From an uncultured Planctomycetota bacterium (GTDB lineage Bacteria; Planctomycetota; Planctomycetia; Isosphaerales; Isosphaeraceae), in assembly GCA_963845755.1 (NCBI GenBank), contig CAWJTV010000011.1, positions 160,001 through 224,000 on the forward strand: a DNA stretch of 64,000 bases, given 5' to 3'. Within the stretch, counting starts at the first letter, position 1. Every line of letters starts with the position of its first letter. Shown here in pieces: positions 1 to 64,000 of this stretch. The notes under the pieces were generated by a model. That model saw nothing but the letters and a program-made list of their open reading frames with translations, was not told the origin of the DNA and did not search any database. Both the position numbers and the translations under genes were made by a program.

Positions 1-371
1 GCCTCGACACCTCTTACTCGCGTTACCGCGATCATGTTCGATCAGGGCGGCGAGCTGATCGAGTTCGCCGGCGACAACGACCGGTATCCCGTCGTCATCG
101 CCAATCCGATGAACCGTCCTCGATGCTCGATTACCTCCGCCGATGTCGCGACCTTGATGGGGATCGCGCCGGGGACGTCGGGGACAATCACCGCAACCCA
201 GGTCGATGCGCTCGAGGCCACCGGCGGATCGATCGTCTGGTGCTCGCCAATGCCGTACACGAGAGCACACAAGACACAGGGCCGTTCGGCCAATTCGCCA
301 CGGCGACGGCGACGTTCCGGGCCTACAGCAGCGATGGGGCGACAAATCCGCTCAGCTTTACTCGTTCGTAG
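1..371 (+). CDS. Putative phage tail tube/major tail protein, 5'-partial, frameshift near 240
   Basis: Frame 1 (..MFDQGGELIEFAGDNDRYP..GGSIVW) joins the frame ending ..VLANAVHESTQDTGPFGQFATATATFRAYSSDGATNPLSFTRS*. Thr/Gly-rich and beta-like, and lies upstream of the chaperone and tape-measure-like genes. Confidence 0.5.
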   Translation, partial: LDTSYSRYRDHVRSGRRADRVRRRQRPVSRRHRQSDEPSSMLDYLRRCRDLDGDRAGDVGDNHRNPGRCARGHRRIDRLVLANAVHESTQDTGPFGQFATATATFRAYSSDGATNPLSFTRS

Positions 372-519
372 CCTCCTCCCCTCGATGGGCACGGGCCGAG
401 GTGGGAGCGGGACTGGAAGGCTGAAGGCCGAATGAAGGCCGCGCCCGTTCTAACTCAGCCTTCCTCCTTCAGCCTTTGGAAGGACCACTTTCCCCTACAA
501 GGGAGAGAAGCGAGACATC

Positions 520-855
520 ATGATCCCGACCACGCCGCTGCCCGACGCCCTCCTGGTCCCCGAGAAGATCAAGCGAGGCCGAACTCTCTTCGAGAGGATG
601 TGCTCCATTTTGGACTTCGCAGAACCCATGCTCGGCGTGGACCGGTCGAAGGGGGAAAGGGCCTACATTCACCGTCAGCCCCGGGGATGGCTGTTCATCA
701 CGAAGGACCGGTTCGACACGATCTATCACCCGCTTCGAACGCCATTGCAGGGACGCCCCAGGTACACCTGGCTCGATGGCCGGGACGGCATTCGCAGGGG
801 ATATCTCACCGAAGCAGCCCGAAGAGTAACGATCGATGCTGAACGAGAGAGCTAA
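520..855 (+). CDS. Hypothetical protein in phage-like module
   Basis: 111-aa ORF with natural composition that overlaps the start of the next gene. Confidence 0.5.
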   Translation: MIPTTPLPDALLVPEKIKRGRTLFERMCSILDFAEPMLGVDRSKGERAYIHRQPRGWLFITKDRFDTIYHPLRTPLQGRPRYTWLDGRDGIRRGYLTEAARRVTIDAERES

Positions 856-1407
856 ACGGCGCGAGACTTTCGACGAATGCAACTCCGTCCCCGTCATTCT
901 GGCTGACGGCCAGCCGTGGTCGGTTCCGAAGCCCTGGCTCGAGATCCGTGCTTCGTTCGGGAGCGGTAAGGCCCAGTCCACCTACCCTGTCCTGACCTAC
1001 GGGCCGGAGCTCGATGCCCTGGTCAAGGCGATCGGAGAGTGCCACGACAACGCGGCTCTCTTGTGCGGCGCGGCGTCGCTGGGGGCATACCTGGTCTCCC
1101 AGAACTACGACCTCTCGGACGAAGATCTCGACCAGTTGTTCGCCTTCCGTGTCGGGGCACCGGCGTCGTGGGACTGGGCGCGGGCCGTCATGGACATAGC
1201 GACGGGGCAATCCGGCCCAAAACGTGGGTGCGGTGGCGCAAGCTGACCCTGCTCGCCAACGGGTCCCTCCCACCGCTGATACTGCTCGAAGACGCGAACG
1301 ACCTCCTCGACTTCTTCGAGGCAACCGGCCAAACGATACCTCGGACGAAATGGGCCATCGAATCGATAGCCGCTGTGCAGCGGCGCAACCTTGAGGCGAT
1401 GTTCTGA
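836..1407 (+). CDS. Tail assembly chaperone pair (gpG/gpGT-like) with -1 programmed frameshift
   Basis: ORF 836-1246 has in-phase C-CCA-AAA at 1216-1222. The -1 frame continues PKTWVRWRK...LEAMF to TGA 1407, which overlaps the next ATG. Confidence 0.65.
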
Positions 1408-2681
1408 TGGACAAACCCGAGTCGATCATCCCGGTCCGGTTCGCATACAAGAATGCAGCCCAGGAATTGAAGAAAGTCGAGCAGGGCGGCCAACAGATCG
1501 CCGATACGACTACCAATTGTTTCCAGAGTGCATTCCATACCGCCAAGAATCTCGGGAGCGAGATGAGCGATTTGATCCGTCCCCGATTGGGTCCCGAGAC
1601 TGCCAACCAGATCGCCGGAACGAGCTCCGACCAGTTCCAACAGACGCTCGACTATATCAAAGGCGTTTCCACGGAATTCGCCGATCTTCAGCGGACCGTC
1701 CACCAAGTTGCCGCTCTGAAGGGGCGGGGCCAGACCAGCGATTTGTCCCTCTCCGAGATGCAAGAGGTCGCCGCGCCAGGGCCGCGCCAAGAGGAATGGC
1801 ACAGCACTCAGGAGAAAGCCCAGGTGCGCGCCGGCATTCACCTTGATGGCAGCCAGGGAGGGCTCAGCCAGCAACAGTTGCAGACCTACCAGCAGCAAAT
1901 CGCCAAATTCGCCGAGGACCGGGGGATTGTCCCAGCCCAGGCGATGGCGATAGGTGAAAGTCTCCTACGAACCTCGAAAGGGCCTCAAGACGTCAACCAG
2001 CTCCTCGACCGCTACGGGAAAGTATTCCAGACCCTCGAGAGAGCAACTTCGCCCGTCACCCAGATCCTACCGCAATTGAACCGAGCCGTATCCCAGGGAT
2101 TCTCGCCCGAGCAGGCTGCACAGGCGCTGGCATTCCTGTCGGAGGCAGTGCCCGGCGAGGAAGGGCCTGGGGGCGAACACACCCTCAAGGACCTGACCAA
2201 TGCAGAGCTGCAAGCGAAGGGCCCCGAGCTCGGCATTCAGGAAGGCATGACGCCGAGTAAGTACCGCACCAGCGCCATCGGCCGGTCGGCGCAGGCACCG
2301 GCTGAGTTGCGCATCGGAAGACCGAGCAGGGCTACCAGTTCCGAGCCGTAGAACAACCTCACCTCGAGGCCGACCGACGGCTTATCGACCGAGGGCGGTT
2401 GACGGAGCCCGACTGGAACTCCGGAGCGGGAGAGTTCATGCCCGGCGTAGGTTGCTCGCTGGGGCAGGGTGTTCAACTTCCGCTCGCCGTCCAAGGTCCG
2501 CGGCCAGTTCGGGGGGAGCATTGCAGCCGACAGCGGGACCGCTGCCCTTGGGACCGTGGCGATGACCGCTCGCTTCCAGGAACTACTCGAACGGATCGCC
2601 CACTCGAACGAGAAAATGGCCCGTCATGCCGAGGGTCGGCCGCTTGTGGCCCCGCCTCCCAATCCTCCCGGCCGCATGTAA
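1407..2681 (+). CDS. Tape-measure-like protein (short, interrupted or degenerate)
   Basis: Helical Gln/Ala-rich ORF 1407-2351 directly after the chaperone. A probable C-terminal piece lies at 2469-2681 (..QELLERIAHSNEKMA..). Confidence 0.5.
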
Positions 2682-2925
2682 ACTGACCGCCAATGGCCGG
2701 CTCACCCTGAATTGGGGCCTCGATGCAGCCTCGTTCTCGTGTGTTGCTTTCCGACGACATCGTCCTCGCAGGCGAATGACTTGCCCGCGCTGGTCGGCCA
2801 GAGAAAGTCACAGAATGAGCCCTTCGTCCACGGCGAAACCGATGACGACACCGACATGATCATCGAGATCACTTATCAAAACCTGAACTTTTCCATTCAA
2901 CACATCTAACGGTCAGGCCGTAATT

Positions 2926-3302
2926 ATGGGTGTCGAATCTTACGGGGGTGTGGACATTTTGGCGCAGCCGTCCACATCCAGCACATTCCGCGTTCCAATG
3001 CTCAACAGGTCGACTCGTTCAACGGGACCAACGGCAACGTGACCCTTTTCGCAGGAACGCGCGGCCGCACCTTCGAAGTCACAGGACTCCTGATCGGCAA
3101 GGACATACCGAGCCTGCTGGCCGCCGAGGCGAATCTCCTCTCATATGCCGATGGCATAGTACGTATACTTGTTGATCCTATTGGGCGGATATTCCCCGAC
3201 GTCATTTTCCAGGGGGAGTACCTGCCGTCCCCCGAGGGTCCCAAGTGGACGGATTCGGGCGTGTGTTTGCCTTATCGCGCTGTGTTCTATGGATTGACCT
3301 GA
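2926..3302 (+). CDS. Putative distal tail/tail-hub protein, frameshift near 2960
   Basis: ATG 2926 (MGVESYGGVDI) joins the frame ..GTNGNVTLFAGTRGRTFEVTG..YRAVFYGLT*. Positioned just after the tape-measure-like gene. Confidence 0.4.
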
Positions 3303-3303
3303 T

Positions 3304-4023
3304 ATGGCCTTCTCCCAAGCCACGATCACCCAAGTCTACCCGCCCCAGATCCGCGGCGGCCAAGTCTACCTATCATGGGAGACATCTTCGGCTGCCGGCA
3401 ACTGGTGGCAGGTTTACGTCAACCAGCAACTTGCCTGGACGGGGCTGCGCCGTTGGACCTGGGTGCCCATCCCCTCGGGTCCGGTTCGGATCGACATCGG
3501 GACCGTAAACTCGGGCGAGGAGTACGTTAGCTTCGCCGAATCGCTCCCGGGCGCCCCGCAAAGGCGGGCGCAGCTCACCTGGCAGTCGGGAACATACACG
3601 GGGATCGACCTGGCCGGCTTCCACATCTACGGCGCCATCGAACCCGGTGGTGTGATCGACTATGCGACGGTCCTGGCCGACATCACCGCCTATCCGGGGG
3701 GCATCGTCACCGATGGTTTCGGGTTTGGCGGATTTGGAGCGTTGGGATTTGGCCAGGCCGCCAGCTCTTATTCCTTCGTGTCAGAGCCTCTCGCAAGCGG
3801 AATATGGTCCTTCGCCGTCGTACCTTTCGACAACGCGGGCAACGCGGGATTACCCATAACGACGTCGATCGCGATCGTCGCCCCGCCGCGCACACCAGCA
3901 ACGTTCGCCGGCACAACGACTCGGCTGCAGTACGACCTCGAGACTTACGGTGAAACCAGCTTCGGGTCTGGCGGTTTCGGGCTACCATCAGCAGTTCTCA
4001 CCTGGAATTCGAGCCCCGCATGA
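3304..4023 (+). CDS. Phage-like structural protein with Ig/FN3-like segments and GFG-rich motifs
   Basis: 239 aa containing LSWET..WWQVYVN, LTW, WSFAVVPFDNAGN, and DGFGFGGFGALGFG / SFGSGGFG. ATGA-coupled to the next gene. Confidence 0.5.
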   Translation: MAFSQATITQVYPPQIRGGQVYLSWETSSAAGNWWQVYVNQQLAWTGLRRWTWVPIPSGPVRIDIGTVNSGEEYVSFAESLPGAPQRRAQLTWQSGTYTGIDLAGFHIYGAIEPGGVIDYATVLADITAYPGGIVTDGFGFGGFGALGFGQAASSYSFVSEPLASGIWSFAVVPFDNAGNAGLPITTSIAIVAPPRTPATFAGTTTRLQYDLETYGETSFGSGGFGLPSAVLTWNSSPA

Positions 4024-4640
4024 GCAATACCTACACGTCTAATGTCAAGCTGGCCATGCCGGCAATCGGCGACACCGGTTGGTCGGTGCCCGTGAACGGC
4101 AACTGCACCACGCTCGACGGACTCGCCCCGGTCGGCGGCCTGGCAGTGACAACGACGGAAATCCCGAGCGCCTCGCTGAATGTCGCCGTGGCTGCCGGCT
4201 CCTACATTACACAGGGCGGTGCGATCGGCACGTTCCCAGGTTCCGCCTCCCAAGCGATGGCTGCCAACGCGACCCAGGTCCTCTACCTTGATCTGACTAA
4301 CTCCGGGGCACTGACCGTCGGGGCGAGCTACCCCGCCACATCTCATGTCCGTCTTGCCACCGTTGCCGCGGGGGCCTCAACGGTCACGAGCCTTACCGAC
4401 AACCGCCAATGTTTCAATGTCGTGGGATCGTGGGCCGACGGGGTCAACATCACGTTGGGAACGGCAACCGGGACCCAAATCGGGACCGCAAGCAACCAGA
4501 AGCTGGCTTTTTTCGGCAACGCCCCAACCACGCAGCCGAAGATGGGCGCGGCGACCGCCGGGTCCATTTATACCGGCAACGAACAAGCAATGCTTCAGGC
4601 GGTTTATAACGCCGTGCGCGCATTGGGGCTGGGGAGCTGA
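4020..4640 (+). CDS. Putative tail fibre/minor tail protein
   Basis: 206 aa, Thr/Ala/Gly-rich; N-terminus TSNVKLAMPAIGDTGW..VNGNCTTLD resembles fibre N-termini. Confidence 0.45.
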   Translation: MSNTYTSNVKLAMPAIGDTGWSVPVNGNCTTLDGLAPVGGLAVTTTEIPSASLNVAVAAGSYITQGGAIGTFPGSASQAMAANATQVLYLDLTNSGALTVGASYPATSHVRLATVAAGASTVTSLTDNRQCFNVVGSWADGVNITLGTATGTQIGTASNQKLAFFGNAPTTQPKMGAATAGSIYTGNEQAMLQAVYNAVRALGLGS

Positions 4641-4641
4641 A

Positions 4642-6840
4642 ATGGCCGGGAGCTTTGACCTCGATAACTCGACGCCGCCTCTCTACGGCAACCCCTTGGT
4701 ATTTGGGGTCTACCTGTACGAGCCGAAGAATGACAATGCGGGGAACAACGAGAATCCCACGACGCTGCTACCGAATCTACGATGCCTGCGCATCGACTAT
4801 CGCGAGGGCCCAGAGCCACCGACCGCCGAGTTCCAATACATCCTCGACGACTCGCTGGCGCTCAGATTCGGCTGGCCCTCGCAGTTCGAGGATATCTGGC
4901 CCATCGACGCGCAAGGGCCGTACGTCGTTCTGCCTGATGACCGGCTGGTCGTAATGGGCCAGAACCCTGATGGGTCGCCCCTGATCCTCTTCGACGGGTT
5001 TGCCCAGATCCCTCAGGTGGATCTAACCCCGCAGACCCAACGCGTGATGTTCACCGCGGTGGGAGTCGCGGTGCGATGCTACGATGACGTGATTCACACG
5101 CGCGTCCAGCGTGACGCGGATACACCGAATCTCACCGACGGGAGTGCTGACGTCGAGATCCACGCACCCTGCCGGTTCAACCCAGCGGACAACTCGATCG
5201 GCACGCAGGGAGGAATCCTCGCGAATTCGACTCCGGACGAGTTCTATACCTTCGATGAGGAGACCGGGAACTACCCCGTATTCATCGACCCGCTGCTCAT
5301 AGAGCGGGAGGAGTCGGCGGGGGAGGATTACGTTGCGCCCTGGTACATAAGCGACGCGATCCTGTACCTTCTCGCACAGCCGAATCCCGGTGACGACTAT
5401 GTGCTGTGGCCGAACTCGACGACGATCATGCAGTTCCTGGACACGCTCGCGCCGCCGGCCGGAAGCGATATCCTCAACCCGGCAACCGCCGTCTCGACCA
5501 ACTGCGTGATCCGCGACTACGATGCGACGGGAAAGGCCCTCCCGGAGGTGCTCGCCGACCTGCTGGGCTATGCTGGCTTCCTCATGACCTGGCAGGTCGA
5601 TGCCGACGCGTCCGGAACTCCCCAGACGTTCTTGAAGATCTACCGGCGAGACGCCGCGGCGACCCTCACACCCAAGCTCGTCTACCTGGCGCCAGCCCGG
5701 ACGGGAACTCTGGACCCGTCGGCCAACAACGTCACGCATCTTCACCTGGCGCACGACGCGAACCAGATTGTCAACGCCTGGCGTGTCGAGACGGAGCAAC
5801 GACAGATCGAGGTCAGTGTCTTGCTCGCACCGCTCTTCGAGCCGGCGTCCGGGGACCAGGAATCGGCAAATCGCAAGCAGTTCTTCGCATCGTCGTTCAC
5901 CCCCTCAACATTAGCTGCAACCCGGCGGAAGTACCGGTGGTACGGCGCCGATGAGTGCGGGGATGGACACTACAATCAGGCGACACAGGAGTGGTCCGTC
6001 GAGGCCCTCGACCTCTCGCCAGTATTTCCCAAAACGGAAACGAACACCAAGAGTTACGTCACACGATACCGTCCCGGTTTGAACACCCTGATTGCAACCG
6101 ACTCGGATGGACGGCCACTACGTGCGACGCTCGAGATTCTCTTCGGGACCTATAGCGGAGACTCGTCGGTTCAGCCTGAGGCAAGCAACTCCAACTGGCA
6201 GGTCGTTACCGGAGGGTGGCGGCTCCTGCCCGACCGGCTCGGGATCGAAGTGACCGTGGAGGATCCCGAGCAGTGGAACGGTGGAAAGGTCGTCGGCGAT
6301 ATACGGGGTATCACATGGCAAGTCGTCCCGCCCTCGGGCAAGCAGTTCAGCCTACGTCTAACCACGATCATCGAGGATGACCGGCGTATCGATGCGATAG
6401 CGCCGAAGCGGATCGCCTCGCCGACGCAGTTTTCCCGATGGCGTTCTGCCGATGCCCGCGACCACTTCCAGTACACAAGCATTTCCGCGGGAAGCCGTAA
6501 CTACCAGCAGGCCGGCGGGGACGGCACCAACCCGGTCGTCATCCGTGACGACACGGAAGCGGCGACGACACACGCGGAGCAGCTCCGCTCGGCTTACGAA
6601 TTCCCGCCGCTAGCCGGCAGCCTGACCATCCCCTACATCACGACCTACTATGAGGTCGGCGACCGCATCCGCGAGATCGGCGGCCGAGACGCCAATCTCC
6701 AGACCAACGTAGGCTCCGATCAAGGCGAATCCCCGACTTACCCCTGGATTGTCGGCGTGTCCTGGACGTTCGAGGCGGATCGACAGCAGACCGTGCTCCA
6801 GCTCTCGGATCACAGGGCCTCCACCCGGCATAATGGGTAG
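4642..6840 (+). CDS. Large phage tail/baseplate hub-like protein
   Basis: About 732 aa from ATG 4642, acidic and beta-rich. The C-terminal GSLTIPYITTYYEVGDRI..IVGVSWTF..QQTVLQL is typical of tail hub C-termini. Confidence 0.55.
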   Translation: MAGSFDLDNSTPPLYGNPLVFGVYLYEPKNDNAGNNENPTTLLPNLRCLRIDYREGPEPPTAEFQYILDDSLALRFGWPSQFEDIWPIDAQGPYVVLPDDRLVVMGQNPDGSPLILFDGFAQIPQVDLTPQTQRVMFTAVGVAVRCYDDVIHTRVQRDADTPNLTDGSADVEIHAPCRFNPADNSIGTQGGILANSTPDEFYTFDEETGNYPVFIDPLLIEREESAGEDYVAPWYISDAILYLLAQPNPGDDYVLWPNSTTIMQFLDTLAPPAGSDILNPATAVSTNCVIRDYDATGKALPEVLADLLGYAGFLMTWQVDADASGTPQTFLKIYRRDAAATLTPKLVYLAPARTGTLDPSANNVTHLHLAHDANQIVNAWRVETEQRQIEVSVLLAPLFEPASGDQESANRKQFFASSFTPSTLAATRRKYRWYGADECGDGHYNQATQEWSVEALDLSPVFPKTETNTKSYVTRYRPGLNTLIATDSDGRPLRATLEILFGTYSGDSSVQPEASNSNWQVVTGGWRLLPDRLGIEVTVEDPEQWNGGKVVGDIRGITWQVVPPSGKQFSLRLTTIIEDDRRIDAIAPKRIASPTQFSRWRSADARDHFQYTSISAGSRNYQQAGGDGTNPVVIRDDTEAATTHAEQLRSAYEFPPLAGSLTIPYITTYYEVGDRIREIGGRDANLQTNVGSDQGESPTYPWIVGVSWTFEADRQQTVLQLSDHRASTRHNG

Positions 6841-6909
6841 CTGCCTGTTCCCAGTTAAGGGGACTCGCGTTCGCTGACAACTGGCAAACGGCAACAGAGA
6901 AATCCAAAC

Positions 6910-7236
6910 ATGACTGATTTGCGAGTGATCCGTGACCGTCCAAAAGCTGGAGAGAAGACGATCAACCGCGAGCCGGGACTCGCACCTGTAGGGTCAGTAG
7001 CAATCCTGGCGCAGACGACGACGGTCTCGACCTACCCGACGACCGCGTCGGCATTCTACGCGTGTGTGCCTGCGGACATAGACGGCAACGAGTCTGAGGG
7101 GTCATCGGCAACGTATGTCCAGGAGGAAACGACGATCCTTTACGCCTGGAATGCCGGTACGCAGGTCCCCCCGGCAGGCACAACGGTCGTGTGCGATGCC
7201 GTCGGCGGCCGGTGGGTCTTCCGCTACGACGGATGA
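6910..7236 (+). CDS. Hypothetical tail-associated protein (paralog of 7351-8073 N-terminus)
   Basis: Shares DLRVIRDR, A(D/E)(I/L)DGxExEG and AVGGRWV motifs with the next gene. Confidence 0.55.
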   Translation: MTDLRVIRDRPKAGEKTINREPGLAPVGSVAILAQTTTVSTYPTTASAFYACVPADIDGNESEGSSATYVQEETTILYAWNAGTQVPPAGTTVVCDAVGGRWVFRYDG

Positions 7237-7350
7237 GGTTTCACACGGATGCTTTATTGGTCCTCAGATAGATGAAAACTTGATCATAATTTTTAAATCA
7301 GAGACTCGAGGACTCATTCCCGAGGTGTGAAACCCGGGATAGTATAACCG

Positions 7351-8073
7351 ATGGTTAGCGACCGAGAACTTAGGATCCTTCGCGACCGCCAGGCTGCTTT
7401 GAGCGGAGCGATTGATCGTGTTGCGGAGGCTTCGACGCGGGTCACAGCGCGACGGATGGTCCAGGTCTACGACGGCGGAAGCATGCCGACACAGCCGGGC
7501 TACGTCTACTTGACCCATCCAGCCGAACTGGACGGCAAAGAGATTGAAGGCGGATCGGGGATCGTGAACGTGGATACCTCCACGACGATACCCGTCGTCG
7601 TACTCTGGGGCACACCTCAGGCTGGCGACATCCTCACGGCCTGTGCAGTCGGCGGACGGTGGGTCGCCTATCGGTCGGGTACGTCGATCCATTCGGGCTA
7701 CTCGTGTGGTCAGTGTCAGATCCCTCGGCAGAATCTCACGGTTTCCTGGACGAACCTGATCCTAGGCAACGGGGCGACCTCGCTAGTCTACTCCGGCAAT
7801 CCGACGACACAATGGGCATCCGCTTGCACGAACCAGCTCCTATACGAGCTGGTCTGCACCCAGAATCAGGTCGAATTCCGAGTTTACTATTTCGTGTCGG
7901 GCTCTTGTCCCAGTGGACAGAGTCAGTATTGCTCAACGATACGATCAAATCCTTTCAGATTGACCCAAACCAGCCTGACGTGCAGTCCGCTACTTCTCAC
8001 ATGCAGCGTGACCTCGGCGAGCTGCCCAAACCTCGCATCCAATGGTTACACCAGCTTCACGGTCTCGCAATGA
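7351..8073 (+). CDS. Hypothetical tail-associated protein with Cys-rich C-terminal domain
   Basis: N-terminus is paralogous to 6910-7236; the C-terminal ~120 aa contain about 9 Cys. Confidence 0.6.
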   Translation: MVSDRELRILRDRQAALSGAIDRVAEASTRVTARRMVQVYDGGSMPTQPGYVYLTHPAELDGKEIEGGSGIVNVDTSTTIPVVVLWGTPQAGDILTACAVGGRWVAYRSGTSIHSGYSCGQCQIPRQNLTVSWTNLILGNGATSLVYSGNPTTQWASACTNQLLYELVCTQNQVEFRVYYFVSGSCPSGQSQYCSTIRSNPFRLTQTSLTCSPLLLTCSVTSASCPNLASNGYTSFTVSQ

Positions 8074-8382
8074 ATGGGTCGGAAGGCATTGGCAGGCTTA
8101 AGGATGATTCAAACCAGTCTTGATTCAGTTTTTGACCTTCAGCCTTCAGCCTTCCGAAACTCCCAACCCGGGCTGTGTGTCCATTGCCCGGTAGCCCAGA
8201 ATCTGTCCTGTCGGGGCGAGTCCGTGCGCCGGCTTTGCATGCTCGTTAACCCTGGGCATCCCGATTATGCGCCGAGATATATCGCAGCGATCCTGGGCCT
8301 GCGCAGCCAAGTGGATCCGACGAGGCACACAGTGCTGAACGACCTGACGTCGCCGAGACTTTGTCCTTGCTCGGAGCCATGA
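8074..8382 (+). CDS. Small Cys-rich hypothetical protein
   Basis: Starts right after the previous stop; contains CVHCPV..CRGE..RLC..HPDY..LCPC. Confidence 0.45.
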   Translation: MGRKALAGLRMIQTSLDSVFDLQPSAFRNSQPGLCVHCPVAQNLSCRGESVRRLCMLVNPGHPDYAPRYIAAILGLRSQVDPTRHTVLNDLTSPRLCPCSEP

Positions 8383-8509
8383 GGTCCTGTGACTTTCGCG
8401 CGATCGACAGTGGCTGCGGGTGCTCTGGGGCAAGGTGTGGGCTACGCAATGGTGCATTCGTGTCGCATGCCGAGTGTTTCGATTGCCTGCGACATTATGG
8501 GAGGCAACC

Positions 8510-8896
8510 ATGAAACGTGACGAATCCACCCCACTGTTCCCCTCCCCCGGTCAGAGTCTCCCGACTCAAGAAGGGGGCGAAACGTTGAGCGATCATGCGA
8601 GGAGTCTGTCCAACGAAGTCATGGGCGGCCCCGAGGAGCCGGCCGAGACCATCCTCAGTAACAGAGAGACCAGCGTCTTCGTCGAGCCGACGGCGGATGA
8701 GCTGATCCAGGCCGCTCTGAACGATGAATCGCAACAACGTCTCTGGCTCCGGACAATCATCCCGCTCCTACAACTCCGCTCGCACGATTCGGATCCCTCT
8801 GGCCGCGTGCAGTTGGCCTACGACCTGATGCATATCGCGGCCTGTGAACGCGCCTCTCGCCTCCTTCGCAGCGATCTGCCCTCCGAAAACGATTAG
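8510..8896 (+). CDS. Hypothetical protein
   Basis: GGAGG ribosome-binding site before ATG 8510; helical C-terminus. Confidence 0.5.
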   Translation: MKRDESTPLFPSPGQSLPTQEGGETLSDHARSLSNEVMGGPEEPAETILSNRETSVFVEPTADELIQAALNDESQQRLWLRTIIPLLQLRSHDSDPSGRVQLAYDLMHIAACERASRLLRSDLPSEND

Positions 8897-9872
8897 AGGA
8901 AGTCAGAACCCAATTCGAGAACGATTGACTCCGGTTTTCAGCGAGATGCGGCAAGTCGCGATACATGCGTGCAATCGTTGTACGACTAGGACCTGAGCGA
9001 CCAAACCCGTCTCATCCCAAAAAAACGAGACATAAAACAAAATTTATGCAACTGAAGACGCGCATGTGCGGATCATATGGGTGTACGGTACCGAGGAAGT
9101 CGCGACACCGAAGAAGAGTGAAGCTCGAGCAGTTCTTTCCGCAGGTACTTATTAGTTCGTTCGATCAACCGTGACAAGTCAACTTGCACAGGAGGGCATT
9201 TCGCCCATGCGTAGACACTCACTGTTCGACAGCCTTGTCTCCCTGGAGACGCTTGATCTGCGGCTCAGCCCGAGCGCCGCTGTCTTGGGGTGCCGCCGCT
9301 GCGGCATCGGCCGTTCACCATCACGAGGTTTCGCCGGCGAGTGATTCGGGAGACGATCCTCCGATCACACAGCCGGACCTCCCACCGTCTGGACCCTCCG
9401 GCCCCGGGTCCTCCTCGTAAGATTCGGGCCGCTCGAATGTCACAGTCCGAGGCCAAGCAGGGTCGTGTGCGCCCGGGGACCGTTGGAGCTCCGTTTCGCG
9501 GCCTCCTGGTGTTGCAATGATCGCTGTCCTGATCTCGGAGACCGGGGGGAGCAATTCCCCCCGGGATCCGGGGTGCCGGACCATTCCCTGCATCGCGCCG
9601 GACGGACTGCGATCGTCTGCCCGAACTTCTTCGATATCGATGTGTGTGCCTCGTGCGGCGGGATTTCCTCCCACCTCATCGGGGACGGTTTTCCCGCGCC
9701 GCGAGGTTTCTAGGCGCCGTCTGGAACCACGTTCGATTGCGGTGGGACCAGCAACGGCGCAACACGCGGGAATTCCACGGCCGGAGTGGCCTACCGAGGG
9801 CATGATTCCCACGGGGGCCACGTCGGGTCGGGCAGGAGTACTCACCACGCAAGAAACCCGGAGAGCCTAGGC

Positions 9873-10697
9873 ATGCCGATCTACTCGATTTTACACCGCT
9901 GGACGCGAAGCACGGTCGCGGTCATAGAGGCCCCGACTTACGCCCGGGCCCTGGAATGGGCGGCGCGGCGCGGTTTGAGCCTGATCGACGTCGATCTCGA
10001 AGGATTAGTGCTTCGCAGCGCTTTCCTGGCCCGTGCAGACCTTCGTGGAGCCGGATTAACGTCCGCAGATCTGTCGGGCTGCTATCTTCGCAAGGCCGAC
10101 TTCCGCGGGGCCGACCTCTGCCGGGCTCGGTTGGTCCACGCTTTTCTGGAGGGAGCCGATCTACGCCAAGCCGACCTCCGCGAGGCGCGATTATCTCGCG
10201 CCGATCTCCGGGGCACCAAGCTGGTCGGCGCCGACCTGCGCGGCACCGTCATTACCGGGGCGCGACTCACCGGAGCACTGTGCGACTGGCGATGGAGCGT
10301 TATCCCCGCCGAATTACTCCGACGGAATCCAAGGGCGTCGGGCGACGACTCGCGGCTGGTCATCGATCTGGCCTTTTACGAGGATCAGCGACCTTGGGGC
10401 TGGCTCAAGCTCCTCTCAGGTTACGGCAAGCGTGCCGACTGGGCTCTCGGTGCGCTGGCGGAATCGGTGCGGGATGGCGACAATGCTCCCGAAATGCTCC
10501 GCTGTCTGGCCGCCGATGCGTCTGCGAGTTTCCACCTACCCGGACCGTCCGAACCAGTTGACCCCTGCCATCGGGGAACGAGTCACTCGAAGTCGACACC
10601 GTCAGACATTCCGTCGGCTCCCAGAATGCTCTGGACATGTCGGCGGACGACCGTCTTCGGCGCCACTCGGGATTTACCGGATCCCCGACTGTCCTGA
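9873..10697 (+). CDS. Pentapeptide repeat protein
   Basis: Tandem A(D/F)Lxx repeats (ADLRGAGLTSADLSG..ADLRQADLREARLSRADLRG). Confidence 0.85.
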   Translation: MPIYSILHRWTRSTVAVIEAPTYARALEWAARRGLSLIDVDLEGLVLRSAFLARADLRGAGLTSADLSGCYLRKADFRGADLCRARLVHAFLEGADLRQADLREARLSRADLRGTKLVGADLRGTVITGARLTGALCDWRWSVIPAELLRRNPRASGDDSRLVIDLAFYEDQRPWGWLKLLSGYGKRADWALGALAESVRDGDNAPEMLRCLAADASASFHLPGPSEPVDPCHRGTSHSKSTPSDIPSAPRMLWTCRRTTVFGATRDLPDPRLS

Positions 10698-11072
10698 CCA
10701 CCCTCGGAACCTTGCTGCCCCCTCACGAGATGAGCGTGGTTCGCTACGCTTCTCATTCCACGATCAGTGTCGCCACGTTGATATCTCTTCCGACGGAGAG
10801 GCGCGGGTTCCCGTCCGCGCCGACCCTTCTGCTCTCAATCTATCGATTCCGCGAGGTGGCCACCAATGGCAACGATCATCACTCGACCTTCACCGCAATC
10901 TTGTCGGTTGTCTGTTGCCCGCGGTCCCTTGTCGCGAGGCGCCAAGCCCTGGCCGAAACACCCCGCCGCGCGATCGAGCGGGGTCAGTGACCGACCACGA
11001 ACCACCGGCAACGAACGACGAACCGGCTCATCAGCTCACGCGCTGCGGATGTTGACTTGTCAGCCAGTGTTC

Positions 11073-11375
11073 ATGGCATCGATACCCCGATTCCACGTCA
11101 ACCCCAGGGGAATCGACGGCACTTTGGTCGTGGTCAACCGCGCTTCGGACGAACAATTCACGGTCTATACACCGCGGTTCATACCCCAATTCCGCGCCGG
11201 GCACCGGAGCGGACTCTGGTATCTGCGGCCCGTGGGAGATCTCGGATCTGAACCACGAAGTACCGCCTTTCGCACGGCGAGCGACGCCGTCGAAGCCATT
11301 CGCTCCCGCCCCTGGAATCGATCACCCTCACCGACGAAACAGCGCCACGCCCGCTTCCGCGTCATCTGGTCCTAG
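11073..11375 (+). CDS. Hypothetical protein
   Basis: MASIPRFHVNPRGIDG..GLWYLRP.. has natural composition; start chosen at ATG 11073. Confidence 0.45.
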   Translation: MASIPRFHVNPRGIDGTLVVVNRASDEQFTVYTPRFIPQFRAGHRSGLWYLRPVGDLGSEPRSTAFRTASDAVEAIRSRPWNRSPSPTKQRHARFRVIWS

Positions 11376-11476
11376 CGCGACGCACGACGTCCAAATCCTG
11401 GAGAGCATCCCTCGAAACACCTGTTGTCGCTGCTTCCAAGCCCCCAACAGCGATCGATGATCGTGAAGGATTGACG

Positions 11477-12563
11477 ATGAATTCGAACTGCGCCCGCGAG
11501 ATTCCGACGCTCCGCGAACCCTCTAGGCTCAAGCGGGCTACGAGGTTCAGCACGAACGACAAGTGTGATCCACATTCACCAAGCGATCCAAGGCGTCGCC
11601 ACCGCGATTCTCAACGTCCTTCCCGACCTCCCTGCCCCCATTACGACGAGTCTGCCGATTCTCCGGACGGGCGGAGTCCCCTCTCGGCGAGCGAAGAGCG
11701 CGAGCTGGCCGACCGAATCAAGCGAGGGGACACAACCGCAAGGAAGCAACTGATCCTGGCAAACCTTCGCCTTGTGGTCAGTATCGTTTCGAAGATATCG
11801 AAGCAGTAAACTCTCCTTCGACGATCTCGTCCAGGAGGGGAACGTCGGACTGGTCCGAGCGAGCCAGGACTTCGACCCATCGGTCCACAACACAAAATTT
11901 TCCACATATGCAGAAATATGGATCATTGCATTTGTCTATCGAGCCCTCATCGCGAACGACTCGTTGATCCGCGTTCCCGAACACGTCTTCTTGCTACGCA
12001 AACGGTATCGCCGGGCAATCGCCGCTCTGGGCGGTCCGGAGCGGAATGCTGATGCCTGGACGGAACCGTCAAGCATCGACCATCTCGCTCGAGAGACGGG
12101 AATCTCTGCGCGACAACTCGAGCCGTCACGACGGGTCCAGATCGAGTTCGAGATGCGCGGTGGGACGGAGGAAGATGGTGAAACGGCCGCGACCCTCGAG
12201 ACGATGGTCGATTGTCGTCGTCCCGATGAAGAGGCGTCTGTCCACGAGGAGCGCCTGTTATTGGAAGCCGCGCTGAAGCGGTTGAACCCGGTTGAAGCCT
12301 GGGTCATCCGAGAGCGCTATGGCCTGTCCACCTTGGTTCCTGGCGAATCCGATTGGGCCACCTCGATTCCGTCGAACGAGGCCGATCGCACGCCTGTCTC
12401 TCAACCGGATCCGCCCGAAACCACTCAAACTTACTTCCATCGAACCTACTCGGAGCTCGAACGCGACTGTGGATTGAGTCGCCATCGCATCCATCAGGTG
12501 GAGCAGACCGCTCTCGGCAAACTCCGCAGCAACTTGGGTCCCTGGCTCTTCCTGTCGATCTGA
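11477..12563 (+). CDS. Sigma-70 family RNA polymerase sigma factor (RpoD/RpoS-like), frameshift near 11790
   Basis: Region 1.2/2 motifs LSASEERELA..LILANLRLVVSI, then DDLVQEGNVGL..FDP..KFSTYA.WI; region 4 GLSRHRIHQVEQTALGKLR. Confidence 0.85.
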
Positions 12564-13814
12564 TCGCGCGAAGGGGACATTCCTGAGCAAACGGCCCCCA
12601 CTTGCTTCACGAATCAATAAAAGTTTTCAGAAGAGGTCTCATCTCTTGACCAAGTTAAAAGCGATTTTGATCAGGCCAACACGAGGAACTCGTTGACCAG
12701 CGATCACAGCGGATCTCCACTTCTTTTCACTTCACGTGACGTCCCTCTTGGTAGTGACGAAATCGAGCTTTAACACCCCTACCATAACCTTAGATGACTG
12801 CCGTTTCCCCGACGCCAAGCAACTTTTTTTTTCAAAAACGAACAATGCTCGCCCGCCGCTTCAAGAAGTTTGCGGCTTCGTCTTGAGCTCCTTTAATGTG
12901 GCGGCACGTTCGAGAACTTAACGTCTAATCAAAAAGCCTCCAGCACACTATCACGGGTGCAAGATACTGGCCAGGCCGCAAGCATCCCAACCAAGTCCAC
13001 CCTATCTCCATACTTTCTGGCCTCGAAAAGCGTCACCCTTCCAAATTGACAGCGTCAATTTGTAGAGCCCTGTGGCCAAGCAAGGAGACATTCTAGCAGA
13101 CATCGTCCCGATCACGATAGGATGTTCGGTTTTTTCAACAAGACGACCTTGCTGACGAAGGCGAACGATTTTTGGTTTGAACTTGGTAGTTGAATCCGTT
13201 ATGTGTAAGGGGTCCGAGTGGCGTTCCCTGAGTGAGGATTCAACGGCTCCGATCTCTAGATGGGTTTACTCGCGACACGCTTTCCATTTCTGTGATTGGA
13301 TGAGCCGAGGATGGATTGGAACTCGCCTCATGAACGATCAGCGCCCAGTGACAATCCTGCCCAGGATACGCAAGTTAAGTCCAACGGCCGTGGATCGCTC
13401 ACGATGAGCGCCCTGTAGATCTCAAGAACCGACGGGCGTCGGTTTCCGTGAAGTCGAGATGATTTTCACTTTGCACGATCCGCAGGATCCTGTTGTCGAG
13501 AGCCCCGATCTGATGAACCGCATCCGTGTTGGAACTTAGGCACAACACCACCGGAGCTGGAGAGAGATTCCCGAAAGTTCCCCTCGACTGATCGTACTCG
13601 GATGGCCAGGAGTGGGCTTCTTGTGACACAACAGCTAACTCCTTGGCCTAGGTGGGACGATAGACGCTGCCAGACGGAGTGCGGGGCATTCGGTTTTCGG
13701 TGATGCACCGAGGTCGGATCTGGACCACGATTGTGGTTCTTAAGCCACGACGTCGAAGGTCAAGGATGTGTTCGATTGTTTTCATGACAAGCCAGGTATT
13801 CTTGGAGGTGCCCA

Positions 13815-14327
13815 ATGAGCAGACCCGCGTTACTCTTTCCATTAACAGTGGGACTGCTTGCCAACTTGGCGTTCGTGACCTGCAGCCAGGCGGGTTCCAC
13901 CACGATAAGTGTGGACTCGGACTTTTCGTCCATTCCAGCGAGCGTGACCACCAGCACTAGCGTCGATGTCACATCCAGTGGTGTCCCCTCCTTAATTGGC
14001 CTGACAGTGGTGGTGCCAAAGGGTCCTTCCGGCAATCATCCGGATAACCTGACCGGCGTCTCGATTTCAAGCAACGTATCCACCGCTCACTTTTTGCTCG
14101 TCCGGGCTTACGGAACCTTCACGTTCGTCGTCCCGACGAACTGCCCATGGAGTCAGAGGGCTGCTAGTAGCGAATGGCAGACGAACAAAGAAGCCGCCGG
14201 CGAGCAATCCAGTCCTTTGCTCTACCGCGTCCCCGAGCCGACTTCGATGTCCCTGCTGGGCATCGGGATGGCGGGCTTGTTTGCCTTCCGCCGGTTCTTC
14301 AGGCGGAACACGAACGTCCAGTCGTGA
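13815..14327 (+). CDS. PEP-CTERM sorting-domain protein (possibly truncated)
   Basis: Signal peptide; C-terminal VPEPTSMSLLGIGMAGLFAFRRFFRR. Confidence 0.75.
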   Translation: MSRPALLFPLTVGLLANLAFVTCSQAGSTTISVDSDFSSIPASVTTSTSVDVTSSGVPSLIGLTVVVPKGPSGNHPDNLTGVSISSNVSTAHFLLVRAYGTFTFVVPTNCPWSQRAASSEWQTNKEAAGEQSSPLLYRVPEPTSMSLLGIGMAGLFAFRRFFRRNTNVQS

Positions 14328-14574
14328 TCGACCCGCCGATCGCAGTCGATCAACGAGTTCGAAATCGAGGGCATTCCGATAAGCGTGACAGAAACGCCTC
14401 GTGATTCGCCGCCCCTTGAGTGTCGCCCATTTAGCGACTGTCAGCGCGGGAACGGATCGGTCACGCCGCCGCAAGCTAACCCGTGAGGCTTGGACCAAAA
14501 TGGCAGGAGAGGTATCATAACCTCTCCTGCCATTTTATTTTCGAACCAAGGAAAAACGGGAAGAGAGAATCTCG

Positions 14575-16165
14575 GTGAACACCGAACCTCGGGAGGCGTA
14601 CGAAGCCCTCATCCGCCGGTCGCGGGAACTGGCGACTCTGTCCTCGTGCTCGTCGTTGCTGGGCTGGGACGAGCAGACGTATATGCCCCCTGGTGGTGCC
14701 ATCCACCGTGGTAGTCAGTTGGCACTGCTGGCGGGCTTGCACCATGAACGAGCGACCGATCCCCAGATCGCCGATTTACTAACCACCGTCGAGGGATCAA
14801 CCTTAGTCAGCGACCCCGACTCGGCCGAGGCCGTGAACATCCGCGAGATGAGGCGAGGCTACGACCGACGGGTCCGACTTCCCCGCTCGCTGATCGAAGA
14901 ATTGGCGCGGACGACCTCAATAGCTCAGTCTGAGTGGGTTACGGCGCGTGCTGCGAGCGATTTCGCGCGATTCCGGCCCTGGCTGGAAAAGATCATCCAC
15001 CTCAAGCGAGCCGAGTCAGCCTGCCTGGTGGGCCATGTGACGCGTGAGCGAACAGACGGGGCTGTGGGATCGGTCTACGATCCATTGCTTGACGAGTATG
15101 AGCCGGGGGCCACGAATGCCGACTTGGCCGTCCTGTTCGATGCCCTCCGTCTCGAACTAACGCCGCTGGTGGCGGTGATCGCCGAGGCTGCCGCCCGCAA
15201 ATCCAGAAATGGCAAAGGTCCGAGTCTTTCTGTAGGTTCTGACAGTAGGGCCATCCTTCGGCGAACTTATCCGCGCGACCGGCAGCGTATCTTCGGCGAG
15301 GCGGTTGCGTCAGCAGTAGGCTTCGACTTCCGGCGAGGCCGGCTGGACGTGACGGCTCACCCGTTCTGTACGGGGATCGGACCGGGCGACTGCCGTATCA
15401 CCACGCGGTTTGAGGAACATCACTTCGAAGACGCCTTTTTCGGCATACTCCACGAGGTGGGTCACGGGCTTTACGAACAAGGTTTGGAGGAAGCCCATTA
15501 TGGCACACCGATGGGCGAGGCCGTTTCGCTGGGAGTCCACGAATCCCAATCGCGCTTCTGGGAAAACCTCGTAGGCCGCAGCCGGTCGTTCTGGGAATAC
15601 TGGCTACCGATGGCGCGCACGGGTTTTCCAAGAGGCGCTGGCGGATGAGACGGTCGAATCGTTCCACGCCGCGATCAACGAGGTAGCGCCCTCTTTGATC
15701 CGCGTCCGGGCCGACGAGGCCACTTATAACTTGCACATCATCATTCGGTTTGAGCTGGAGCAGGACCTTCTCACAGGCGCGCTGACGGTTGACGAACTGC
15801 CCGGGGCCTGGAATCAGAAGTACCGGGAAATCCTGGGTGTGACCCCAGGCAGCGATGCGGAGGGTTGCCTCCAGGACATTCACTGGAGCGCCGGGCTCAT
15901 CGGCTATTTCCCGACCTATACACTCGGCAATATCTACGCGGCCCAGCTCTATGCCGCAGCCGATGCCGCGCTGGGCGGCCTGGACGATGCCCTGGCACAG
16001 GGTGATTCTCATGGCCTTCTCGGCTGGCTCCGCAAGAAGATTCACCGACAGGGCCAGCGATATCGTTCCGCGGAGCTGATCGAGCGCGTCACCGGCTCCC
16101 CGCCCGACCACCACGCGCTGATCGACGGCCTGCGCCGGAAGTATGGCGAACTCTACGGAATCTGA
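14575..16165 (+). CDS. Carboxypeptidase M32 (Taq-like), frameshift near 15620
   Basis: LLGWDEQTYMP, HPF, HEVGHGLYEQG (HExxH), HESQSRFWEN, IRVRADEATYNLH, GCLQDIHWS, GYFPTYTLG. Confidence 0.92.
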
Positions 16166-16246
16166 CGAACGCCTCGATCCCCCGGCTGGCCCAACCGTCG
16201 AACCGACTTGAGCGTTCATTGCATCCAAATCGAGTCATTACCTATT

Positions 16247-17467
16247 ATGATTCAATCCGACGCAGCCTTGCCCGAACTCGAATCCCGACCGAAGCCGGCT
16301 CCACCGCGCCTGGCTTCAATCGACGCCTACCGCGGGCTGGTTATGTTCCTGATGATGGCCGAGGTCCTCAGCTTTTGCGCGGTATCCAACAGGGTACCGG
16401 GAAGCAAACTGTGGGCGCTATTGTGCTATCATCAGTCGCATGTGCAATGGGTGGGCTGTTCGCTCCACGACCTGATTCAGCCTTCGTTCTCGTTCCTGGT
16501 TGGCGTGGCCTTGCCATTCTCGTTGGCCGGCCGGCTGTTGCGGGGGCAGTCGAAGGCCAAGATGACGGCGCATGCGCTCTGGCGGTCGCTGATCCTGGTC
16601 TTCCTGGGGGTTTTCCTGCGGTCGAGGCATCATCCGCAGACTTACTTCACTTTCGAGGATACGCTCAGCCAGATCGGGCTGGGATATACGTTCCTGTTCG
16701 TGCTGGCGTTGTTCTCGACGCGGGTGCAAGGAATCGCCCTGGGAGTAATCCTCGTCGGTTACTGGTCGGCGTTCGCGCTCTATTCAGCCCCCGGTCCCGA
16801 GTTCGATTACGCCGCCAACCGGGTTCCTGGGAGCTTCTCGGAGCACCCGAGCGGGTTCGCAGCGCACTGGGACATCAACAGCAACGCCGCTTGGGCTTTC
16901 GACACCTGGTTCCTGAACTGGTTCCCTCGTGAGAATCCGTTTGTTGGCAACAGTGGCGGTTACTCCACATTGAGCTTCATCCCGACGCTAGGGACCATGA
17001 TCCTGGGTCTCCTGGCCGGCGGGATCTTGCGGCGTCCGTGGAGTGGTGAGTCGAAGGTCCTCTGGCTGATCCTCGGCGGCGGGGTCAGCCTGGCGGCCGG
17101 CTGGGGCCTGGGTGAGCTCGGCTTTTGCCCGGTGGTCAAGCGAATCTGGACTCCGACTTGGGTGCTCTTCAGCGGCGGCTGGTGCTTCCTGTTCCTGGCG
17201 GGCTTCTACGCCATCCTCGACCTTCTGAACTTCCGGTCTTGGGCCTTTCCACTCCAGGTGATCGGCATGAACTCGATCGCGGCCTACTGCATGTCCGGCC
17301 TGTTCGAGGATTTCATCCGGGACAGCCTCAAGATTCATCTGGGAAAGGACGCGTTTAAGATCCTCGGATCACCTTACGAGCCCTTGCTCCACGGCGCGGC
17401 CATGTTGCTGGTGCTCTGGCTGATCCTGTTCTGGATGTATCGGCGTAAAATATTCCTGAGGGTTTGA
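16247..17467 (+). CDS. DUF5009 / heparan-alpha-glucosaminide N-acetyltransferase-like membrane protein
   Basis: RLASIDAYRG..M, DLIQPSFSFLVG, PVVKRIWTPTWVL, VIGMNSI; multiple transmembrane segments. Confidence 0.85.
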   Translation: MIQSDAALPELESRPKPAPPRLASIDAYRGLVMFLMMAEVLSFCAVSNRVPGSKLWALLCYHQSHVQWVGCSLHDLIQPSFSFLVGVALPFSLAGRLLRGQSKAKMTAHALWRSLILVFLGVFLRSRHHPQTYFTFEDTLSQIGLGYTFLFVLALFSTRVQGIALGVILVGYWSAFALYSAPGPEFDYAANRVPGSFSEHPSGFAAHWDINSNAAWAFDTWFLNWFPRENPFVGNSGGYSTLSFIPTLGTMILGLLAGGILRRPWSGESKVLWLILGGGVSLAAGWGLGELGFCPVVKRIWTPTWVLFSGGWCFLFLAGFYAILDLLNFRSWAFPLQVIGMNSIAAYCMSGLFEDFIRDSLKIHLGKDAFKILGSPYEPLLHGAAMLLVLWLILFWMYRRKIFLRV

Positions 17468-17559
17468 CCATCGATCCAGCTTCGACACGAGAGGAGACCA
17501 TCATGTTCTGAAGGAATTGCGTCTTCTCCGCAGGCCAAGATCCGTCGAGCTTCGCCCTC

Positions 17560-20544
17560 ATGCGACACATTGCCATCCTCATGAATTGCTGGGTTCTCAC
17601 CTTCCTAATGGCGATGTCCCCCGTACATGGCCAACCCGCGTCGGCCGCGGGCCGGCCCGTGCGGCTGGAGGTGACGCGCGACACCTGGGTATCGGATGTC
17701 GGTCCGGAGAGCGACGGCAACAACGGCGGCGCATCGAGGCTCAAGTTCAAGAGCATCCAGGAAATGACCCTGCTTGACATCGATACCGCGCCGCTACGGG
17801 GGCGGACGATCCGATCGGCCGCGCTCCACGTGCGGCGATCGGACAACGAGCCGCTCCGGCGGGTGACGGTCGGCAGTATGGGAGCCGAGTGGTTCGAGGG
17901 AACGGGGAGCAGCTATTCGGTCCAACCCGGTGGGGCGACGTTTCGACGGCGACGGCACCCTGATTTACCCTGGTCGACCGGCGGGGGCGATCTCTGCCAC
18001 GTCATCCTGGGCAATGGCGGCACGACCTGGAGGATGGCGGACGCCTCCTCGCCCGATCGGGAGGGTTGGCAACGCGTGCTGGTCGATCCGCGGGTCGTGG
18101 CGGCCCGCCTGGCGGGACTCAGCCATGGTTTCCTCGTGTTCGACGACACGGGGTCGGAATGGGCCCGCAACGGAGAGACGTTCACACAACGGATTTTCCC
18201 CAACCGGTTCGTCTACAGCCGTCAACAGAATCGCTCGAGTGCTCCCTATTTCCACGTCGAACTCGGGCCGGACGATCATCAACCGCCTGCGGCCCCGAGC
18301 GGCCTGAGGGTCGCATCCCAGACGACCCAACTGCCCGCCGGCGAAGCGATGATCTCGTGGGTTACACCCCGCGACTCCGGCCCGGCTGGCACGCTCGGGT
18401 TTTTCGTGGCAATCGAGGGCCGGCCATTGCCACGCGAGCGGATTCCGATGGCCGGCGCGGTGGGCGAGCGAGTCGAGATGCTGCTTCGCGATGTCGAGTT
18501 AGCCCCCGGAGCGACGGTCACGCTGTCGGTGAGGGCTGTGGACGGGGCCGGAAATCTCGGGCCGGCGGCGACGGCCCGCTTCCAGGTCTCGAATCGCATC
18601 CCCGCGCCGCTTCCCCAGCCGAGACCGGCCACCGCGATGCGCCGTGGCGCGACGCCGGCAAGACCGCCCTCCTGGGAAGTCGCCTCAATCCCCACGCTCA
18701 TCGCCATCCTCGACGAGCTCGACAAAATCCAAGCCGACACGGGCGAGTTAGTCCCCTCCCAGCCCGATGGATACCTGACCGCCAATCATCTCTGGGACTC
18801 CGCCGCTCGACGGGTCACGCTCCATTCGGCGCGGAACGAGTTCGTCGCCTTCCAGGTCCTTCTCCGCTCTCCCGTCCCGGTTCTCTCTGCTTCGATCTGC
18901 GCCGAGTTGGTCTTTGACGGTCCAGTCGGCAAAGCGATCCAGGTCGGGATCGGCCGCTATCACCCGGTTCGTTCGCAGTTGGGCCCATTCCCCGACCCGA
19001 TCGTTCCACTGGATTTCCCCTTGCCCGACGACGCGGTTGCCGCGAAAAACTTGAGTTTGCACGCCGAGGTTTACGTCCCGCACCACGTACCCGCCGGGGA
19101 GTATGTCGGGACGCTGACATTGTTGAACGCACGGCGGGGCGGCGCAGTGCCCCTTGCGCCTGGCCGTGACGCTTCGGGTCTGGGATTTCACCTTGCCCGA
19201 TCATCTGAGTTTCCTGCCCGAGATGAACTGTTACGGCCTTCCGACGAACGAGCGCGACTACTACCGACTGGCACACCGGCACCGGACCGTATTAAATCGC
19301 GTCCCCTACAACCAGAGCGGACAGATGGCGGACGGCTGCGCACCGAGATGGGACGCGCGCCGGCTCGATCTCGAGTGGTCGGACTGGGATCGCCGATTTG
19401 GCCCGCTGCTGGACGGGTCGGCGTTCGCGGACCTGCCGCGCAAGGGAGTACCGGTCGAATGCTTCTACCTGCCTCTGCACGAAAACTGGCCGACTCCGAT
19501 GGAGGGCTATTATCAAGGCGACTACTGGGCCGATCAGGCCTTCCCCGAGTCGTATCGCCGGGCGTTCGTCGCAGCCTCGCGGCGGATCGCCGAACATGCC
19601 CGAGCCAAGGGATGGACCGAGACGCTCTTCCACGGTTTTCTCAACAACAAGAACAACTTCAAGGAGCGCGGCTGGTCGAGAGGATCGTCTCCCTGGCTCC
19701 TCGACGAGCCGGCTAACTTCCAGGACTACTGGGCGCTGCGATACTTCGCTCGGGCCTTCCACGAAGGGATCAACCAAGCCGTGGCGGAGGGCCCCGCAGA
19801 CAAGAGGCCCGTGCCGCGTCTGGTGTTCCGCGCCGACATCTCCCGGCCCCAGTGGCGGCGAGACAGTCTCGACGGCCTGATGGATTACCACGTGGTCGGC
19901 GGGGCGATGCGAACCTATCCCTGGCTGGTCTTCGACCGGAAGCGGGCCTACGGCGAGATCGTGGTCGAGTACGGATCGACCAATCCGGTCGAGGGCTCGA
20001 ACCTCCAGCCGGTGGGTTGGTGCCTGGACGCCTGGTCGCTCGGGACCGATGGCGTCCTCCCCTGGCAGACGGTGGGGGCGCCGGGTCGTGGGACCGGGCC
20101 GACGAGTTGGCGTTGTTCTATCCGGCCGCGGGCGGGTTGCGCGCCGAGCAGGGGCGGGAGACCCGCGCCCCACACGAGGGGGTGATTCCGTCGGTTCGCC
20201 TCAAGGCGTATCGCCGCGGGCAGCAGGACGTGGAGTATCTGACTCTCTGGGCGCGCCTGCACCACGAGCCGCGTTGGGCCGTCGGCCGGCAGGTGCGGGC
20301 GTCGCTGGGCCTGGTTGGCGTTCGCCGGGGCACCGGGATCGCCGGCGCCGAAGATGCCGGCCGGATCGACTATACCCGACTCCGCCCCCAGGACCTCTGG
20401 GCCTTGCGAGTCGCGATCGGCGAGGCGATCTCACAGGCCCGGCCCGCCCCGGCGAGCAAGCTCGTCGACTTCCGCACCCCGCGCCGCGACCCGGAGCACC
20501 TCCCGCAGGCATACGTTGCGGGCGATCCGGGTCGGGACCGATGA
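17560..20544 (+). CDS. Large secreted protein, FN3-like plus GH123/DUF4091-like, frameshifts near 19150 and 20075
   Basis: Signal peptide; ARNEFVAFQV, LRVWDFTLP, and C-terminal PSVRLKAYRRGQQDVEYL (DUF4091-like). Three ORF pieces join. Confidence 0.65.
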
Positions 20545-20589
20545 ACGGCCGAGGGCGGCCAGTCCTTGTGATGTCCTCGGCCATGCTGG

Positions 20590-20675
20590 AAAACCTGAGA
20601 GAGAAAACCGGCACCCTCTTGCGGGCGCCCTTTTCATGGTGTACAAGACGGCCGTCTGGCATGGTTCGGTAATCG
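20590..20675 (+). promoter_or_regulatory. Putative promoter region of ncRNA unit 1 (duplicated at about 21035-21115)
   Basis: agaaaaccggcaccctcttgcgggcgcc..gtgtacaagac aligns with agaagccggtaacctcttgcggcgcc..gtgcacaaaac upstream of unit 2. Confidence 0.45.
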
Positions 20676-20940
20676 ACTCTCGGCATCTGAGAGGACAGGT
20701 CTAGCTCGGTGCTCTGCACCAGGACGGCGTTGCGCCGCCCGAGCGTATGGCTGGTCATGCTGCACAACGAAGGCTGTTTCAGGCCCGCTGATCCCCCGGA
20801 CAGTGCCCGGTATGTCGGCGGTCCTGGGCCAACCCCGCCGATCGTGGTTCCGCCGACATACCGGGCACTGTCCGGGGGGCGGGCCAGAGAGCCTTCGATG
20901 TCCCAGGTCTTGTGGTAGATGTCTCTTGGATGCCGAGGGT
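20676..20940 (+). ncRNA. Retron msr-msd-like ncRNA, copy 1
   Basis: Terminal a1/a2-like inverted repeats (actctcggcatc..gaca..tcta / tagatgtc..gatgccgagggt). Candidate branching G at 20704 in tAGC. Two msr hairpins (GGTGC-tct-GCACC; CGGCG-ttg-CGCCG) closed by gctcgg/ccgagc. Perfect 29-bp msd stem 20793-20821/20850-20878 with outer stems. Confidence 0.8.
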
Positions 20941-20972
20941 GGGTTGCCGCGTGAATCAACGGGCAGCCCACC
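20938..20972 (+). terminator. Hairpin 3' of ncRNA copy 1 (terminator or processing hairpin)
   Basis: ggtgggttgcc / ggcagcccacc with no U-tract; a homologous hairpin follows copy 2. Confidence 0.4.
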
Positions 20973-21118
20973 TGCCCTATCAAGCCTCGTGTTTCAATAA
21001 ATCAACAATCGGTGCCAGGGTCGTCCACCCGTCGTGTCTGAAATCGAAAAGAAGCCGGTAACCTCTTGCGGCGCCTCGGGATTAGTGCACAAAACATCCG
21101 TTCTTTGTCGTGACGATC

Positions 21119-21375
21119 GAGCATTTGGGAGGACAGGTCTAGCTCGGTGTTCTGCACCAGGGCGGTGTTGCGCCGCCCGAGCGTATGGCTGGTCATGCTG
21201 CACAACGAAGGCTGTTTCAGGCCCGCTGATCCCCCGGAAAACTTCCGGCATGCGGGCGGGCCTGGGACAACCCTGCCGGTCGTGGTTCCGCCCGCATGCC
21301 GGAAGTTTTCCGGGGGGCGGGCCAGAGAGCCTTCGTTGTCCCAGGTCTTGTGGTAGATGAGACTCCGCGATGCTC
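21119..21375 (+). ncRNA. Retron msr-msd-like ncRNA, copy 2
   Basis: Homologous to copy 1 at +438 bp. a1/a2-like gagcat..ggag / ctcc..atgctc; candidate branching G at 21142; perfect 29-bp stem 21231-21259/21288-21316; 12-bp outer stem acaacgaaggct/agccttcgttgt. Confidence 0.8.
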
Positions 21376-21376
21376 A

Positions 21377-21411
21377 GGGTGGGCTGTCTCGATAACCTCG
21401 AGCAGCCCCCC
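21377..21411 (+). terminator. Hairpin 3' of ncRNA copy 2
   Basis: gggctg(t)ctcga / tcgagcagccc. Confidence 0.4.
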
Positions 21412-21498
21412 TACCTCTCAAAACATCACGTGGGTCAGAGTTTCCGGGCTGACGACCCATTCGTGTGGGGCTGGAAAGCCTGATCTATATTATCGGTT

Positions 21499-24400
21499 AT
21501 GAGGCACACTCTCGTGTTGACTGGACTCAATCTGGACGACGTCCAACGCGCCTGGGAGTCACGAGACCTCGAGCTGACCAGGGTCGTCCTCGAACTGGCC
21601 GGCCAGCCCGACAAGCCGCCCGCCACGCCTCCGCGCGAGGGCGCGCCGACGTTCGCCAAGTTCGTGGCTGAACTACATGACCAGGCCTTCGCGCAAAACC
21701 CCCGAGGAGCAGAAGCACTATCGAGTCGAGGGGATGCAGGCGCTCGAATCGCCGACGGCCGAAGGTCCTCTTCCCGACCGGCTCCGGATTCATGTGATCA
21801 TCGCGGCGCTCTGGGAAGACAACGGTCCCTTCGCCCGGTCGTGCCTGCTTGAGATCATCGCCCAGGTGCCGTTGCGCTATGGTCCGTGGCGAGCGCTGAA
21901 GCGGATCTTCAAGGAGGCCGAGGCTCGCGACGACACCGAGGTCTTTGGGCGCTGGCGGCTAGAGTGGATTCGTCGCAGATCGCGCAGGAGATCACCGGCC
22001 GCACACTCGACTATCTCCGCCGTCGTGCCTGGCGATACCTGCGCCGAACGGGCCAATCCCGTCCCGCCTGTTACGCCGACGTGGCCGCCGACGTGCTGGC
22101 TCGCTACGAGGATACCACGCCCTGGCATAACACCTGGGTCGCCAACCACATTTTCTACCATGAGACGGGCGACTATACCACTTCGAACTTCCATCTCAAG
22201 AAGGGGCGGTCGGACCTGAACGACCGCGCGTTCGCCGCGCTCTGGCAGCGGAGCCCGCGCCCGCTGTTCGGCCTGCTGGAGCGCGCGCCGGAGCGACCGG
22301 GTCCGGCAGTTCGCCGCCGACTGTTTGAAGGCCGACTTCCGCGCCTCGCTCCGCGAGGTCGAGCCCGCCTGGGTGGCCCGGCTGGTGAGTGTGGGCAGCG
22401 GGCCGGCGGACGAGTTCGTCGTCTGGGTGCTGAACAATGTCCCGAAGTTCGAGCAGGGCGCGTTTCGTTCGCTCGGTCTGCACCAGGCGGTGCTCCGGCT
22501 GTTCGACTCCCCCTCGGACACGGCCGGAGCCTATGCCGCCGAGTACGCCCGCACCCACGCCCGCGACCTGCCGGTGGATGAACTCGTCCGCCTGGTGGAC
22601 AATCGCCATGGCGCCGTCCGCAAGCTCGCCGTCGACCTGATCCAGGAGCGTGACCCGCGCAAGAAGATCGGACTGGATGCCTGGGGCCGGCTGCTCGAAT
22701 CGACCCGTGGCCAGTCGTTGGCAGCGACGGCTCTTCGCAAGCACTTCAGCGCCCGCGAGCTCACGCCCGACTGGTTCCGCGAACGGCTGTTCACGCCGAA
22801 GCAGGATCCGTTCGGGCACGTCCAGAACCTGCTGCTCGAGATTCATCCGGCCGAATCGCTGGGGCCGGGTTACTTCGTCGGACTTATCGAGATGGCCCAT
22901 AAGCAGGAGGACTGGACTCCGAACCGCGTCTTCCAATTCACCCAGTTCATCAAGGAGCAGCTCGCGCGGTTCGACCTCAACGCGCTCGATCGCGACGTCC
23001 TCCGCCGTCTCTTCCTGAAATCGTCCGCCATGACGATCATCCCCTGGATCGAGGAGGGCCGGCTCAAGCCCCAGGTGCTGGGCCTCGACTTCCTCAAGGC
23101 CGTGGCGTTTCACCCCGACTGGGAAACCGACCCCTGGATCGTCGAGCTGCGCCGGAACGGCCCCGCCTGGGCGCGCGAGCTGACGTTCGACGAGGGCATG
23201 TCGGAGAAGGTCCTTGGCTGGCTGGGCGACGTCCGCCGGTTTGCGCCTTCGGATATGGGGTTTGCTTGGTTGTTGAAGTTGGCGGCTCGGGGCGAGCCGC
23301 GATATCACAACTTCGCCGTCGAGACGATGATCAAGGGTTTCACACCCGCCGACTTCGCACCGAGCGTCCCCGAAGCCGCCGCGGCGCCTGCTGCTGGGCC
23401 GGCGACGGTCGACCTCGGCGGCGCCTCGTTCCTGTTCACGGGCAAGCTGGCGACGATGCAGCGCAAGGAGGCCGAGGACAAGGTCCGTCGCGCGGGCGGC
23501 TCGGCGGCCTCGAGTGTGACCGCCAAGCTCCATTACCTCGTCATCGGCGATGAGGGCTCGCCGCTGTATGGTCACGGCAAGAAGGGCGCGAAGCAGCTCA
23601 AGGGCGAGGAGCTCAATGCCGCGGGCGCGAACATCCGGATCATCTCGGAGACCGCATTCCTGAAGATGCTCGCCGGTCATGCGCCACGGGCCTCTCAGGG
23701 CGACGCGCTCGCCGGCGCCGAGCGGCTCTGGGAGATGGCCATCGTCCCCGGCGCGGCCGACGCCCCGCTCGGCCGGTTCGCCATGAAGTTCATTCTTCGC
23801 CATCACCCCGACATCGCTCTGGCTCAGACCGATCGACCTGTCGATCCCGGTGCCGAGATCCCCGCTGAGTTCCTCGGCTTCGATCGAGTGAGACCCTTGT
23901 TCTCGGAGACCCGCAAACCGCTCCGCGACCTGGCGCTGGAGCTGGCTCGGTGGGAGTTCGCACGCTGGTCTCCATCGGCCGACGAGCTGGTCCTTCTGGC
24001 CGAGAATCCGCACGCGGATGTTCGCCGGTTCGTGGCCCAGTCGCTCCTGGCCGACGACGCGCCCGAGCATCGCCGATACCGGATCGACCTCGAGTCGCTC
24101 ACGTCTGCGGCGGTCTTCCGTTTCTGCGAGTCGGCTGACGAGTTCGACGCGCGCCCTGGGCATGCAGCTCATCGACCGATCGGCCCGGTTCCGGCAGCCC
24201 GAGGAACTCTTCCGCCTGACCGAGAGCCCCGATCGGAGGGTCCGCGGATTCGTGATCCGGACGCTCTGGTCGCTCTATCGCGACCGGGGAATCACCGAGG
24301 GCTGGAGGCCGTACGTCCCGCCCGCGACGACCGTGGGCGCGGCGGCGAAGAAGGCCGCGCAAGTTCAGGCCGACAGCCGGGGTCCTGGTCCTCCAGCCCG

Positions 24401-24743
24401 GCCCGAGCAGTTGCCCGCGAGCCTGCGCGACCTATGGGGCTTTCTGCGTCGCACCCTGTTCGAGATCCCCCCACCGCGCCCCGAGAAGCGCGACCCGGAA
24501 GCCGGGGAATCGGGCGAACGGCTCAAGCCGTTCCCGGCGCGGCGGGCGAAACTGGCGCTGGTCGAAACCCTGCGCGACCTGGCCCTCGAGGATGCCGACT
24601 TTGCTCGCGGTGCGCTGCCGATCCTCGAGGAGTTCATGGTCTCCCGGGGCGTGACGGAGAGAGCCGCGTGCCTGGTCGCCGTCACCCGGATTCGACATAC
24701 CCACGCCGTGCTCCGCCTCGCAAGCGAAGGAGGTGCCTCATGA
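21499..24743 (+). CDS. Retron-associated large helical (HEAT/ARM-like) protein with central BRCT domain, several frameshifts
   Basis: Pieces 21499, 21677, 21886, 22325 and 24018 join. BRCT signature SFLFTGKLATMQRKEAEDKVRRAGGSAASSVTAKLHYLVIG near 23420-23550. Stop overlaps the next ATG (ATGA 24740-24743). Confidence 0.75.
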
Positions 24744-27700
24744 CCGCGCCGGCCGATAAGCACCTCACCTACCGTGGCGAGATCAAGGGAGCCGTCGGCG
24801 TCGGCGGCACGCTGGCGTTTGTCACCGTCCATCCCGAGGGTCAACCCACGGCCCTCTACCGGCTCGATGCGGACAAGCTGACGCTCGACACTGACCCGTT
24901 GCCGAGAGGCGGCACGACGATCACGGCCGTCGGCGAGAGCCTCTTCCTGGCCGGCGGTGATGGTCAGGTCTACGTGGGCTCGATCGCTTCGGGAGAGCCG
25001 AAACCGCTGGGCGCCGCCCTCGATATCCCGGCGACGGCCCTGGCTCCACTGGCCGATAGCCGATTGGCCGCCCTCGTTGGATCGCGCGTCGTCATCCTGG
25101 CCACCAAGAACGGCAAGTCGGTCCAGACGCTCGACCTGCCCGAGCCGGGGACATCGTTGGCGGCCGACGCGACAGGGCGCTGGCTGGCGGTCGGGACGGC
25201 GAAGGGGACTGTCCTGGTCTTCGACGCCGAGGACAAGCCTGAGTTTTTGCTGAGTGCTTCGGAGCGGCTGCACGAGGGTGCGGTCAGTGCGATCTTGTTC
25301 GAGCCGGACGAGCTGCGGTTTCTCTCGGCGGGGGCCGACCAGAAGCTCCTGTTGACCCACGCCCGCGGCAAGCTCGAGCCCGAGGACAAGGGGCGAGGCA
25401 ACAACCACACCGACGTCATCAAGGCGATGATCTGGGGGCCCGGCGATCGCCTCTACACGGGAGCCTTCGACGCCGCGATCAAGTCGTGGCCGCGGGTGGG
25501 CGCGATCAAGCCGGCGACGACCAAGGACGGGGTCGGCCGCGTCGTCGCCCTGGCGATGGTCCAGGTCCACGAGCGGCCCCGGCTTGTTGGGGCGTGCGAA
25601 GACCAGACGATCCGGGTTTTTCCGGTCGACGCGGCGGGCAAGATCGGCGAGCTGGCACACTGGGTTCGTGACGCTTACGCCCGGGCCAAGCACGAGCTGT
25701 CGCAGGACGATCCCACCCGTCGCGAGGAAGCCCTGAAAGCCCTCGCGGGTTACGCCGACACGCGCGCCCTGGGCCTGATCGCCGAGCAGGCCGACGCCGA
25801 CGCCGACCACGCGCTTCGCCTTCATGCGGCCGACCTCCTCGGCGCGTCCGGTCATGCCCGGGCCGCAACCCTGCTGGAGAAGCTACTCGGACATCGGGAC
25901 GAGGCGGTCCGCGTCTCGGCGTTCCGGGGACTACGCCGGCATCTCGGCGAGACCGACCTCCGCCCGATCGACCTGGCGCTGAAGGCGGATAAGCCCGACG
26001 TCGGCCGGCTGGCCGTGCAGGCTCTGGAAACTCTCGCGACGAAGGACGACCAGGCCCTGGCGCGGCTGACCGACGCCCTCAACGCCCGGGTGCCCGAGGT
26101 CCGCCTGGCGGCCGTGGTGAGCCTCGAATCGGCCGCGGACCCGCGATCGCCCGAGTCGAACCTGGCGGCGCTGACCTCGAAGCATGCCGATGTCCGCCGC
26201 TCCGCACTGCTGCGACTCTACCGGCGCGGGCTGCTCGGCGAGCCGGCCGTCCAGTCGGCGCTGCGGCGCCGGGCCGAGGACGCCGATCCCGATGTCCGCC
26301 GCACCGCGTTCTTGCTCGCAATCCACACCCGCGAGCGGCTGCTTCAGGCCCTTCGGTCGCGCGATCCCGACTTGCAGCGACAGCTCGTCGAGTTGGAGGA
26401 CACGGGTCATGGCGAGCCAGTAGGGCCAGATGTGCCGACCGATCGAGGTGCAGACGGCGCTCTGGTGCTCACAGAGCACCCTACGGGGTCGCAGAAAAAG
26501 AAGGCCAAGCCCGCCAAGACGACCTCCACCACGGCGGAGCCATCTCTCGAAGACTTCGACTTCGAGCCCTTGCTCCAGGCGACGGCCAGCCGGTGCTGGA
26601 CACCTGCCTCCGGGGGGCGCGAGGGCTGGCGATGCTGGGCGATCCGCGGGCGTTCGGCCTTCTACTCCAACTCAGCCGGGAAGAGGACAAGACGGCCCGC
26701 GCCGAGGTCTGCCGGGCGATGGCTGCGCTCGACGATCCGCGCGCGGCCGAGCGGCTCCGCTCGATGCTTCACGACCCGGAGCCCGAGGTCCGCGACGCCG
26801 CCTTCACCGCCATGGCCCGTCTCCACCAAGCCAGTCCCTTGGCAGCCGCCGAGTCGGGCCTGAACGCCTCGCATGAAGATGTACGCCGGCGCGGTCTCCA
26901 ACTCCTGGTCGAGCAGATCCGCAAGGCCAAGACCGGAGGTGCCGCCGGGCCGGCCCTGTCGCTGCTCTCGCGCGCCCTCAACGACAGCTTCCCGGCGGTC
27001 CGGTCCGAGGCGTTCAAGTCGGCGCTGGGCCTCCACGCGGGCGGCGCCGGCGCGGGCACTCTCCGGTTCGCCTTGCAGAGCGTTCATGCCGACGTTCGCC
27101 GGGAGGTCCTCACAGAGGTGATGGCCCAGGTGGGCGAGCCCTGGGGCTGGGACCTCCTGCTGGAGTTCTTCAACGATCCCGACCCGGCGCTGCGGGGCGA
27201 AACGTTCGAGTTTGCCCTCAAGAAGACCAGAGGGCTCGAGTTCCTCGAGGCGGCGCTCGCCTCACGATACCCCGACCTTCGCGAGCGGTCGGTCGCCGAG
27301 CTGGTCAAGAAGCACACCGCCGCGGCACAGGCGCTGCTGGTCCGGGCACTCGACGATGAGGACCCCGAGGTTCGACTTGCCGCGATGAAATCGCTGGTCG
27401 ATGCCGACGCCCTGCCTGCGCTGATGGAGGCCCTCGGAAACACGCATCCCGACGTGTGCCTCAGCGCGGCCAAGGCCTTCGCCCGTCATGGCGACTCCCG
27501 GCGGCTCGAGCCGCTCCTCGTCCTGGCAACGGCCCCGGAACCCTTGGAGCAAGAGCGTCGTGACGACTGGCTCAAGCAGGCCGAGTCGGCCCTGGACGGC
27601 TTGGGTGAGCTGGGCGATCCGGCCGCGTTGGCGCACGTGATCCCGCTCCTGGACAGTCCGCGGACGGCGATCCGCCTCCAGGCAGCTCGGGCCCTGGTCT

Positions 27701-30700
27701 GGGTGTCTCGGCCCGGAACCACCGACGCGCTGCGACAGGCGATCCAGCACGCCGACGTCGCCGTGAAGTACCACGCCGCCAAGGGCCTCGCCTTTACCGG
27801 CGATGGCTCGGTGGTCCCGCTCGTGTTTTCCGAGGCGGCCGGCAAGATCGTGAGCGTCGGCGAGCAGATCGCCGCCGCGCTGGCCGTCGGGGCCGCGGGC
27901 GAGGACAGGCTCGCCGTCTCTCTGGACGACACGAATGAGGACGTCCGCGACCGCGCCCTGGTCCTCTTGATGATGCTCGAATGGAAGGACCCGGACGGCA
28001 CGGCCGCGCGTTGCCTCGCCTGCCTGGCGAGCCGGACGCCCCGGATGCGCCTCACCGCCGCCCGAGCACTCGAAGCCCTGGTCGAGCCCGGCATCTTCGA
28101 GCCCTTCATTATCAGTCTGGTCAACGAACGGGGCGACAAGCCCGAATGGAAGATCGCGGCGCCGACCGTAAATGCCTTCGCCGAAATGCTCGTCCATGGC
28201 GACGCGCAGCTCCGGGCGCGCACGGCTCGGCTCTTTGCCCGGCTCAATGAGAAGGAACAGGCCGCCTTCGACCAGGCCTGGGCGGTACACGAGCAACGGT
28301 TTGCCCGCGAGCTCGCCGAGCTAATCCGTCAGGCCAAGGCACGGAATCCGGTCGCGCCGCGATACACGCGCGATCAACTCCGTGAGCTGGCCTTCGGGGC
28401 GTATGTCGGCTTAGTCCGCGAGCAGGGCAGCTCGAAAGGCAAGGGTCAATCCGGCACCGATCCGGCCATCGTGCGCGTCCGGCAGTCGGCGCTGGACCGT
28501 CTGCTCGCGCTGGCGGGCGCCGATGCACATCTCGCCGCCGCGTCGCGGCCGGTTTTCGTGCAGGCGCTCGGCGATCCGAACCAGGCTGTCCGGTTCCAGG
28601 CGTTCGAGCAGGTCCAGAAGATCGGGCTGGGAACAACGGAGCTGGCCGCCGAGGCGCTGGCCACCGGGCACGTCAACCTGGGCGTCAAGGGTCTGGAGTT
28701 GCTCGCCGGCGACCGTTCCGAGGCCGAAGGCGCGGCCGTGCTCGAACGGGCGATGCTGGCACGTACCGACGACCTGGCCATCGAGTCCGCCAAGCTGTTG
28801 ATCGCGCGTCGAGGGGCCGTGGCCGTGGCCAGCCGTGCTGTGGAGGCCACTCACCCACAACTCCGCAACCAGGCCGTCAACTGGCTTGCCGCCGAATACG
28901 ACAAGGACCCTGGCGCCGGGAAAGCGCTACGGTCGGCCCTGTCCTCGCGATATCAGGCCGTCCGTGAAGCGGCGGCGTTCGCGCTAGCCATCAAGAAGGA
29001 CCCCGCCGCTTTCGAGCCCCTGGTTGGGATCCTGGCCACCGCGTCCGTGGGGAGGCAACAACAACGTGTCATCCAGACGATGGAGACCCAGGGCGACCCG
29101 CGCGCCGGAGGGGTCTTCCTCGACCGGATCGAGAACGACCCGGCCGGGACGGCGATGGTCAACGAGCTGCTCAAGGGAGTCGGCCGGTTCCGGCGCCCCG
29201 AGACTGCCGATCGGTTGCTGAGTCACTGGGAGAAAGACACGAAACGACACGATGCCGTCTTCAACGCCCTGGTGACGATCAGCGGCTACGATCAACGGAT
29301 CGAGGACACCGAGGACGAGCAGCCCGAATCCTTCTGGCTAGAGAAGCAATTCCCTCGTCATGACGATGTGCTCGCCCGGTTGATGGACCGGGTCTCGGCG
29401 CCGGCCGAAGCCAAGTTCCTGGCCCGGCTGATTCCCGGGGCCCGCTGGGCGCGCGGCAAGCCGGTCGATCCCGTCCTGTCGGGTTTGATCAACCACGCCA
29501 ATGACGAGGTCCGGCAGAAAGCCGTCGAGGCCATCGGCTGGCGGCTTCGCAAGCGCGGGAGCGAGGCCGAGCCTCTGAAGAAGGCCCTCGCGCATCGCGA
29601 CACGATTACCCAGTTCCTCGCCGCCGAGGCGCTGGCCAAGGCCGGCCGCGGCGATGGGATGAACGTGTTGCTGGCGAGCATCGACTTCGCCACCGACCTG
29701 GATATTCGCCGCCGTGCCGTGCTCGCCCTTGGCGAGTTGGCCGACGAGCGGGCGCTGGACGTGCTTCTCAAGCTTGCCGGCGAGGATGGCCACGCGCTCC
29801 AGGAGCAGGCCCTCGAGGCCATCGGCCATCTGGGTCGCTCTCAGCGGGCCGACGAAGTGTTCAAGGTCCTGGAGCGGCACGCGAAGGGAACCGCCGGCAT
29901 AGCATGGCGGGCCCTCAACGGCCTGCGCTGGCTCAACACGCGGGCGGCGTGGGAGGTCATCCGGGCACGGACGTCCGACCCATCGTGTCCGTTCTGGGAA
30001 GAATCCGTCAGTCTGCTGGGCTACAACAACGATCCGGCTACCCGCGACTTGCTGCTCCGTTTGCTCGCCAAGGAGGCCGATGTGGTCGAGGCGGCAATGG
30101 CGGCCGCTCGCCGTCTCTGGGGCCAGGACTCGCTCGAGCCGGATTACGCGGTAGTCCAGAACGAAGACCTGGATCATCTGGATGATCACGAGAAGATACT
30201 GGCCCGGCTCCGCGACCGGGGCGAGCCGCGGCGCATCTTCGAGATCCTCCCGAAGTGTCCCGCCCCGGTGCGCGCGACGCTCGCCACCGGACTGTTGAAT
30301 CGGGCCGAGCCGCCCGTGGCCGAGGCGCTAGCCGCGCTCGACAGCCCGGACCCGACCACCGCCGGGACGGCAGCCCACATCCTGGGCCGAGCCGGCGCCG
30401 GACGGCCGAGGCCGGGCCGGCGGTGATCAATGCGCTGGTGAAGTGGCGAAAGCTCTGGGAGGAACAACGGCCGTCGTTCGACCGGAGCGTCGCCGGCCTG
30501 ATCCGCCGGAAGAACGAACAGGCCGACGGGCTCACCGCGTGCGTCCGGGATCTGGTCTGGGCGGCGGGCCGGCTGGGCGTTGGCACCGAGTCCCTGGCGG
30601 AGGCCGCCACCGCGCGGCCGGACGACGACGAGTATCAGCCGATCCGCCTGGCCGCCGTCCTGGCCCTCGGCTCGGCCACGATGTCCCCGGGCGCGATTGC

Positions 30701-31172
30701 GGCCCTGGAGTCGGCCGCGTTCACGGGCGCCCCCGAGATCCGCGCCGCCGCCGCGCAGGCCATCGCCCGGCGCGACCCCGAGCGGGCCGCCAGGCTCGCT
30801 GACCAGTTCCTGTCCGATCGCGTCGGCTTCCACCGGCTCACGCTCGACGGCGCGAGGGACCTCGAGGAGACGCTCCGAACTGCCGCGCGCCAGGTCCATT
30901 ATCAAGGCATCGTCCTCCCGGGCCTGATCGATCGCGGCGACGTCTCGGCGCTGGCCGTCGTGGCCGAGGATCGCGCGCTGCCCGAGGCCGCGCGGCTGGG
31001 GGCCGTCGAGGGGCTGGCCGCGATGGCCCGGGAGCCGGCCGAAGACGTACTTCGCAGGGTCGGGATGAGCACCGTCGAAGACGAGGAATTGCGCAAAGCC
31101 GCCTGGCGCGGGCTCCGCCGCTCGAAGCGGGCGCGGAAGACCCGGGCGACGAAGGTCGAGGTGAAGTCATGA
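24740..31172 (+). CDS. Retron-associated giant protein (~2100 aa): N-terminal WD40-like beta-propeller plus many HEAT repeats, frameshifts near 26590 and 30400
   Basis: AGGAGG ribosome-binding site. WD-like blades (HEGAVSAILF..FLSAGADQK; HTDVIKAM..LYTGAFDAAIKSW) followed by repeated HEAT motifs (D.D.EVR.AA). ATGA overlap with the next gene. Confidence 0.8.
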
Positions 31173-33039
31173 GCCCTGCCGACGAGACTCGCGAAGAGAC
31201 TCAGGAGCCGGCCGCAGCCGAGATCGCGACGACCGAGGTCCGCATGGCCTATGCCGGGATGAGCACGCTGGTCGCCACCGAGGAGACCGCGGGCTGACCC
31301 TGGCGAGCAATCTCCGCCGCGACCCAGTGCGGTTCGAGGCCACCATCAAGGAGCCGCTTCGGTTCCGCGAGGCGATGGCCGCGCTCTACGCGGTTGTGGC
31401 CAGCGACTTCCGCTATGTGCCCAAGGACCGGACCGCCTATGTGGCCTACAGCCGGATGCGCCGGGAGTCGTCGAGCCTGAATGCTTGGCAGGCCCAGCGC
31501 GCCTATTTCTCCTGGCTGCTGCGCAACGACCCATTGGCGTTTGTAATCCTCGACCCCGTGATCACGGTTCATCCGGATCAGGTCCTTTTCGAGGTCTTCA
31601 GCAAGGATGAGGGAGCCTATGCGAAGTTGGGCGTGGATCGCGACGCCTTCGACCACGCCGAGACGCCGGCCTTCGGCACGACGAACGTGGACTTCAGCCA
31701 GTCGCTCTATCAGGGCTTGCAGCAGATGCGGAGCTACCGCGAGACCCGGCTGAGCATCGGCCAGGAGGGCGTGAAGTTCGCCACGACTACCGCGGGCGAG
31801 GTCCTGGAGAAGCGGATCCGCGTGCCCGACTCATGGCTGCGCGGCTTCCTCCAGGTCCAGTCGTCGGCCGCGCTGCCGCGCGACCGGTTCGACCTGGCGC
31901 CGGTGGACTTGTACAACGCCCTGCGCCACCTGCGGCTGAACGCCGATCGCAAGGGCCAGCGGCGGGGTTTGCGGATCGAGCTGGTCCCGGGCGAGCCGCC
32001 GCGCCTGGTGCTCGAGCCTTGGAACGTGGTGATCCCCGCGACGACCGGCACGTTCAAGGGGAAGGCCGCGCGGGCCGTCCGCATCTGGGGCCGGCGCCGG
32101 CTGTCGCTGCTGCACCGGTTTCTCCCGTTCACGGAAGAGGTTGAGGTCCACGTGCTGGGCAGCGGTCTGCCGAGCTTCTGGGTCCTGCGTGCGCCTGGCA
32201 TGACGTTGACCCTCGGCCTGACCGGCTTCACCGCGGCCAACTGGTCGCAGGCGATCAACTTCGATCTCCTGCTGCCGCGGAAGACCGCAACGACGACCCA
32301 GCCGCTCGACGCGGTCCTCGCCCATCTGCACGAACACTGGTCGGCAGGGGCCGGCGAGCTGGCCCGCGCGACCGGCCTGGCCTGGCCCGCCTTGACCGAG
32401 GCGCTCCAACTCGGCTGCCAGCAGGGGAAGATCATGTATGACCTCGCGAGCGACGTCTACCGATTCCGTCCGCTGACGGACGTCCCGCTCGACCCGGCCC
32501 GGCTGGAGTTTCGCGACAGCCGCGAGCGGATCGCCCACGACCTATTGATCCGCCGCGGCGCGGTCAAGATCGTCTCCGAGAACCGCATCCCGGGCACCGG
32601 CCTGGAGCTGACCGGCCAGGTCACCGTGACCGAGGACCGGCGCGACTATCGTCCCCAGATGCTGCTCGCCGACGAGGGCCAGGTAACCCGCGCCGACTGC
32701 ACCTGCACGGCGTACCGCAAGCAGGGCCTGAAGGCCGGCCGGTGCGTCCACCTGGTGGCGTTGCGGCTGGCCTACGCCGAGCAGGAGGCCCGCCGGCTCA
32801 AGGGGCTCGACCCCTTGCAGGCGATCGCGGTCGAGACCCGGACGTACTCGCGCCGGCACCCGGCCGGCGAGGAAGTCTATCAAGTCTCGCTCGAGCGTCA
32901 ACGACTCAAGATCCGATGGGGCCAGGATGACCAGCCCCGGCGATTGCAGACCTTGACGTTCGACACCGTGGAAGACGCGCGCGGGGCGTTCCTCAACCGG
33001 GCTGCCGATCTGGAAGCGCGCGGGTTCCTCTCGCTCTAG
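31169..33039 (+). CDS. Retron-associated SWIM zinc-finger protein with C-terminal WGR-like domain, frameshift near 31290
   Basis: DPVITVHPD..FEVFSKDE..YA, PDSWLRGFLQVQ; SWIM CxC..CxH (ADCTCTAYRKQGLKAGRCVHLVAL); WGR-like YQVSL..LKIRWGQ..QTLTF...EDARGAF...EARGF. Confidence 0.8.
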
Positions 33040-33059
33040 CCGTCGGCCAGGTTTTCCTG

Positions 33060-33180
33060 AAAACAGGTGGAATAACAGGTGGATTGGGATCAATCGTACA
33101 CTATTTTGTAAAGGCGTTTGTCGAACCCATGAATATATTATATTTTATCATGAATTTTGATAATTGTCTGAAAATAGAAC
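33060..33180 (+). promoter_or_regulatory. AT-rich putative promoter upstream of the retron RT, with a 10-bp direct repeat
   Basis: AACAGGTGGA at 33062-33071 and 33074-33083, then a strongly AT-rich tract (atgaatatattatattttatcatgaattttgataatt). Confidence 0.5.
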
Positions 33181-33239
33181 GTGGGCCGAGCGGCCCTCTT
33201 CGATGACCCGGGCGCAGCGCGCGAAAGGACGGACGAGCG

Positions 33240-34582
33240 ATGTCGCGACTCCAGCAATCCGACCCGATCGCCTTGTGGCGTGCCATCGAGCAGGCTGGCG
33301 GCGTGCAGGCGTATGTGAACGCCCAGCTCGTTGAGCGGGGGTTCCTGGTCCAGCGCCGGGAGACGGACAAGCTATCCGATCGGGAAAAGGACGCTTACAA
33401 GAAGTCGCTCAAGGCCGAGGCGGAGGAGCGCCGGCGGTTGAGTCGCGAGGCCTGGAAGGCCCACAAGGCCACGCACATCGTCCATCTGGGCGAGGGCGTG
33501 TTCTGGACCGAGGGTCGTGGTCACGACAAGTGGGACCTACCCAACGCCGAGGCCCGCGCCGCCGAGAACGAGCTCCCGCCGCTGGACTCGGCCAAGCAAC
33601 TGGCCGAGGCCCTGGGCCTGACCATCGCCGAGCTGCGCCGGCTCGCCTTTCACCGCGATGCAGCCACCGTGCTCAACTACCGACGGTTCACGATCCCCAA
33701 ACGCGATGGCTCCGCGCGGGCCATCTGGGCCCCGCTGCCGCGGTTGAAGACAGCCCAGCGCTGGATCTTGCACAACATCGTCGAGAAGCTGCTCGTCCAT
33801 GGCTCGGTGCATGGCTTCCTCCCCGGTCGCTCGACGCTCACCAACGCCGCCGCCCACGCCGACCCGAAGCTGGTGGTGAAGGTGGACATCAAGGACTTCT
33901 TCCCCACCGTGACGTTCCCTCGGGTCAAGGGGATCTTTCGCAAGGCCGGCTATCGCGAGGAGGTCGCCACGCTGCTGGCGATGATCTGCACCGAATCCCC
34001 CCGCGAGATCGTCGAGCTGGAGGATAAGACGTACTACGTGGCGCTGGGGCCGCGCTGCCTGCCCCAGGCGCACCGACGAGTCCGGCGCTAACCAACACGC
34101 TGGGCCTGCACCTCGACCGCCGGCTCAGCGGGCTGGCGAAGAAACTCGGCTGGCGCTATACCCGCTATGCCGACGACCTGACCTTGAGCCTGCCCAGGAA
34201 CCACCAGGGCCCGCCCCAGGTCGGCACATTGCTCGGCTCGATCCGCCGGATCGTCGAGGACGAAGGTTTCGCGATCCACCCGGACAAGACGGGCGTCCAC
34301 CGTCGCGGGGGCCGGCAGATGATCACCGGCCTGGTCGTCAACGGCGGATCGCCGCGCAGTCCCCGCGACTTCCGCCGCAGGCTCCGAGCCGCCATCCATA
34401 ACCGGACCAACGGCAAGCCCTCACCGGACGGCGAGAGCCTCTCGACATTAATCGGCATGGCGGCCTACGTGTATATGTCTGATCCTGTGCGAGGAGAGAA
34501 GTTCCTGGACGCGCTCCGGGAACTGGATCGAGCACAGGTATCGGCCTCGGCGCGGATCGAGGGGCCGCCGCCCCAGACATGA
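33240..34582 (+). CDS. ret: Retron-type reverse transcriptase (Mx162-like), single frameshift near 34067
   Basis: IPKRDGS.R.I, region X NAAAH, KVDIKDFFP, LPQ(G)APTSP, YTRYADDL (34166-34177), HPDKT, region Y ITGLVVN, LRAAIHN. Long N-terminal extension (AIEQAGG..KATHIVHLGEGVFW) like myxobacterial retron RTs. Confidence 0.93.
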
Positions 34583-34756
34583 TCGCCGTCGTCATTGGCA
34601 ACCATCTCCCAAGTTGTTACGCTGAAGAAAGGAGTGATCAAGAGATGGATGTCGAGACTCGTTAACACCTGGAATACCCCTCCAATGGCCGGATCTCAAG
34701 CGGTCGTTGTGCTCGCGAGGACCCCATGCGAGCGGTCCAGGCTTGGCCCCGCGAAG

Positions 34757-35714
34757 ATGGTGCTGCACGTCGCTTGCGCTCTGGTATCGACCGGTTTGGT
34801 TTGGTGCGGCTGTTCACCAGAACGACCGGACCCGGCGCGGAGGACTTCCTCGCCCAGTCTGGCCGGTGTCGCCTCGACCTCAGCTCGAAGAACGATCGCA
34901 GATCGAGATTCTCGAGGCGCAGAGTGAGCAGGTGATCGACCACATTCGTGGGATCGGCGGATCGGTCGAGCGAGATGAGAACGATCCCAACAAGCCAGTG
35001 ATGACCGTCTTCCTCGATGGCCCCCGCGCCTCGGACGAGGACCTTCGTGACCTGGTCCATTTCGTCAACCTCCGGAGACTGTCCCTGGTTGATTCCTCGA
35101 TCACCGATGCGGGAATGGACAATCTCAGAGGGTCGGCCAATCTCCGGTGGCTATACCTGAGTCGGACGCAGGTGACGGATCGCGGATTAGGACAACTCAG
35201 CGGCCTGACGAAGATGGAGGATCTGGGTCTTTTCCGCACCCGCATCTCGGATCGCGGACTGGCCCACCTCGGGGGAATGAAGAGGCTTCGCATCCTCGAC
35301 CTCAAGGACACGGCGACGACGGACGCGGGCCTGGCTTACCTCGCGGGCCTGACCAATCTGCGAAAGCTCGACCTCCGCGGGACTCGAGTCACCGACACGG
35401 GGATGAGTAGCCTTCGGGGTTTGTCTCGTCTCTGGTCACTCAACCTGGCTGCGACGCGAGTCGGCGACTCGGGGTTGGCCCATCTGAAAGGGTTGGTTCA
35501 CCTACAAGAACTCGACCTCAGCGAGACCAGGATCACCGACGCCGGTCTGGAGCACCTCAAGGGGTTGACCAACCTCCAGGTACTGAATCTCACCGGGACC
35601 TCGGCGACGAATGCCGGAATTCGGGCGATTCGAGATGCCTTGCCGGAAACCACGATCATCCAGGGGCCCGAAACGCGTCCGCCGGAGGATAGGCAGGAGG
35701 GTCCTCCCGGTTAA
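34757..35714 (+). CDS. Leucine-rich repeat protein (planctomycete RI-like LRR), probable frameshift near 34885
   Basis: 24-aa repeats LxxLxLxxTxVTDxGLxHLxGLxx; possible lipoprotein signal (LVWCGC). Confidence 0.85.
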
Positions 35715-35747
35715 GCGATCCCACACCCTGCTCCGATGGGCGATTCG

Positions 35748-37232
35748 TCACGCAAGCAGTTCCTTCACCACCCGCGCCGGCTCGACGCCGGTGAGCTTCT
35801 GGTCGAGCCCCTGGTATTTGTACGTGAACCGCCGATGATCGAAGCCGAGGAGCTGGAGCACGGTGGCGTGGAAGTCGCGGATGTGCACCGGGTTCTTGAT
35901 GATGTTATAGGAGAAGTCGTCGGTCTCGCCGTAGATGGTGCCGGGCCGGGAGCCGCCGCCGGCCATCCACATGGTGAAGCATCGCGGGTGATGGTCGCGG
36001 CCGTAATTCTCGTGGGTCAGGCCGCCCTGGGAATAGATCGTCCGGCCGAACTCGCCGCCCCAGATGACCAGGGTCTCATCGAGGAGCCCCCGCGCCTTGA
36101 GGTCCTGGATCAGTCCCCAGCAGGGCTGGTCAACGTCGCGGCACTGGTCGGGCATCCGGCCGGCGACGTTGAAGTGCGTGTCCCAGTTGTTGTGGTAGAT
36201 CTGGACGAACCGTACGCCGCGTTCGACCAGCCGCCGGGCCAATAGTGCCGAGTGCGCGAACGAACCCGGTTTCTTCGCCGCCTCGCCGTAGAGCGCATAG
36301 GTCGAGGCGGGCTCCTTGTTGATGTCGGTCAATTCGGGGACGCTGGCCTGCATGCGGAAGGCCAGCTCGTATTGCTCGATCCGCGTGTGTGTCTCGGGGT
36401 CGCCCACGAGCTTCGAATTCAGCTCGTTGAGGGCCTTGAGCCCGTCGAGCGTATCGCGCCTCACCTGAGCGGGAACGCCGGGCGGATTGTTGATGAACAG
36501 GATCGGGTCGCCGCCGCTGCGGAACGAGACCCCGGCGTGCTCGCCCGAGAGATACCCCGACGACCACAGCCGCGCCGAGATCGCCTGGAGCTGCTCGGTG
36601 TTGGTCGGCCTGGCCACCAGCACGACGAACGTGGGCAGGTTGTCGTTGAGCGAGCCCAGGCCGTAGGAGGTCCAGGCACCCAGGCACGGCCGGCCTGTGA
36701 CCTGGTTACCCGTTTGCATATAAGTGATCGCCGGCTCGTGGTTGATCGCCTCGGTGTGCATGCTCCGGATGAAGCACATGTCGTCCACCATCCGGGCCGT
36801 GTAAGGCAGCAGCTCGCAGACCCACATTCCCGACTTCCCATGTCGGGCGAACTGGTATTTCGACGGTGCGACCGGGAACCGCTTCTGGCCCGAAGTCATC
36901 GTGGTCAGGCGCTGGCCCATCCGGATCGAGTCGGGCAGGTCCTTGTCAAAGAATGCGTTCATCTGCGGCTTGTAGTCGTACATGTCCATCTGCGGCGGCC
37001 CGCCGACCATGTGCAGATAGATCACCTGCTTGGCCTTGGGGGCGAAGTGCAGTCGCCCCGCGGGCGGCCGGCTCCCCGTGGGCGAGGGTTCGATGCCCCC
37101 GGCGAGGGCCGATGGCGCCAGGCCCTCACGGCCGAGGAGTGCTGCGAATGCTGCCCAGCTCACCGCGTTGGAGCCCCGGCTCAGGAACTGCCGGCGCGTC
37201 TCGTAGCGGACGTATTCGTGGAACGGATTCAT
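35748..37232 (-). CDS. DUF1501 domain protein
   Basis: TRRQFL Tat-like start, HFAPKAKQVIYLHMVGGP.QMD, LLARRLVERGVRFVQ, WDTH, WGGEFGRT, GRDHHP. Confidence 0.92.
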   Translation of the reverse strand: MNPFHEYVRYETRRQFLSRGSNAVSWAAFAALLGREGLAPSALAGGIEPSPTGSRPPAGRLHFAPKAKQVIYLHMVGGPPQMDMYDYKPQMNAFFDKDLPDSIRMGQRLTTMTSGQKRFPVAPSKYQFARHGKSGMWVCELLPYTARMVDDMCFIRSMHTEAINHEPAITYMQTGNQVTGRPCLGAWTSYGLGSLNDNLPTFVVLVARPTNTEQLQAISARLWSSGYLSGEHAGVSFRSGGDPILFINNPPGVPAQVRRDTLDGLKALNELNSKLVGDPETHTRIEQYELAFRMQASVPELTDINKEPASTYALYGEAAKKPGSFAHSALLARRLVERGVRFVQIYHNNWDTHFNVAGRMPDQCRDVDQPCWGLIQDLKARGLLDETLVIWGGEFGRTIYSQGGLTHENYGRDHHPRCFTMWMAGGGSRPGTIYGETDDFSYNIIKNPVHIRDFHATVLQLLGFDHRRFTYKYQGLDQKLTGVEPARVVKELLA

Positions 37233-37269
37233 GGATCGACCTCGGGCTGTGTGGGTGGGGCGAGACGAG

Positions 37270-37725
37270 TTATCCCTCATGGGCACCGGCGGGTATCTCG
37301 GGATCCCGGCGCTTGAGTAGGTCGCGGATCTCGGCGAGGAGCTCCTGGTCTTTCGTCAGCGGCGGTGGCTCGGCTTTGGGCTGAGCCTGGTACGCCATGA
37401 TCCAGCCCAGGAACTTGACGATGAACAGGTACAGGACGAAGGCGATGATCAGGAAGTTGACCACGTCGCCGAGGAATTTCCCGTAAGGGATCGGCTTGCC
37501 CTCGATTCGGAATACCCAACCTTCATAACCGCGCTCGCCGGGGAGGATCACGCCGAGCAGGGGCATGAAGATGTTATCGACGAGCGACTTGATGATGTTC
37601 GAGAACGCGGCGCCGATGATCACGCCGACGGCCAGGTCGATGACGTTGCCCTTGAAGGCGAACGCCTTGAATTCGTCGAACAACGACCGGGCCTGCCGCG
37701 TCGGGACGAGCGTCTTGAGATCCAT
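37270..37725 (-). CDS. mscL: Large-conductance mechanosensitive channel
   Basis: EFKAFAFKGNVIDLAVGVIIGAAF..YGKFL..VVNFLIIAF..ELLAEIRDLL. Confidence 0.95.
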   Translation of the reverse strand: MDLKTLVPTRQARSLFDEFKAFAFKGNVIDLAVGVIIGAAFSNIIKSLVDNIFMPLLGVILPGERGYEGWVFRIEGKPIPYGKFLGDVVNFLIIAFVLYLFIVKFLGWIMAYQAQPKAEPPPLTKDQELLAEIRDLLKRRDPEIPAGAHEG

Positions 37726-37758
37726 GGCGGGACTCCGACGAAGTAAGCGGTCCGGGGT

Positions 37759-37950
37759 GCGGCCCAAGGGGCCGCAGGAGCCCAGCCCGGGGTGAAACCC
37801 CGGGGAGTGGAACGGGCTGCCCCCGTTCTCCGGCGGCCTGAAAGGCCGCAGCCGCCATCTCCCGCACCCCTTCAGGGTGCACCGGGGTCGAGCGACCGGG
37901 AGTCCCGGGGTTTCACCCCGGGCTGGATCCCCGCGGCCCTTCAGGCCGCC
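37759..37950. repeat. REP/MITE-like composite palindrome
   Basis: ccagcccggggtgaaaccccggg (37782) inverted with cccggggtttcaccccgggctgg (to 37926); ggcctgaaaggcc / ggcccttcaggcc hairpins. Confidence 0.75.
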
Positions 37951-37969
37951 AGGGACCTGTTAAAGGCGA

Positions 37970-40900
37970 CTACTTATTCAAAAACTCATCCAGATTCATC
38001 AACTCATTAGCCAGCATGGTCCAGGCGGCGAGGGTCGGCGGATCGAAGGCCGGATTCGCCTTGGATTCGCCGACCGCGAGGAGCTTGGCCGCCTGCTTGG
38101 GGTGCGATTGATAATAGGCTTCCAGCTTGGAGAGCGAGGCCCGAACGACCGCTTGCTCCTCGGGGCGGAACGGCCGGGCCAGGACGCGCCGGGCGATGAA
38201 GTCGATGCGCGCGTCCGAGGTCTGACCGGCTGGTTCGAGGGCCGATTGTGCCAGGGCCCGAGCGGCTTCGACGAACTGCGGATCATTCAGGGTGACGAGG
38301 GCCTGGAGCGGGGTATCGGTCCGCTCGCGCTGGACCGTGCAGACCTCGCGCGTCGGCGCATTGAGCACCTCCATCGAGGCCGGCGGCGCGCTTCGCTTCC
38401 AGAACGTGTAGAGGCTTCTGCGATACAGTTTTTCGCCATGCTCGGGGTCATAGAAATGCGTGTTGCTTTCCGGCATGGCCACCGCCTCCCAGACGCCCTC
38501 GGGCTGATAGGGCTTGACGCTGGGACCGCCCAACGTGTCGACCAGGATTCCACCGGCCGCGAGTGCCGAGTCGCGGATGGTCTCGGCGTCCAGGCGGAAC
38601 CGCGGCCCGCGCGAGAGCCATCGGTCATGCGGGTCCTTCTCGATCTTCTCGGGCGTGGCCGCGGCCGACTGGCGATACGTCGACGATTCGACCATCGTCC
38701 GGAAGAGCCGCTTGACGTCCCACCCCGACTCGCGGAACTCGACGGCTAGCCAGTCGAGCAGCTCGGGATGCGAGGGCAGGTCGCCGGTAACGCCGAAGTC
38801 GCCGCTGGTGCGGACGATCCCCGTGCCGAAGACTTCCTGCCAGTACCGGTTGACGGTGACCCGGGCGGTCAAGGGATGCTCGGCCCGCACCAGCCACTGC
38901 GCCAGGCCCAGCCGGTTGCGGGGCAGGTCGGCCGGCAGGGGAGGCAACACGTCGGGCGTGTCCGCCTTGACCGGATCGCGCCGTTTGTCGTACTCGCCCC
39001 GGTGGAGCAGGAACGCCATGGCCGGCTCGCTTCGTTCGTGCATCACATGGGCGAAGGTGCCCCGAGACTTGATGGCGGCCTGTTCCGCTTCGAGTACCGA
39101 GAGCTTGACTTGCAGCTCCTTCGCGGTCGGATCGATCGAGCGGAGCCACCAGGCGAAGGCCGCATCCAGGTCGCTGCCTTCCCGCTTGTCGGCCGGTATC
39201 CGGACGATCGCCGCAATGCGGTCGGGCCAGGCAAGCTGATCGACCTCGCGCGCGGCGAGGGCTCTCCCGTAAATCCTCAGGGCGTTGACGATCACTCCGT
39301 CGAGCCGTTCCGAGCTGTGCCGCTGGCCGGCCTTGAGCGGTACGGTCGTGCGGATCGAGTTCTTCAGGGCATCGGACGCGGTGTCGGTCGCCTGGGGTTC
39401 GCCGTTGATGTAGATCTTCACTCCGGAGGCCCGGGCCGAGCCATCGTAGGTGACGAACAGGTGGGTCCAGACGCCCGGGCGCACCTCTTTCTTCGCCACC
39501 ACCTTGAGCGCGTTCTCGGGCCACTTGTGAACGATATGGGTCGCGACGCGGTTCCCCTCGATCCAGAGGTCCCATCCCCGATATCCGTTGGTATTATCCA
39601 TCCGCGCGAGGGCCGAGCCGGTGATGTCGCGTTTCGGGAGCTTGATCCAGGCGCCGAATGAGAACGCCTGGTCCTTCTCGAAGTCGCCCGAGTCGGCGGC
39701 CTCGAACCGGGCCTCGGGCCAACCGGTCGTCCCCGTCCCGGCCGCGCCGGGGTTCGCGACCAGCCGCAGGCCATCCGAGGGGACCGAAGCGGCCAAGGCG
39801 TTGAGATCGGCCGCGGCGAGCCACTTGTCGAAGTCGGGCCGTGCGGATTGCTTCCTCGCCTGGAACCGGCTGCGGATGCCTGCCAGTTCCGAGGGGAGCG
39901 ACTCCCAGCGAGGCCGGTCCTTCGAACCGGGGACGAACACCGTCGGCGGCGTGTCCTTGACGTTGCCGTCCATTGTCGGCTGGGTGGTGTTGTTGAAGAA
40001 CGCCGACAGCTCGTAGAACTCGCGCTGGGTGATCGGGTCGAACTTGTGATCGTGGCAGACCGCGCAACCGGCCGTGAGGCCCATCCAGACCAGCGAGGTC
40101 GTCTCGGTGCGGTCGCGGGCGTAGAGGACCTTGTACTCCTCGGGGATGACGCCGCCTTCGTTGGTGGTCGCGTTGCAACGGTTGAACCCCGAGGCGACCT
40201 GCTGGTCGAGCGTGTGGCCGGGCAAGAGGTCGCCGGCCAGTTGCTCGATCGTGAACCGGTCGAACGGCAGGTTGCGGTTGAACGCGACGATCACCCAGTC
40301 GCGATAGGCCCACGCTTCTCGATAATTGTCGAAGTGATATCCGTTGGTATCGGCATATCTGGCCAGGTCGAGCCAGTATCGGGCGCGGTGCTCGCCCCAT
40401 CGGGGCGAGTCGAGCAACCGGGTGACCAGATGGTCATAGGCGTTGGGCGAGGAGTCATTCGCGAACCGATCGACGAGATCGGGGTCGGGCGGCAACCCGG
40501 TCAGGTCCAGGCTGAGCCGTCGGGCGAGCGTGCGGCGATCGGCCTCGGGTGCGGGCTGCAAGTCGTGCTCCTGGAGCCTCGCCAGCACGAAGCGGTCGAT
40601 CGGGTTGCGGACCCACGACTCGTCCTTGACCTTCGGCAATGCGGGCCGCTTCGGAGGGATCAGCGACCAGTGCAATTGATACTCGGCCCCGGCGGCGATC
40701 CAGCGCTTCAGGAGGTCCTTCTGCGGGGCGGTCAACGTCTTGGTGGACTTCGGGGGCGGCATGAGCTCGTCGGCGCTCTCGGCGTTGATCCGCGCGATCA
40801 GCTCGCTCGAATCCGGGTCGCCCGGGGCGATCGCGCCGGCTTCGATCGCGACCTCGCGCCGGTCGAGCCGCAAGTCGGCCTTCCGCGCGGCGCTGTCCGG

Positions 40901-41095
40901 TCCGTGGCACGGGAAGCAGTTCTCGGCGAGGATCGGCCGGACGTCGCGGTTGTATTCGAGAGTCGGACGATCGGCGGCATAGGCCGTCCCGGCGCCCAGA
41001 GCGGAGAGACCCAGGAGGACAACCATCAAGCCGAGCCGACTTCGCTCGACCACCCGTTCGAATCGGGGGACGGAGCCCCCTCCGACAAGCCGCAT
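37970..41095 (-). CDS. PSD1/planctomycete cytochrome c protein (DUF1549/DUF1553) with LamG-like insert
   Basis: YNRDVRPILAENCFPCHGPD, NPIDRFV, WLDLARYADTNG, CAVCHDHKFDP, HPELLDWLA, RRSLYTFWKR. Start position uncertain. Confidence 0.92.
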   Translation of the reverse strand: MRLVGGGSVPRFERVVERSRLGLMVVLLGLSALGAGTAYAADRPTLEYNRDVRPILAENCFPCHGPDSAARKADLRLDRREVAIEAGAIAPGDPDSSELIARINAESADELMPPPKSTKTLTAPQKDLLKRWIAAGAEYQLHWSLIPPKRPALPKVKDESWVRNPIDRFVLARLQEHDLQPAPEADRRTLARRLSLDLTGLPPDPDLVDRFANDSSPNAYDHLVTRLLDSPRWGEHRARYWLDLARYADTNGYHFDNYREAWAYRDWVIVAFNRNLPFDRFTIEQLAGDLLPGHTLDQQVASGFNRCNATTNEGGVIPEEYKVLYARDRTETTSLVWMGLTAGCAVCHDHKFDPITQREFYELSAFFNNTTQPTMDGNVKDTPPTVFVPGSKDRPRWESLPSELAGIRSRFQARKQSARPDFDKWLAAADLNALAASVPSDGLRLVANPGAAGTGTTGWPEARFEAADSGDFEKDQAFSFGAWIKLPKRDITGSALARMDNTNGYRGWDLWIEGNRVATHIVHKWPENALKVVAKKEVRPGVWTHLFVTYDGSARASGVKIYINGEPQATDTASDALKNSIRTTVPLKAGQRHSSERLDGVIVNALRIYGRALAAREVDQLAWPDRIAAIVRIPADKREGSDLDAAFAWWLRSIDPTAKELQVKLSVLEAEQAAIKSRGTFAHVMHERSEPAMAFLLHRGEYDKRRDPVKADTPDVLPPLPADLPRNRLGLAQWLVRAEHPLTARVTVNRYWQEVFGTGIVRTSGDFGVTGDLPSHPELLDWLAVEFRESGWDVKRLFRTMVESSTYRQSAAATPEKIEKDPHDRWLSRGPRFRLDAETIRDSALAAGGILVDTLGGPSVKPYQPEGVWEAVAMPESNTHFYDPEHGEKLYRRSLYTFWKRSAPPASMEVLNAPTREVCTVQRERTDTPLQALVTLNDPQFVEAARALAQSALEPAGQTSDARIDFIARRVLARPFRPEEQAVVRASLSKLEAYYQSHPKQAAKLLAVGESKANPAFDPPTLAAWTMLANELMNLDEFLNK

Positions 41096-41266
41096 CGTAG
41101 CATCTCCCAGACGATGGCGCACATACCCAGGGATTTGGTAGGAGCCGGCCCTGTCCGGCGACCCTGGGTTCGGAGGGGTTGCCCCCTCCTATTCGAGTCA
41201 ATTCATTCTACCCGGCCCACCGTCAAGATGCGAGACGTCAGGGCGTCTTCGCCAAGGTGAGGCGCG

Positions 41267-41569
41267 CTAATGCCCGCCCTCAGCGACCGGGGCCACCTCG
41301 AGCCGCGTCGGGCTTCCGGAAACCGATGTGGCGGACCCGGTCCGGTGGAGCGCCAGGTTCGGCTCGCCCAGTCGCGCCTTCAGTTCTTCCCGATGACGGT
41401 AGAGGACGGCGAGAAGCTCATCGTCCTCGATGTATCCTAGCCCTCGCCCAAGATGGGCCTCGCCGAGGAACCCAAGATGCGATAGCAACTGGCCCAGCCG
41501 GACATCCGGCGAGAACGACCAGACCTCGGCGAGCGCGGCCATGGCTTCCCTCTGCATCTCAGAAATCAT
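41267..41569 (-). CDS. Small hypothetical protein
   Basis: MISEMQREAMAALAEVWSFSPDVRLGQLLSHL..IEDDELL; ATGA-coupled to the upstream small gene. Confidence 0.6.
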   Translation of the reverse strand: MISEMQREAMAALAEVWSFSPDVRLGQLLSHLGFLGEAHLGRGLGYIEDDELLAVLYRHREELKARLGEPNLALHRTGSATSVSGSPTRLEVAPVAEGGH

Positions 41570-41803
41570 GGGAGCACGTCTCCGATCTTGGGATCCGCGG
41601 CATACGCCTTGGGAAGTTTGCCAATCACCTCTGTACAGGACGAGAAACCCATCGGTCCCCTCATAGACCCAGGGTGGTGGCATCCCGACTGCCGACCGAC
41701 CGAATAGGGAGATCTGCCTGGCCAGCTTGGCTGGATCGGCTCCCTGCAAGCGAGACGGAGGCAGACGCAAGTCGCGAGGATCGACATCGCGGAAGTCAGG
41801 CAT
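41566..41803 (-). pseudogene. Small gene (possibly ParB/Srx-like) broken near 41630
   Basis: MPDFRDVDPRDLRLPPSR..MPPPWVYEGTDGFLVLY in one frame and EVIGKLPKAYAADPKIGDVLP* in another. Confidence 0.4.
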
Positions 41804-41832
41804 ACGGGCAGTGTACTCGAGATGTAGGCAGC

Positions 41833-42159
41833 CTACCAGAAGAGGCCGGTCCGGCTCCCCCGCAATCGGTCGTACTCCGCCTTCCTGGCCCGCTCATCGG
41901 CCCGAGCATGCTCGATTTCGAGCTGGAGCTGCTGGATTGCCGCGTCGTCCGTCAACCTCCGGTGACTCACTCGTCCCGGGCTCAGCTCGGCGGACTCGCG
42001 AGCGGCCCGGGCCTTCTGATAGGCGGCCCGAGCCGCCGGCAAAGCGGCCTTCCTTCGAGCCCGCTCGCGAAGGTCCACGACGAGCGCCAGCATCAATCCC
42101 AACACGAAGACCGTGATGATCAGGCTCGGGACCGAAGATCGTGCGTGGGGCTGTCGCAT
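41833..42159 (-). CDS. Hypothetical membrane-anchored coiled-coil protein
   Basis: N-terminal transmembrane segment followed by an Ala/Arg/Glu-rich helix. Confidence 0.5.
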   Translation of the reverse strand: MRQPHARSSVPSLIITVFVLGLMLALVVDLRERARRKAALPAARAAYQKARAARESAELSPGRVSHRRLTDDAAIQQLQLEIEHARADERARKAEYDRLRGSRTGLFW

Positions 42160-42202
42160 GGTCGGGACCTCCACGCGTCATGATTTCCGCTTGATCGCTC
42201 CC

Positions 42203-42958
42203 TCAACCATCAAGCTCCCGATCCCAGACGGTGGACGACGCGGCGCCGACGAGGGCCGGCTCCGCGGGGCTGTCTCCTTTCGCCTTGCCGGGGAATCGAA
42301 ATCGAAGTGCGCGAAAGATCCGGGCGCGATCGGCGGGGCTCACGTCGACGATCCAGGATCTCGCGTCGAGCCGACAACGCCCGAATCGGTCCCAGAGCAG
42401 GAAGTAGTCAACCCAGGCGTTCTCATCGTCGTGGACGATCTCGCAACGGGCGAGTTCGACCCAGGGCACGAGCTTGAACCTGTTCCAGAAACCGGCCCGG
42501 CTGCGAATCCCCTTGTCGTTGATTTCGCAGATCTTGGGTTGCTTGGATAGAGACGTTATCAGGCCAATGCCGATGAGAATCAGCCCAGGAATCCACAGAG
42601 TACTCGAGCACAGACCAAGGCCAAGGAGAATGATGATTCCGGCCGCGACCCAGATCGCCAATTGGTTGTAGCGGACCAGGATCGGGAGATCCGCGGCAAG
42701 CTCTTTCTCATCGCGATGGTCCGTCTGAAATCGCTCGACCATCCGACTACGCACGGGGATGCCCGCATGCGAAAGGGCTTTGAGCAGGAGGAATTCCGAA
42801 TAGAAGTAAAACAACGGACCGACGATCAGAACGACCCATGGATCGGGACGAAGGGCGGGGAAGAGGATCATTGGTCCGAGAAAGGGGATGGCCAGGAAGA
42901 GCATCGCCGGCATGGCCGCGAAACGGACGAATCGTCGAGAGACGCTATTCGGCAACAT
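42203..42958 (-). CDS. Hypothetical membrane protein
   Basis: Four hydrophobic segments followed by a PH-like EINDKGIR..VPWVEL segment. Confidence 0.55.
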   Translation of the reverse strand: MLPNSVSRRFVRFAAMPAMLFLAIPFLGPMILFPALRPDPWVVLIVGPLFYFYSEFLLLKALSHAGIPVRSRMVERFQTDHRDEKELAADLPILVRYNQLAIWVAAGIIILLGLGLCSSTLWIPGLILIGIGLITSLSKQPKICEINDKGIRSRAGFWNRFKLVPWVELARCEIVHDDENAWVDYFLLWDRFGRCRLDARSWIVDVSPADRARIFRALRFRFPGKAKGDSPAEPALVGAASSTVWDRELDG

Positions 42959-43085
42959 GGCGTACCCTTTTCGTAGCCGCGGCGCCAACGGAGGGACGGA
43001 TACCGGTCTCCTTGTCGATCGGACTGATCTACTACCATTGTAATCGGACTCGCCAGTCCGGTCCAAGAATCTGTCCGAGATCTCC

Positions 43086-43145
43086 GTAGGATGGGTGAAA
43101 CCCACCGAGAAGGGCCCCGATCCTGGTGGGTTTCACCCACCCTAC
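43086..43145. repeat. GTAG-type REP pair
   Basis: GTAGgatgggtgaaacccacc ... ggtgggtttcacccaccCTAC. Confidence 0.8.
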
Positions 43146-43240
43146 AACGGCCGGAAGCCGTTCTCGGATCGTTACCAAGGGAGTAGCCATCGGCGCGACC
43201 TGTTCCGACACGAAGGCCGCTCGATCCCGCGCGAGCCGGC

Positions 43241-44263
43241 TCAATAGGCATCGGCACTGACGACCTCTCCGCCGGCCCGGGTGCCCAGGGCGTTCCAGGT
43301 GCTCAGGTTCACGGTCGCCTTGATGAATCGCACCGAGCCGTCCAGCATCAGCAGGTTCACGCCGCCGGGGTGGGACGAGCTGGGCCCGATGAACGAGTCG
43401 ACGTTGCCGAAGGCGGCCGTCATGGCGCATGCCGGCTGGTCCGGGGGCATGACGTGGTAATACGGCCCGCCCCGGCCGGTGTCCTGGAGCGTCCAGTATT
43501 CCCCCTTGAAGTCCCAGAGCGGAGTCCTGGCGGCCTGGCAGAGGTTGTAGTCGTTGAGCGGCCCGCCGTTGGCGTATTGCGCGATCGCGTAGACCAGGTT
43601 GAATCCCGGAGCATTCTGCCCCGACTTCCCCTTGATCCATTCGCTGAACCCGGCCGTGTTGCTGGTGCCGTCGGTGATGCCGGCGATCCGGACGAGGCTG
43701 CCATAGTAGGGGTTGCCGCCGATCCACCAGGCCGTGCCGTTGGTGCCACCGCCCGAATTCTGGCGATTCACCCCGCCATTGACTGCGTAGTTGACCGTGG
43801 TTACCGGGACGCTGAATCCCCCCGCGAGATCCTCGGCACTGCCCGGATTGGAATCCGATGGACAAAGATAGCCGGGGATCGCCGTGGACATGACGGTCGT
43901 GTTCGCCGGCACGGAGCTGCCGTTGAGCACGTCGCCCAGCGCGAAGTTATAAGCGTCGTAGACCGCCCGCTGCTCCAGGTAGTTGGTCAGCCGCAGGTGG
44001 ATCGAAGCGGTCTGAGGCACGCGACCGCTGCCACCCGAGTTGCCCAGGATGTCCACGCTCCCGGCCGGAGGGAAGACGTCGTAGGTCGTATGGTACTGGT
44101 GCATCGCCAGCCCAATCTGCTTCATGTTGTTGGTGCACTGCATGCGCCGCGCTGCCTCGCGCGCCGACTGCACGGCCGGCAGCAAGAGTGCAATCAAGAC
44201 CGCAATAATCGCGATCACCACCAGGAGCTCGATCAGGGTGAATCCCCTTCGTTGACGAAGCAT
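43241..44263 (-). CDS. DUF1559 prepilin-type / H-X9-DG protein
   Basis: [56 protein letters not shown]. Confidence 0.95.
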
Positions 44264-44405
44264 GGCATCACCTCCCAGGAGCAATATTGCTCAATCCTCG
44301 TCCGACCGGACAAGAAAAGGTGGCCGGGCGGCGTGTCCGCTCTTCTCGGCCACGGCAATGAGTATTGATAGAGAGATCTCTGGTCCACCGGGCTGGGAGG
44401 GGGTA

Positions 44406-45020
44406 ATGGCCGTGGTGCATGAGAATTCCGTCACAATCTGGCTGGATGGGATCAAAGCCGGTGATGGTCCGGATATTCAGAGGCTCTGGAACCGATACTT
44501 CGAGCGGTTGGTGCGGCTGGCCGGCAAGAAGCTGCCGGCCCATTGTCGCCGGGCGTTCGATGAAGAGGATGTGGCGCTGAGCGCCTTCCAGAGCTTCTGC
44601 GACCGCGCCGGCCGGGGCCTGTTCCCGCAGTTGAACGACCGCGACGACCTCTGGCGGCTCCTGGCCACGATCACGGTACGCAAGGCGCTTGGTACGATGC
44701 GTCACCAGAGTCGTCAGAAGCGCGGCGGGGGCCAGGTGCTGGGCGAATCGGCCCTGTTGGTGGGCGGAGACCACGAGGGCGACGGCCTGGGCGAAGTCCT
44801 GGGCCGGGAGCCGACCCCGGAAGCGGTCGCCCGGTTTGCCGAGGAATACCAGCGATTCCTGGCCAGGCTGCAAGACCCGGCGCTGCGATCCATCGCCTTG
44901 CGCCGGCTGGAAGGCCAGACCGCCCCGGAGATCGCCGCCGCGACCCAGGTCTCCACCAAGACGATCGAGCGGAAGCTCCGGTTGATCCGTGCCCTCTGGA
45001 GCGAGGAGACCGTCGAGTGA
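44406..45020 (+). CDS. ECF sigma factor (planctomycete kinase-associated type)
   Basis: SVTIWLD..GD..LWNRYFERLVRLA..DEEDVALSAF; region 4 EIAAATQVSTKTIERKLRLIR. Confidence 0.88.
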   Translation: MAVVHENSVTIWLDGIKAGDGPDIQRLWNRYFERLVRLAGKKLPAHCRRAFDEEDVALSAFQSFCDRAGRGLFPQLNDRDDLWRLLATITVRKALGTMRHQSRQKRGGGQVLGESALLVGGDHEGDGLGEVLGREPTPEAVARFAEEYQRFLARLQDPALRSIALRRLEGQTAPEIAAATQVSTKTIERKLRLIRALWSEETVE

Positions 45021-47259
45021 AGTCCCGGGCAACGCTCAACGATCCGATCTTGCCGGTGGCCGAGTTCATCCAGATCGATGCGGCCTGCGACCGGTTCGAG
45101 GCCGCCTACCATGCCGGCGAGCGGCCGGATCTGGCCGCCTACCTGGCCGAGGTCCCCGCCGGGGCGCGGCTCGCGCTGTTTCGCAACCTCCTGAACCTGG
45201 ACCTCGAGTATCGGCAACGCGCCGGCGAGCAACCGGACCGAATAACCTACCGCGCGCAGTTCCCCGACCTGGCCGAGGTCGTCGAGTCGGTGTTCCACGG
45301 CCAGTTCGCGAGCCGGATGCCGACCCGGCTTCGCATGCGGAAAGACGCGGAGATCGATGCGTCCGGCGAGACCCGGACGGCCGTGATCGGCCAGGATGAG
45401 GAATCGATCACCCGGTCCGATGGAATGGGCGTGGATGCGTTCGACGAGCTGAGGTCGGCCGGATACGAAGTCACCCGACTGCTGGGGCGGGGCGGGATGG
45501 GCATCGTCTACCGGGCCCACCAGGTTGCCCTCAACCGCGAGGTCGCGCTCAAGTTGATCCGGTCCGGCAGCTTCGCCTCGGAGGCCGAGGTGGTGCGGTT
45601 CCAGAACGAGGCCGAGGCGGTGGCGCAGCTCGATCATCCGCACATCGTCCCGATCTACGAGGTCGGCCGGCATCGGCGTTATCACTTCTTCAGCATGAAA
45701 TTGATCGCCGGGACCAGCCTGGACAAGCGGCTCGAGGAGTTCGCCGCCGAGCCCGCGCCGCGGCCCGGCTGGTCGCCACGGTCGCCGAGGCCATCGACCA
45801 CGCCCATCGGCGCGGGATCCTCCATCGCGACCTGAAACCGGCGAATATCCTGCTGGACGATCGCGGCGAGCCGCATGTCACCGACTTCGGGCTGGCCAAG
45901 CGGCTCGACGCCGCGGGCCCCGAGATGACGCAATCGAACGCCCTGATCGGGACGCCGTCGTACATGTCGCCGGAGCAAGCGACCCGGTCGCGGGGGCGCT
46001 GATCGACGGCGACGGACGTCTACGGCCTGGGGACGATCCTGTATGCCTTGCTCACCCGCCGGGCGCCGTTTGCCGGCACCTCGCTGGTCGAGACGCTCGA
46101 CAAGGTGCGGAGCCATCCGCCCGAGGCCCCTTCGCGGCTCAATCCGGACGTGCCGCGCGGGCTGGAAGTCATCTGTCAGAAGTGCCTGGAAAAAGAGCCG
46201 AGCCGCCGGTACGCCGGTGCCCAGGAGCTGGCCGACGACCTGACCCGGTGGCAGAAGGGCGAGCCGATCCGGGCTCGTCCGGTCGGTCCGGCGGTCCGCG
46301 CCGCGATGTGGTGCCGTCGCAACCCGGCGCTGGCCACGGCGGCGATGCTCCTGACGCTTGCCCTGACCGGCGGGTTTGCGGGCGTGATCTGGCAATGGCG
46401 CAAGACCGAGCACAATCGCGCCCTGGCCGAGAAAGTCGTCGAGTTTGTGACGCTTCGGCTGCTGGCCCAGGCCGACGCCGAGCACGACCCGCTGGGCAAG
46501 AACCTGAAGGTTCGCGAGTTGCTCGACCGCGCCGCGGCCGAGCTCGGCGGCTGGGCCGGCGACCAGCTCGACATCGAGGCGCGGCTTCGCGAGATGATTG
46601 GCGGGGCTTATCTCTCGCTCGGCGAGTACCCGCGCGCGGAGGAACAACTCAGCCAGGCGATCCGGATCGACATACGGGTCCAGGGGCCGGGCGGCCGGGG
46701 CACGCTCGGGGCCACCAACCTGATGGCCACCCTCCTCGACCGGACGGGCCGATCCCCCGAGGCCGAGCCGCTGCTCCGCCGCAACCTCCACGACGCCCGC
46801 CGCTTCCTCGGTCTGGACGACTCCCTCACGCTCGACGCCGCCGAACGACTCGGCTCCGTGCTGTGGCACCTGGGCAAGTTGGATGAGGCCGAGGCCGTGC
46901 TCCGCAAGAATGTGAGCGACCGCAGCCGTGTGCTCCAGCCGGAGCATGCCGACACGCTCCGATCCCTCTACCTCCTCAGCCGGTTCCTCCGCGAGCGCGG
47001 CCGGCTCGACGAAGCCCAGAGGATGGCCTACGACTACGCTCACAGCGTCCAGTGCACGCGGGGCTCGAACCACCCCGACGTCATCGCCGCGATCAGCAAC
47101 CAGGGGGACGTGGCCCGCGACCAGGGAAAGCTGGCCGAGGCCGAGCTGTTCTATCATCGCGCGGCGGTCGAGGCCGAACGCATCCGCGGCCCCGATCATC
47201 CGACCACCCTCGCCGCCGAGAAGACCTGGGAAGCGTTGCTCCGCGCGATGGGGCGATAA
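45017..47259 (+). CDS. Ser/Thr protein kinase with transmembrane segment and TPR repeats, indels near 45755 and 46000
   Basis: [57 protein letters not shown]-terminal TPR-like repeats with HPD/HPT motifs. Confidence 0.9.
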
Positions 47260-47322
47260 ATGTTTACATATGATCATTGAAGTGCAGTGACTCAAGCATC
47301 TTCTGGCACGCTGTCCCGTTGG

Positions 47323-47624
47323 CTCGTTCCCACGCTCGCGTGGGAATGTCGTCTGGGACGCTCTGCGTCAACGTCTTCGAAGGAAGCCCTCCGCGAATCA
47401 TTGAGACTGACGCGATGATGTGCCCGAAGTCGAGCGACATCCGCGACCAGTCGGTGGATTGGGGCGAAGTTTGCGATCCGACCCCTGGGAGACCCGGCGG
47501 CGCACGGAACTCTGCCGAAGGGGGGTCATGAGTTTCGGTGACAACCGAGTGGTCATTCGGGATCGAAGACAAAGACGACGCGGAGCGTCGAAGGCGGCAT
47601 TCCCACGCGGAGCGTGGGAACGAG
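47323..47624. repeat. REP-like inverted pair (CGTTCCCACGC type) enclosing ~200 bp
   Basis: ctcgttcccacgctcgcgtgggaatg..gacgctctgcgtc (47323-47369) inverted with gacgcggagcgtc..cattcccacgcggagcgtgggaacgag (47577-47624). Confidence 0.75.
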
Positions 47625-48203
47625 TTAAGACGCATATTCTGGTGTGTTGCCGCGTTTCCATTTGATGTTGCACCCCACGCTGGGCCGCTGATCGTCGCCG
47701 ACCGGCCGGCCGGCGAGGACGGCGTCCAGGGCCGCCCGGAGGTCCTGGCCCGTGACGGGGCTGGCGTTACCCGGCCGGCTTCCGTCCAACTGACCGCGAT
47801 AGACGAGCTTCTGGCCCTTGTCGAAGACGTAGAAGTCGGGCGTGCAGGCGGCGCGGTAGGCCTTGGCAACCTCCTGGGTCTCGTCGTAGAGATAGGGGAA
47901 CGTGTAGCCCGTCGCGGCCTTTTCCCGGACCATCATCTCCGGGCTGTCCTCGGGGTAGCCGACCGCGTCGTTGGAGTTGATCCCGACGGTGGCCACGCCT
48001 TTCTCGCGGTAATCCTTCGCCAGCGCGGCCAGTTGATGACGGACGTGCTTGACGTAAGGGCAATGGTTGCAGAGGAAGACGACCAGGAGCGCCGGAGCAC
48101 CCGCGAATTCGTCAAGGGTGACGATCCGGCCGTCGGTATCGCGCAGGCGAAAGCCCGGGGCCTGGGTGCCGAGGGGGAGCATGGTCGAAGGGGTCAGTGA
48201 CAT
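47625..48203 (-). CDS. Thioredoxin-fold AhpC/TSA family protein
   Basis: FLCNHCPYV, INSND..YPEDS, YLYDETQEVAKAYRAACTPDF, YRGQLD, GCNIKW. Confidence 0.92.
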   Translation of the reverse strand: MSLTPSTMLPLGTQAPGFRLRDTDGRIVTLDEFAGAPALLVVFLCNHCPYVKHVRHQLAALAKDYREKGVATVGINSNDAVGYPEDSPEMMVREKAATGYTFPYLYDETQEVAKAYRAACTPDFYVFDKGQKLVYRGQLDGSRPGNASPVTGQDLRAALDAVLAGRPVGDDQRPSVGCNIKWKRGNTPEYAS

Positions 48204-48267
48204 GGGTTGAGTCCTCCTGTCGCTGCGGGCATCCGTTACGAGTCATTTGACGATTGCCACCAGCCTA

Positions 48268-48493
48268 ACGCGGCCGTCGGCCGCGGCCCAACGGGAATTC
48301 CCGATTCGAGATTCGAGATTCGAGATTCGAGATTCCCGATTCCCGATTCCCGATTCGAGATTCGAGATTCCCGATTCCCGATTCGAGATTCGAGATTCGA
48401 GATTCCCGATTCCCGATTCGAGATTCCAGATTCAAAAGAAAGGAATCGCCTCCATCGGGAGTATGGAATCTCGAATCTCGAATCTCGAATTCC
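48268..48493. repeat. Heptamer tandem-array element, copy A
   Basis: Nineteen ATTCGAG/ATTCCCG-type units at 48297-48429, then inverted GAATCTC x3 near 48466-48490; GC palindrome leader at 48268. Confidence 0.85.
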
Positions 48494-48600
48494 CAAGAAT
48501 TGCGCACCGCGCAAAGATTCTACGAAGGTAGACTCTATAATAGGGTTCTCCTGGACGCGAGAGCCCCACTCGAACCCGACTCCCGAGGACCCAACAGGTC

Positions 48601-49656
48601 ATGCGATGGGACATGCTGCCGGCGATCGTTCTGCCGATCGCGACTCTGCTGATGATCGGTCTGGATGCGGCTCCAACACGGGGAGCCGACAGCGAGCCGG
48701 TGCGACTGATCTTCGACACCGACATCTGCGGCGACTGCGACGACGTGCTGGCCCTCGGCATGATCCACGCGCTCCAATCGCGCGGCGAGTGCCGGCTGCT
48801 GGCCGTGACGATCAGTGTCGATCACGAGCAGGCCGCGCCGTTCGTCGATGCGGTCAACACCTTCTACGGCCGCGGCGAGATCCCCATCGGCGTGGTCGGG
48901 CAGGGGGGTGTCGTCGAGAAGAGCGCGTTTCTCTCGCTCGTAGAGGAGAAGGATGCCGAGGGCCGGTACCGCTATCCCCATGACCGGACTTCGAGCCGTC
49001 CGAGCGCGACTGCGGTCCTCCGCAAGGCCCTGGCCGCTCAGCCGGATCATTCGGTCGTGATCGCCCAGGTCGGCTTCTCGACAAACCTGGCCCGGCTGCT
49101 CGACTCGCCCCCGGACGAGTACTCGCCGTTGAGCGGTGTCGAGCTGGTCAAGAGTAAGGTCAAACGACTCTCGCTGATGGCCGGGGCGTTTCAGCCGATC
49201 GACCTCGATCTCCGCTATCGAGAATACAATGTCGTCAAGGACGTCAAGAGTGCCCGGACGCTGGCCGAACGTTGGCCGACGCCCATGCTTTTCAGCGGCT
49301 TTGAGATCGGGATCGCGCTGCCTTATCCCGCGACGAGCATCGAGCGCGATTACCGCTACGTGCCGCATCATCCCCTCGCCGAGGCGTACATCAGGCGCAA
49401 CCCGCCGCCGCACAATCGCCCGACCTGGGACCTGACCAGCGTGCTGGTCGCGGTCCTCGGCGACCGCGGTTACTTCGACCTCTCGCCGAACGGCAAGGTG
49501 ACCGTCAACCCGGACGGTTCCACGCAGTTCGTCGAATCGCCGCAGGGCAAGGATCGCTACCTGATCCTCCGGCCCGAGCAGAAACCACGCGTGCTCGAGG
49601 CCTTGGTCCAGCTCTCCAGCCAGCCGCCGACGCGATCTGAGTCATCCAGGCCGTGA
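48601..49656 (+). CDS. Nucleoside hydrolase family protein (secreted)
   Basis: Signal peptide; LIFDTDICGDCDDVLAL, STNLARLL, LMAG, EYNV, RPTWD. Confidence 0.88.
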   Translation: MRWDMLPAIVLPIATLLMIGLDAAPTRGADSEPVRLIFDTDICGDCDDVLALGMIHALQSRGECRLLAVTISVDHEQAAPFVDAVNTFYGRGEIPIGVVGQGGVVEKSAFLSLVEEKDAEGRYRYPHDRTSSRPSATAVLRKALAAQPDHSVVIAQVGFSTNLARLLDSPPDEYSPLSGVELVKSKVKRLSLMAGAFQPIDLDLRYREYNVVKDVKSARTLAERWPTPMLFSGFEIGIALPYPATSIERDYRYVPHHPLAEAYIRRNPPPHNRPTWDLTSVLVAVLGDRGYFDLSPNGKVTVNPDGSTQFVESPQGKDRYLILRPEQKPRVLEALVQLSSQPPTRSESSRP

Positions 49657-49745
49657 AGCGAAACCTCGGCGCACTTCCTCGTTCCTCGTCAGCCCTCGAG
49701 ACGACAAGGGAGGCGGTCCGCGGAATCCCGCCGCGCCTGACGCCC

Positions 49746-52663
49746 TCAGTGCGATCCGGAGCGGCTCGGATAGCCGGGCAGGGGGGTCGGCCGGGCGTGT
49801 CCCTCCTTCAACAGGTAGCCGGCATCGGCTGGCAAAGGGCCGAAGCGATCCACCCGCCCTGAGGGCCAGGCCACCTCGATCGACTCGACCTGGCGGGCGT
49901 CGCCGAGGCCGAAGTGGAGCCTCGGGTCGGAGGCCGACTGGTAGCTCCCTCCACCGAATCGCCAGGCGCTCTGGCGCCGGCCGCCCGCGATGATGGTCAC
50001 CCGGGCGCCAACGGCGTCGCGATGGGAGGCCGTCCCTTCCAGGCGGAGAGTCAGGGCATGGCCGCCGTGAGGGTCCGGTTGTGGAAGTAGGCCAAAGGCC
50101 CGTCTTGCGCGAGGAGCAGGAAGTCGATGCGACCGTCGTTGTCCAGGTCGCCCACCGCCAAGCCCCGACCGACCCGCGGGACTTGCCAGGGCGGACCGGC
50201 TCGGTCGCTGACGTCGGTCAATCGCCCTCCCTCGCTGCCCATCAGGAGCTGTGCGGGCATGGCGTAGGGGATCTCCGGGCGGAAGTCGTCAACGTGGCCG
50301 TTGGCGATGGCGAGGTCGAGCTGTCCGTCGTTGTCCGCGTCCAGGAACGCGATGCCGAATCCGAGGCGATAGCGCGTCGGGACCGCCAGGCCGAGCTCAA
50401 CGGTGTGGTCGACGAAAGCGCCACCGCCGAGATTGTGGTAGAGCGTCGTTGATTCATTGTAGAAATTGGTGACGGCCAGGTCGGGCCGGCCGTCGCCGTC
50501 GAGGTCTCCGCAGGCCACCCCCATGCCCGCCTGGTAGCCGCCTTGCCCGTTGGCGGCCAGGCCCGAGGAATCGCCGACTTCCTCGAATTTCAGGCCACCG
50601 AGGTTGCGGAAGACGTAGTTGGCCGACTGGTCGTTGGCCACGAACAGGTCGAGCCGCCCGTCGCCGTCGAGGTCGGTCGCGACCACCCCCAGCCCCTGAC
50701 CATGCCAGTCGTTGATGCCGGCTGCTTTCGTGACGTTGACGAACCGGCCCCCGTCGTTGCGGAAGAGGTGATCCGGCAGCGACGGGAATCGCTCGGGCGC
50801 ACAATAGCTGTGTCGCCGCTTCTCATCGTCCCAGCAAAGGCGCGGGTGCTCGGCATCCCACTCGAGGTAGTGGCAGACGTAGAGGTCGAGGTCGCCGTCG
50901 CCATCCAGATCGGCGAAGGCGGCTGAGGTCGGCCAGTCGCGAGGGCCGCCCAGGCCGGCGGCCTCCGTCACATTCCGGAAGGTCCCGTCCCCCTGATTGC
51001 GATAAAGAGCATAAGCGCGCCATCGGGTGACGAACAGGTCGGGATGGCCGTCGTTGTCATAATCGCCGACGGCCACGCCGTGTCCGTAGCCCTGCGTGAG
51101 TTTCGCGATGCCGGAGGCGGCCGTGGCGTCCGCGAAGGTGCCGTCCCCCTGATTGCGGAAGAGGCGGTCACCACCCTGAGGCGCTTTCGGGTCGGGAGGG
51201 AAGGGGCCGCCCTGGACGAGGTAGACGTCGAGCCAGCCGTCGCCGTTGTAGTCGAGCAGGCCGATGCCCCCGCTCATGGTCTCGGGAATCTGTCGGGAGG
51301 GGGTTGCGCCGTTGTCGAAGCGGAAGCGGAGACCGACGGCTTCGGCGTCATCCGTGAAGGCTGGGGGAGCCGAGAGTCGTTCTCGGGGGTGCGCCGCCGC
51401 GGAGGAGAGTGAGGCCGCACCGAGCTCTGCGAACAGGCCGGCGAGCGTCGCGCCGGCTCGGGTAGACCTGGCCTGGGCCAGTCGCGACAGCGCCGCACGC
51501 GCCTCTTTGTGGCTGGGGGTGCTTTCGAGGACCAAGGTCCAGAGGGCCCGGGCCTCGAACGTCCGGCCGAGCACCTCGGCGAGGCGCGCCATCTCGTTGA
51601 CATGGCGGATCGCCTCGGCGCTGGGTCGGGTCACCAGCATCTCATAGCGGATCTTGGCCAGATCCATCTCAGCCTTCTGCTTGCGGAGCCGGGCGGCTCG
51701 CTCGGCCCGGCCGGCTCTCAGCTCGAGCTCGGCCAGCCGCTCCAAGGCCGGGAAATGACTGGGGGCAATCTTGAGGAGCTCTTCCAGCCGCTGATGCTCC
51801 CGCTCGAGGTCACCAGCCTGGGCGGCGAACCAGACGCCCAGAGCCAGGACCTCCTGCGGGGGGACGCTTGCTGGCGGCAGATGCTCGAGGGCCCTTCGTG
51901 CCTCGGCCACCTCGCCAGTCGCCAAGGCCCATTCCAGGCGGCCCCGCCAGACGGCCGCGTCGGTCGGTCGGCGCCGCATGCAGTCGTCGAGCCGGCGCTT
52001 CGCATCGGCGAACTGGCCGGTGCGGATGGCGAGGTTGGCACGACCGAGCCAGATCCGATCATCGTCTGGAGCGTTCTCCGCCGCCTTCTCCAGGGCCGGC
52101 CAGATCCTCTCGATCGGGACGGGGTTGATCGAATCCAGGTTCGCCAGTTGCCGGAGCAACCCCATCCGGTCGGGATAACTGTCCCAGGCTTCCTGGATCA
52201 CGGGTCGCAAGTCGGCGAATCGCCCTTCGAGCCGGAACAGGGCGACGAGCGTCTCGCGGGCCTCGAGGGCGTGCTGGCCCGAAGCGCGGAGTGCCGCCGG
52301 GAGCAGCGCTTCGGCCGCGGAGAACTGGTCTCGCTTGAGCAGCAGCCTCACACGAAGCATGGCCGCATGTCCGGCGAAGGGGGAATCGGACGGCACGCGA
52401 GACCAGGCCGCCAGGGCGGAGTCGGGACGACCGAGGGCCTGTTCGCAAGCCCCCAGCAAGAACGTCACCTCTCCCTCGCCGGGCCACCGGACCGCCGCAT
52501 CGGAAAGCAACCGACACGCCTCGGCGGGCGAGCCGGCGGCGATCCGGGCCTTGGCCTGCGCCAGTTTCGCCCGATATTGCCACGAATCGACGCCACGCGC
52601 CGTCCCCCACGCGGCCAACATCAAGGCGATACCCAGGACCACGAACAGCCGACGCCGACGCAT
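49746..52663 (-). CDS. CRTAC1-like TPR + FG-GAP + ASPIC/UnbV protein, frameshift near 50060
   Basis: Many D.DGDG..D FG-GAP motifs; C-terminal GGGSYQSASDPRLHFGLG..EVAWPSG. Confidence 0.9.
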
Positions 52664-52783
52664 CCCACCCTCCCCGTGGACCCCACACAGGCCGTGGTAC
52701 CGGTCCTCCGTTGACGTGTGCCCCGATTCGTCTTAAGATCCAAGCTTGATCATCCACATGATCACTGCCAATCTCAAAGTCTG

Positions 52784-52975
52784 ACGCGGCCTTCGGCTGC
52801 AGCCGGACAGGGATTCCGGATTCGAGATTCCGGATTTGGGATTCCGGATTCGAGATTCCGGATTCGAGATTCCGGATTCGAGATTCCGGAGTCGAGATTC
52901 CGGAGTCGGGATTCCAGAGTCGGGAAGACGGAATCGTCTCCATCCGGAATCTGGGATGTTGAATCTTGAATGGAA
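52784..52975. repeat. Heptamer tandem-array element, copy B
   Basis: Sixteen units at 52813-52924 alternating ATTCCGG with ATTCGAG/AGTCGRG; same leader (acgcggccttcggctgcagcc) and internal ggaatcgYctccatc as copy A. Confidence 0.85.
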
Positions 52976-53036
52976 ACTGTTGAATCGAGGATTCCTCAGA
53001 TGCTCGCACGAGGATCCCCGTAGGGAGGTGATCCGA

Positions 53037-53858
53037 ATGGAAACGCGCGAACCGAACCCGATTCCTTCGTCTCCTCCGGCCCGCGCCGCAGGCGGCAGCT
53101 CGGCCCCCTCCACCGACACCGGAGGCACTCCCGTGCGCGGCCGAGCCGGGGCGATCCGCTTCTGGGCGTTGGGAGCCGGAGTGACGGCAACGCTCCTGTC
53201 CTGGCTGCTCATCGAAGCCACGCTCGGCAGCTTCAAACCGAAGGGCACGGCGAACCAGTTCATGGGTTCGACCTTCCTGATCCCGGGGGCCCAGGAGCGG
53301 GCTTCCTCGGAGACCCGGAACGCGGTCCTGGCCTTCGGGCTGATGGGTGCGGCCGTGGGGCTCGTGTTGGGCGCGACAGGGGGCCTGGTGCGGCGCTCCA
53401 CCCGTACCGCGTCGGCAGCCGTTCTTGGCCTGGTACTGGGTGCAGCCGCGGGGAGCGGAGCCGCACTGGTCGCCGTACCGGCCGCCTCTCGCGTCCACGA
53501 ACGCGATCCGGGGAACATGGCCCTCGAGATGGCCTCGTCGCTCCTGGCTCGCGGCGGGCCGTGGGGGGCCATCGGCGCCGTCGGAGGGCTGGCTTTCGGG
53601 ATCGGTCTGGGCGGCCGGGGCCGAGCCGTCCGAGGCTTGCTCGGCGGTCTCGCGGGTGCTATCGCCGGCGCGATCCTTTTCGAAGTCGTCGGAGCGCTGG
53701 CTTTGCCGGGTACCAAGACGATGGAGCCCATCGCCGCCACGTGGGGCATTCGCCTGCTCGCACAGTTCTTGGCGGTCATCTCCACGGCAGCCGGAGTTGC
53801 CGCATTCGTTTCGGATTCCGCCGACCGGCCAACCCAGGAGATATTCCATACGTTCTGA
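53037..53858 (+). CDS. Gly/Ala-rich multi-pass membrane protein
   Basis: About 6 hydrophobic Gly-rich helices; GGAGG upstream. Confidence 0.7.
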   Translation: METREPNPIPSSPPARAAGGSSAPSTDTGGTPVRGRAGAIRFWALGAGVTATLLSWLLIEATLGSFKPKGTANQFMGSTFLIPGAQERASSETRNAVLAFGLMGAAVGLVLGATGGLVRRSTRTASAAVLGLVLGAAAGSGAALVAVPAASRVHERDPGNMALEMASSLLARGGPWGAIGAVGGLAFGIGLGGRGRAVRGLLGGLAGAIAGAILFEVVGALALPGTKTMEPIAATWGIRLLAQFLAVISTAAGVAAFVSDSADRPTQEIFHTF

Positions 53859-53957
53859 ATGAGAATCCGTGTCAGTGGAGGGCCAGACCCGAGACGAATC
53901 TGGCCCTCAGAATTCCTCGAATTCGGAGAATCCTGCAATCTTCAGCCGATCGATACG

Positions 53958-55100
53958 CTAGTAGGCGTCGGAGCTGATGACTTCGCCGTTCGCCTTGGTC
54001 CCGAGGCTCCACCACGTCATCCGGTTGATGCTGTCCTTGACGAAGCGAGCACTGCCGTCGGCGAACAAGACGTTGCATCCGCCGGGGTGATTGCTCGCGG
54101 CTCCGATGCTGAAGCTCGCGTCGGGCCAGGAGTTTGATCCGACAGAAAAATTCTCCCGACAGCCGCCGATCGGGTACTGGTGATCGTTGGGCGTCTGCAT
54201 CATGTTAAACATCGAATAACCGGAGGCGCCCAGACCCCACCGCCAGCCTTTGATGTCGGTGATGCCGGTCGTCGTGGTCATAAACTGGCTGGTGCATACC
54301 TGGAGATTGTCGAGTACCGTTTTCGGATTGGCGTACGCATCGTAGAGGGTGCCAGGGTCGGTCTCGACGGACGCGACGCCTGTCATCAAATTGCCACGGT
54401 AGCGGCTGGGCGGATTCGATCCGCCGAACACTACACCCCGACCGTCACCGACCAGCCACTCGGCGTAGGCAACGGTGTTCGAGGTACCATCGGTGCAGTT
54501 CCTGATCCCGTAGGCCAGCGCAAAGGTGAACATCCCGGTCGATCCGGACGGTTGCTGATTATAGTAAGGCGGCCCGCCCGGAGCACTCCAGTTCACGATG
54601 TAGAGCGGCAGACCGGTCGTGGCGAAGCAGGAGGCATAGTTGTTGATGTTCTGGTGGCCCCCGCCCGAGTAGGGATCGGAAGGGCACACGAACGAATTGA
54701 TCAGCGTGTGGGTGGCCGTCGTATTGATGCCCCCAGTTCCGTCGCTCGTCGTCGTTCCGGTTGCCAGCGGGCCCCAGTTGAAATTGATCGCGTTGTACAG
54801 CGGCGTCTGCTCCACAAAGCCGAGCATGAGGGCCTGGGCGCTCCAGGACGCCCAAACGCCTGGATCGTTCGCCGTATCAACCGGATTGAACGAAGTTCCC
54901 ATTGGGAAGACATCGTTGGTGGAGTGGTAGTTGTGCAGAGCAAGTCCGATCTGCTTGAGATTGTTGGTGCATTGTGCACGCCGGGCCGCCTCGCGGGCCG
55001 ACTGCACCGCCGGCAGCAAGAGCGCGATGAGAACGGCAATGATGGCGATGACCACCAACAGTTCGATCAGCGTAAAACCGCGACGGGATGATGAATTCAC
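53958..55100 (-). CDS. DUF1559 prepilin-type / H-X9-DG protein
   Basis: [17 protein letters not shown]..; [18 protein letters not shown]. Confidence 0.95.
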
Positions 55101-55225
55101 GTGAAACCTCCTCAAGTCACGCGACACATGGGTCGATTGACGACTCCCAGGGGTGAGTTACGAGACTGGCACGATGCGGGTGGGCGAAACCGGCCCCGGC
55201 GATCGAATCGCGGTCCGATGCGTGC

Positions 55226-55474
55226 TCAGGGCGATTTCTTCTTCGCGTTGTTCGCTTTGGCCTTGGCTTCGGCTTGGCTCTTGGCCTCGGCAATGAGCTG
55301 GTCGCGATACCCCTTTCCCAGGTGCTGTTGAACCTGCTTCTGCTGCTCCACATTGATCGAGGCCGGCTTGGAACTATCTCCATCGCCACAGCCGGCCACC
55401 AAGCCGGCGATTCCGGCCGCGACGCCGAGGAGGAGGCAACCCTCCCTGCGAAATGCACGATCACTGACCGGCAT
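55226..55474 (-). CDS. Small putative lipoprotein
   Basis: Lipobox LVAGC followed by a basic tail; adjacent to a DUF1559 gene. Confidence 0.6.
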   Translation of the reverse strand: MPVSDRAFRREGCLLLGVAAGIAGLVAGCGDGDSSKPASINVEQQKQVQQHLGKGYRDQLIAEAKSQAEAKAKANNAKKKSP

Positions 55475-56189
55475 ACTTCGGACTCCTGGACTGCGGATCG
55501 TGCGCGCAACAACCGCCCGAATCTCGGCCCAAATGAAGACGGGATCGTCTCCGACCTTGCCGAATTCCGACCGTGTTGACCGGCTGCTTACCTCGGGAGA
55601 GAATAGCTCGCACGTTCCTGAAGAATTGCGTTTGCCATCACGGACAGGGCGGTGATCTCGAGGCTTCACGCGCGAGGAGCGATCCGAGAACGAGATTTCC
55701 CCCTAGAAGAATAGGGTTCCGGAAGCTCTCGAATAGTTGCTTGCGTGCTCTTAAGTCACAATCCGGTAATACCTAACCCGGACCTAGCATACTTTTCGAC
55801 CTGATCCCAACATTGGATCCAATGTTGAGAGTGTGACATGACGGATGATTGACATAGATGACGATCCATCGTCAGATAGGGAGCCTCTCTTGGTTCCCGC
55901 GTACCTCGCGACCCCCTGAGCTGGAGATGAACAGTAGGAAGATACTCGTGTGATAGGGGAAATGCAAGGACTTTTTTTCCCATCCCCACGACCAGTCGTG
56001 CAGCATCCATCGGCTCAGGACTCGAGCCGATGGGTATGAAGCGGGAGAGGAAAGCGGTATCATCACATCGCATTGTCCCGGATGTTCGCACATCGAGTAC
56101 CACGTCCGTGCGACCGGAGATCCCGCAGGCCCGGGGCGCATGGGCCCCGATGCAGGGACGGGCGAGTGATCACCTGGGGTTCGACGTTC

Positions 56190-58073
56190 ATGAGATTGCG
56201 AATCTTTACGCCTCCGTCCGTCCTGCTGATCACCATGTTCGTCCCGGTGGCCGCCGCTTCGGGTCAGGCCGTGGAACGGATCGAACCGCCATCGTGGTGG
56301 GTCGAAAGGGAGAGGCAAGATCTCACCCTTCTGATCGAGGGGTCGAATTTGCTCGGGGCCGACGTTCGGGTCTCGAGCGGGCCGATTCGGATCGAGAGGA
56401 TCGAGCCAGGGCGAGAGGGGCGCGCGCTGTTCGTCGACGTGACGGTCCCCGGCGGGGCGGAGGTGGGTCGCTGCGCGATCGAGGTCGCGGCAGGGGGTCG
56501 GACGATCCGGCGCGACTGGGAACTGGTGGCAAAGCCCGCGCGGCGGCCCCAGCCATTCGGCCCAGACGATGTCATCTACCTGGTCATGCCCGACCGTTTC
56601 GCCAACGGCGATCCTACGAACGACGAGTCCAAGGAGGGGGACCGGATGCTCGACCGCCGCGACACGCACGCCTACCACGGCGGCGACTTCGCCGGCCTTC
56701 GCAAGAAGTTACCCGACCTGGCCGATCTCGGCGTCACGGCGGTCTGGGTCACGCCGGTCTACCGCCCCGCGCCGACGTGGTACACGGCAAACCTCGGAAG
56801 AACGCCGCGGAAGATGGCGGACTTCCACGGCTATTCCGCGGTCGACTTCTACGACATCAATCCTCGATTTGGATCGTTGTCCGATTACCGAGCTCTTGTG
56901 GACGAGGCCCATCGGCTCGGCCTGAAGATGATCCAGGATCACGTCGTCGGCCATACCGGCCCGAAGCACCGCTGGGTTGTCCACCCGCCGACAGATGACT
57001 GGTTCCACGGACCGATCGACCACCCACCGGTGTGTACCTTCCTGTTCGACGCACTGACCAACCCCCACGCGCGTGAGGCCGACCGTCGGGGGGTGACCGA
57101 CGGCTGGTTCGCAGGCATCCTGCCCGACCTCAATCTGCGCGACTCTCGTGCCGGCCGCTATGCGATCCAGCAGTCACTCTGGTGGATCACGTTGTTCCAG
57201 GCCGACGGAGTCCGGCTCGACACATATCCATTGGTCGACCGCGTCTTCTGGCGGGACTGGAGTCGCCGACTCAAGGCGGTCCACCCGGAAATCCGGGCCG
57301 TCGGCGAGGCGTGGGTGGCGGATGCAGCCAACCTGAGCTTCTTCCAGGGAGGACGTGCGGGCTGGGACGGCATCGACCCGGGCATCGACGCGGTCTTCGA
57401 CTTCCCGCTGTACCAGACGTCCGTCGGGGTCTTCTCGGGCCGGGCACCGGCGTCCGCGCTGGCCCAGGCGCTGCGGTACGATGGGTTGTACCCGCGCCCC
57501 GACCTCCTGGTGACGTTCCTCGACAACCACGATACTCCGCGGCTCGCCGCCGTGCCGGGCGTGACCCCCGCACGACTCCGGCTGGCAGTTGCCTTCCTGC
57601 TGACGACCCGGGGCATCCCCCAGATCACCTGGGGCGACGAGATCGGACTGCCCGGCCACATGGATGACCGCCGCGACCTCCCCGGTGGCTTCCCCGGCGA
57701 CCCGCGCGACGCCTTCACTGCCGCGGGGCGGGCTCCCGAGGAACAACGACTCTTCGCCGCATACCGCGACCTCCTGCGGCTCCGCAAGGCGTTACCAGCC
57801 CTGCGCCGAGGAACGCTTACCGACCTCGTCGCCAGCGAGAAAGTCTACGTCTACCTGCGTCACATTGGGGATGAGTCTGTCCTCGTTGCGTTGAACCTGG
57901 GCAAGGATGCGGCCGAGGTACCACTCCCAACCGAACCTTCCGGGGCGGCCGAGCGACTATACGGCGAGGCCCGGTGGGTCGACACCCCTCGGGGCCCCCT
58001 CATCGCACTGCCGGGCGAGTCGGCCGCGGTCTTCCGGCGGTATGGCGGCCAGCCGTCCACGGCAGATAGGTGA
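56190..58073 (+). CDS. GH13 alpha-amylase / cyclomaltodextrinase-like protein
   Basis: RIEPPSWW N-terminal domain, DVIYLVMPDRFANGD, YHGGDFAG, FHGY, DGVRLDT, VGEAW, FLDNHD. Confidence 0.92.
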   Translation: MRLRIFTPPSVLLITMFVPVAAASGQAVERIEPPSWWVERERQDLTLLIEGSNLLGADVRVSSGPIRIERIEPGREGRALFVDVTVPGGAEVGRCAIEVAAGGRTIRRDWELVAKPARRPQPFGPDDVIYLVMPDRFANGDPTNDESKEGDRMLDRRDTHAYHGGDFAGLRKKLPDLADLGVTAVWVTPVYRPAPTWYTANLGRTPRKMADFHGYSAVDFYDINPRFGSLSDYRALVDEAHRLGLKMIQDHVVGHTGPKHRWVVHPPTDDWFHGPIDHPPVCTFLFDALTNPHAREADRRGVTDGWFAGILPDLNLRDSRAGRYAIQQSLWWITLFQADGVRLDTYPLVDRVFWRDWSRRLKAVHPEIRAVGEAWVADAANLSFFQGGRAGWDGIDPGIDAVFDFPLYQTSVGVFSGRAPASALAQALRYDGLYPRPDLLVTFLDNHDTPRLAAVPGVTPARLRLAVAFLLTTRGIPQITWGDEIGLPGHMDDRRDLPGGFPGDPRDAFTAAGRAPEEQRLFAAYRDLLRLRKALPALRRGTLTDLVASEKVYVYLRHIGDESVLVALNLGKDAAEVPLPTEPSGAAERLYGEARWVDTPRGPLIALPGESAAVFRRYGGQPSTADR

Positions 58074-58265
58074 GGAAACAGCCACTGAGAGCTTTGGAGT
58101 CGGACCATGCGGCGACTCGGGGCCAGGGTGCCAGTCAACCGACGAAAGATTTCATGACCGCGAACGAACATCCCGGTAGACTCGAGTGCCCGACGGTTGG
58201 ATTCCGCCCGCCAGTACCAGCACCTGGCCGATTCCGTAGAGTGCTCTGTGAGCACCGCTTAGGGC

Positions 58266-59753
58266 CAATACCGTTTAAGGAAGCATAACCACTGTCTCTG
58301 CAAAGGTTTTCTTCAAGGGCGGAATGTGTCGATGTTTGGATCGTTTCTTTTTCCACTTGGACATTTTACGCTTGATCACTCGCGGATTGATCCGGTTCCT
58401 CCGCATTTCGTCATCGGTGCGCTCCCCCTGCATCTCCCACAACAATCCCTGGTACCACTCCTCGAACGCCTCGGGGGTCGAGCTGTTGCATTCTGGCAAC
58501 CGGCACTTGAGGATCTGGAAGCACCCCAGAAACGACAGCCGATCCGGGTCCAGCCCCACGGTCCCGGCGGCCGCAACCATCAAGGCTCGGATCACGAAAT
58601 GACCCAGCGACAGCGCATAGATCTCCTGGATCACCCCCGCCGGGGTCTCGCTTCGCATCTGTGCCGGCTTGGTCGCCCGCCGCGGATCATGATGGGTCTT
58701 TTGCTCATCATAGACCAACTCCTGTTCCCATCTCTCGTGATAAAGAATAATCAATTCTTCAGCAGGATAAAGCTCCGCGTCAAGGAGATTCGTGATCAGC
58801 ACATGAGTTTCACCGTGTCCGACTCGTTGCGGGTCGTCCAGTGTATAGCGGATCACCCGGACGACGATCCCATCCCGATCGATCTGACGGTCGTAGCAAC
58901 CCCGATAAATCTTGGCCAGGTACGAGCCATCCGCCAGGTTTTGGATCGACTTGAGGATCAAGCCGCTTTTCACGCGTGCCAACAGCTGGACGCCCCGCAA
59001 CATCGCCGTTTTCCAGTGGTCATAGCTGAAAAACCCGCGATCCTCCAACAGGAGCATCTCCGGAGTCAGATGGCGGAGCAAGCCGCCGACCATCGACGGT
59101 TCGCCGTGGGCGATCGACCGGACCACGAAGGCCAGTTCGATGTGGGTCCCCAATTCGACCAGGCTCAGCTTGCGGACTTGGGGGAACGCGCCGTCGCCGC
59201 GCGGCCCGGCCGAGGGCGCGCGAAGGCCGCGGCGTTGGCCTCCGAGTCGGGGACATCGTAGACGGTCCCATCGATGCCGACCAGGCGGAACCCGCGGTAG
59301 AAGGCTCCGGGCGTATCGGGCCGGGCCAGAGGATGAACGACGTGCTCGAACAGGTGGCGGACCGGCGCGATGCCCAGGCGTTGCCGGGCCACACACAGGC
59401 TGGATCGATGGGGACTCTCCTCGCCGACTCGGAGCCGGCGTGCATGCTTGAAGACTTGGCGGATCGGCAAGTCGGTCAACAGCCCCATGGCCAGGACCAC
59501 CCAGCAAACAATCTCGTGGGTCAGTGTGCAACGTCGTTGATTGGTTTTACCGGTGGCCGCGAGGACTTGGCGAACGGCCTCGGGCGAGATAATCTGTTCC
59601 AGTCCCGCCAAGCGATCCAAGATCCGGCCCGACCCATCGGGCGGCAGCGTGCAATGTCCGTGCGGCATGCGAGTCATGGCCTCCGTGTTGCTTGGGTCGT
59701 GAGTAAACCCAAAGTAACAGGAGGCTGTGGCTTGCACTATTTCAACGGTATTG
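58266..59753 (-). mobile_element. IS4-family insertion sequence, 1488 bp, with 10-bp target duplication
   Basis: Terminal inverted repeats CAATACCGTT..; direct repeat CGCTTAGGGC at 58256-58265 and 59754-59763. Confidence 0.92.
58275..59668 (-). CDS. IS4-family DDE transposase, frameshift near 59210
   Basis: ARQRLG, LVGIDGT, LLEDRGFFSY, LITNL, YHERWEQELVYDEQK (YREK-like), QEIYAL. Confidence 0.9.
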
Positions 59754-59973
59754 CGCTTAGGGCCGGCGATGAGCCTCAGTGCTCACGGGGCACCCTACTG
59801 GCCTGTAACCATCCCAGGCGTGAATCGCTCTCAATAAATAGGGGCCGCTCATCTCGCCGCGCCAGTGGCGTATTTGAACGGTCCAATACGAGTTATAAGT
59901 TAGACCTCATCGGTGCAATTCGCACGGCCGAGGTTGCGGCCACGACCCTTGGAGCGATTGGAGTCGGGAGGAG

Positions 59974-60562
59974 ATGCACGATATCATCTGTGCAACTGAT
60001 GTGATCGATGCCGGCGCACCGCGCGCGGCCAGCGAGTTATTGCCGCAAGTCTACGACGACCTCCGCAAGCTCGCGGCGCAAAAGCTCGCCCAGGAGAAGC
60101 CGGGCCAAACGCTCGACGCCACCGCGCTCGTGCACGAGGCATACATGCGGCTCGTGGAAGGCGGGAAGGACGGCACCTCGCGCGTCAGCGACCCCATCTG
60201 GGCCAATCGCCGACACTTCTTCGCCGCCGCCGCCGAGGCGATGCGCCGCATCCTCGTCGAGAACGCCCGCCGCAAGGGGCGCGAGAAGCACGGCGGCGGA
60301 CGGCGACGCGAATACGCTGATCTGGACGCCCTCAGTGCCGGCGGCTATCCGCAGGACATCCTGGCCTTGCACGGGGCATTGGAGCAGTTCGCGCTCCACG
60401 ACCCCCTCAAGGCCAAGCTCGTCGAACTGCGATTTTTCGGCGGACTGACCCTGGAGCAGGCGGCTGCTTGCCTGGAGATCTCCCTCTCCACCGCCGACCG
60501 CGCCTGGCGGTATAGCCGCGCACTGGCTGTATACCGCGATGGCCGGCGCAGATCCCACCTAA
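59974..60562 (+). CDS. ECF sigma factor, TIGR02999 type (frameshift near the C-terminus)
   Basis: LLPQVYDDLRKLAAQKLAQEKPGQTLDATALVHEAYMRL, HFFAAAAEAMRRILVENARRK, LVELRFFGGLT; an alternate frame gives WLYTAM..* at 60562. Confidence 0.9.
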
Positions 60563-60576
60563 AGACCACTCCCGCC

Positions 60577-60622
60577 TGACGTGTTTCAGACCCCCGCGTC
60601 GCATGAAGGGGGGACGAGCACG
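60577..60622 (+). promoter_or_regulatory. 46-bp conserved motif copy 1 (candidate ECF promoter)
   Basis: GACGTGTTTC-N7-CGCGTCGCA..GACGAGCACG, repeated at 62635 and 63427. Confidence 0.55.
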
Positions 60623-61098
60623 GCTGACCATCGCCGCAGTGGCGCCAACGGTCGTGAACTTTGCCAGTCAAGCGGTTCGCGCAGCCAGGGGTCCCACCGT
60701 GAGGAAGCTACCGTTCAAGACGTTCCTGTCGAAGGTCATGGGCTGGGGCGGTGCAATCGGTCAACGGAAGGCGCGGAATGGCCACAACGCGACGTCCCGT
60801 CTACGGCGTGGGTCGGCCGGCGACCTGTCGATTGACAACCCGCTGGCGGCGGTCGTCCGCAGGATGCTGCAGTCGGACGAAGCCGACACGTGCCGGATCC
60901 CGATTTTGGTCCGGATGACGCCCGAGGTCCCCAGGTCCCAGGAAGAAGATAACCGGCATCATGAGCATGACGATTGCCAGCTCGTTTCATCCCCCTGGCC
61001 GGAGGCATCGGGCCGATGGCCTCGAATCGGCGCCCCGAGCTCCTGATCGATCGCCATCCTCGATGGGCCAATCGTCGTCAGGTCATCCCCATTCGCCC

Positions 61099-62155
61099 TC
61101 AGGACGCCGTTCTCTTTCCGAGGCTTCGGACGGCCAGGAGACCGGTTGAAGGCGAACGCTGGCCCCTCAGATCCAGGAGCCGGATCGTCTCATCGCTGCC
61201 GGCGAACGCCATCCAACTTCCGTCGGGCGAGAACGCGACGGACTTGACCCAGCGCGGCGTGTCATCGATCAAGGTGGCCAATGCAGCTCCCGGTGGTGAG
61301 ATCCCGGACCTCGATACGCCCATCGCTCCCGGCGGTCGCCAAGGTGCGGCCGTCGGGCGAGAAGGTCACGACGTGGACGCCGCAGGGATGGCCGGTCAGT
61401 CGAGTCCGGATCGCGCCGGTTTCCACGTCCCATAGCATAAGATCCTGCGTCATTCGAGCAGGCTCGCCAAGGCCGACCGTCCGGCCGTCGGGCGAGAAGG
61501 CCACCGATCGCATCGGCACGTTCCCCTTGCTGGCGAGGACGCGCAACACAACGCCGTGGATCGCGTCCCAAAGCACGACGCGCCCTTCAGGGCTCGCCGA
61601 GATCAGGCGCTTCCTATCCGGTGAGAACGCGACGCTCCATACCGCGCCGGTATGGCCGCGCAAGACCATCCGCTCCCGCGCCGAGGGCATGTCCCAGAGC
61701 CGGATCGTGCCATCTTCCGCCCCCAGGGCCAAGGTGCGTCCATCCGGCGAGAACGACAGGCTGTGGTAGCTCTCGCCGGCTCGCTCCACCTCCCGTTGAA
61801 ACTCCGGCCGACAAGACCAGATCGTCACGGATCCATGGCCTGCCGATGCCAGGAGCGAGCCATCGGGGGAGAAGGCCGTCGCGAACCGTGCCGAGTCGTG
61901 CGGCAAGATCACCGACTCGACCTTATGTCCCTCGGCCCAGAGAGCAAAGTCCCAGAGCCGCACCGTACTGTCCCAACCGCAGGAGGCGAGGGTCCGGCCA
62001 TCGGGCGAGAAGGTCACCGCTTCCACGAGGCGAGTGTGGCCGGCCAACGTCAGCGTGCGGGACGCCGAAGGGTCGCCTTCGGAGGGATCGAAGCAGACGA
62101 TCGCCGCGACCATGAGCAGGATCGCGGCGAACAGAGACCTCCAGGCCCTCGGCAT
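61099..62155 (-). CDS. WD40 repeat protein, frameshift near 61290
   Basis: GHTRLVEAVTFSPDGRTLASCGWDSTVRLWD-type repeats; signal or transmembrane segment at the N-terminus. Confidence 0.9.
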
Positions 62156-62634
62156 GACGCGTGTCTTCCCGGCCGAGACCCGCTCCGGAATGCCGTCAGA
62201 CCGACACGTCGCCGACCAGCTCGTCGAATCATCTTCGCGCGGCATCTTTCGCAGCTCCCCTATTCAAGGATCGTGGTTGGGCTCGGCCACGAGGTCTCGT
62301 CGCGCTCCTGTTGACGGCCGAGGCGTACTCTCGTCCCGCGGCGCGCAACGGCCCCGTGACGGCGGCGTCGAGACCTCGATGACGGACTCGGCTCGGCCTC
62401 GATTTGGTTTCGCTAAAAAGGCAAAGCGGTCACAGCCGTTGCCGCGACTCTCGATTCACGAACAGGTTCACTTGCGCGATCAGTCGGCGAACCGACTCTC
62501 TATGCGACATCCCGACGCCGAGAACGTCAGGAGACCCACGGTTTTCTCGGGAAAGATGGGAATCTTCCCCATCCCCAACCCCGGCGAGTTGCTCCGGATC
62601 CGACATCGCACACTCGGCTTTGTCCCCGGATCCC

Positions 62635-62680
62635 CGACGTGTTTCGGGATCCCGCGTCGCACGAAGTGGTGACGAGCACG
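62635..62680 (+). promoter_or_regulatory. 46-bp conserved motif copy 2
   Basis: cgacgtgtttcgggatcccgcgtcgcacgaagtggtgacgagcacg. Confidence 0.55.
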
Positions 62681-62991
62681 AAAGTCTTTGACGAAAAAAC
62701 CGTAACCCTGGAGACCGCCACTGACACTCTTACAGCAGGACGGAGTTCAAACAAGAATCGGTTGTCCATTGATCAATGGCTTCACGGTGACGAAGAACCA
62801 CGGTGTCTCGACCCGGTACTTCCCGGCTGAAGCGACGAATGCCCTTCGACGCCGCAGGACGAAATGACGCACCTCGTGCACGGCGTAGTCCCGGTTAGTT
62901 AGACACCCGCGGCGTAAGCACCGAATCGCCCGGCAGGCCTCGTTTCACCGAGCGGTCGTGATCGAATCCGCCCTCTCCAAAGGAGACCCCC

Positions 62992-63384
62992 GTGACCATC
63001 GAGGAATTCTCGGACGTGGGCGTCACCAAAGATTCCACCAGCGGCGATGGAACCGCCTGGGGTCTGGCGTCTCTCGGTCTCGGCGCAGTCGCACTGCTCG
63101 CCGCCCCGAGCACGCTGGTCGTCAACGTGCTGCTTTGGCAGTCCGTTCACATGGGAGGCCTACCGAAAGGGCTGGCCTTTCTCGGCGCGACGCTCGGTCT
63201 CCTGGTGATGTTGGGCCTCGCGTGCTGCGGCACCGTGTTCGGGATGAGGGGTCGCCGCATCCATCGCGATCATGGACGACAGTCGCCGCTGGCGGCCGCT
63301 GGCGTCTTGGTTGGAGTTGCGGCCACGATCATCTGGATCATCGTGGGTATCGATCTCTTCGCAATCCTGTTGTCATTTCTCTAA
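62992..63384 (+). CDS. Small membrane protein (3 TM)
   Basis: GGAG ribosome-binding site, GTG start, three hydrophobic helices. Confidence 0.65.
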   Translation: MTIEEFSDVGVTKDSTSGDGTAWGLASLGLGAVALLAAPSTLVVNVLLWQSVHMGGLPKGLAFLGATLGLLVMLGLACCGTVFGMRGRRIHRDHGRQSPLAAAGVLVGVAATIIWIIVGIDLFAILLSFL

Positions 63385-63426
63385 AAGCCTACCGGACGCA
63401 GATCCCGAATAAAGATGTCTCGCTCC

Positions 63427-63472
63427 TGACGTGTTTCCGATCCCCGCGTCGCATGGAGGGGTGACGAGCACG
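63427..63472 (+). promoter_or_regulatory. 46-bp conserved motif copy 3
   Basis: tgacgtgtttccgatccccgcgtcgcatggaggggtgacgagcacg; homology to copy 1 extends about 165 bp. Confidence 0.55.
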
Positions 63473-63551
63473 GCCGATCATCGCCGCAGTGGCACCGACG
63501 GTCGTGATCACTACCAGTCAAGCGGTTGCGCGCGCAGCCAGGGGTCCTACC

Positions 63552-64000
63552 ATGAGGAAGCGACTGTTGAAGGCGTTCCGGCCGAGCGTCATGGCCCGGG
63601 AAGATGCAAGCCGGCGGCGGAGAGTGCGGTCATGTCCGCGGTTGGAGCACCTCGAGAGTCGCGTCGTCATGTCAACGTTCAAGGTCAATACGACGCTCGA
63701 CACGGTGGCGGTCAATCTCCGCACCGGCAAGGACGCCACCGGCCACATCTCGCTACGCTCGGCCATCATGGCCGCCGACGCTCGAGGAGGTTCCAACACC
63801 ATCAAGCTACCCGGCGGAACCTATACTCTGACGATTGCCGGCGCCAACGAGGACGCGAGTGCCACCGGCGACCTCGACATCACCAGCAATCTCACCATCA
63901 AGGGTTCCGGCTCGAACCGAACCATCATCGACGGCAACAATCTGGATCGAGTCGTCGAGATCCTGCAGGGTAGGACGACCATTTCCGGCGTCACCATCCA
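63552..64000 (+). CDS. Planctomycete extracellular protein (LEPR-xLL-type leader, CSLREA-like), 3'-partial
   Basis: Not in the ORF track because it has no stop in the window. MRKRLLKAF..RRRRVRSCPRLEHLESRVVMSTFKVNTTLD..ISLRSAIMAA..GDLDITSNLTIKG..IIDGNNLDRV. Confidence 0.8.
   Translation, partial: MRKRLLKAFRPSVMAREDASRRRRVRSCPRLEHLESRVVMSTFKVNTTLDTVAVNLRTGKDATGHISLRSAIMAADARGGSNTIKLPGGTYTLTIAGANEDASATGDLDITSNLTIKGSGSNRTIIDGNNLDRVVEILQGRTTISGVTI

Follow-up and report, generated by a model that had tools for sequence, protein, structure and literature searches.

The window analysed here is a 64,000-nt stretch of DNA from an uncultured Planctomycetota bacterium, and it carries two tandem units resembling retron template RNA (msr-msd) genes, followed by three genes and a retron reverse transcriptase (RT). 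The features are the following:

20605..20652, plus strand: promoter-like block of unit 1, conserved between the units and in most relatives' units; -35-like TTGCGG (20619-20624), 17-nt spacer, -10-like TACAAG (20642-20647)
20667..20949, plus strand: ncRNA unit 1 (msr-msd), by fold, homologue alignment and covariation
about 20667-20703, plus strand: a1 of unit 1
20704, plus strand: predicted branching G of unit 1, in TAGC
20705-20743, plus strand: msr hairpins of unit 1
about 20756-20915, plus strand: predicted msDNA template of unit 1, roughly 160 nt
about 20764-20907, plus strand: long msd stem of unit 1; its variable helix (20793-20821/20850-20878) is a perfect 29-bp inverted repeat, and the loop at 20822-20849 is conserved
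20916 to about 20949, plus strand: a2 of unit 1, starting with TAGA (20916-20919)
20937..20972, plus strand: 3' hairpin of unit 1, GGGTGGGTTGCCG / CGGGCAGCCCACC, helix 9 of the consensus structure
21052..21098, plus strand: promoter-like block of unit 2, conserved in the same way; TTGCGG (21066-21071), 16-nt spacer, CACAAA (21088-21093)
21105..21387, plus strand: ncRNA unit 2 (msr-msd), by fold, homologue alignment and covariation
21142, plus strand: predicted branching G of unit 2
about 21194-21353, plus strand: predicted msDNA template of unit 2
21231-21259/21288-21316, plus strand: variable helix of unit 2 (perfect 29-bp inverted repeat)
21354-21357, plus strand: TAGA of the unit 2 a2
21377..21412, plus strand: 3' hairpin of unit 2, by fold and consensus structure
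21499..24743, plus strand: gene A, HEAT/ARM protein of about 1080 aa, by orthologue PADLOC score; frame changes near 21693, 21949, 22289 and 24143
24740..31172, plus strand: gene B, protein of about 2140 aa with a WD40 beta-propeller at the N-terminus and numerous HEAT repeats, by Pfam WD40 and HEAT matches; frame changes near 26596 and 30398
31169..33039, plus strand: gene C, SWIM-type protein with a WGR-like C-terminal tail (PADLOC SWIM_XIII, 616 bits); one frame change near 31291
33040..33239, plus strand: AT-rich spacer of 200 bp ahead of the RT, by sequence and structure check
33240..34582, plus strand: retron RT, with NAAAH, YADD and ITG in its translation, by PADLOC RT_XIII

The first-pass annotation had assigned the locus to retron type XIII, and the assignment holds: PADLOC scores all four genes as XIII components, in agreement with Table 1 of Mestre et al. 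2020, where type XIII corresponds to RT clade 10 with SWIM and HEAT/ARM partners. The four proteins fit the PADLOC models of this type nearly end to end, and the closest variant is the one with two HEAT/ARM genes before the SWIM gene (clusters 259_1 and 1688_1). In Singulisphaera sp. PoT (G034) the orthologue of gene A matches HEAT-ARM_XIII PDLC02921 with 1171 bits and that of gene B matches HEAT-ARM_XIII PDLC02919 with 2159 bits over the full 1972-position model, while the intact orthologues of gene C and the RT reach 647 bits (SWIM_XIII) and 530 bits (RT_XIII), the latter exceeding the next model (309 bits) by over 200 bits. The window RT, which is split into two frame pieces, scores 323 + 190 bits with RT_XIII, and the NAAAH, YADD and ITG motifs reported earlier are seen in its translation. 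A Pfam HEAT_2 match of 210 bits was found in a window ORF, and a BRCT match in gene A is marginal (22.4 bits). Pfam SWIM gives no match in gene C at E 0.01; the translation does contain the CxCx12CxH motif (C-T-C, 12 residues, C-V-H) described by Mestre et al. 2020 for the type XIII SWIM cluster 114. The ATGA coupling of the three genes was found as claimed, with overlaps at 24740 (A/B) and 31169 (B/C).

As assembled, the operon contains 8 frame changes across 13.1 kb. One could take these, as the earlier mention of a "frame-repaired RT" might imply, for signs of a cluster of pseudogenes and of a retron that no longer works in this organism. We consider this improbable. In the same assembly rpoB has one break and rpoC has two breaks over 7.7 kb, so errors of assembly are the most likely cause of the eight breaks in the operon. 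The single-base gaps seen against a genome of the same genus (G001) lie at sites that differ between the genomes, often in short G/C runs; the RT break near 34067, for instance, is one G absent from a G run. The assembly, in just 49 contigs, has a completeness of 87.9%, and orthologous operons are unbroken in the genomes of 7 relatives. The operon of G001 is also broken, at other sites, so that an intact operon within this genus is inferred.

Mestre et al. 2020 define a retron as an RT plus a contiguous ncRNA gene. The window differs from this definition, as its ncRNA is duplicated and lies about 12 kb from the RT, before the accessory genes: from the end of the nearer unit to the RT start is about 11.8 kb, with three genes occupying 11.5 kb in between. 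The spacer directly ahead of the RT contains neither a long inverted repeat nor an ncRNA. Because this spacer is AT-rich and unstructured, the two units are the only candidate template for the window RT.

The units (20660-20990 and 21098-21430) are direct repeats with a period of 438 bp, close to the roughly 440 bp first estimated; they are 86% identical over their entire length and 89% identical in a 239-nt core (20683-20921 and 21121-21359). Both contain all parts of a retron msr-msd, i.e. the a1/a2 closure, the priming G, the msr hairpins and the long msd stem, and the G of the TAGC context was verified at both proposed positions. The sequence of the 29-bp repeat differs between the two units but is 100% complementary inside each. 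The predicted folds are far more stable than chance (-198.9 kcal/mol, z -11.2 for unit 1; -195.8 kcal/mol, z -10.5 for unit 2), with 0 of 100 shuffles matching in either case. In the minimum-energy fold of unit 1 a part of the 3' hairpin is taken up in a1/a2, and this hairpin may represent the transcript end or an alternative partner for an extended a1. The Rfam families gave no match at the gathering score anywhere in the window.

RNAalifold, applied to 12 homologous units, yields 88 pairs, 41 of them with compensatory changes, and recovers the two msr hairpins, the long msd stem and the 3' hairpin. Overall 96.4% of the cells are paired, versus 81.6% in shuffled alignments (0 of 500 equal the observed values) and 38-45% in slid controls. 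Of the 30 pairs in the variable helix, 26 have changed on both sides, with 95.6% pairing, as have 4 of the 7 in helix 9, where 92.8% of cells are paired. The a1/a2 duplex averages -27.2 kcal/mol for cognate partners versus -18.9 kcal/mol for 833 non-cognate pairings drawn from 105 units. A distance of 210-214 nt separates the G from TAGA in every one of the 23 aligned rows, which correspond to 21 distinct units from at least four phyla (judged by record title), the window's two units being present in both alignments. Contigs from three metatranscriptome studies contain homologous RNA pieces with 85-100% likeness, a weak indication of transcription since RNA libraries can contain DNA.

The conserved block noticed ahead of each unit is real and is shared by the two units and most units of relatives. 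Its sequence looks like a promoter, even though a strict sigma-70 consensus scan gave no match.

It is conceivable that only one unit is a working template and the other is a duplicate heading for decay. The a1/a2 duplex of unit 2 is much weaker than that of unit 1 (-20.3 versus -37.7 kcal/mol), for which reason unit 2 is possibly the poorer template, and a single copy suffices in 18 of the 29 positive genomes of the family Isosphaeraceae. Against this, both units retain all invariant columns of the RNA family as well as the promoter-like block, and the 29-bp variable helix is perfect in each. Both also have positional counterparts in G001, with a near-identical a1-side flank for unit 2 and a similar stem for unit 1, which suggests that the pair is older than the split between the two genomes. 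Tandem pairs or triplets moreover occur in 11 of the 29 positive Isosphaeraceae genomes, spread over 8 genera, and recur in Pirellulaceae and Nannocystis. On balance we regard a single working template as unlikely and favour the view that both units are used.

The copy-number search proposed at the outset showed how widely the arrangement is distributed. Among 121 Isosphaeraceae genomes searched, the RNA was found in 29, ahead of the same four-gene operon, in one copy (18 genomes), two copies (10) or three (1). The same layout of RNA and operon is present in Pirellulales, in Gemmatales, in a Verrucomicrobia MAG and in a Desulfobacterales genome. Synteny is conserved in 6 of 6 loci (Desulfobacterales, n=1; Verrucomicrobia, n=1; Planctomycetota, n=4, namely Novipirellula, Gemmatales, Pirellulaceae and Isosphaeraceae), and the RNA lies directly upstream of gene A in the locus of every relative that extends that far. 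The presence of the RNA tracks the RT lineage of the operon across genomes. This lineage occurs in 11 of 36 genomes of the family (at least 66% identity; fragmented in G024), and the RNA in 10 of these 11; in the eleventh (G033) the contig ends inside gene A. Family genomes having only a paralogous RT of 40-52% identity contain the window's RNA in no case. In five other genomes that we checked there is exactly one RT of the operon lineage (64-68% identity), accompanied by 1, 2, 11, 19 and 26 copies of the RNA, so that the copy number for a single enzyme ranges from 1 to 26 across related genomes.

The higher numbers belong to three Gemmatales genomes, whose 11, 19 and 26 copies are dispersed beside unrelated genes, housekeeping genes among them; none of 13 neighbouring proteins matched a PADLOC model. 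Such copies, like the 46-nt partial copy on contig C15 of the window's own genome, might suggest that the units are a retron-derived repeat, inert or selfish relics rather than templates now in use. We find this improbable, too. Neutral relics would lose their pairing, but in the 26-copy genome the geometry of 210-212 nt is kept in 20 of the 21 copies read and the stems are strong in all 21 (-86 to -109 kcal/mol), while all but one pair of copies differ in stem sequence. In addition, a1 and a2 covary, within the surveyed family the RNA occurs only with a single RT lineage, and both copies in the window's genome are located at the operon head. That genome contains no further copies apart from the C15 fragment and one of 29 nt, which argues against the generic scattered repeat, unlinked to any RT, that had been raised as a possibility.

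In most lineages the units immediately precede gene A on its strand, as would be expected of a leader or a regulatory RNA acting in cis on the operon. Nevertheless, RNA copies and operon are separated by 1.9 to 5.6 Mb or more in Nannocystis exedens, N. pusilla and Minicystis, each unit has a promoter-like block of its own, and a hypervariable helix on a constant scaffold, the a1/a2 closure and TAGC are hallmarks of retrons, all of which makes a leader RNA highly improbable compared with a reverse-transcription template.

A further alternative assigns the units to another enzyme. The genome does contain a second type XIII RT (RT_XIII, 608 bits), accompanied by WGR and SWIM genes on contig C36, and the units could in principle be its templates instead of those of the operon RT. 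However, the C36 RT has its own canonical, Ne144-like msr-msd of a different family directly upstream, and genomes that contain only the C36-type RT lineage do not have the window's RNA. This alternative also appears very improbable to us. The operon RT lineage is, as judged from the sequences, orthologous across phyla: the operon RT of N. exedens is 62-68% identical to the planctomycete RTs and 45% identical to its own second RT.

We therefore propose, with a probability of roughly 0.78, that the locus is a type XIII retron of four genes with two template RNA genes at the operon head and an RT acting in trans, its components being two HEAT/ARM scaffold proteins, a SWIM-type putative nuclease and the RT. 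Each unit, behind its own promoter-like block, would probably give a separate RNA of about 300 nt, closed by the a1/a2 pairing that exposes the G of TAGC. The RT encoded at the far end of the operon would work in trans, priming at the 2'-OH of that G and synthesising msDNA from a template stretch of about 160 nt in the long hairpin. Given separate RNAs and an RT acting in trans, the cell would hold two msDNAs with a common scaffold and differing 22-29-bp stem segments, and we infer that a single RT makes both. By analogy with studied retrons, we speculate that the HEAT/ARM and SWIM proteins are held inactive while bound to the RT-msDNA complex, and that a phage factor disturbing the msDNA would release them. 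We know of no type XIII retron for which phage defence has been demonstrated. The locus can thus be seen as a known kind of retron defence system whose template RNA gene is duplicated and lies 12 kb from the enzyme.

It is useful to compare this layout with those of known retrons. The earlier suggestion that it is multiplexed is supported by the comparison, but the layout is not unique to this genome: it recurs in relatives and has a precedent from 1997. A review (Simon et al. 2019, PMC6868368, citing Lampson and Rice 1997) describes Retron-Nex1 of N. exedens, named after the msDNA Ne160 reported from that species, in one sentence as having duplicated msr-msd repeats and no RT within a kilobase, just as the window has two copies and no RT within about 11.8 kb. 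In N. exedens DSM 71 we find two tandem homologous copies with a period of 334-335 bp, which align with the window units and share the same 212-nt geometry; the window RNA belongs to the family of these repeats, and going by the review's description they are probably Ne160. They differ from the window copies in being 5.6 Mb away from the operon, whereas the latter are linked to the operon that supplies the RT. Our literature search found no paper in which the four-gene operon is tied to this RNA family or the copy-number range of the RNA is given.

The classical type XIII retrons similar to Retron-Nex2 (Ne144), exemplified by contig C36 and by another locus in N. exedens, share the RT clade and the SWIM and WGR/HEAT partners with the window. 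Yet their msr-msd, of a different sequence family, lies in a 280-630-bp gap just before the RT, and the identity of their RT to the operon lineage is only 43-47%. Retron-Sen2 (St85) and Vmi1 resemble the window in the order of a leading msr-msd, an effector gene and then the RT (PMC11701397), but those systems have one ncRNA and a single intervening gene of about 1 kb, as opposed to two ncRNAs and three genes over 11.5 kb.

Retron-Mxa1 (Mx162) belongs to the same RT clade according to Table 1 of Mestre et al. 2020. The first-pass annotation stated that the hairpin GGCGTTGCGCC also occurs in the Mx162 msr; this could not be confirmed, as a motif pattern of the family including the hairpin had no Myxococcus or Stigmatella record among its 109 matches. 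The dimensions are similar, with a 71-nt msr, a 162-nt msd and an 8-nt overlap in Mx162 (PMC6868368) and 212 nt from the G to a2 in the window, and it is from this geometry and the Mx162 figures of Simon et al. 2019 that the msDNA ends given above were estimated. The priming context of Mx162 is CAGC, whereas the window units have TAGC, the most frequent context among known retrons according to the same review.

The two tandem msr-msd RNA genes, the effector operon behind them and the distant RT that the first-pass annotation had proposed are confirmed by direct repeats with a period of 438 bp, by folding, by covariation and by gene order. The elements of the locus are the following.

20660-20990, unit 1, msr-msd RNA gene
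21098-21430, unit 2, msr-msd RNA gene, direct repeat of unit 1 with a period of 438 bp
21499-24743, gene A (HEAT/ARM), marginal BRCT match (Pfam)
24740-31172, gene B, ATGA overlap with gene A at 24740, WD40 propeller and HEAT repeats (Pfam)
31169-33039, gene C (SWIM), ATGA overlap with gene B at 31169, SWIM_XIII with 616 bits (PADLOC)
200-bp spacer between gene C and the RT, AT-rich, without structure
33240-34582, RT, RT_XIII with 323 and 190 bits for its pieces (PADLOC)

The two units are 86% identical over their whole length and 89% identical over a 239-nt core, and the folding z-score is near -11 for each. Both contain a perfect 29-bp inverted repeat, the sequence of which differs between the units and is fully compensated within each. 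The block TTGC(G/A), about 17 nt, TA(C/G)AA(A/G) is conserved before each unit, about 55-60 nt 5' of the predicted branching G, which suggests one promoter per unit; under strict settings, a promoter scan gave no sigma-70 site for either of them. Terminator-like matches are present at 20629-20610 (minus strand) and 21468-21481, their count being within shuffle expectation, and Rfam at gathering scores gave no match in the whole window. The complete two-unit pair is also unmatched in the phage (50,697 records) and plasmid (72,556 records) collections.

A generic repeat scattered through the genome can be set aside for the source assembly (14.27 Mb, 64% G+C, 49 contigs), which beyond the two units has only a 46-nt and a 29-nt fragment and no third full copy. 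Its named near relatives, such as Singulisphaera and Tundrisphaera, put this assembly in the Isosphaeraceae. Matches to the units' variable stems elsewhere in it do not exceed 16 nt, so no target or source was found for them. The 46-nt fragment (G000:C15:218055-218100, i.e. about 1501-1546 of the extracted locus L004) is intergenic. At 94% identity it matches the a2-proximal part together with the 3' arm of the conserved stem base, from which the 5' end of the predicted msDNA would be copied. The title of Lampson et al. 2002 (reference list of Simon et al. 2019, PMC6868368) names a "partial copy of msDNA" in N. exedens, of which this fragment is reminiscent.

Twelve units from nine genomes could be aligned with a good fit. 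Conservation is seen in the msr part, at the base of the long stem, in the loop and in the a2-proximal part, while the mid-stem is hypervariable. Of the 88 pairs predicted by RNAalifold, 41 show compensatory changes, and the variable helix has changed on both sides in 26 of its 30 pairs. Paired cells amount to 96.4%, versus 81.6% in shuffles and 38-45% with slid partners, and none of the 500 shuffles matched any observed pairing measure; the pairs were counted on the alignment from which the structure itself had been predicted, a bias somewhat in its favour, but the effect is far larger. A TCTA/TAGA helix closes immediately 5' of the G in TAGC, just as a helix closes directly 5' of the branching G in canonical retrons, and TAGC is the commonest priming context according to Simon et al. 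2019 (PMC6868368). The a1 and a2 arms covary beyond this helix: among 105 distinct units the cognate duplexes have a mean of -27.2 kcal/mol, as opposed to -18.9 for 833 non-cognate pairings, and 52% of the cognates fall below the 5th percentile of the non-cognates. All 23 aligned rows place TAGA 210-214 nt from the G (they represent 21 distinct units, as the window's two are present in both alignments). Taken together with the figures for Mx162, i.e. a 71-nt msr, a 162-nt msd and an 8-nt overlap (Simon et al. 2019, PMC6868368), this distance would give an msDNA of about 160 nt.

The assignment to retron type XIII in the first-pass annotation holds. It is based on the RT_XIII and SWIM_XIII matches of PADLOC in the window and on the intact orthologues in Singulisphaera sp. 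PoT (RT_XIII 530, SWIM_XIII 647, HEAT-ARM_XIII PDLC02921 1171 bits, and HEAT-ARM_XIII PDLC02919 2159 bits over all 1972 model positions). Judged by its gene content, the operon is the type XIII variant of Mestre et al. 2020 in which two HEAT/ARM genes stand ahead of the SWIM gene. As assembled, it has 8 frame changes in its 13.1 kb, which we read as assembly errors. In the same assembly rpoB lies in two frames and rpoC in three pieces (C34:79366-83015 and C34:567489-571586), so the assembly has indel errors, about one per 2-3 kb of coding sequence. Comparison with a same-genus genome (G001) reveals single-base gaps at sites that differ between the two genomes, typically in short G/C runs, the G missing from the RT near 34067 being one of them; the four genes are intact in seven relatives' genomes (about 1100, 2130-2330, 625-690 and 435-500 aa, respectively). 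The open reading frame directly 3' of the RT (34707-35714, plus strand) has strong leucine-rich-repeat matches (LRR_4 and LRR_8, about 72 bits); the relatives' operons end at the RT.

The copy-number search proposed earlier was carried out with a covariance model built from the 104-nt msr core. The RNA was detected in 29 of 121 family genomes, the source assembly included, in one to three copies: three tandem copies in G086 only, two in ten genomes (G000, G001, G084, G085, G093, G112, G034, G144, G137 and G019, the last with its second copy at the end of another contig) and one in the other 18. Tandem copies are spaced by 408-482 bp, and both copy-number states are found inside single genera. 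Among 36 family genomes that were also searched with the RT, 11 carry the RT lineage of the operon (at least 66% identity; fragmentary in G024). The RNA is present in 10 of these 11, the exception being G033, where the 12-kb contig begins within gene A, and in none of the genomes having only a paralogous RT of 40-52% identity. Moreover, wherever a relative's locus extends far enough, the RNA was found upstream of gene A. That one RT serves both template RNAs is the best-supported reading of these comparisons. In one Isosphaeraceae MAG (L060:2172-3563) a two-copy RNA array is preceded by a gene that matches PADLOC mad3 (methylation-associated defence, 106 bits); another defence gene thus adjoins at least one of the RNA loci.

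When 151 genomes were sampled evenly across the phylum, just four matches appeared beyond the source assembly, all of them weak, but this sample under-represents carriers, as shown by an exact pattern of three conserved motifs scanned over one genome per species (185,579 species). The scan returned 109 matching stretches, with no Myxococcus or Stigmatella record among them. About 83 are Planctomycetota as recorded (Isosphaeraceae, Gemmatales, Pirellulales and a Phycisphaera MAG) and 22 are Myxococcota broadly defined, with nine Nannocystis records and with Minicystis, Byssovorax, Polyangiaceae and Bradymonadales among them; single matches come from a Desulfobacterales genome, a Verrucomicrobia MAG and a Polaribacter MAG. 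The latter (L149, recorded as Polaribacter sp.) is a three-motif match in a Bacteroidota-binned contig and could be a binning error or a transfer. The units are alignable by sequence across the phyla matched. The next ORF downstream is gene A (PDLC02921, 454-597 bits) in all six loci tested for it (one Desulfobacterales, one Verrucomicrobia, four Planctomycetota), and it is not gene A in three of three Nannocystis/Minicystis loci and at two extra Gemmatales copies.

Five Gemmatales genomes contain 26, 19, 11, 6 and 3 copies of the RNA, and the three checked for it (26, 19 and 11 copies) each have a single RT of the operon lineage (66-68% identity). The genome with 26 copies has one of them 13.4 kb upstream of the RT and the others dispersed. 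The ORFs 3' of the examined dispersed copies encode a gluconolactonase, esterases, a LysR regulator, a peptidase and once a YhgA-like transposase, with glutamate synthase one gene beyond; PADLOC found no match among 13 proteins neighbouring dispersed copies. Of 21 copies inspected in this genome, 20 preserve the geometry of 210-212 nt, the remaining one having 228 nt; the stems of all 21 are stable (-86 to -109 kcal/mol), and the same variable segment recurs in just one pair. A Gemmatales MAG (G295:C8:15184-24829, L157) has four RNA copies in the 10 kb that precede the operon, each on the operon strand, and the genes among them encode DUF2335, PRiA4_ORF3-like, DUF1990, esterase and gluconolactonase proteins.

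In N. exedens DSM 71 two tandem RNA copies (period 334-335 bp) are located at 9.285 Mb, followed by cation-efflux, UbiA and metallo-beta-lactamase genes. The intact A-B-SWIM-RT operon lies at 3.66-3.68 Mb, where no RNA copy is present. A second, classical RT at 7.17 Mb is preceded by WGR/HEAT and SWIM genes and a 280-bp gap with a different msr-msd; this retron is presumably Ne144. Unlinked copies also occur in N. pusilla (two, in tandem) and in Minicystis rosea (one). Since description and geometry match, the window's RNA likely belongs to the family of Ne160, the duplicated msr-msd reported with no RT within a kilobase (Simon et al. 2019), and the operon RT is likely its missing enzyme. The RT identities fit this reading: the operon RT of N. 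exedens shares 62-68% identity with the operon RTs of planctomycetes and 45% with the classical RT of its own genome, and the classical RTs of N. exedens and of the source assembly are 59% alike. The supplement of Simon et al. 2019 has no Ne160 entry. The classical retron of the source assembly lies outside the window (G000:C36:207019-214712; L041 4020-11712, minus strand). It has WGR_XIII (536 and 158 bits in two frames), SWIM_XIII (606 bits) and RT_XIII (608 bits), and its msr-msd, with perfect 16-bp a1/a2 arms in a 630-bp gap before the RT, resembles the RNA ahead of the N. exedens classical RT; thus the source genome carries both systems, like N. exedens. The source assembly also has 42 RVT_1 matches over many contigs (e.g. 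C41:23230-23874, C41:28745-29389, C47:7452-8096 and C47:18782-19426), several with identical scores, in open frames of 578-701 aa, which would fit a multi-copy retroelement, for instance a group II intron.

In teaching and in genome searches alike, a retron is an RT with an adjoining template RNA gene. A recent survey (PMC13712802) used known models on the 10 kb to either side of the RT, and for new ones it examined the 600 bp upstream. Here the template lies 11.8-12.5 kb upstream of the RT, and in some relatives it is megabases distant, so such pipelines would score the whole lineage as lacking an ncRNA. The layout had been put forward as uncharacterised. The retron type is already known and a multi-copy, RT-distant template has a precedent from 1997, but neither the link of the RNA family to the four-gene operon (on which the Mestre 2020 supplements may bear), nor its operon-head position across phyla, nor the copy range of 1 to 26 with a hypervariable stem on a fixed scaffold was found in print. 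The search for natural tandem or multiple retron ncRNAs returned one retron preprint, in which "two ncRNAs" occurs once, and otherwise unrelated papers; a string search for the GGCGTTGCGCC hairpin gave no retron paper among its 14 matches, and text searches of a retron census (PMC10849725) and an environmental-retron paper (PMC12548924) gave no match.

We speculate, with a probability of roughly one in three (0.35), that a single RT-effector machine draws in trans on a genomic library of template genes, two here and up to 26 in Gemmatales, which share a scaffold and have each their own hairpin segment of 22-29 bp. The displayed array of msDNA baits would widen the range of sequence-specific phage proteins (e.g. 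methyltransferases, nucleases) that trip the same effector. If true, this would be the first natural multiplexed retron, and the long-missing RT of msDNA-Ne160 would be named. The comparison in any case yields a candidate enzyme for the Ne160 repeats, orphans since they were reported in 1997, and it shows that the template genes can be amplified without the RT, their scaffold staying fixed and their stem hypervariable. Should all copies be used, they would offer a natural route to many msDNAs from one enzyme, with a bearing on phage sensing by retrons and on multiplexed retron editing tools. Cultured carrier strains exist, among them Singulisphaera sp. PoT (G034, two copies), S. acidiphila DSM 18658 (at least one copy) and N. 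exedens DSM 71 (two copies, unlinked to the operon).

Public sequencing runs cover at most 27% of the sampled words of the stretch, as contigs only, and their absent cover of the flanks and of gene A is uninformative since only the conserved parts of relatives can align. There is a weak hint, weak because metatranscriptome libraries can contain DNA, that the RNA family is expressed: three metatranscriptome studies have contigs with homologous RNA parts of 85-100% likeness, among them a stretch of 142 nt covering the stem-loop and one of 54 nt that matches 20871-20924 exactly.

Follow-up and report, generated by a model that had tools for sequence, protein, structure and literature searches.

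Two long perfect hairpins stand close together in the 64,000-nt stretch of planctomycete DNA analysed here (the window), and this locus raises the question of which kind of element carries them and why their stems differ in sequence. The hairpins belong to two tandem units on the + strand, on which all features given below are also located. The units are delimited by a direct repeat of 239 nt (D1; 20683-20921 and 21121-21359; 89% identity; spacing 438). In unit 1, the left arm (20793..20821) and the right arm (20850..20878) of the stem form the perfect inverted repeat I1, whose 29-nt arms are 100% complementary and enclose 28 nt; in unit 2, the left arm (21231..21259) and the right arm (21288..21316) form I2, which has the same dimensions and the same 100% complementarity. 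An earlier interpretation of the DNA letters, hereafter the sequence-only reading, had reported that the left arms of the two units differ at 8 of 29 positions within the same 29-bp stem and 28-nt loop. This is the case (mismatched sites 9, 11, 12, 13, 14, 19, 23 and 24) and, since I1 and I2 are both perfect, all eight differences are compensated. The same reading described the flanks as nearly identical and the proposed msr part as altered by few substitutions. Indeed, with the variable stem excluded, the two units show 8 differences over 171 aligned core positions, and the msr substitutions comprise (i) a C/U change that yields a G-U pair, (ii) an A/G change that converts an A.C mismatch into a G-C pair and (iii) a second C/U wobble. 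The folding energy of each hairpin is -74 to -75 kcal/mol, compared with -39 +/- 3.6 kcal/mol for shuffled sequences (z about -10), a value equalled by 0 of 200 shuffles. The pair is not an assembly duplication either, as had also been argued, since differing tandem copies were found in 9 further genomes.

The hairpins had been taken for the msd stems of a retron, and very probably they are, in view of the same-strand type XIII genes located downstream and of the a1/a2 repeats, the TAGC motif and the msr hairpins. Indeed, the units head a same-strand row of about 14 kb in which PADLOC models identify: the first giant HEAT/ARM gene (HEAT-ARM_XIII, PDLC02921; 21499..26863, a match that extends into the start of the second), whose product contains BRCT, WD40 and HEAT domains (Pfam HEAT_2, WD40, BRCT); a second giant HEAT/ARM gene (PDLC02919, a 1972-position model; 26593..31172; E 0 and 1.4e-47); a SWIM_XIII gene, the primary type XIII partner (PDLC02972; 31327..33039; E 1.1e-185); and a retron reverse transcriptase (RT) gene, RT_XIII (PDLC02956; 33240..34582; E 1.1e-96). 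PDLC02956 outranks the other retron RT models on the latter gene, and a genome search gave E-values of 3.5e-95 and 4.1e-55. Pfam analysis of the ORFs neighbouring the units returned no RT, which emerged from the PADLOC models and the genome search. The RT contains the motifs YADD (in its second frame), NAAAH and ITG; the retron-specific motifs of these enzymes are named NAXXH and VTG.

Several of these genes are interrupted in this assembly. The first HEAT/ARM gene lies in four frames (21499-21852; 21677-22219; 21886-22581; 22325-26863), the second is split in two (26593-30426; 30255-31172), and the RT occupies two frames (33240-34091; 34064-34582) separated by a gap of one nucleotide within a run of G at about 34067. 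The homologue of the first HEAT/ARM gene is an unbroken frame of 1805 aa at locus L044 and measures 1108 aa in Singulisphaera acidiphila; an RT frame of 472 aa is intact in the congener. Since rpoB of the same assembly is likewise broken into two frames, the splits are probably assembly errors; they may alternatively reflect a decayed operon. Sequencing runs each contained less than half of the words of the region, with a maximum of 0.26 among DNA runs.

In a textbook retron, the RNA gene adjoins the RT. Here, about 12.3 kb and three large genes separate the units (end at about 21412) from the RT (start at 33240), so that the two are not contiguous. This organization recurs in other genomes: of 30 further genomes that gave a DNA match, 26 have an RT_XIII match on the contig and strand of the RNA gene, 11.7-13.1 kb downstream of it; in three, RNA gene and RT are on separate contigs, and the last match is a chance 22-mer. 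All 18 named loci have the first HEAT/ARM gene 3' of the RNA gene, and every genome has just one locus, which invariably heads this operon. A second retron family is present in the same genome (contig C3), again with two tandem units, conserved ends and a variable stem middle, a pattern that holds across its 21 aligned copies; its units are 2-3 kb from their own RT. Within 25 kb of a further RT/SWIM locus, the third (contig C36), perfect inverted repeats of at least 18 bp are absent.

The position of the units, directly 5' of a HEAT/ARM gene and 12 kb from the RT, is also what would be expected if the hairpins were a leader, an attenuator or a small RNA for the HEAT/ARM genes, the RT using some other, unseen RNA. 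This explanation could further draw on the strong hairpin that follows each unit and on the lack of a match to Rfam retron families (a search of 19000-23500 with E up to 1 gave two chance microRNA-hairpin matches, both below their gathering scores). It is nevertheless very improbable: no other perfect inverted repeat of at least 18 bp exists in the 17 kb of contig C11 that hold the operon, the second family shows the same design close to its own RT, and the units contain the full set of retron RNA parts, namely a1/a2, TAGC next to a terminal helix, an msr of short hairpins and, in the msd, a long one. An msr of one to three short hairpins and a single long msd stem-loop are what define a retron RNA in the account of PMC7736814.

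The anatomy of unit 1 is as follows. A conserved box (20605..20647), recognized through direct repeat D4 (20605-20624 / 21052-21071, 85%) and its conservation, contains TTGCGG (20619-20624), a 17-nt spacer and TACAAG (20642-20647); its counterpart 5' of unit 2 lies at 21052..21093 (D4 and alignments), and the box precedes 3 of 3 units in genome G034. The box of unit 1 looks promoter-like; since a sigma-70 consensus scan found no promoter site, it is conservation that suggests this role. The 5' arm of the terminal inverted repeat I3, a1 (20667..20693), and its partner a2 (20923..20949) are 27 nt long and 78% complementary, with a duplex energy of -54.7 kcal/mol. Among the 35 copies scored out of 37 (two without the anchor motif were left out, and the a2 window of one scored copy was mis-anchored), 34 are predicted to form their own a1/a2 duplex (-24 to -58 kcal/mol), and the letters of a1 and a2 vary from copy to copy though the duplex is retained. 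The next segment (20700..20705) comprises UCUA, which pairs with UAGA (20916-20919) in helix 1 (99.3% paired in the 37-copy alignment), and then TAGC (20702-20705). Directly after the UCUA/UAGA helix, TAGC is found in 37 of 37 copies, with A, G and C invariant and T nearly so. Its guanosine, G20704, is a candidate for the 2'-OH priming guanosine, which in retrons is located at the inner terminus of the a1/a2 stem and, most often, in a TAGC context (PMC6868368).

The msr domain (20705..20743) consists of two hairpins (20708-20712/20716-20720 and 20722-20729/20733-20740) closed by CUC/GAG. Its helices 2-4 are 96-100% paired in the 37 copies, with both-sided changes at 4 pairs, and they contain 21 G-U cells and 1 A.C cell among 592, an excess of G-U over A.C which indicates that the RNA is the + strand. 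The msd hairpin (20764..20901; helices 5-6 invariant or covarying) has a conserved base (20764-20792 / 20879-20901) around the variable stem and a conserved 28-nt tip (20822..20849; largely invariant columns). This tip holds a small conserved hairpin of the AACCCCG...CGGGGUU type (helix 9, 99.5% paired), and the composite msd hairpin reaches about 55 pairs. The predicted minus-sense product of 149 nt, folded as DNA, has an energy of -66.2 kcal/mol (z -12.2). A conserved 3' msd segment of invariant columns (20902..20919) ends in UAGA, and reverse transcription is predicted to start near G20915. Overlapping a2, a G+C-rich hairpin (20934..20973; -29.4 kcal/mol, z -3.9), the 5' half of which is kept in many copies (alignment columns 303-314), may act as a terminator or in processing; it lacks a T run and was not among the results of a terminator scan, which returned two unrelated sites only. 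Unit 2 (21113..21377, from D1; nhmmer E-value 4.7e-64) extends from a1 (about 21113-21131) to a2 (about 21362-21377), with an a1/a2 duplex of -31.7 kcal/mol, a TAGC at 21140-21143 with the candidate priming guanosine G21142, and a G+C-rich hairpin on its 3' side (21376..21412; -26.2 kcal/mol, z -6.0).

Open reading frames on both strands of the units were considered and rejected as coding sequences, because lineages differ by 1-nt indels inside conserved parts. The msr part is covered by contigs from 4 soil or wetland RNA libraries belonging to 4 studies, in which DNA, strand and ends are not readable. Coverage by RNA contigs tracks sequence conservation, so the uncovered spacers are no valid control, and these contigs lend weak support to the retron reading.

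The comparison across genomes was based on 37 copies from 26 Isosphaeraceae genomes; matches covering fewer than 200 of the 239 nt were dropped (L034 and L041 at contig ends, two partial matches in L040 and a fragment in L042), and the 18 named loci L043-L060, being the same sequences as loci with G handles, were counted once. The genomes contain 1-3 units, with a single unit in 16 of 26 and arrays of 2-3 in 10 of 26. Among cultured carriers, Singulisphaera acidiphila DSM 18658 has one unit and Tautonia sociabilis has two. Over all helices, 99.3% of cells are paired, compared with 80.8% after shuffling and 34-44% when partners are slid. In the stem, both sides have changed at 26 of 29 pairs, 1063 of 1073 cells (99.1%) are Watson-Crick, and the stem measures exactly 29 bp in 36 of 37 copies, while the flanks and the stem tip are conserved across the 37 copies. 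The sequence-only reading had held that selection keeps the structure while the stem diversifies. Its structural part is borne out by these figures, and in the alignment of homologues the stem is indeed far more variable than the flanks; the variation itself may not be driven by selection for diversity. Among ten metagenome copies on 9 contigs, one has a bulge, one has a mismatch and two have arms that fail to pair (L066, 19/29; L068, 22/29); the latter two may be chimeric assemblies.

The few stem cells that are not Watson-Crick comprise 3 G-U and 5 A.C, so that the strand asymmetry of the msr is absent from the stem. G-U pairs make up 3 of 1073 stem cells and 21 of 592 cells in the msr helices (Fisher p 1.8e-7). 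The stem thus shuns G-U, unlike helices formed as RNA only; this fits a stem that also forms as DNA and counts against a leader or small RNA.

Conversely, the palindromes might act purely as DNA, whether by extruding a cruciform, as sites of recombination or as a small mobile repeat, the conservation around them being incidental. Template switching during replication can hold 29-bp palindromes perfect, and short fragments of the units do exist elsewhere in the genome. Such an explanation is extremely improbable, however, as the G-U asymmetry of the msr marks a + strand RNA, each genome has a single locus, always at the head of the same operon, no transposase was found beside the units, and a search of viral contigs gave 0 matches to the unit family. 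The fragments in question are two orphan msd pieces (C15:218050-218105 and C18:11876-11917), which stop 1-3 nt from the predicted start of reverse transcription; that they derive from reverse transcription is a guess. Lampson and Rice reportedly described, in 1997, msDNA-like repeats in the chromosome of Nannocystis exedens, to which these pieces can be likened, although only two short fragments are present here.

There remains the question of why the stems vary. Between genomes, the raw divergence at four-fold sites of the adjacent gene is 0.27-0.60. The stem differs by 0.12-0.40 where four-fold divergence is 0.27-0.31, and by 0.16-0.39 when this genome is compared with its congener. For the RNA core, the figure is only 0.02-0.14. 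The stem therefore diverges about as fast as four-fold sites between genomes, and its variation may need no selection for diversity. A paired stem would be expected to change more slowly than free sites, yet it changes equally fast, which counts against an explanation by drift.

Paralogues within a genome give a different picture. Copies 2 and 3 of G034 show changes at 3 of 44 flank positions and 15 of 25 stem positions (p 2.6e-6), and the paralogues of L028 (flank 7/46, stem 11/25) and L016 (flank 11/44, stem 13/25) were compared in the same way. Near-identical, fast-evolving flanks combined with unrelated stems favour a divergence specific to the stem in these paralogues, and the pairs of G034, L028 and L016 are not easily explained by pure drift.

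Against this background stands the conjecture of the sequence-only reading that the stem is a decoy or a sensor. The stem middle would then be a specificity module favoured by selection for its diversity, with every msDNA form offering a different double-stranded DNA to phage proteins that bind, cut or modify DNA, and arrays of 2-3 units would broaden what is sensed. The G034 copies 2 and 3, which share near-identical flanks (including a1/a2) and have unrelated stems, speak for it, with a tendency in that direction in L028 and L016. Unit 2 of the window and the unit at the corresponding position in the congener G046 have matching flanks and wholly different stems. Arrays whose stems differ have arisen separately in two retron families, and the stem keeps pace with four-fold sites in spite of its pairing constraint. 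In other retron types, moreover, msDNA can sense phage proteins that target DNA, as reported for example in 10.64898/2026.10.13.758329. On the other hand, 16 of 26 genomes have a single unit, the stem is not faster than four-fold sites between genomes, and the literature search found no phage defence by any type XIII retron, a type that looks vertically inherited rather than island-like (PMC7736814). Neither stem recurs in the genome above chance level (the best matches being 15 nt without mismatch, or 19 nt with a single one, E 0.17), and one 20-mer per stem had 0 exact matches in viral contigs, so that spacer-like copies of foreign or genomic DNA were rejected. Restriction-site-like palindromes were also rejected, since neither palindromic 4-mers (60 in the arms for 48.8 +/- 6.6 expected, P 0.06) nor 6-mers (16 for 11.7 +/- 3.4 expected, P 0.135) are significantly enriched. 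On balance, the specificity module is an unlikely explanation, though one with specific observations on its side.

We consider it probable that the units are tandem msr-msd template genes of a type XIII retron in a member of the Isosphaeraceae and that the middle of the stem is a paired spacer of fixed length that drifts nearly neutrally. According to this model, each unit, with its own upstream box and its trailing G+C-rich hairpin, would probably be transcribed as an RNA of about 280 nt, the ends of which (a1 and a2) would pair. The RT encoded about 12 kb downstream would prime on the guanosine of TAGC and copy about 145-150 nt into a single-stranded DNA that folds as a long hairpin. A single RT would thus serve one to three templates, and its products would be alike in the msr, the stem base and the stem tip and unlike in the stem middle. 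The base and the tip would be the parts read by proteins, and the 22-25 bp between them would be a spacer, the total length being fixed at 29 bp. The sequence of this spacer would be free, and full Watson-Crick pairing would be required in both the RNA and the DNA forms, hence a stem middle that drifts about neutrally; mismatches would be quickly removed by selection, by arm-to-arm copying or by exchange between paralogues.

If the template RNA of planctomycete type XIII retrons lies about 12 kb from the RT, surveys confined to the vicinity of RT genes would miss it. The data also set apart the stem base, the tip and the msr, which proteins probably read, from a spacer of fixed length. That this spacer remains fully Watson-Crick, although synthesis alone should not need it, suggests a role for the DNA duplex itself.

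Among known systems, the closest are the type XIII retrons (RT clade 10; Retron-Mxa1/Mx162, Mxa2/Mx65, Sau1/Sa163 and Nex2/Ne144), whose RT, SWIM and HEAT/ARM partners match those found here. Mx162 was the first retron ever found, and in the DNA stem of Mx162-type msDNAs a variable region was reportedly described by Rice and Lampson in 1995. The type was delineated in the classification of Mestre et al. 2020 (PMC7736814), in which the SWIM zinc-finger partner that marks membership is cluster 114 and a variant has two HEAT/ARM genes ahead of the SWIM gene. With a 241-nt transcript and a 162-nt msd (PMC6868368), Mx162 has an RNA of similar size and a long msd hairpin like the units described here. 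The vertical inheritance of type XIII (PMC7736814) fits the family-wide spread of the units, and the SPIRE survey lists type XIII RTs in Planctomycetota (n = 26; PMC13712802). No function of a type XIII retron is known in the literature searched. The present units differ from published type XIII retrons in their distance of about 12 kb from the RT, in their place at the far end of the operon and in their arrays of 1-3. The priming context is TAGC, in contrast to CAGC or GAGC in the myxobacterial members described in PMC6868368, and the clade 10 structure groups in the table of PMC7736814, as far as its text was available, are those of Firmicutes, Mx162, Mx65 and Ne144, a planctomycete group being absent.

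Retron-Eco1 (Ec86) is of another type, with a short stem and a single RNA gene adjoining the RT, but offers a functional parallel. According to PMC11754653, breaking its msd stem P4 mattered only at base and tip, and replacement stem sequences restored the msDNA yield provided that they paired. This behaviour parallels the stems described here, in which base and tip are conserved and the middle is free. In Retron-Eco1 the middle could be unpaired without loss of yield (PMC11754653), whereas it is 99% Watson-Crick in the natural copies; this maintenance of pairing in a part dispensable for Eco1 yield points to a need beyond synthesis.

Finally, engineered ncRNA arrays termed multitrons place tandem msr-msd units under one RT (bioRxiv 10.1101/2023.07.17.549397), and they resemble the present arrays in having a shared RT and an msd content specific to each unit. 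The loci could accordingly be imagined as natural multitrons with 1-3 template genes per RT, in which the DNA stems, constant in length, strictly paired and quick to change, would be interchangeable specificity cassettes, each msDNA form being read or attacked by a different invader protein, and the stems would be renewed by arm-to-arm copying and unit exchange so as to outpace the rest of the locus; taken as a whole, this proposal is doubtful. The text available for the multitron paper (10.1101/2023.07.17.549397) mentions no natural retron array. Multitrons were made for genome editing, whereas the arrays described here are natural and occur in 10 of 26 genomes as well as in a second family. 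Natural arrays with differing stems in two retron families thus provide a precedent for engineered retron arrays and an experimental handle on the function of the stem.

A 239-nt direct repeat is present at positions 20683-20921 (unit 1) and 21121-21359 (unit 2), with a spacing of 438 nt and an identity of 89%. Each unit harbors an inverted repeat made of two 29-nt arms separated by 28 nt (20793-20821/20850-20878 in unit 1; 21231-21259/21288-21316 in unit 2), and the folding of its hairpin is better than that of shuffled sequences by about 10 standard deviations. Of the 29 arm positions, 8 differ between the two units, and compensation is complete (8/8), because both inverted repeats are 100% complementary. 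Outside the variable stem, only 8 of the 171 core positions differ. The arm sequences, the eight compensated changes and the near-identical flanks reported in the sequence-only reading were thus all recovered.

The anatomy of the unit was examined in an alignment of 37 full-length copies from 26 genomes (one genome with three copies, nine with two and 16 with one), matches shorter than 200 nt being left out. On the given structure, 99.3% of cells pair, versus 80.8% after shuffling and 34-44% when the partners are slid. From 5' to 3', the unit is composed of the following elements: (i) an arm a1 of variable sequence, for which a duplex with the 3'-terminal arm a2 is predicted in 34 of 35 scored copies (one further copy had a mis-anchored a2 window, and two copies have no anchor motif), (ii) a UCUA/UAGA helix with an invariant TAGC, which is the usual context of the priming guanosine according to PMC6868368, (iii) two covarying msr hairpins, (iv) a long msd hairpin with a conserved base, then the 29-bp stem, then a conserved tip holding a small hairpin, and (v) a conserved 3' segment followed by a2. 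The msr hairpins contain 21 G-U cells versus one A.C cell (of 592), and this excess therefore marks the + strand as the predicted RNA strand. The complement of 20768-20916, taken as DNA, folds at -66 kcal/mol (z -12). A conserved promoter-like box lies 5' of each unit and a G+C hairpin 3' of each; consensus scans supported neither the box as a promoter nor the hairpin as a terminator. All the retron RNA features tested were found, except contiguity with the reverse transcriptase (RT). Together with the type XIII retron genes located downstream (PADLOC), they bear out the earlier msd assignment, and the units are very probably retron msr-msd template genes, as predicted from their sequence.

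Those downstream genes, all on the + strand, correspond to a type XIII retron in PADLOC models. Indeed, the window encodes a first HEAT/ARM protein (from 21499; PDLC02921), a second HEAT/ARM protein (to 31172; PDLC02919), a SWIM protein (31327-33039; PDLC02972, E 1e-185) and an RT (33240-34582; PDLC02956, E 1e-96) in which YADD is present. No reverse transcriptase was detected with Pfam among the ORFs nearest the units, and Rfam gave only chance microRNA-hairpin matches on the unit region. The RT and both HEAT/ARM genes are split into several frames in the assembly, the breaks being 1-2-nt indels relative to a congener. These breaks are probably assembly errors rather than decay, since the essential rpoB gene of the same assembly (C34:79366-83015) is also split, its model positions 4-632 and 634-1237 lying in two adjoining frames. 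A 718-aa ORF (17560-19716, +) that directly precedes the units has no Pfam or PADLOC match and no counterpart at 18 named loci.

Among the relatives, the unit was matched in 30 of 120 other genomes of the family, one of these matches being a chance 22-mer, and it occurs in 15 of 53 genera, the window's own genome counted. Named records place the carriers in Isosphaeraceae (Singulisphaera, Paludisphaera, Tautonia and Tundrisphaera). There is one unit locus per genome, the extras being short fragments only. In 26 genomes an RT_XIII match lies 11.7-13.1 kb downstream of the unit on the same strand, while in three fragmented assemblies the two are on separate contigs. At 18/18 named loci the unit is followed by the first HEAT/ARM gene, whereas the upstream genes are not common to them. 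Between the window and the congener G046, DNA homology spans only 20632-34588, a stretch that begins with the units and closes with the RT; beyond these positions both flanks are unmatched within the stretches compared, and the surroundings of the operon cassette may differ between the two species. The unit family was found on nine metagenome contigs and was not found in viral contigs. Orphan msd fragments of about 40-55 nt are also present in the window's genome (C15:218050-218105; C18:11876-11917), with similar ones in the congener and in another genome (G031). They match only the msd 3' part (right-arm end and conserved 3' segment), end 1-3 nt from the predicted reverse-transcription start, and could derive from msDNA insertion or represent copies that have decayed.

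In contigs from relatives in four soil/wetland RNA libraries (four studies), word depth is high over the conserved msr part and low over the msd 3' part, and some short pieces have flanking adapter sequence. These contigs lend weak support to expression of the unit, because their coverage depends on how conserved the sequence is, and neither strand nor level can be read from them.

Across the 37 copies, 26 of the 29 stem pairs are changed on both sides and 1063 of 1073 stem cells are Watson-Crick, so that the proposal of a structure kept while its sequence varies holds well beyond the window. The remaining cells comprise three G-U, five A.C and two other mismatches, both of the latter in a single copy with a 32-bp stem; in the other 36 copies the stem is exactly 29 bp long. 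G-U pairs make up a far smaller share here than in the msr helices (Fisher p 1.8e-7), and the stem has no strand asymmetry, as expected if pairing is needed in the RNA template and the DNA product alike. On this alignment, the predicted stem has a fixed length and strict pairing, whereas its sequence can vary freely. Ten metagenome copies, one of which duplicates a copy in the set, include six perfect stems, one with a mismatch, one with a one-base bulge and two with unmatched arms. The last two (L066, 19/29 pairs; L068, 22/29 pairs) may have arisen by true recombination or by chimeric assembly across the conserved tip; in L066, the start of the right arm is like that of the unit 3 type of G034, the genome with three units.

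Drift and selection for diversity were weighed by comparing between-genome divergence in the stem, the RNA core and the four-fold degenerate sites of the adjacent HEAT/ARM gene. The stem (0.12-0.40 among three Singulisphaera genomes; 0.16-0.39 between the window's genome and its congener, for a four-fold value of 0.35) is more variable than the core (0.02-0.14), as the earlier reading required. Against 0.27-0.60 at four-fold sites, it therefore evolves about as fast as free sites and not clearly faster. Some evidence against simple drift comes from paralogues: copies 2 and 3 of G034 differ at 15/25 stem positions versus 3/44 in the a1/a2 flanks (p 2.6e-6) and 3/171 in the core, and paralogues at two other loci (L028, L016) lean the same way. 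An exchange between units is suggested by unit 2 of the window, whose flanks are shared with the congener's unit 2 but whose stem has a distal half similar to the unit 1 type. The stem had also been proposed as a decoy or sensor for phage proteins. Palindromes are not significantly enriched in the stem arms (P 0.06 and 0.135), neither window stem matches elsewhere in its genome, and one 20-mer per stem had no exact match in viral contigs; these tests gave the decoy idea no support. Overall, it seems rather unlikely that selection for difference adds to the stem variation.

A scan for perfect inverted repeats near other RT_XIII loci of the same genome revealed two tandem hairpins on another contig (C3:103244-103795; about 4745-5300 of locus L071, minus strand), whose perfect stems measure 27 and 28 bp and whose tips measure 32-33 nt. 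Immediately downstream lie a SWIM gene (C3:101528-103167) and an RT (C3:99731-100536). The two hairpins have conserved flanks, tips and stem ends, whereas the middles of their stems are unrelated; this locus is a second predicted type XIII-like retron. Of 120 other genomes, 28 carry this second RNA family, which is found 2-3 kb away from an RT subgroup of its own; the congener has three copies. In 21 aligned copies the stem is likewise variable and compensated, but its length also varies. Arrays with differing stems are therefore a recurring trait of these retrons. A third RT_XIII locus, with a SWIM_XIII gene (C36:206989-211129), has the best RT_XIII match in the genome (E 1.5e-183); its RNA was not identified, and perfect inverted repeats of at least 18 bp are absent up to 25 kb away. 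The genome also contains 43 RVT_1 matches (including on contigs C41, C47, C13, C45, C7, C34 and C42), and sets with identical scores (e.g. four at 126.8 bits, five at 75.1 bits) suggest multi-copy RT-bearing mobile elements such as group II introns.

Neither a natural tandem msr-msd array nor a function of type XIII retrons was found in the open-access literature. Mx162-type msDNA was reportedly described in 1995 as having a variable stem region. Type XIII retrons, the SWIM and HEAT/ARM proteins that accompany them and their vertical inheritance have already been published, and Firmicutes, Mx162, Mx65 and Ne144 are the RNA structure groups named in their RT clade (PMC7736814); type XIII retrons are also on record in Planctomycetota (PMC13712802). 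The msd stem of Retron-Eco1 accepts new sequences provided that they pair, and base and tip alone matter for yield (PMC11754653). Engineered 'multitrons' (10.1101/2023.07.17.549397) are tandem msr-msd arrays as here, but man-made, whereas the present units are natural. In comparison, what appears to be new is the location of template genes distal from the RT, in natural arrays of one to three templates, and a fixed-length, strictly Watson-Crick and freely varying stem, across a bacterial family and two retron lineages.
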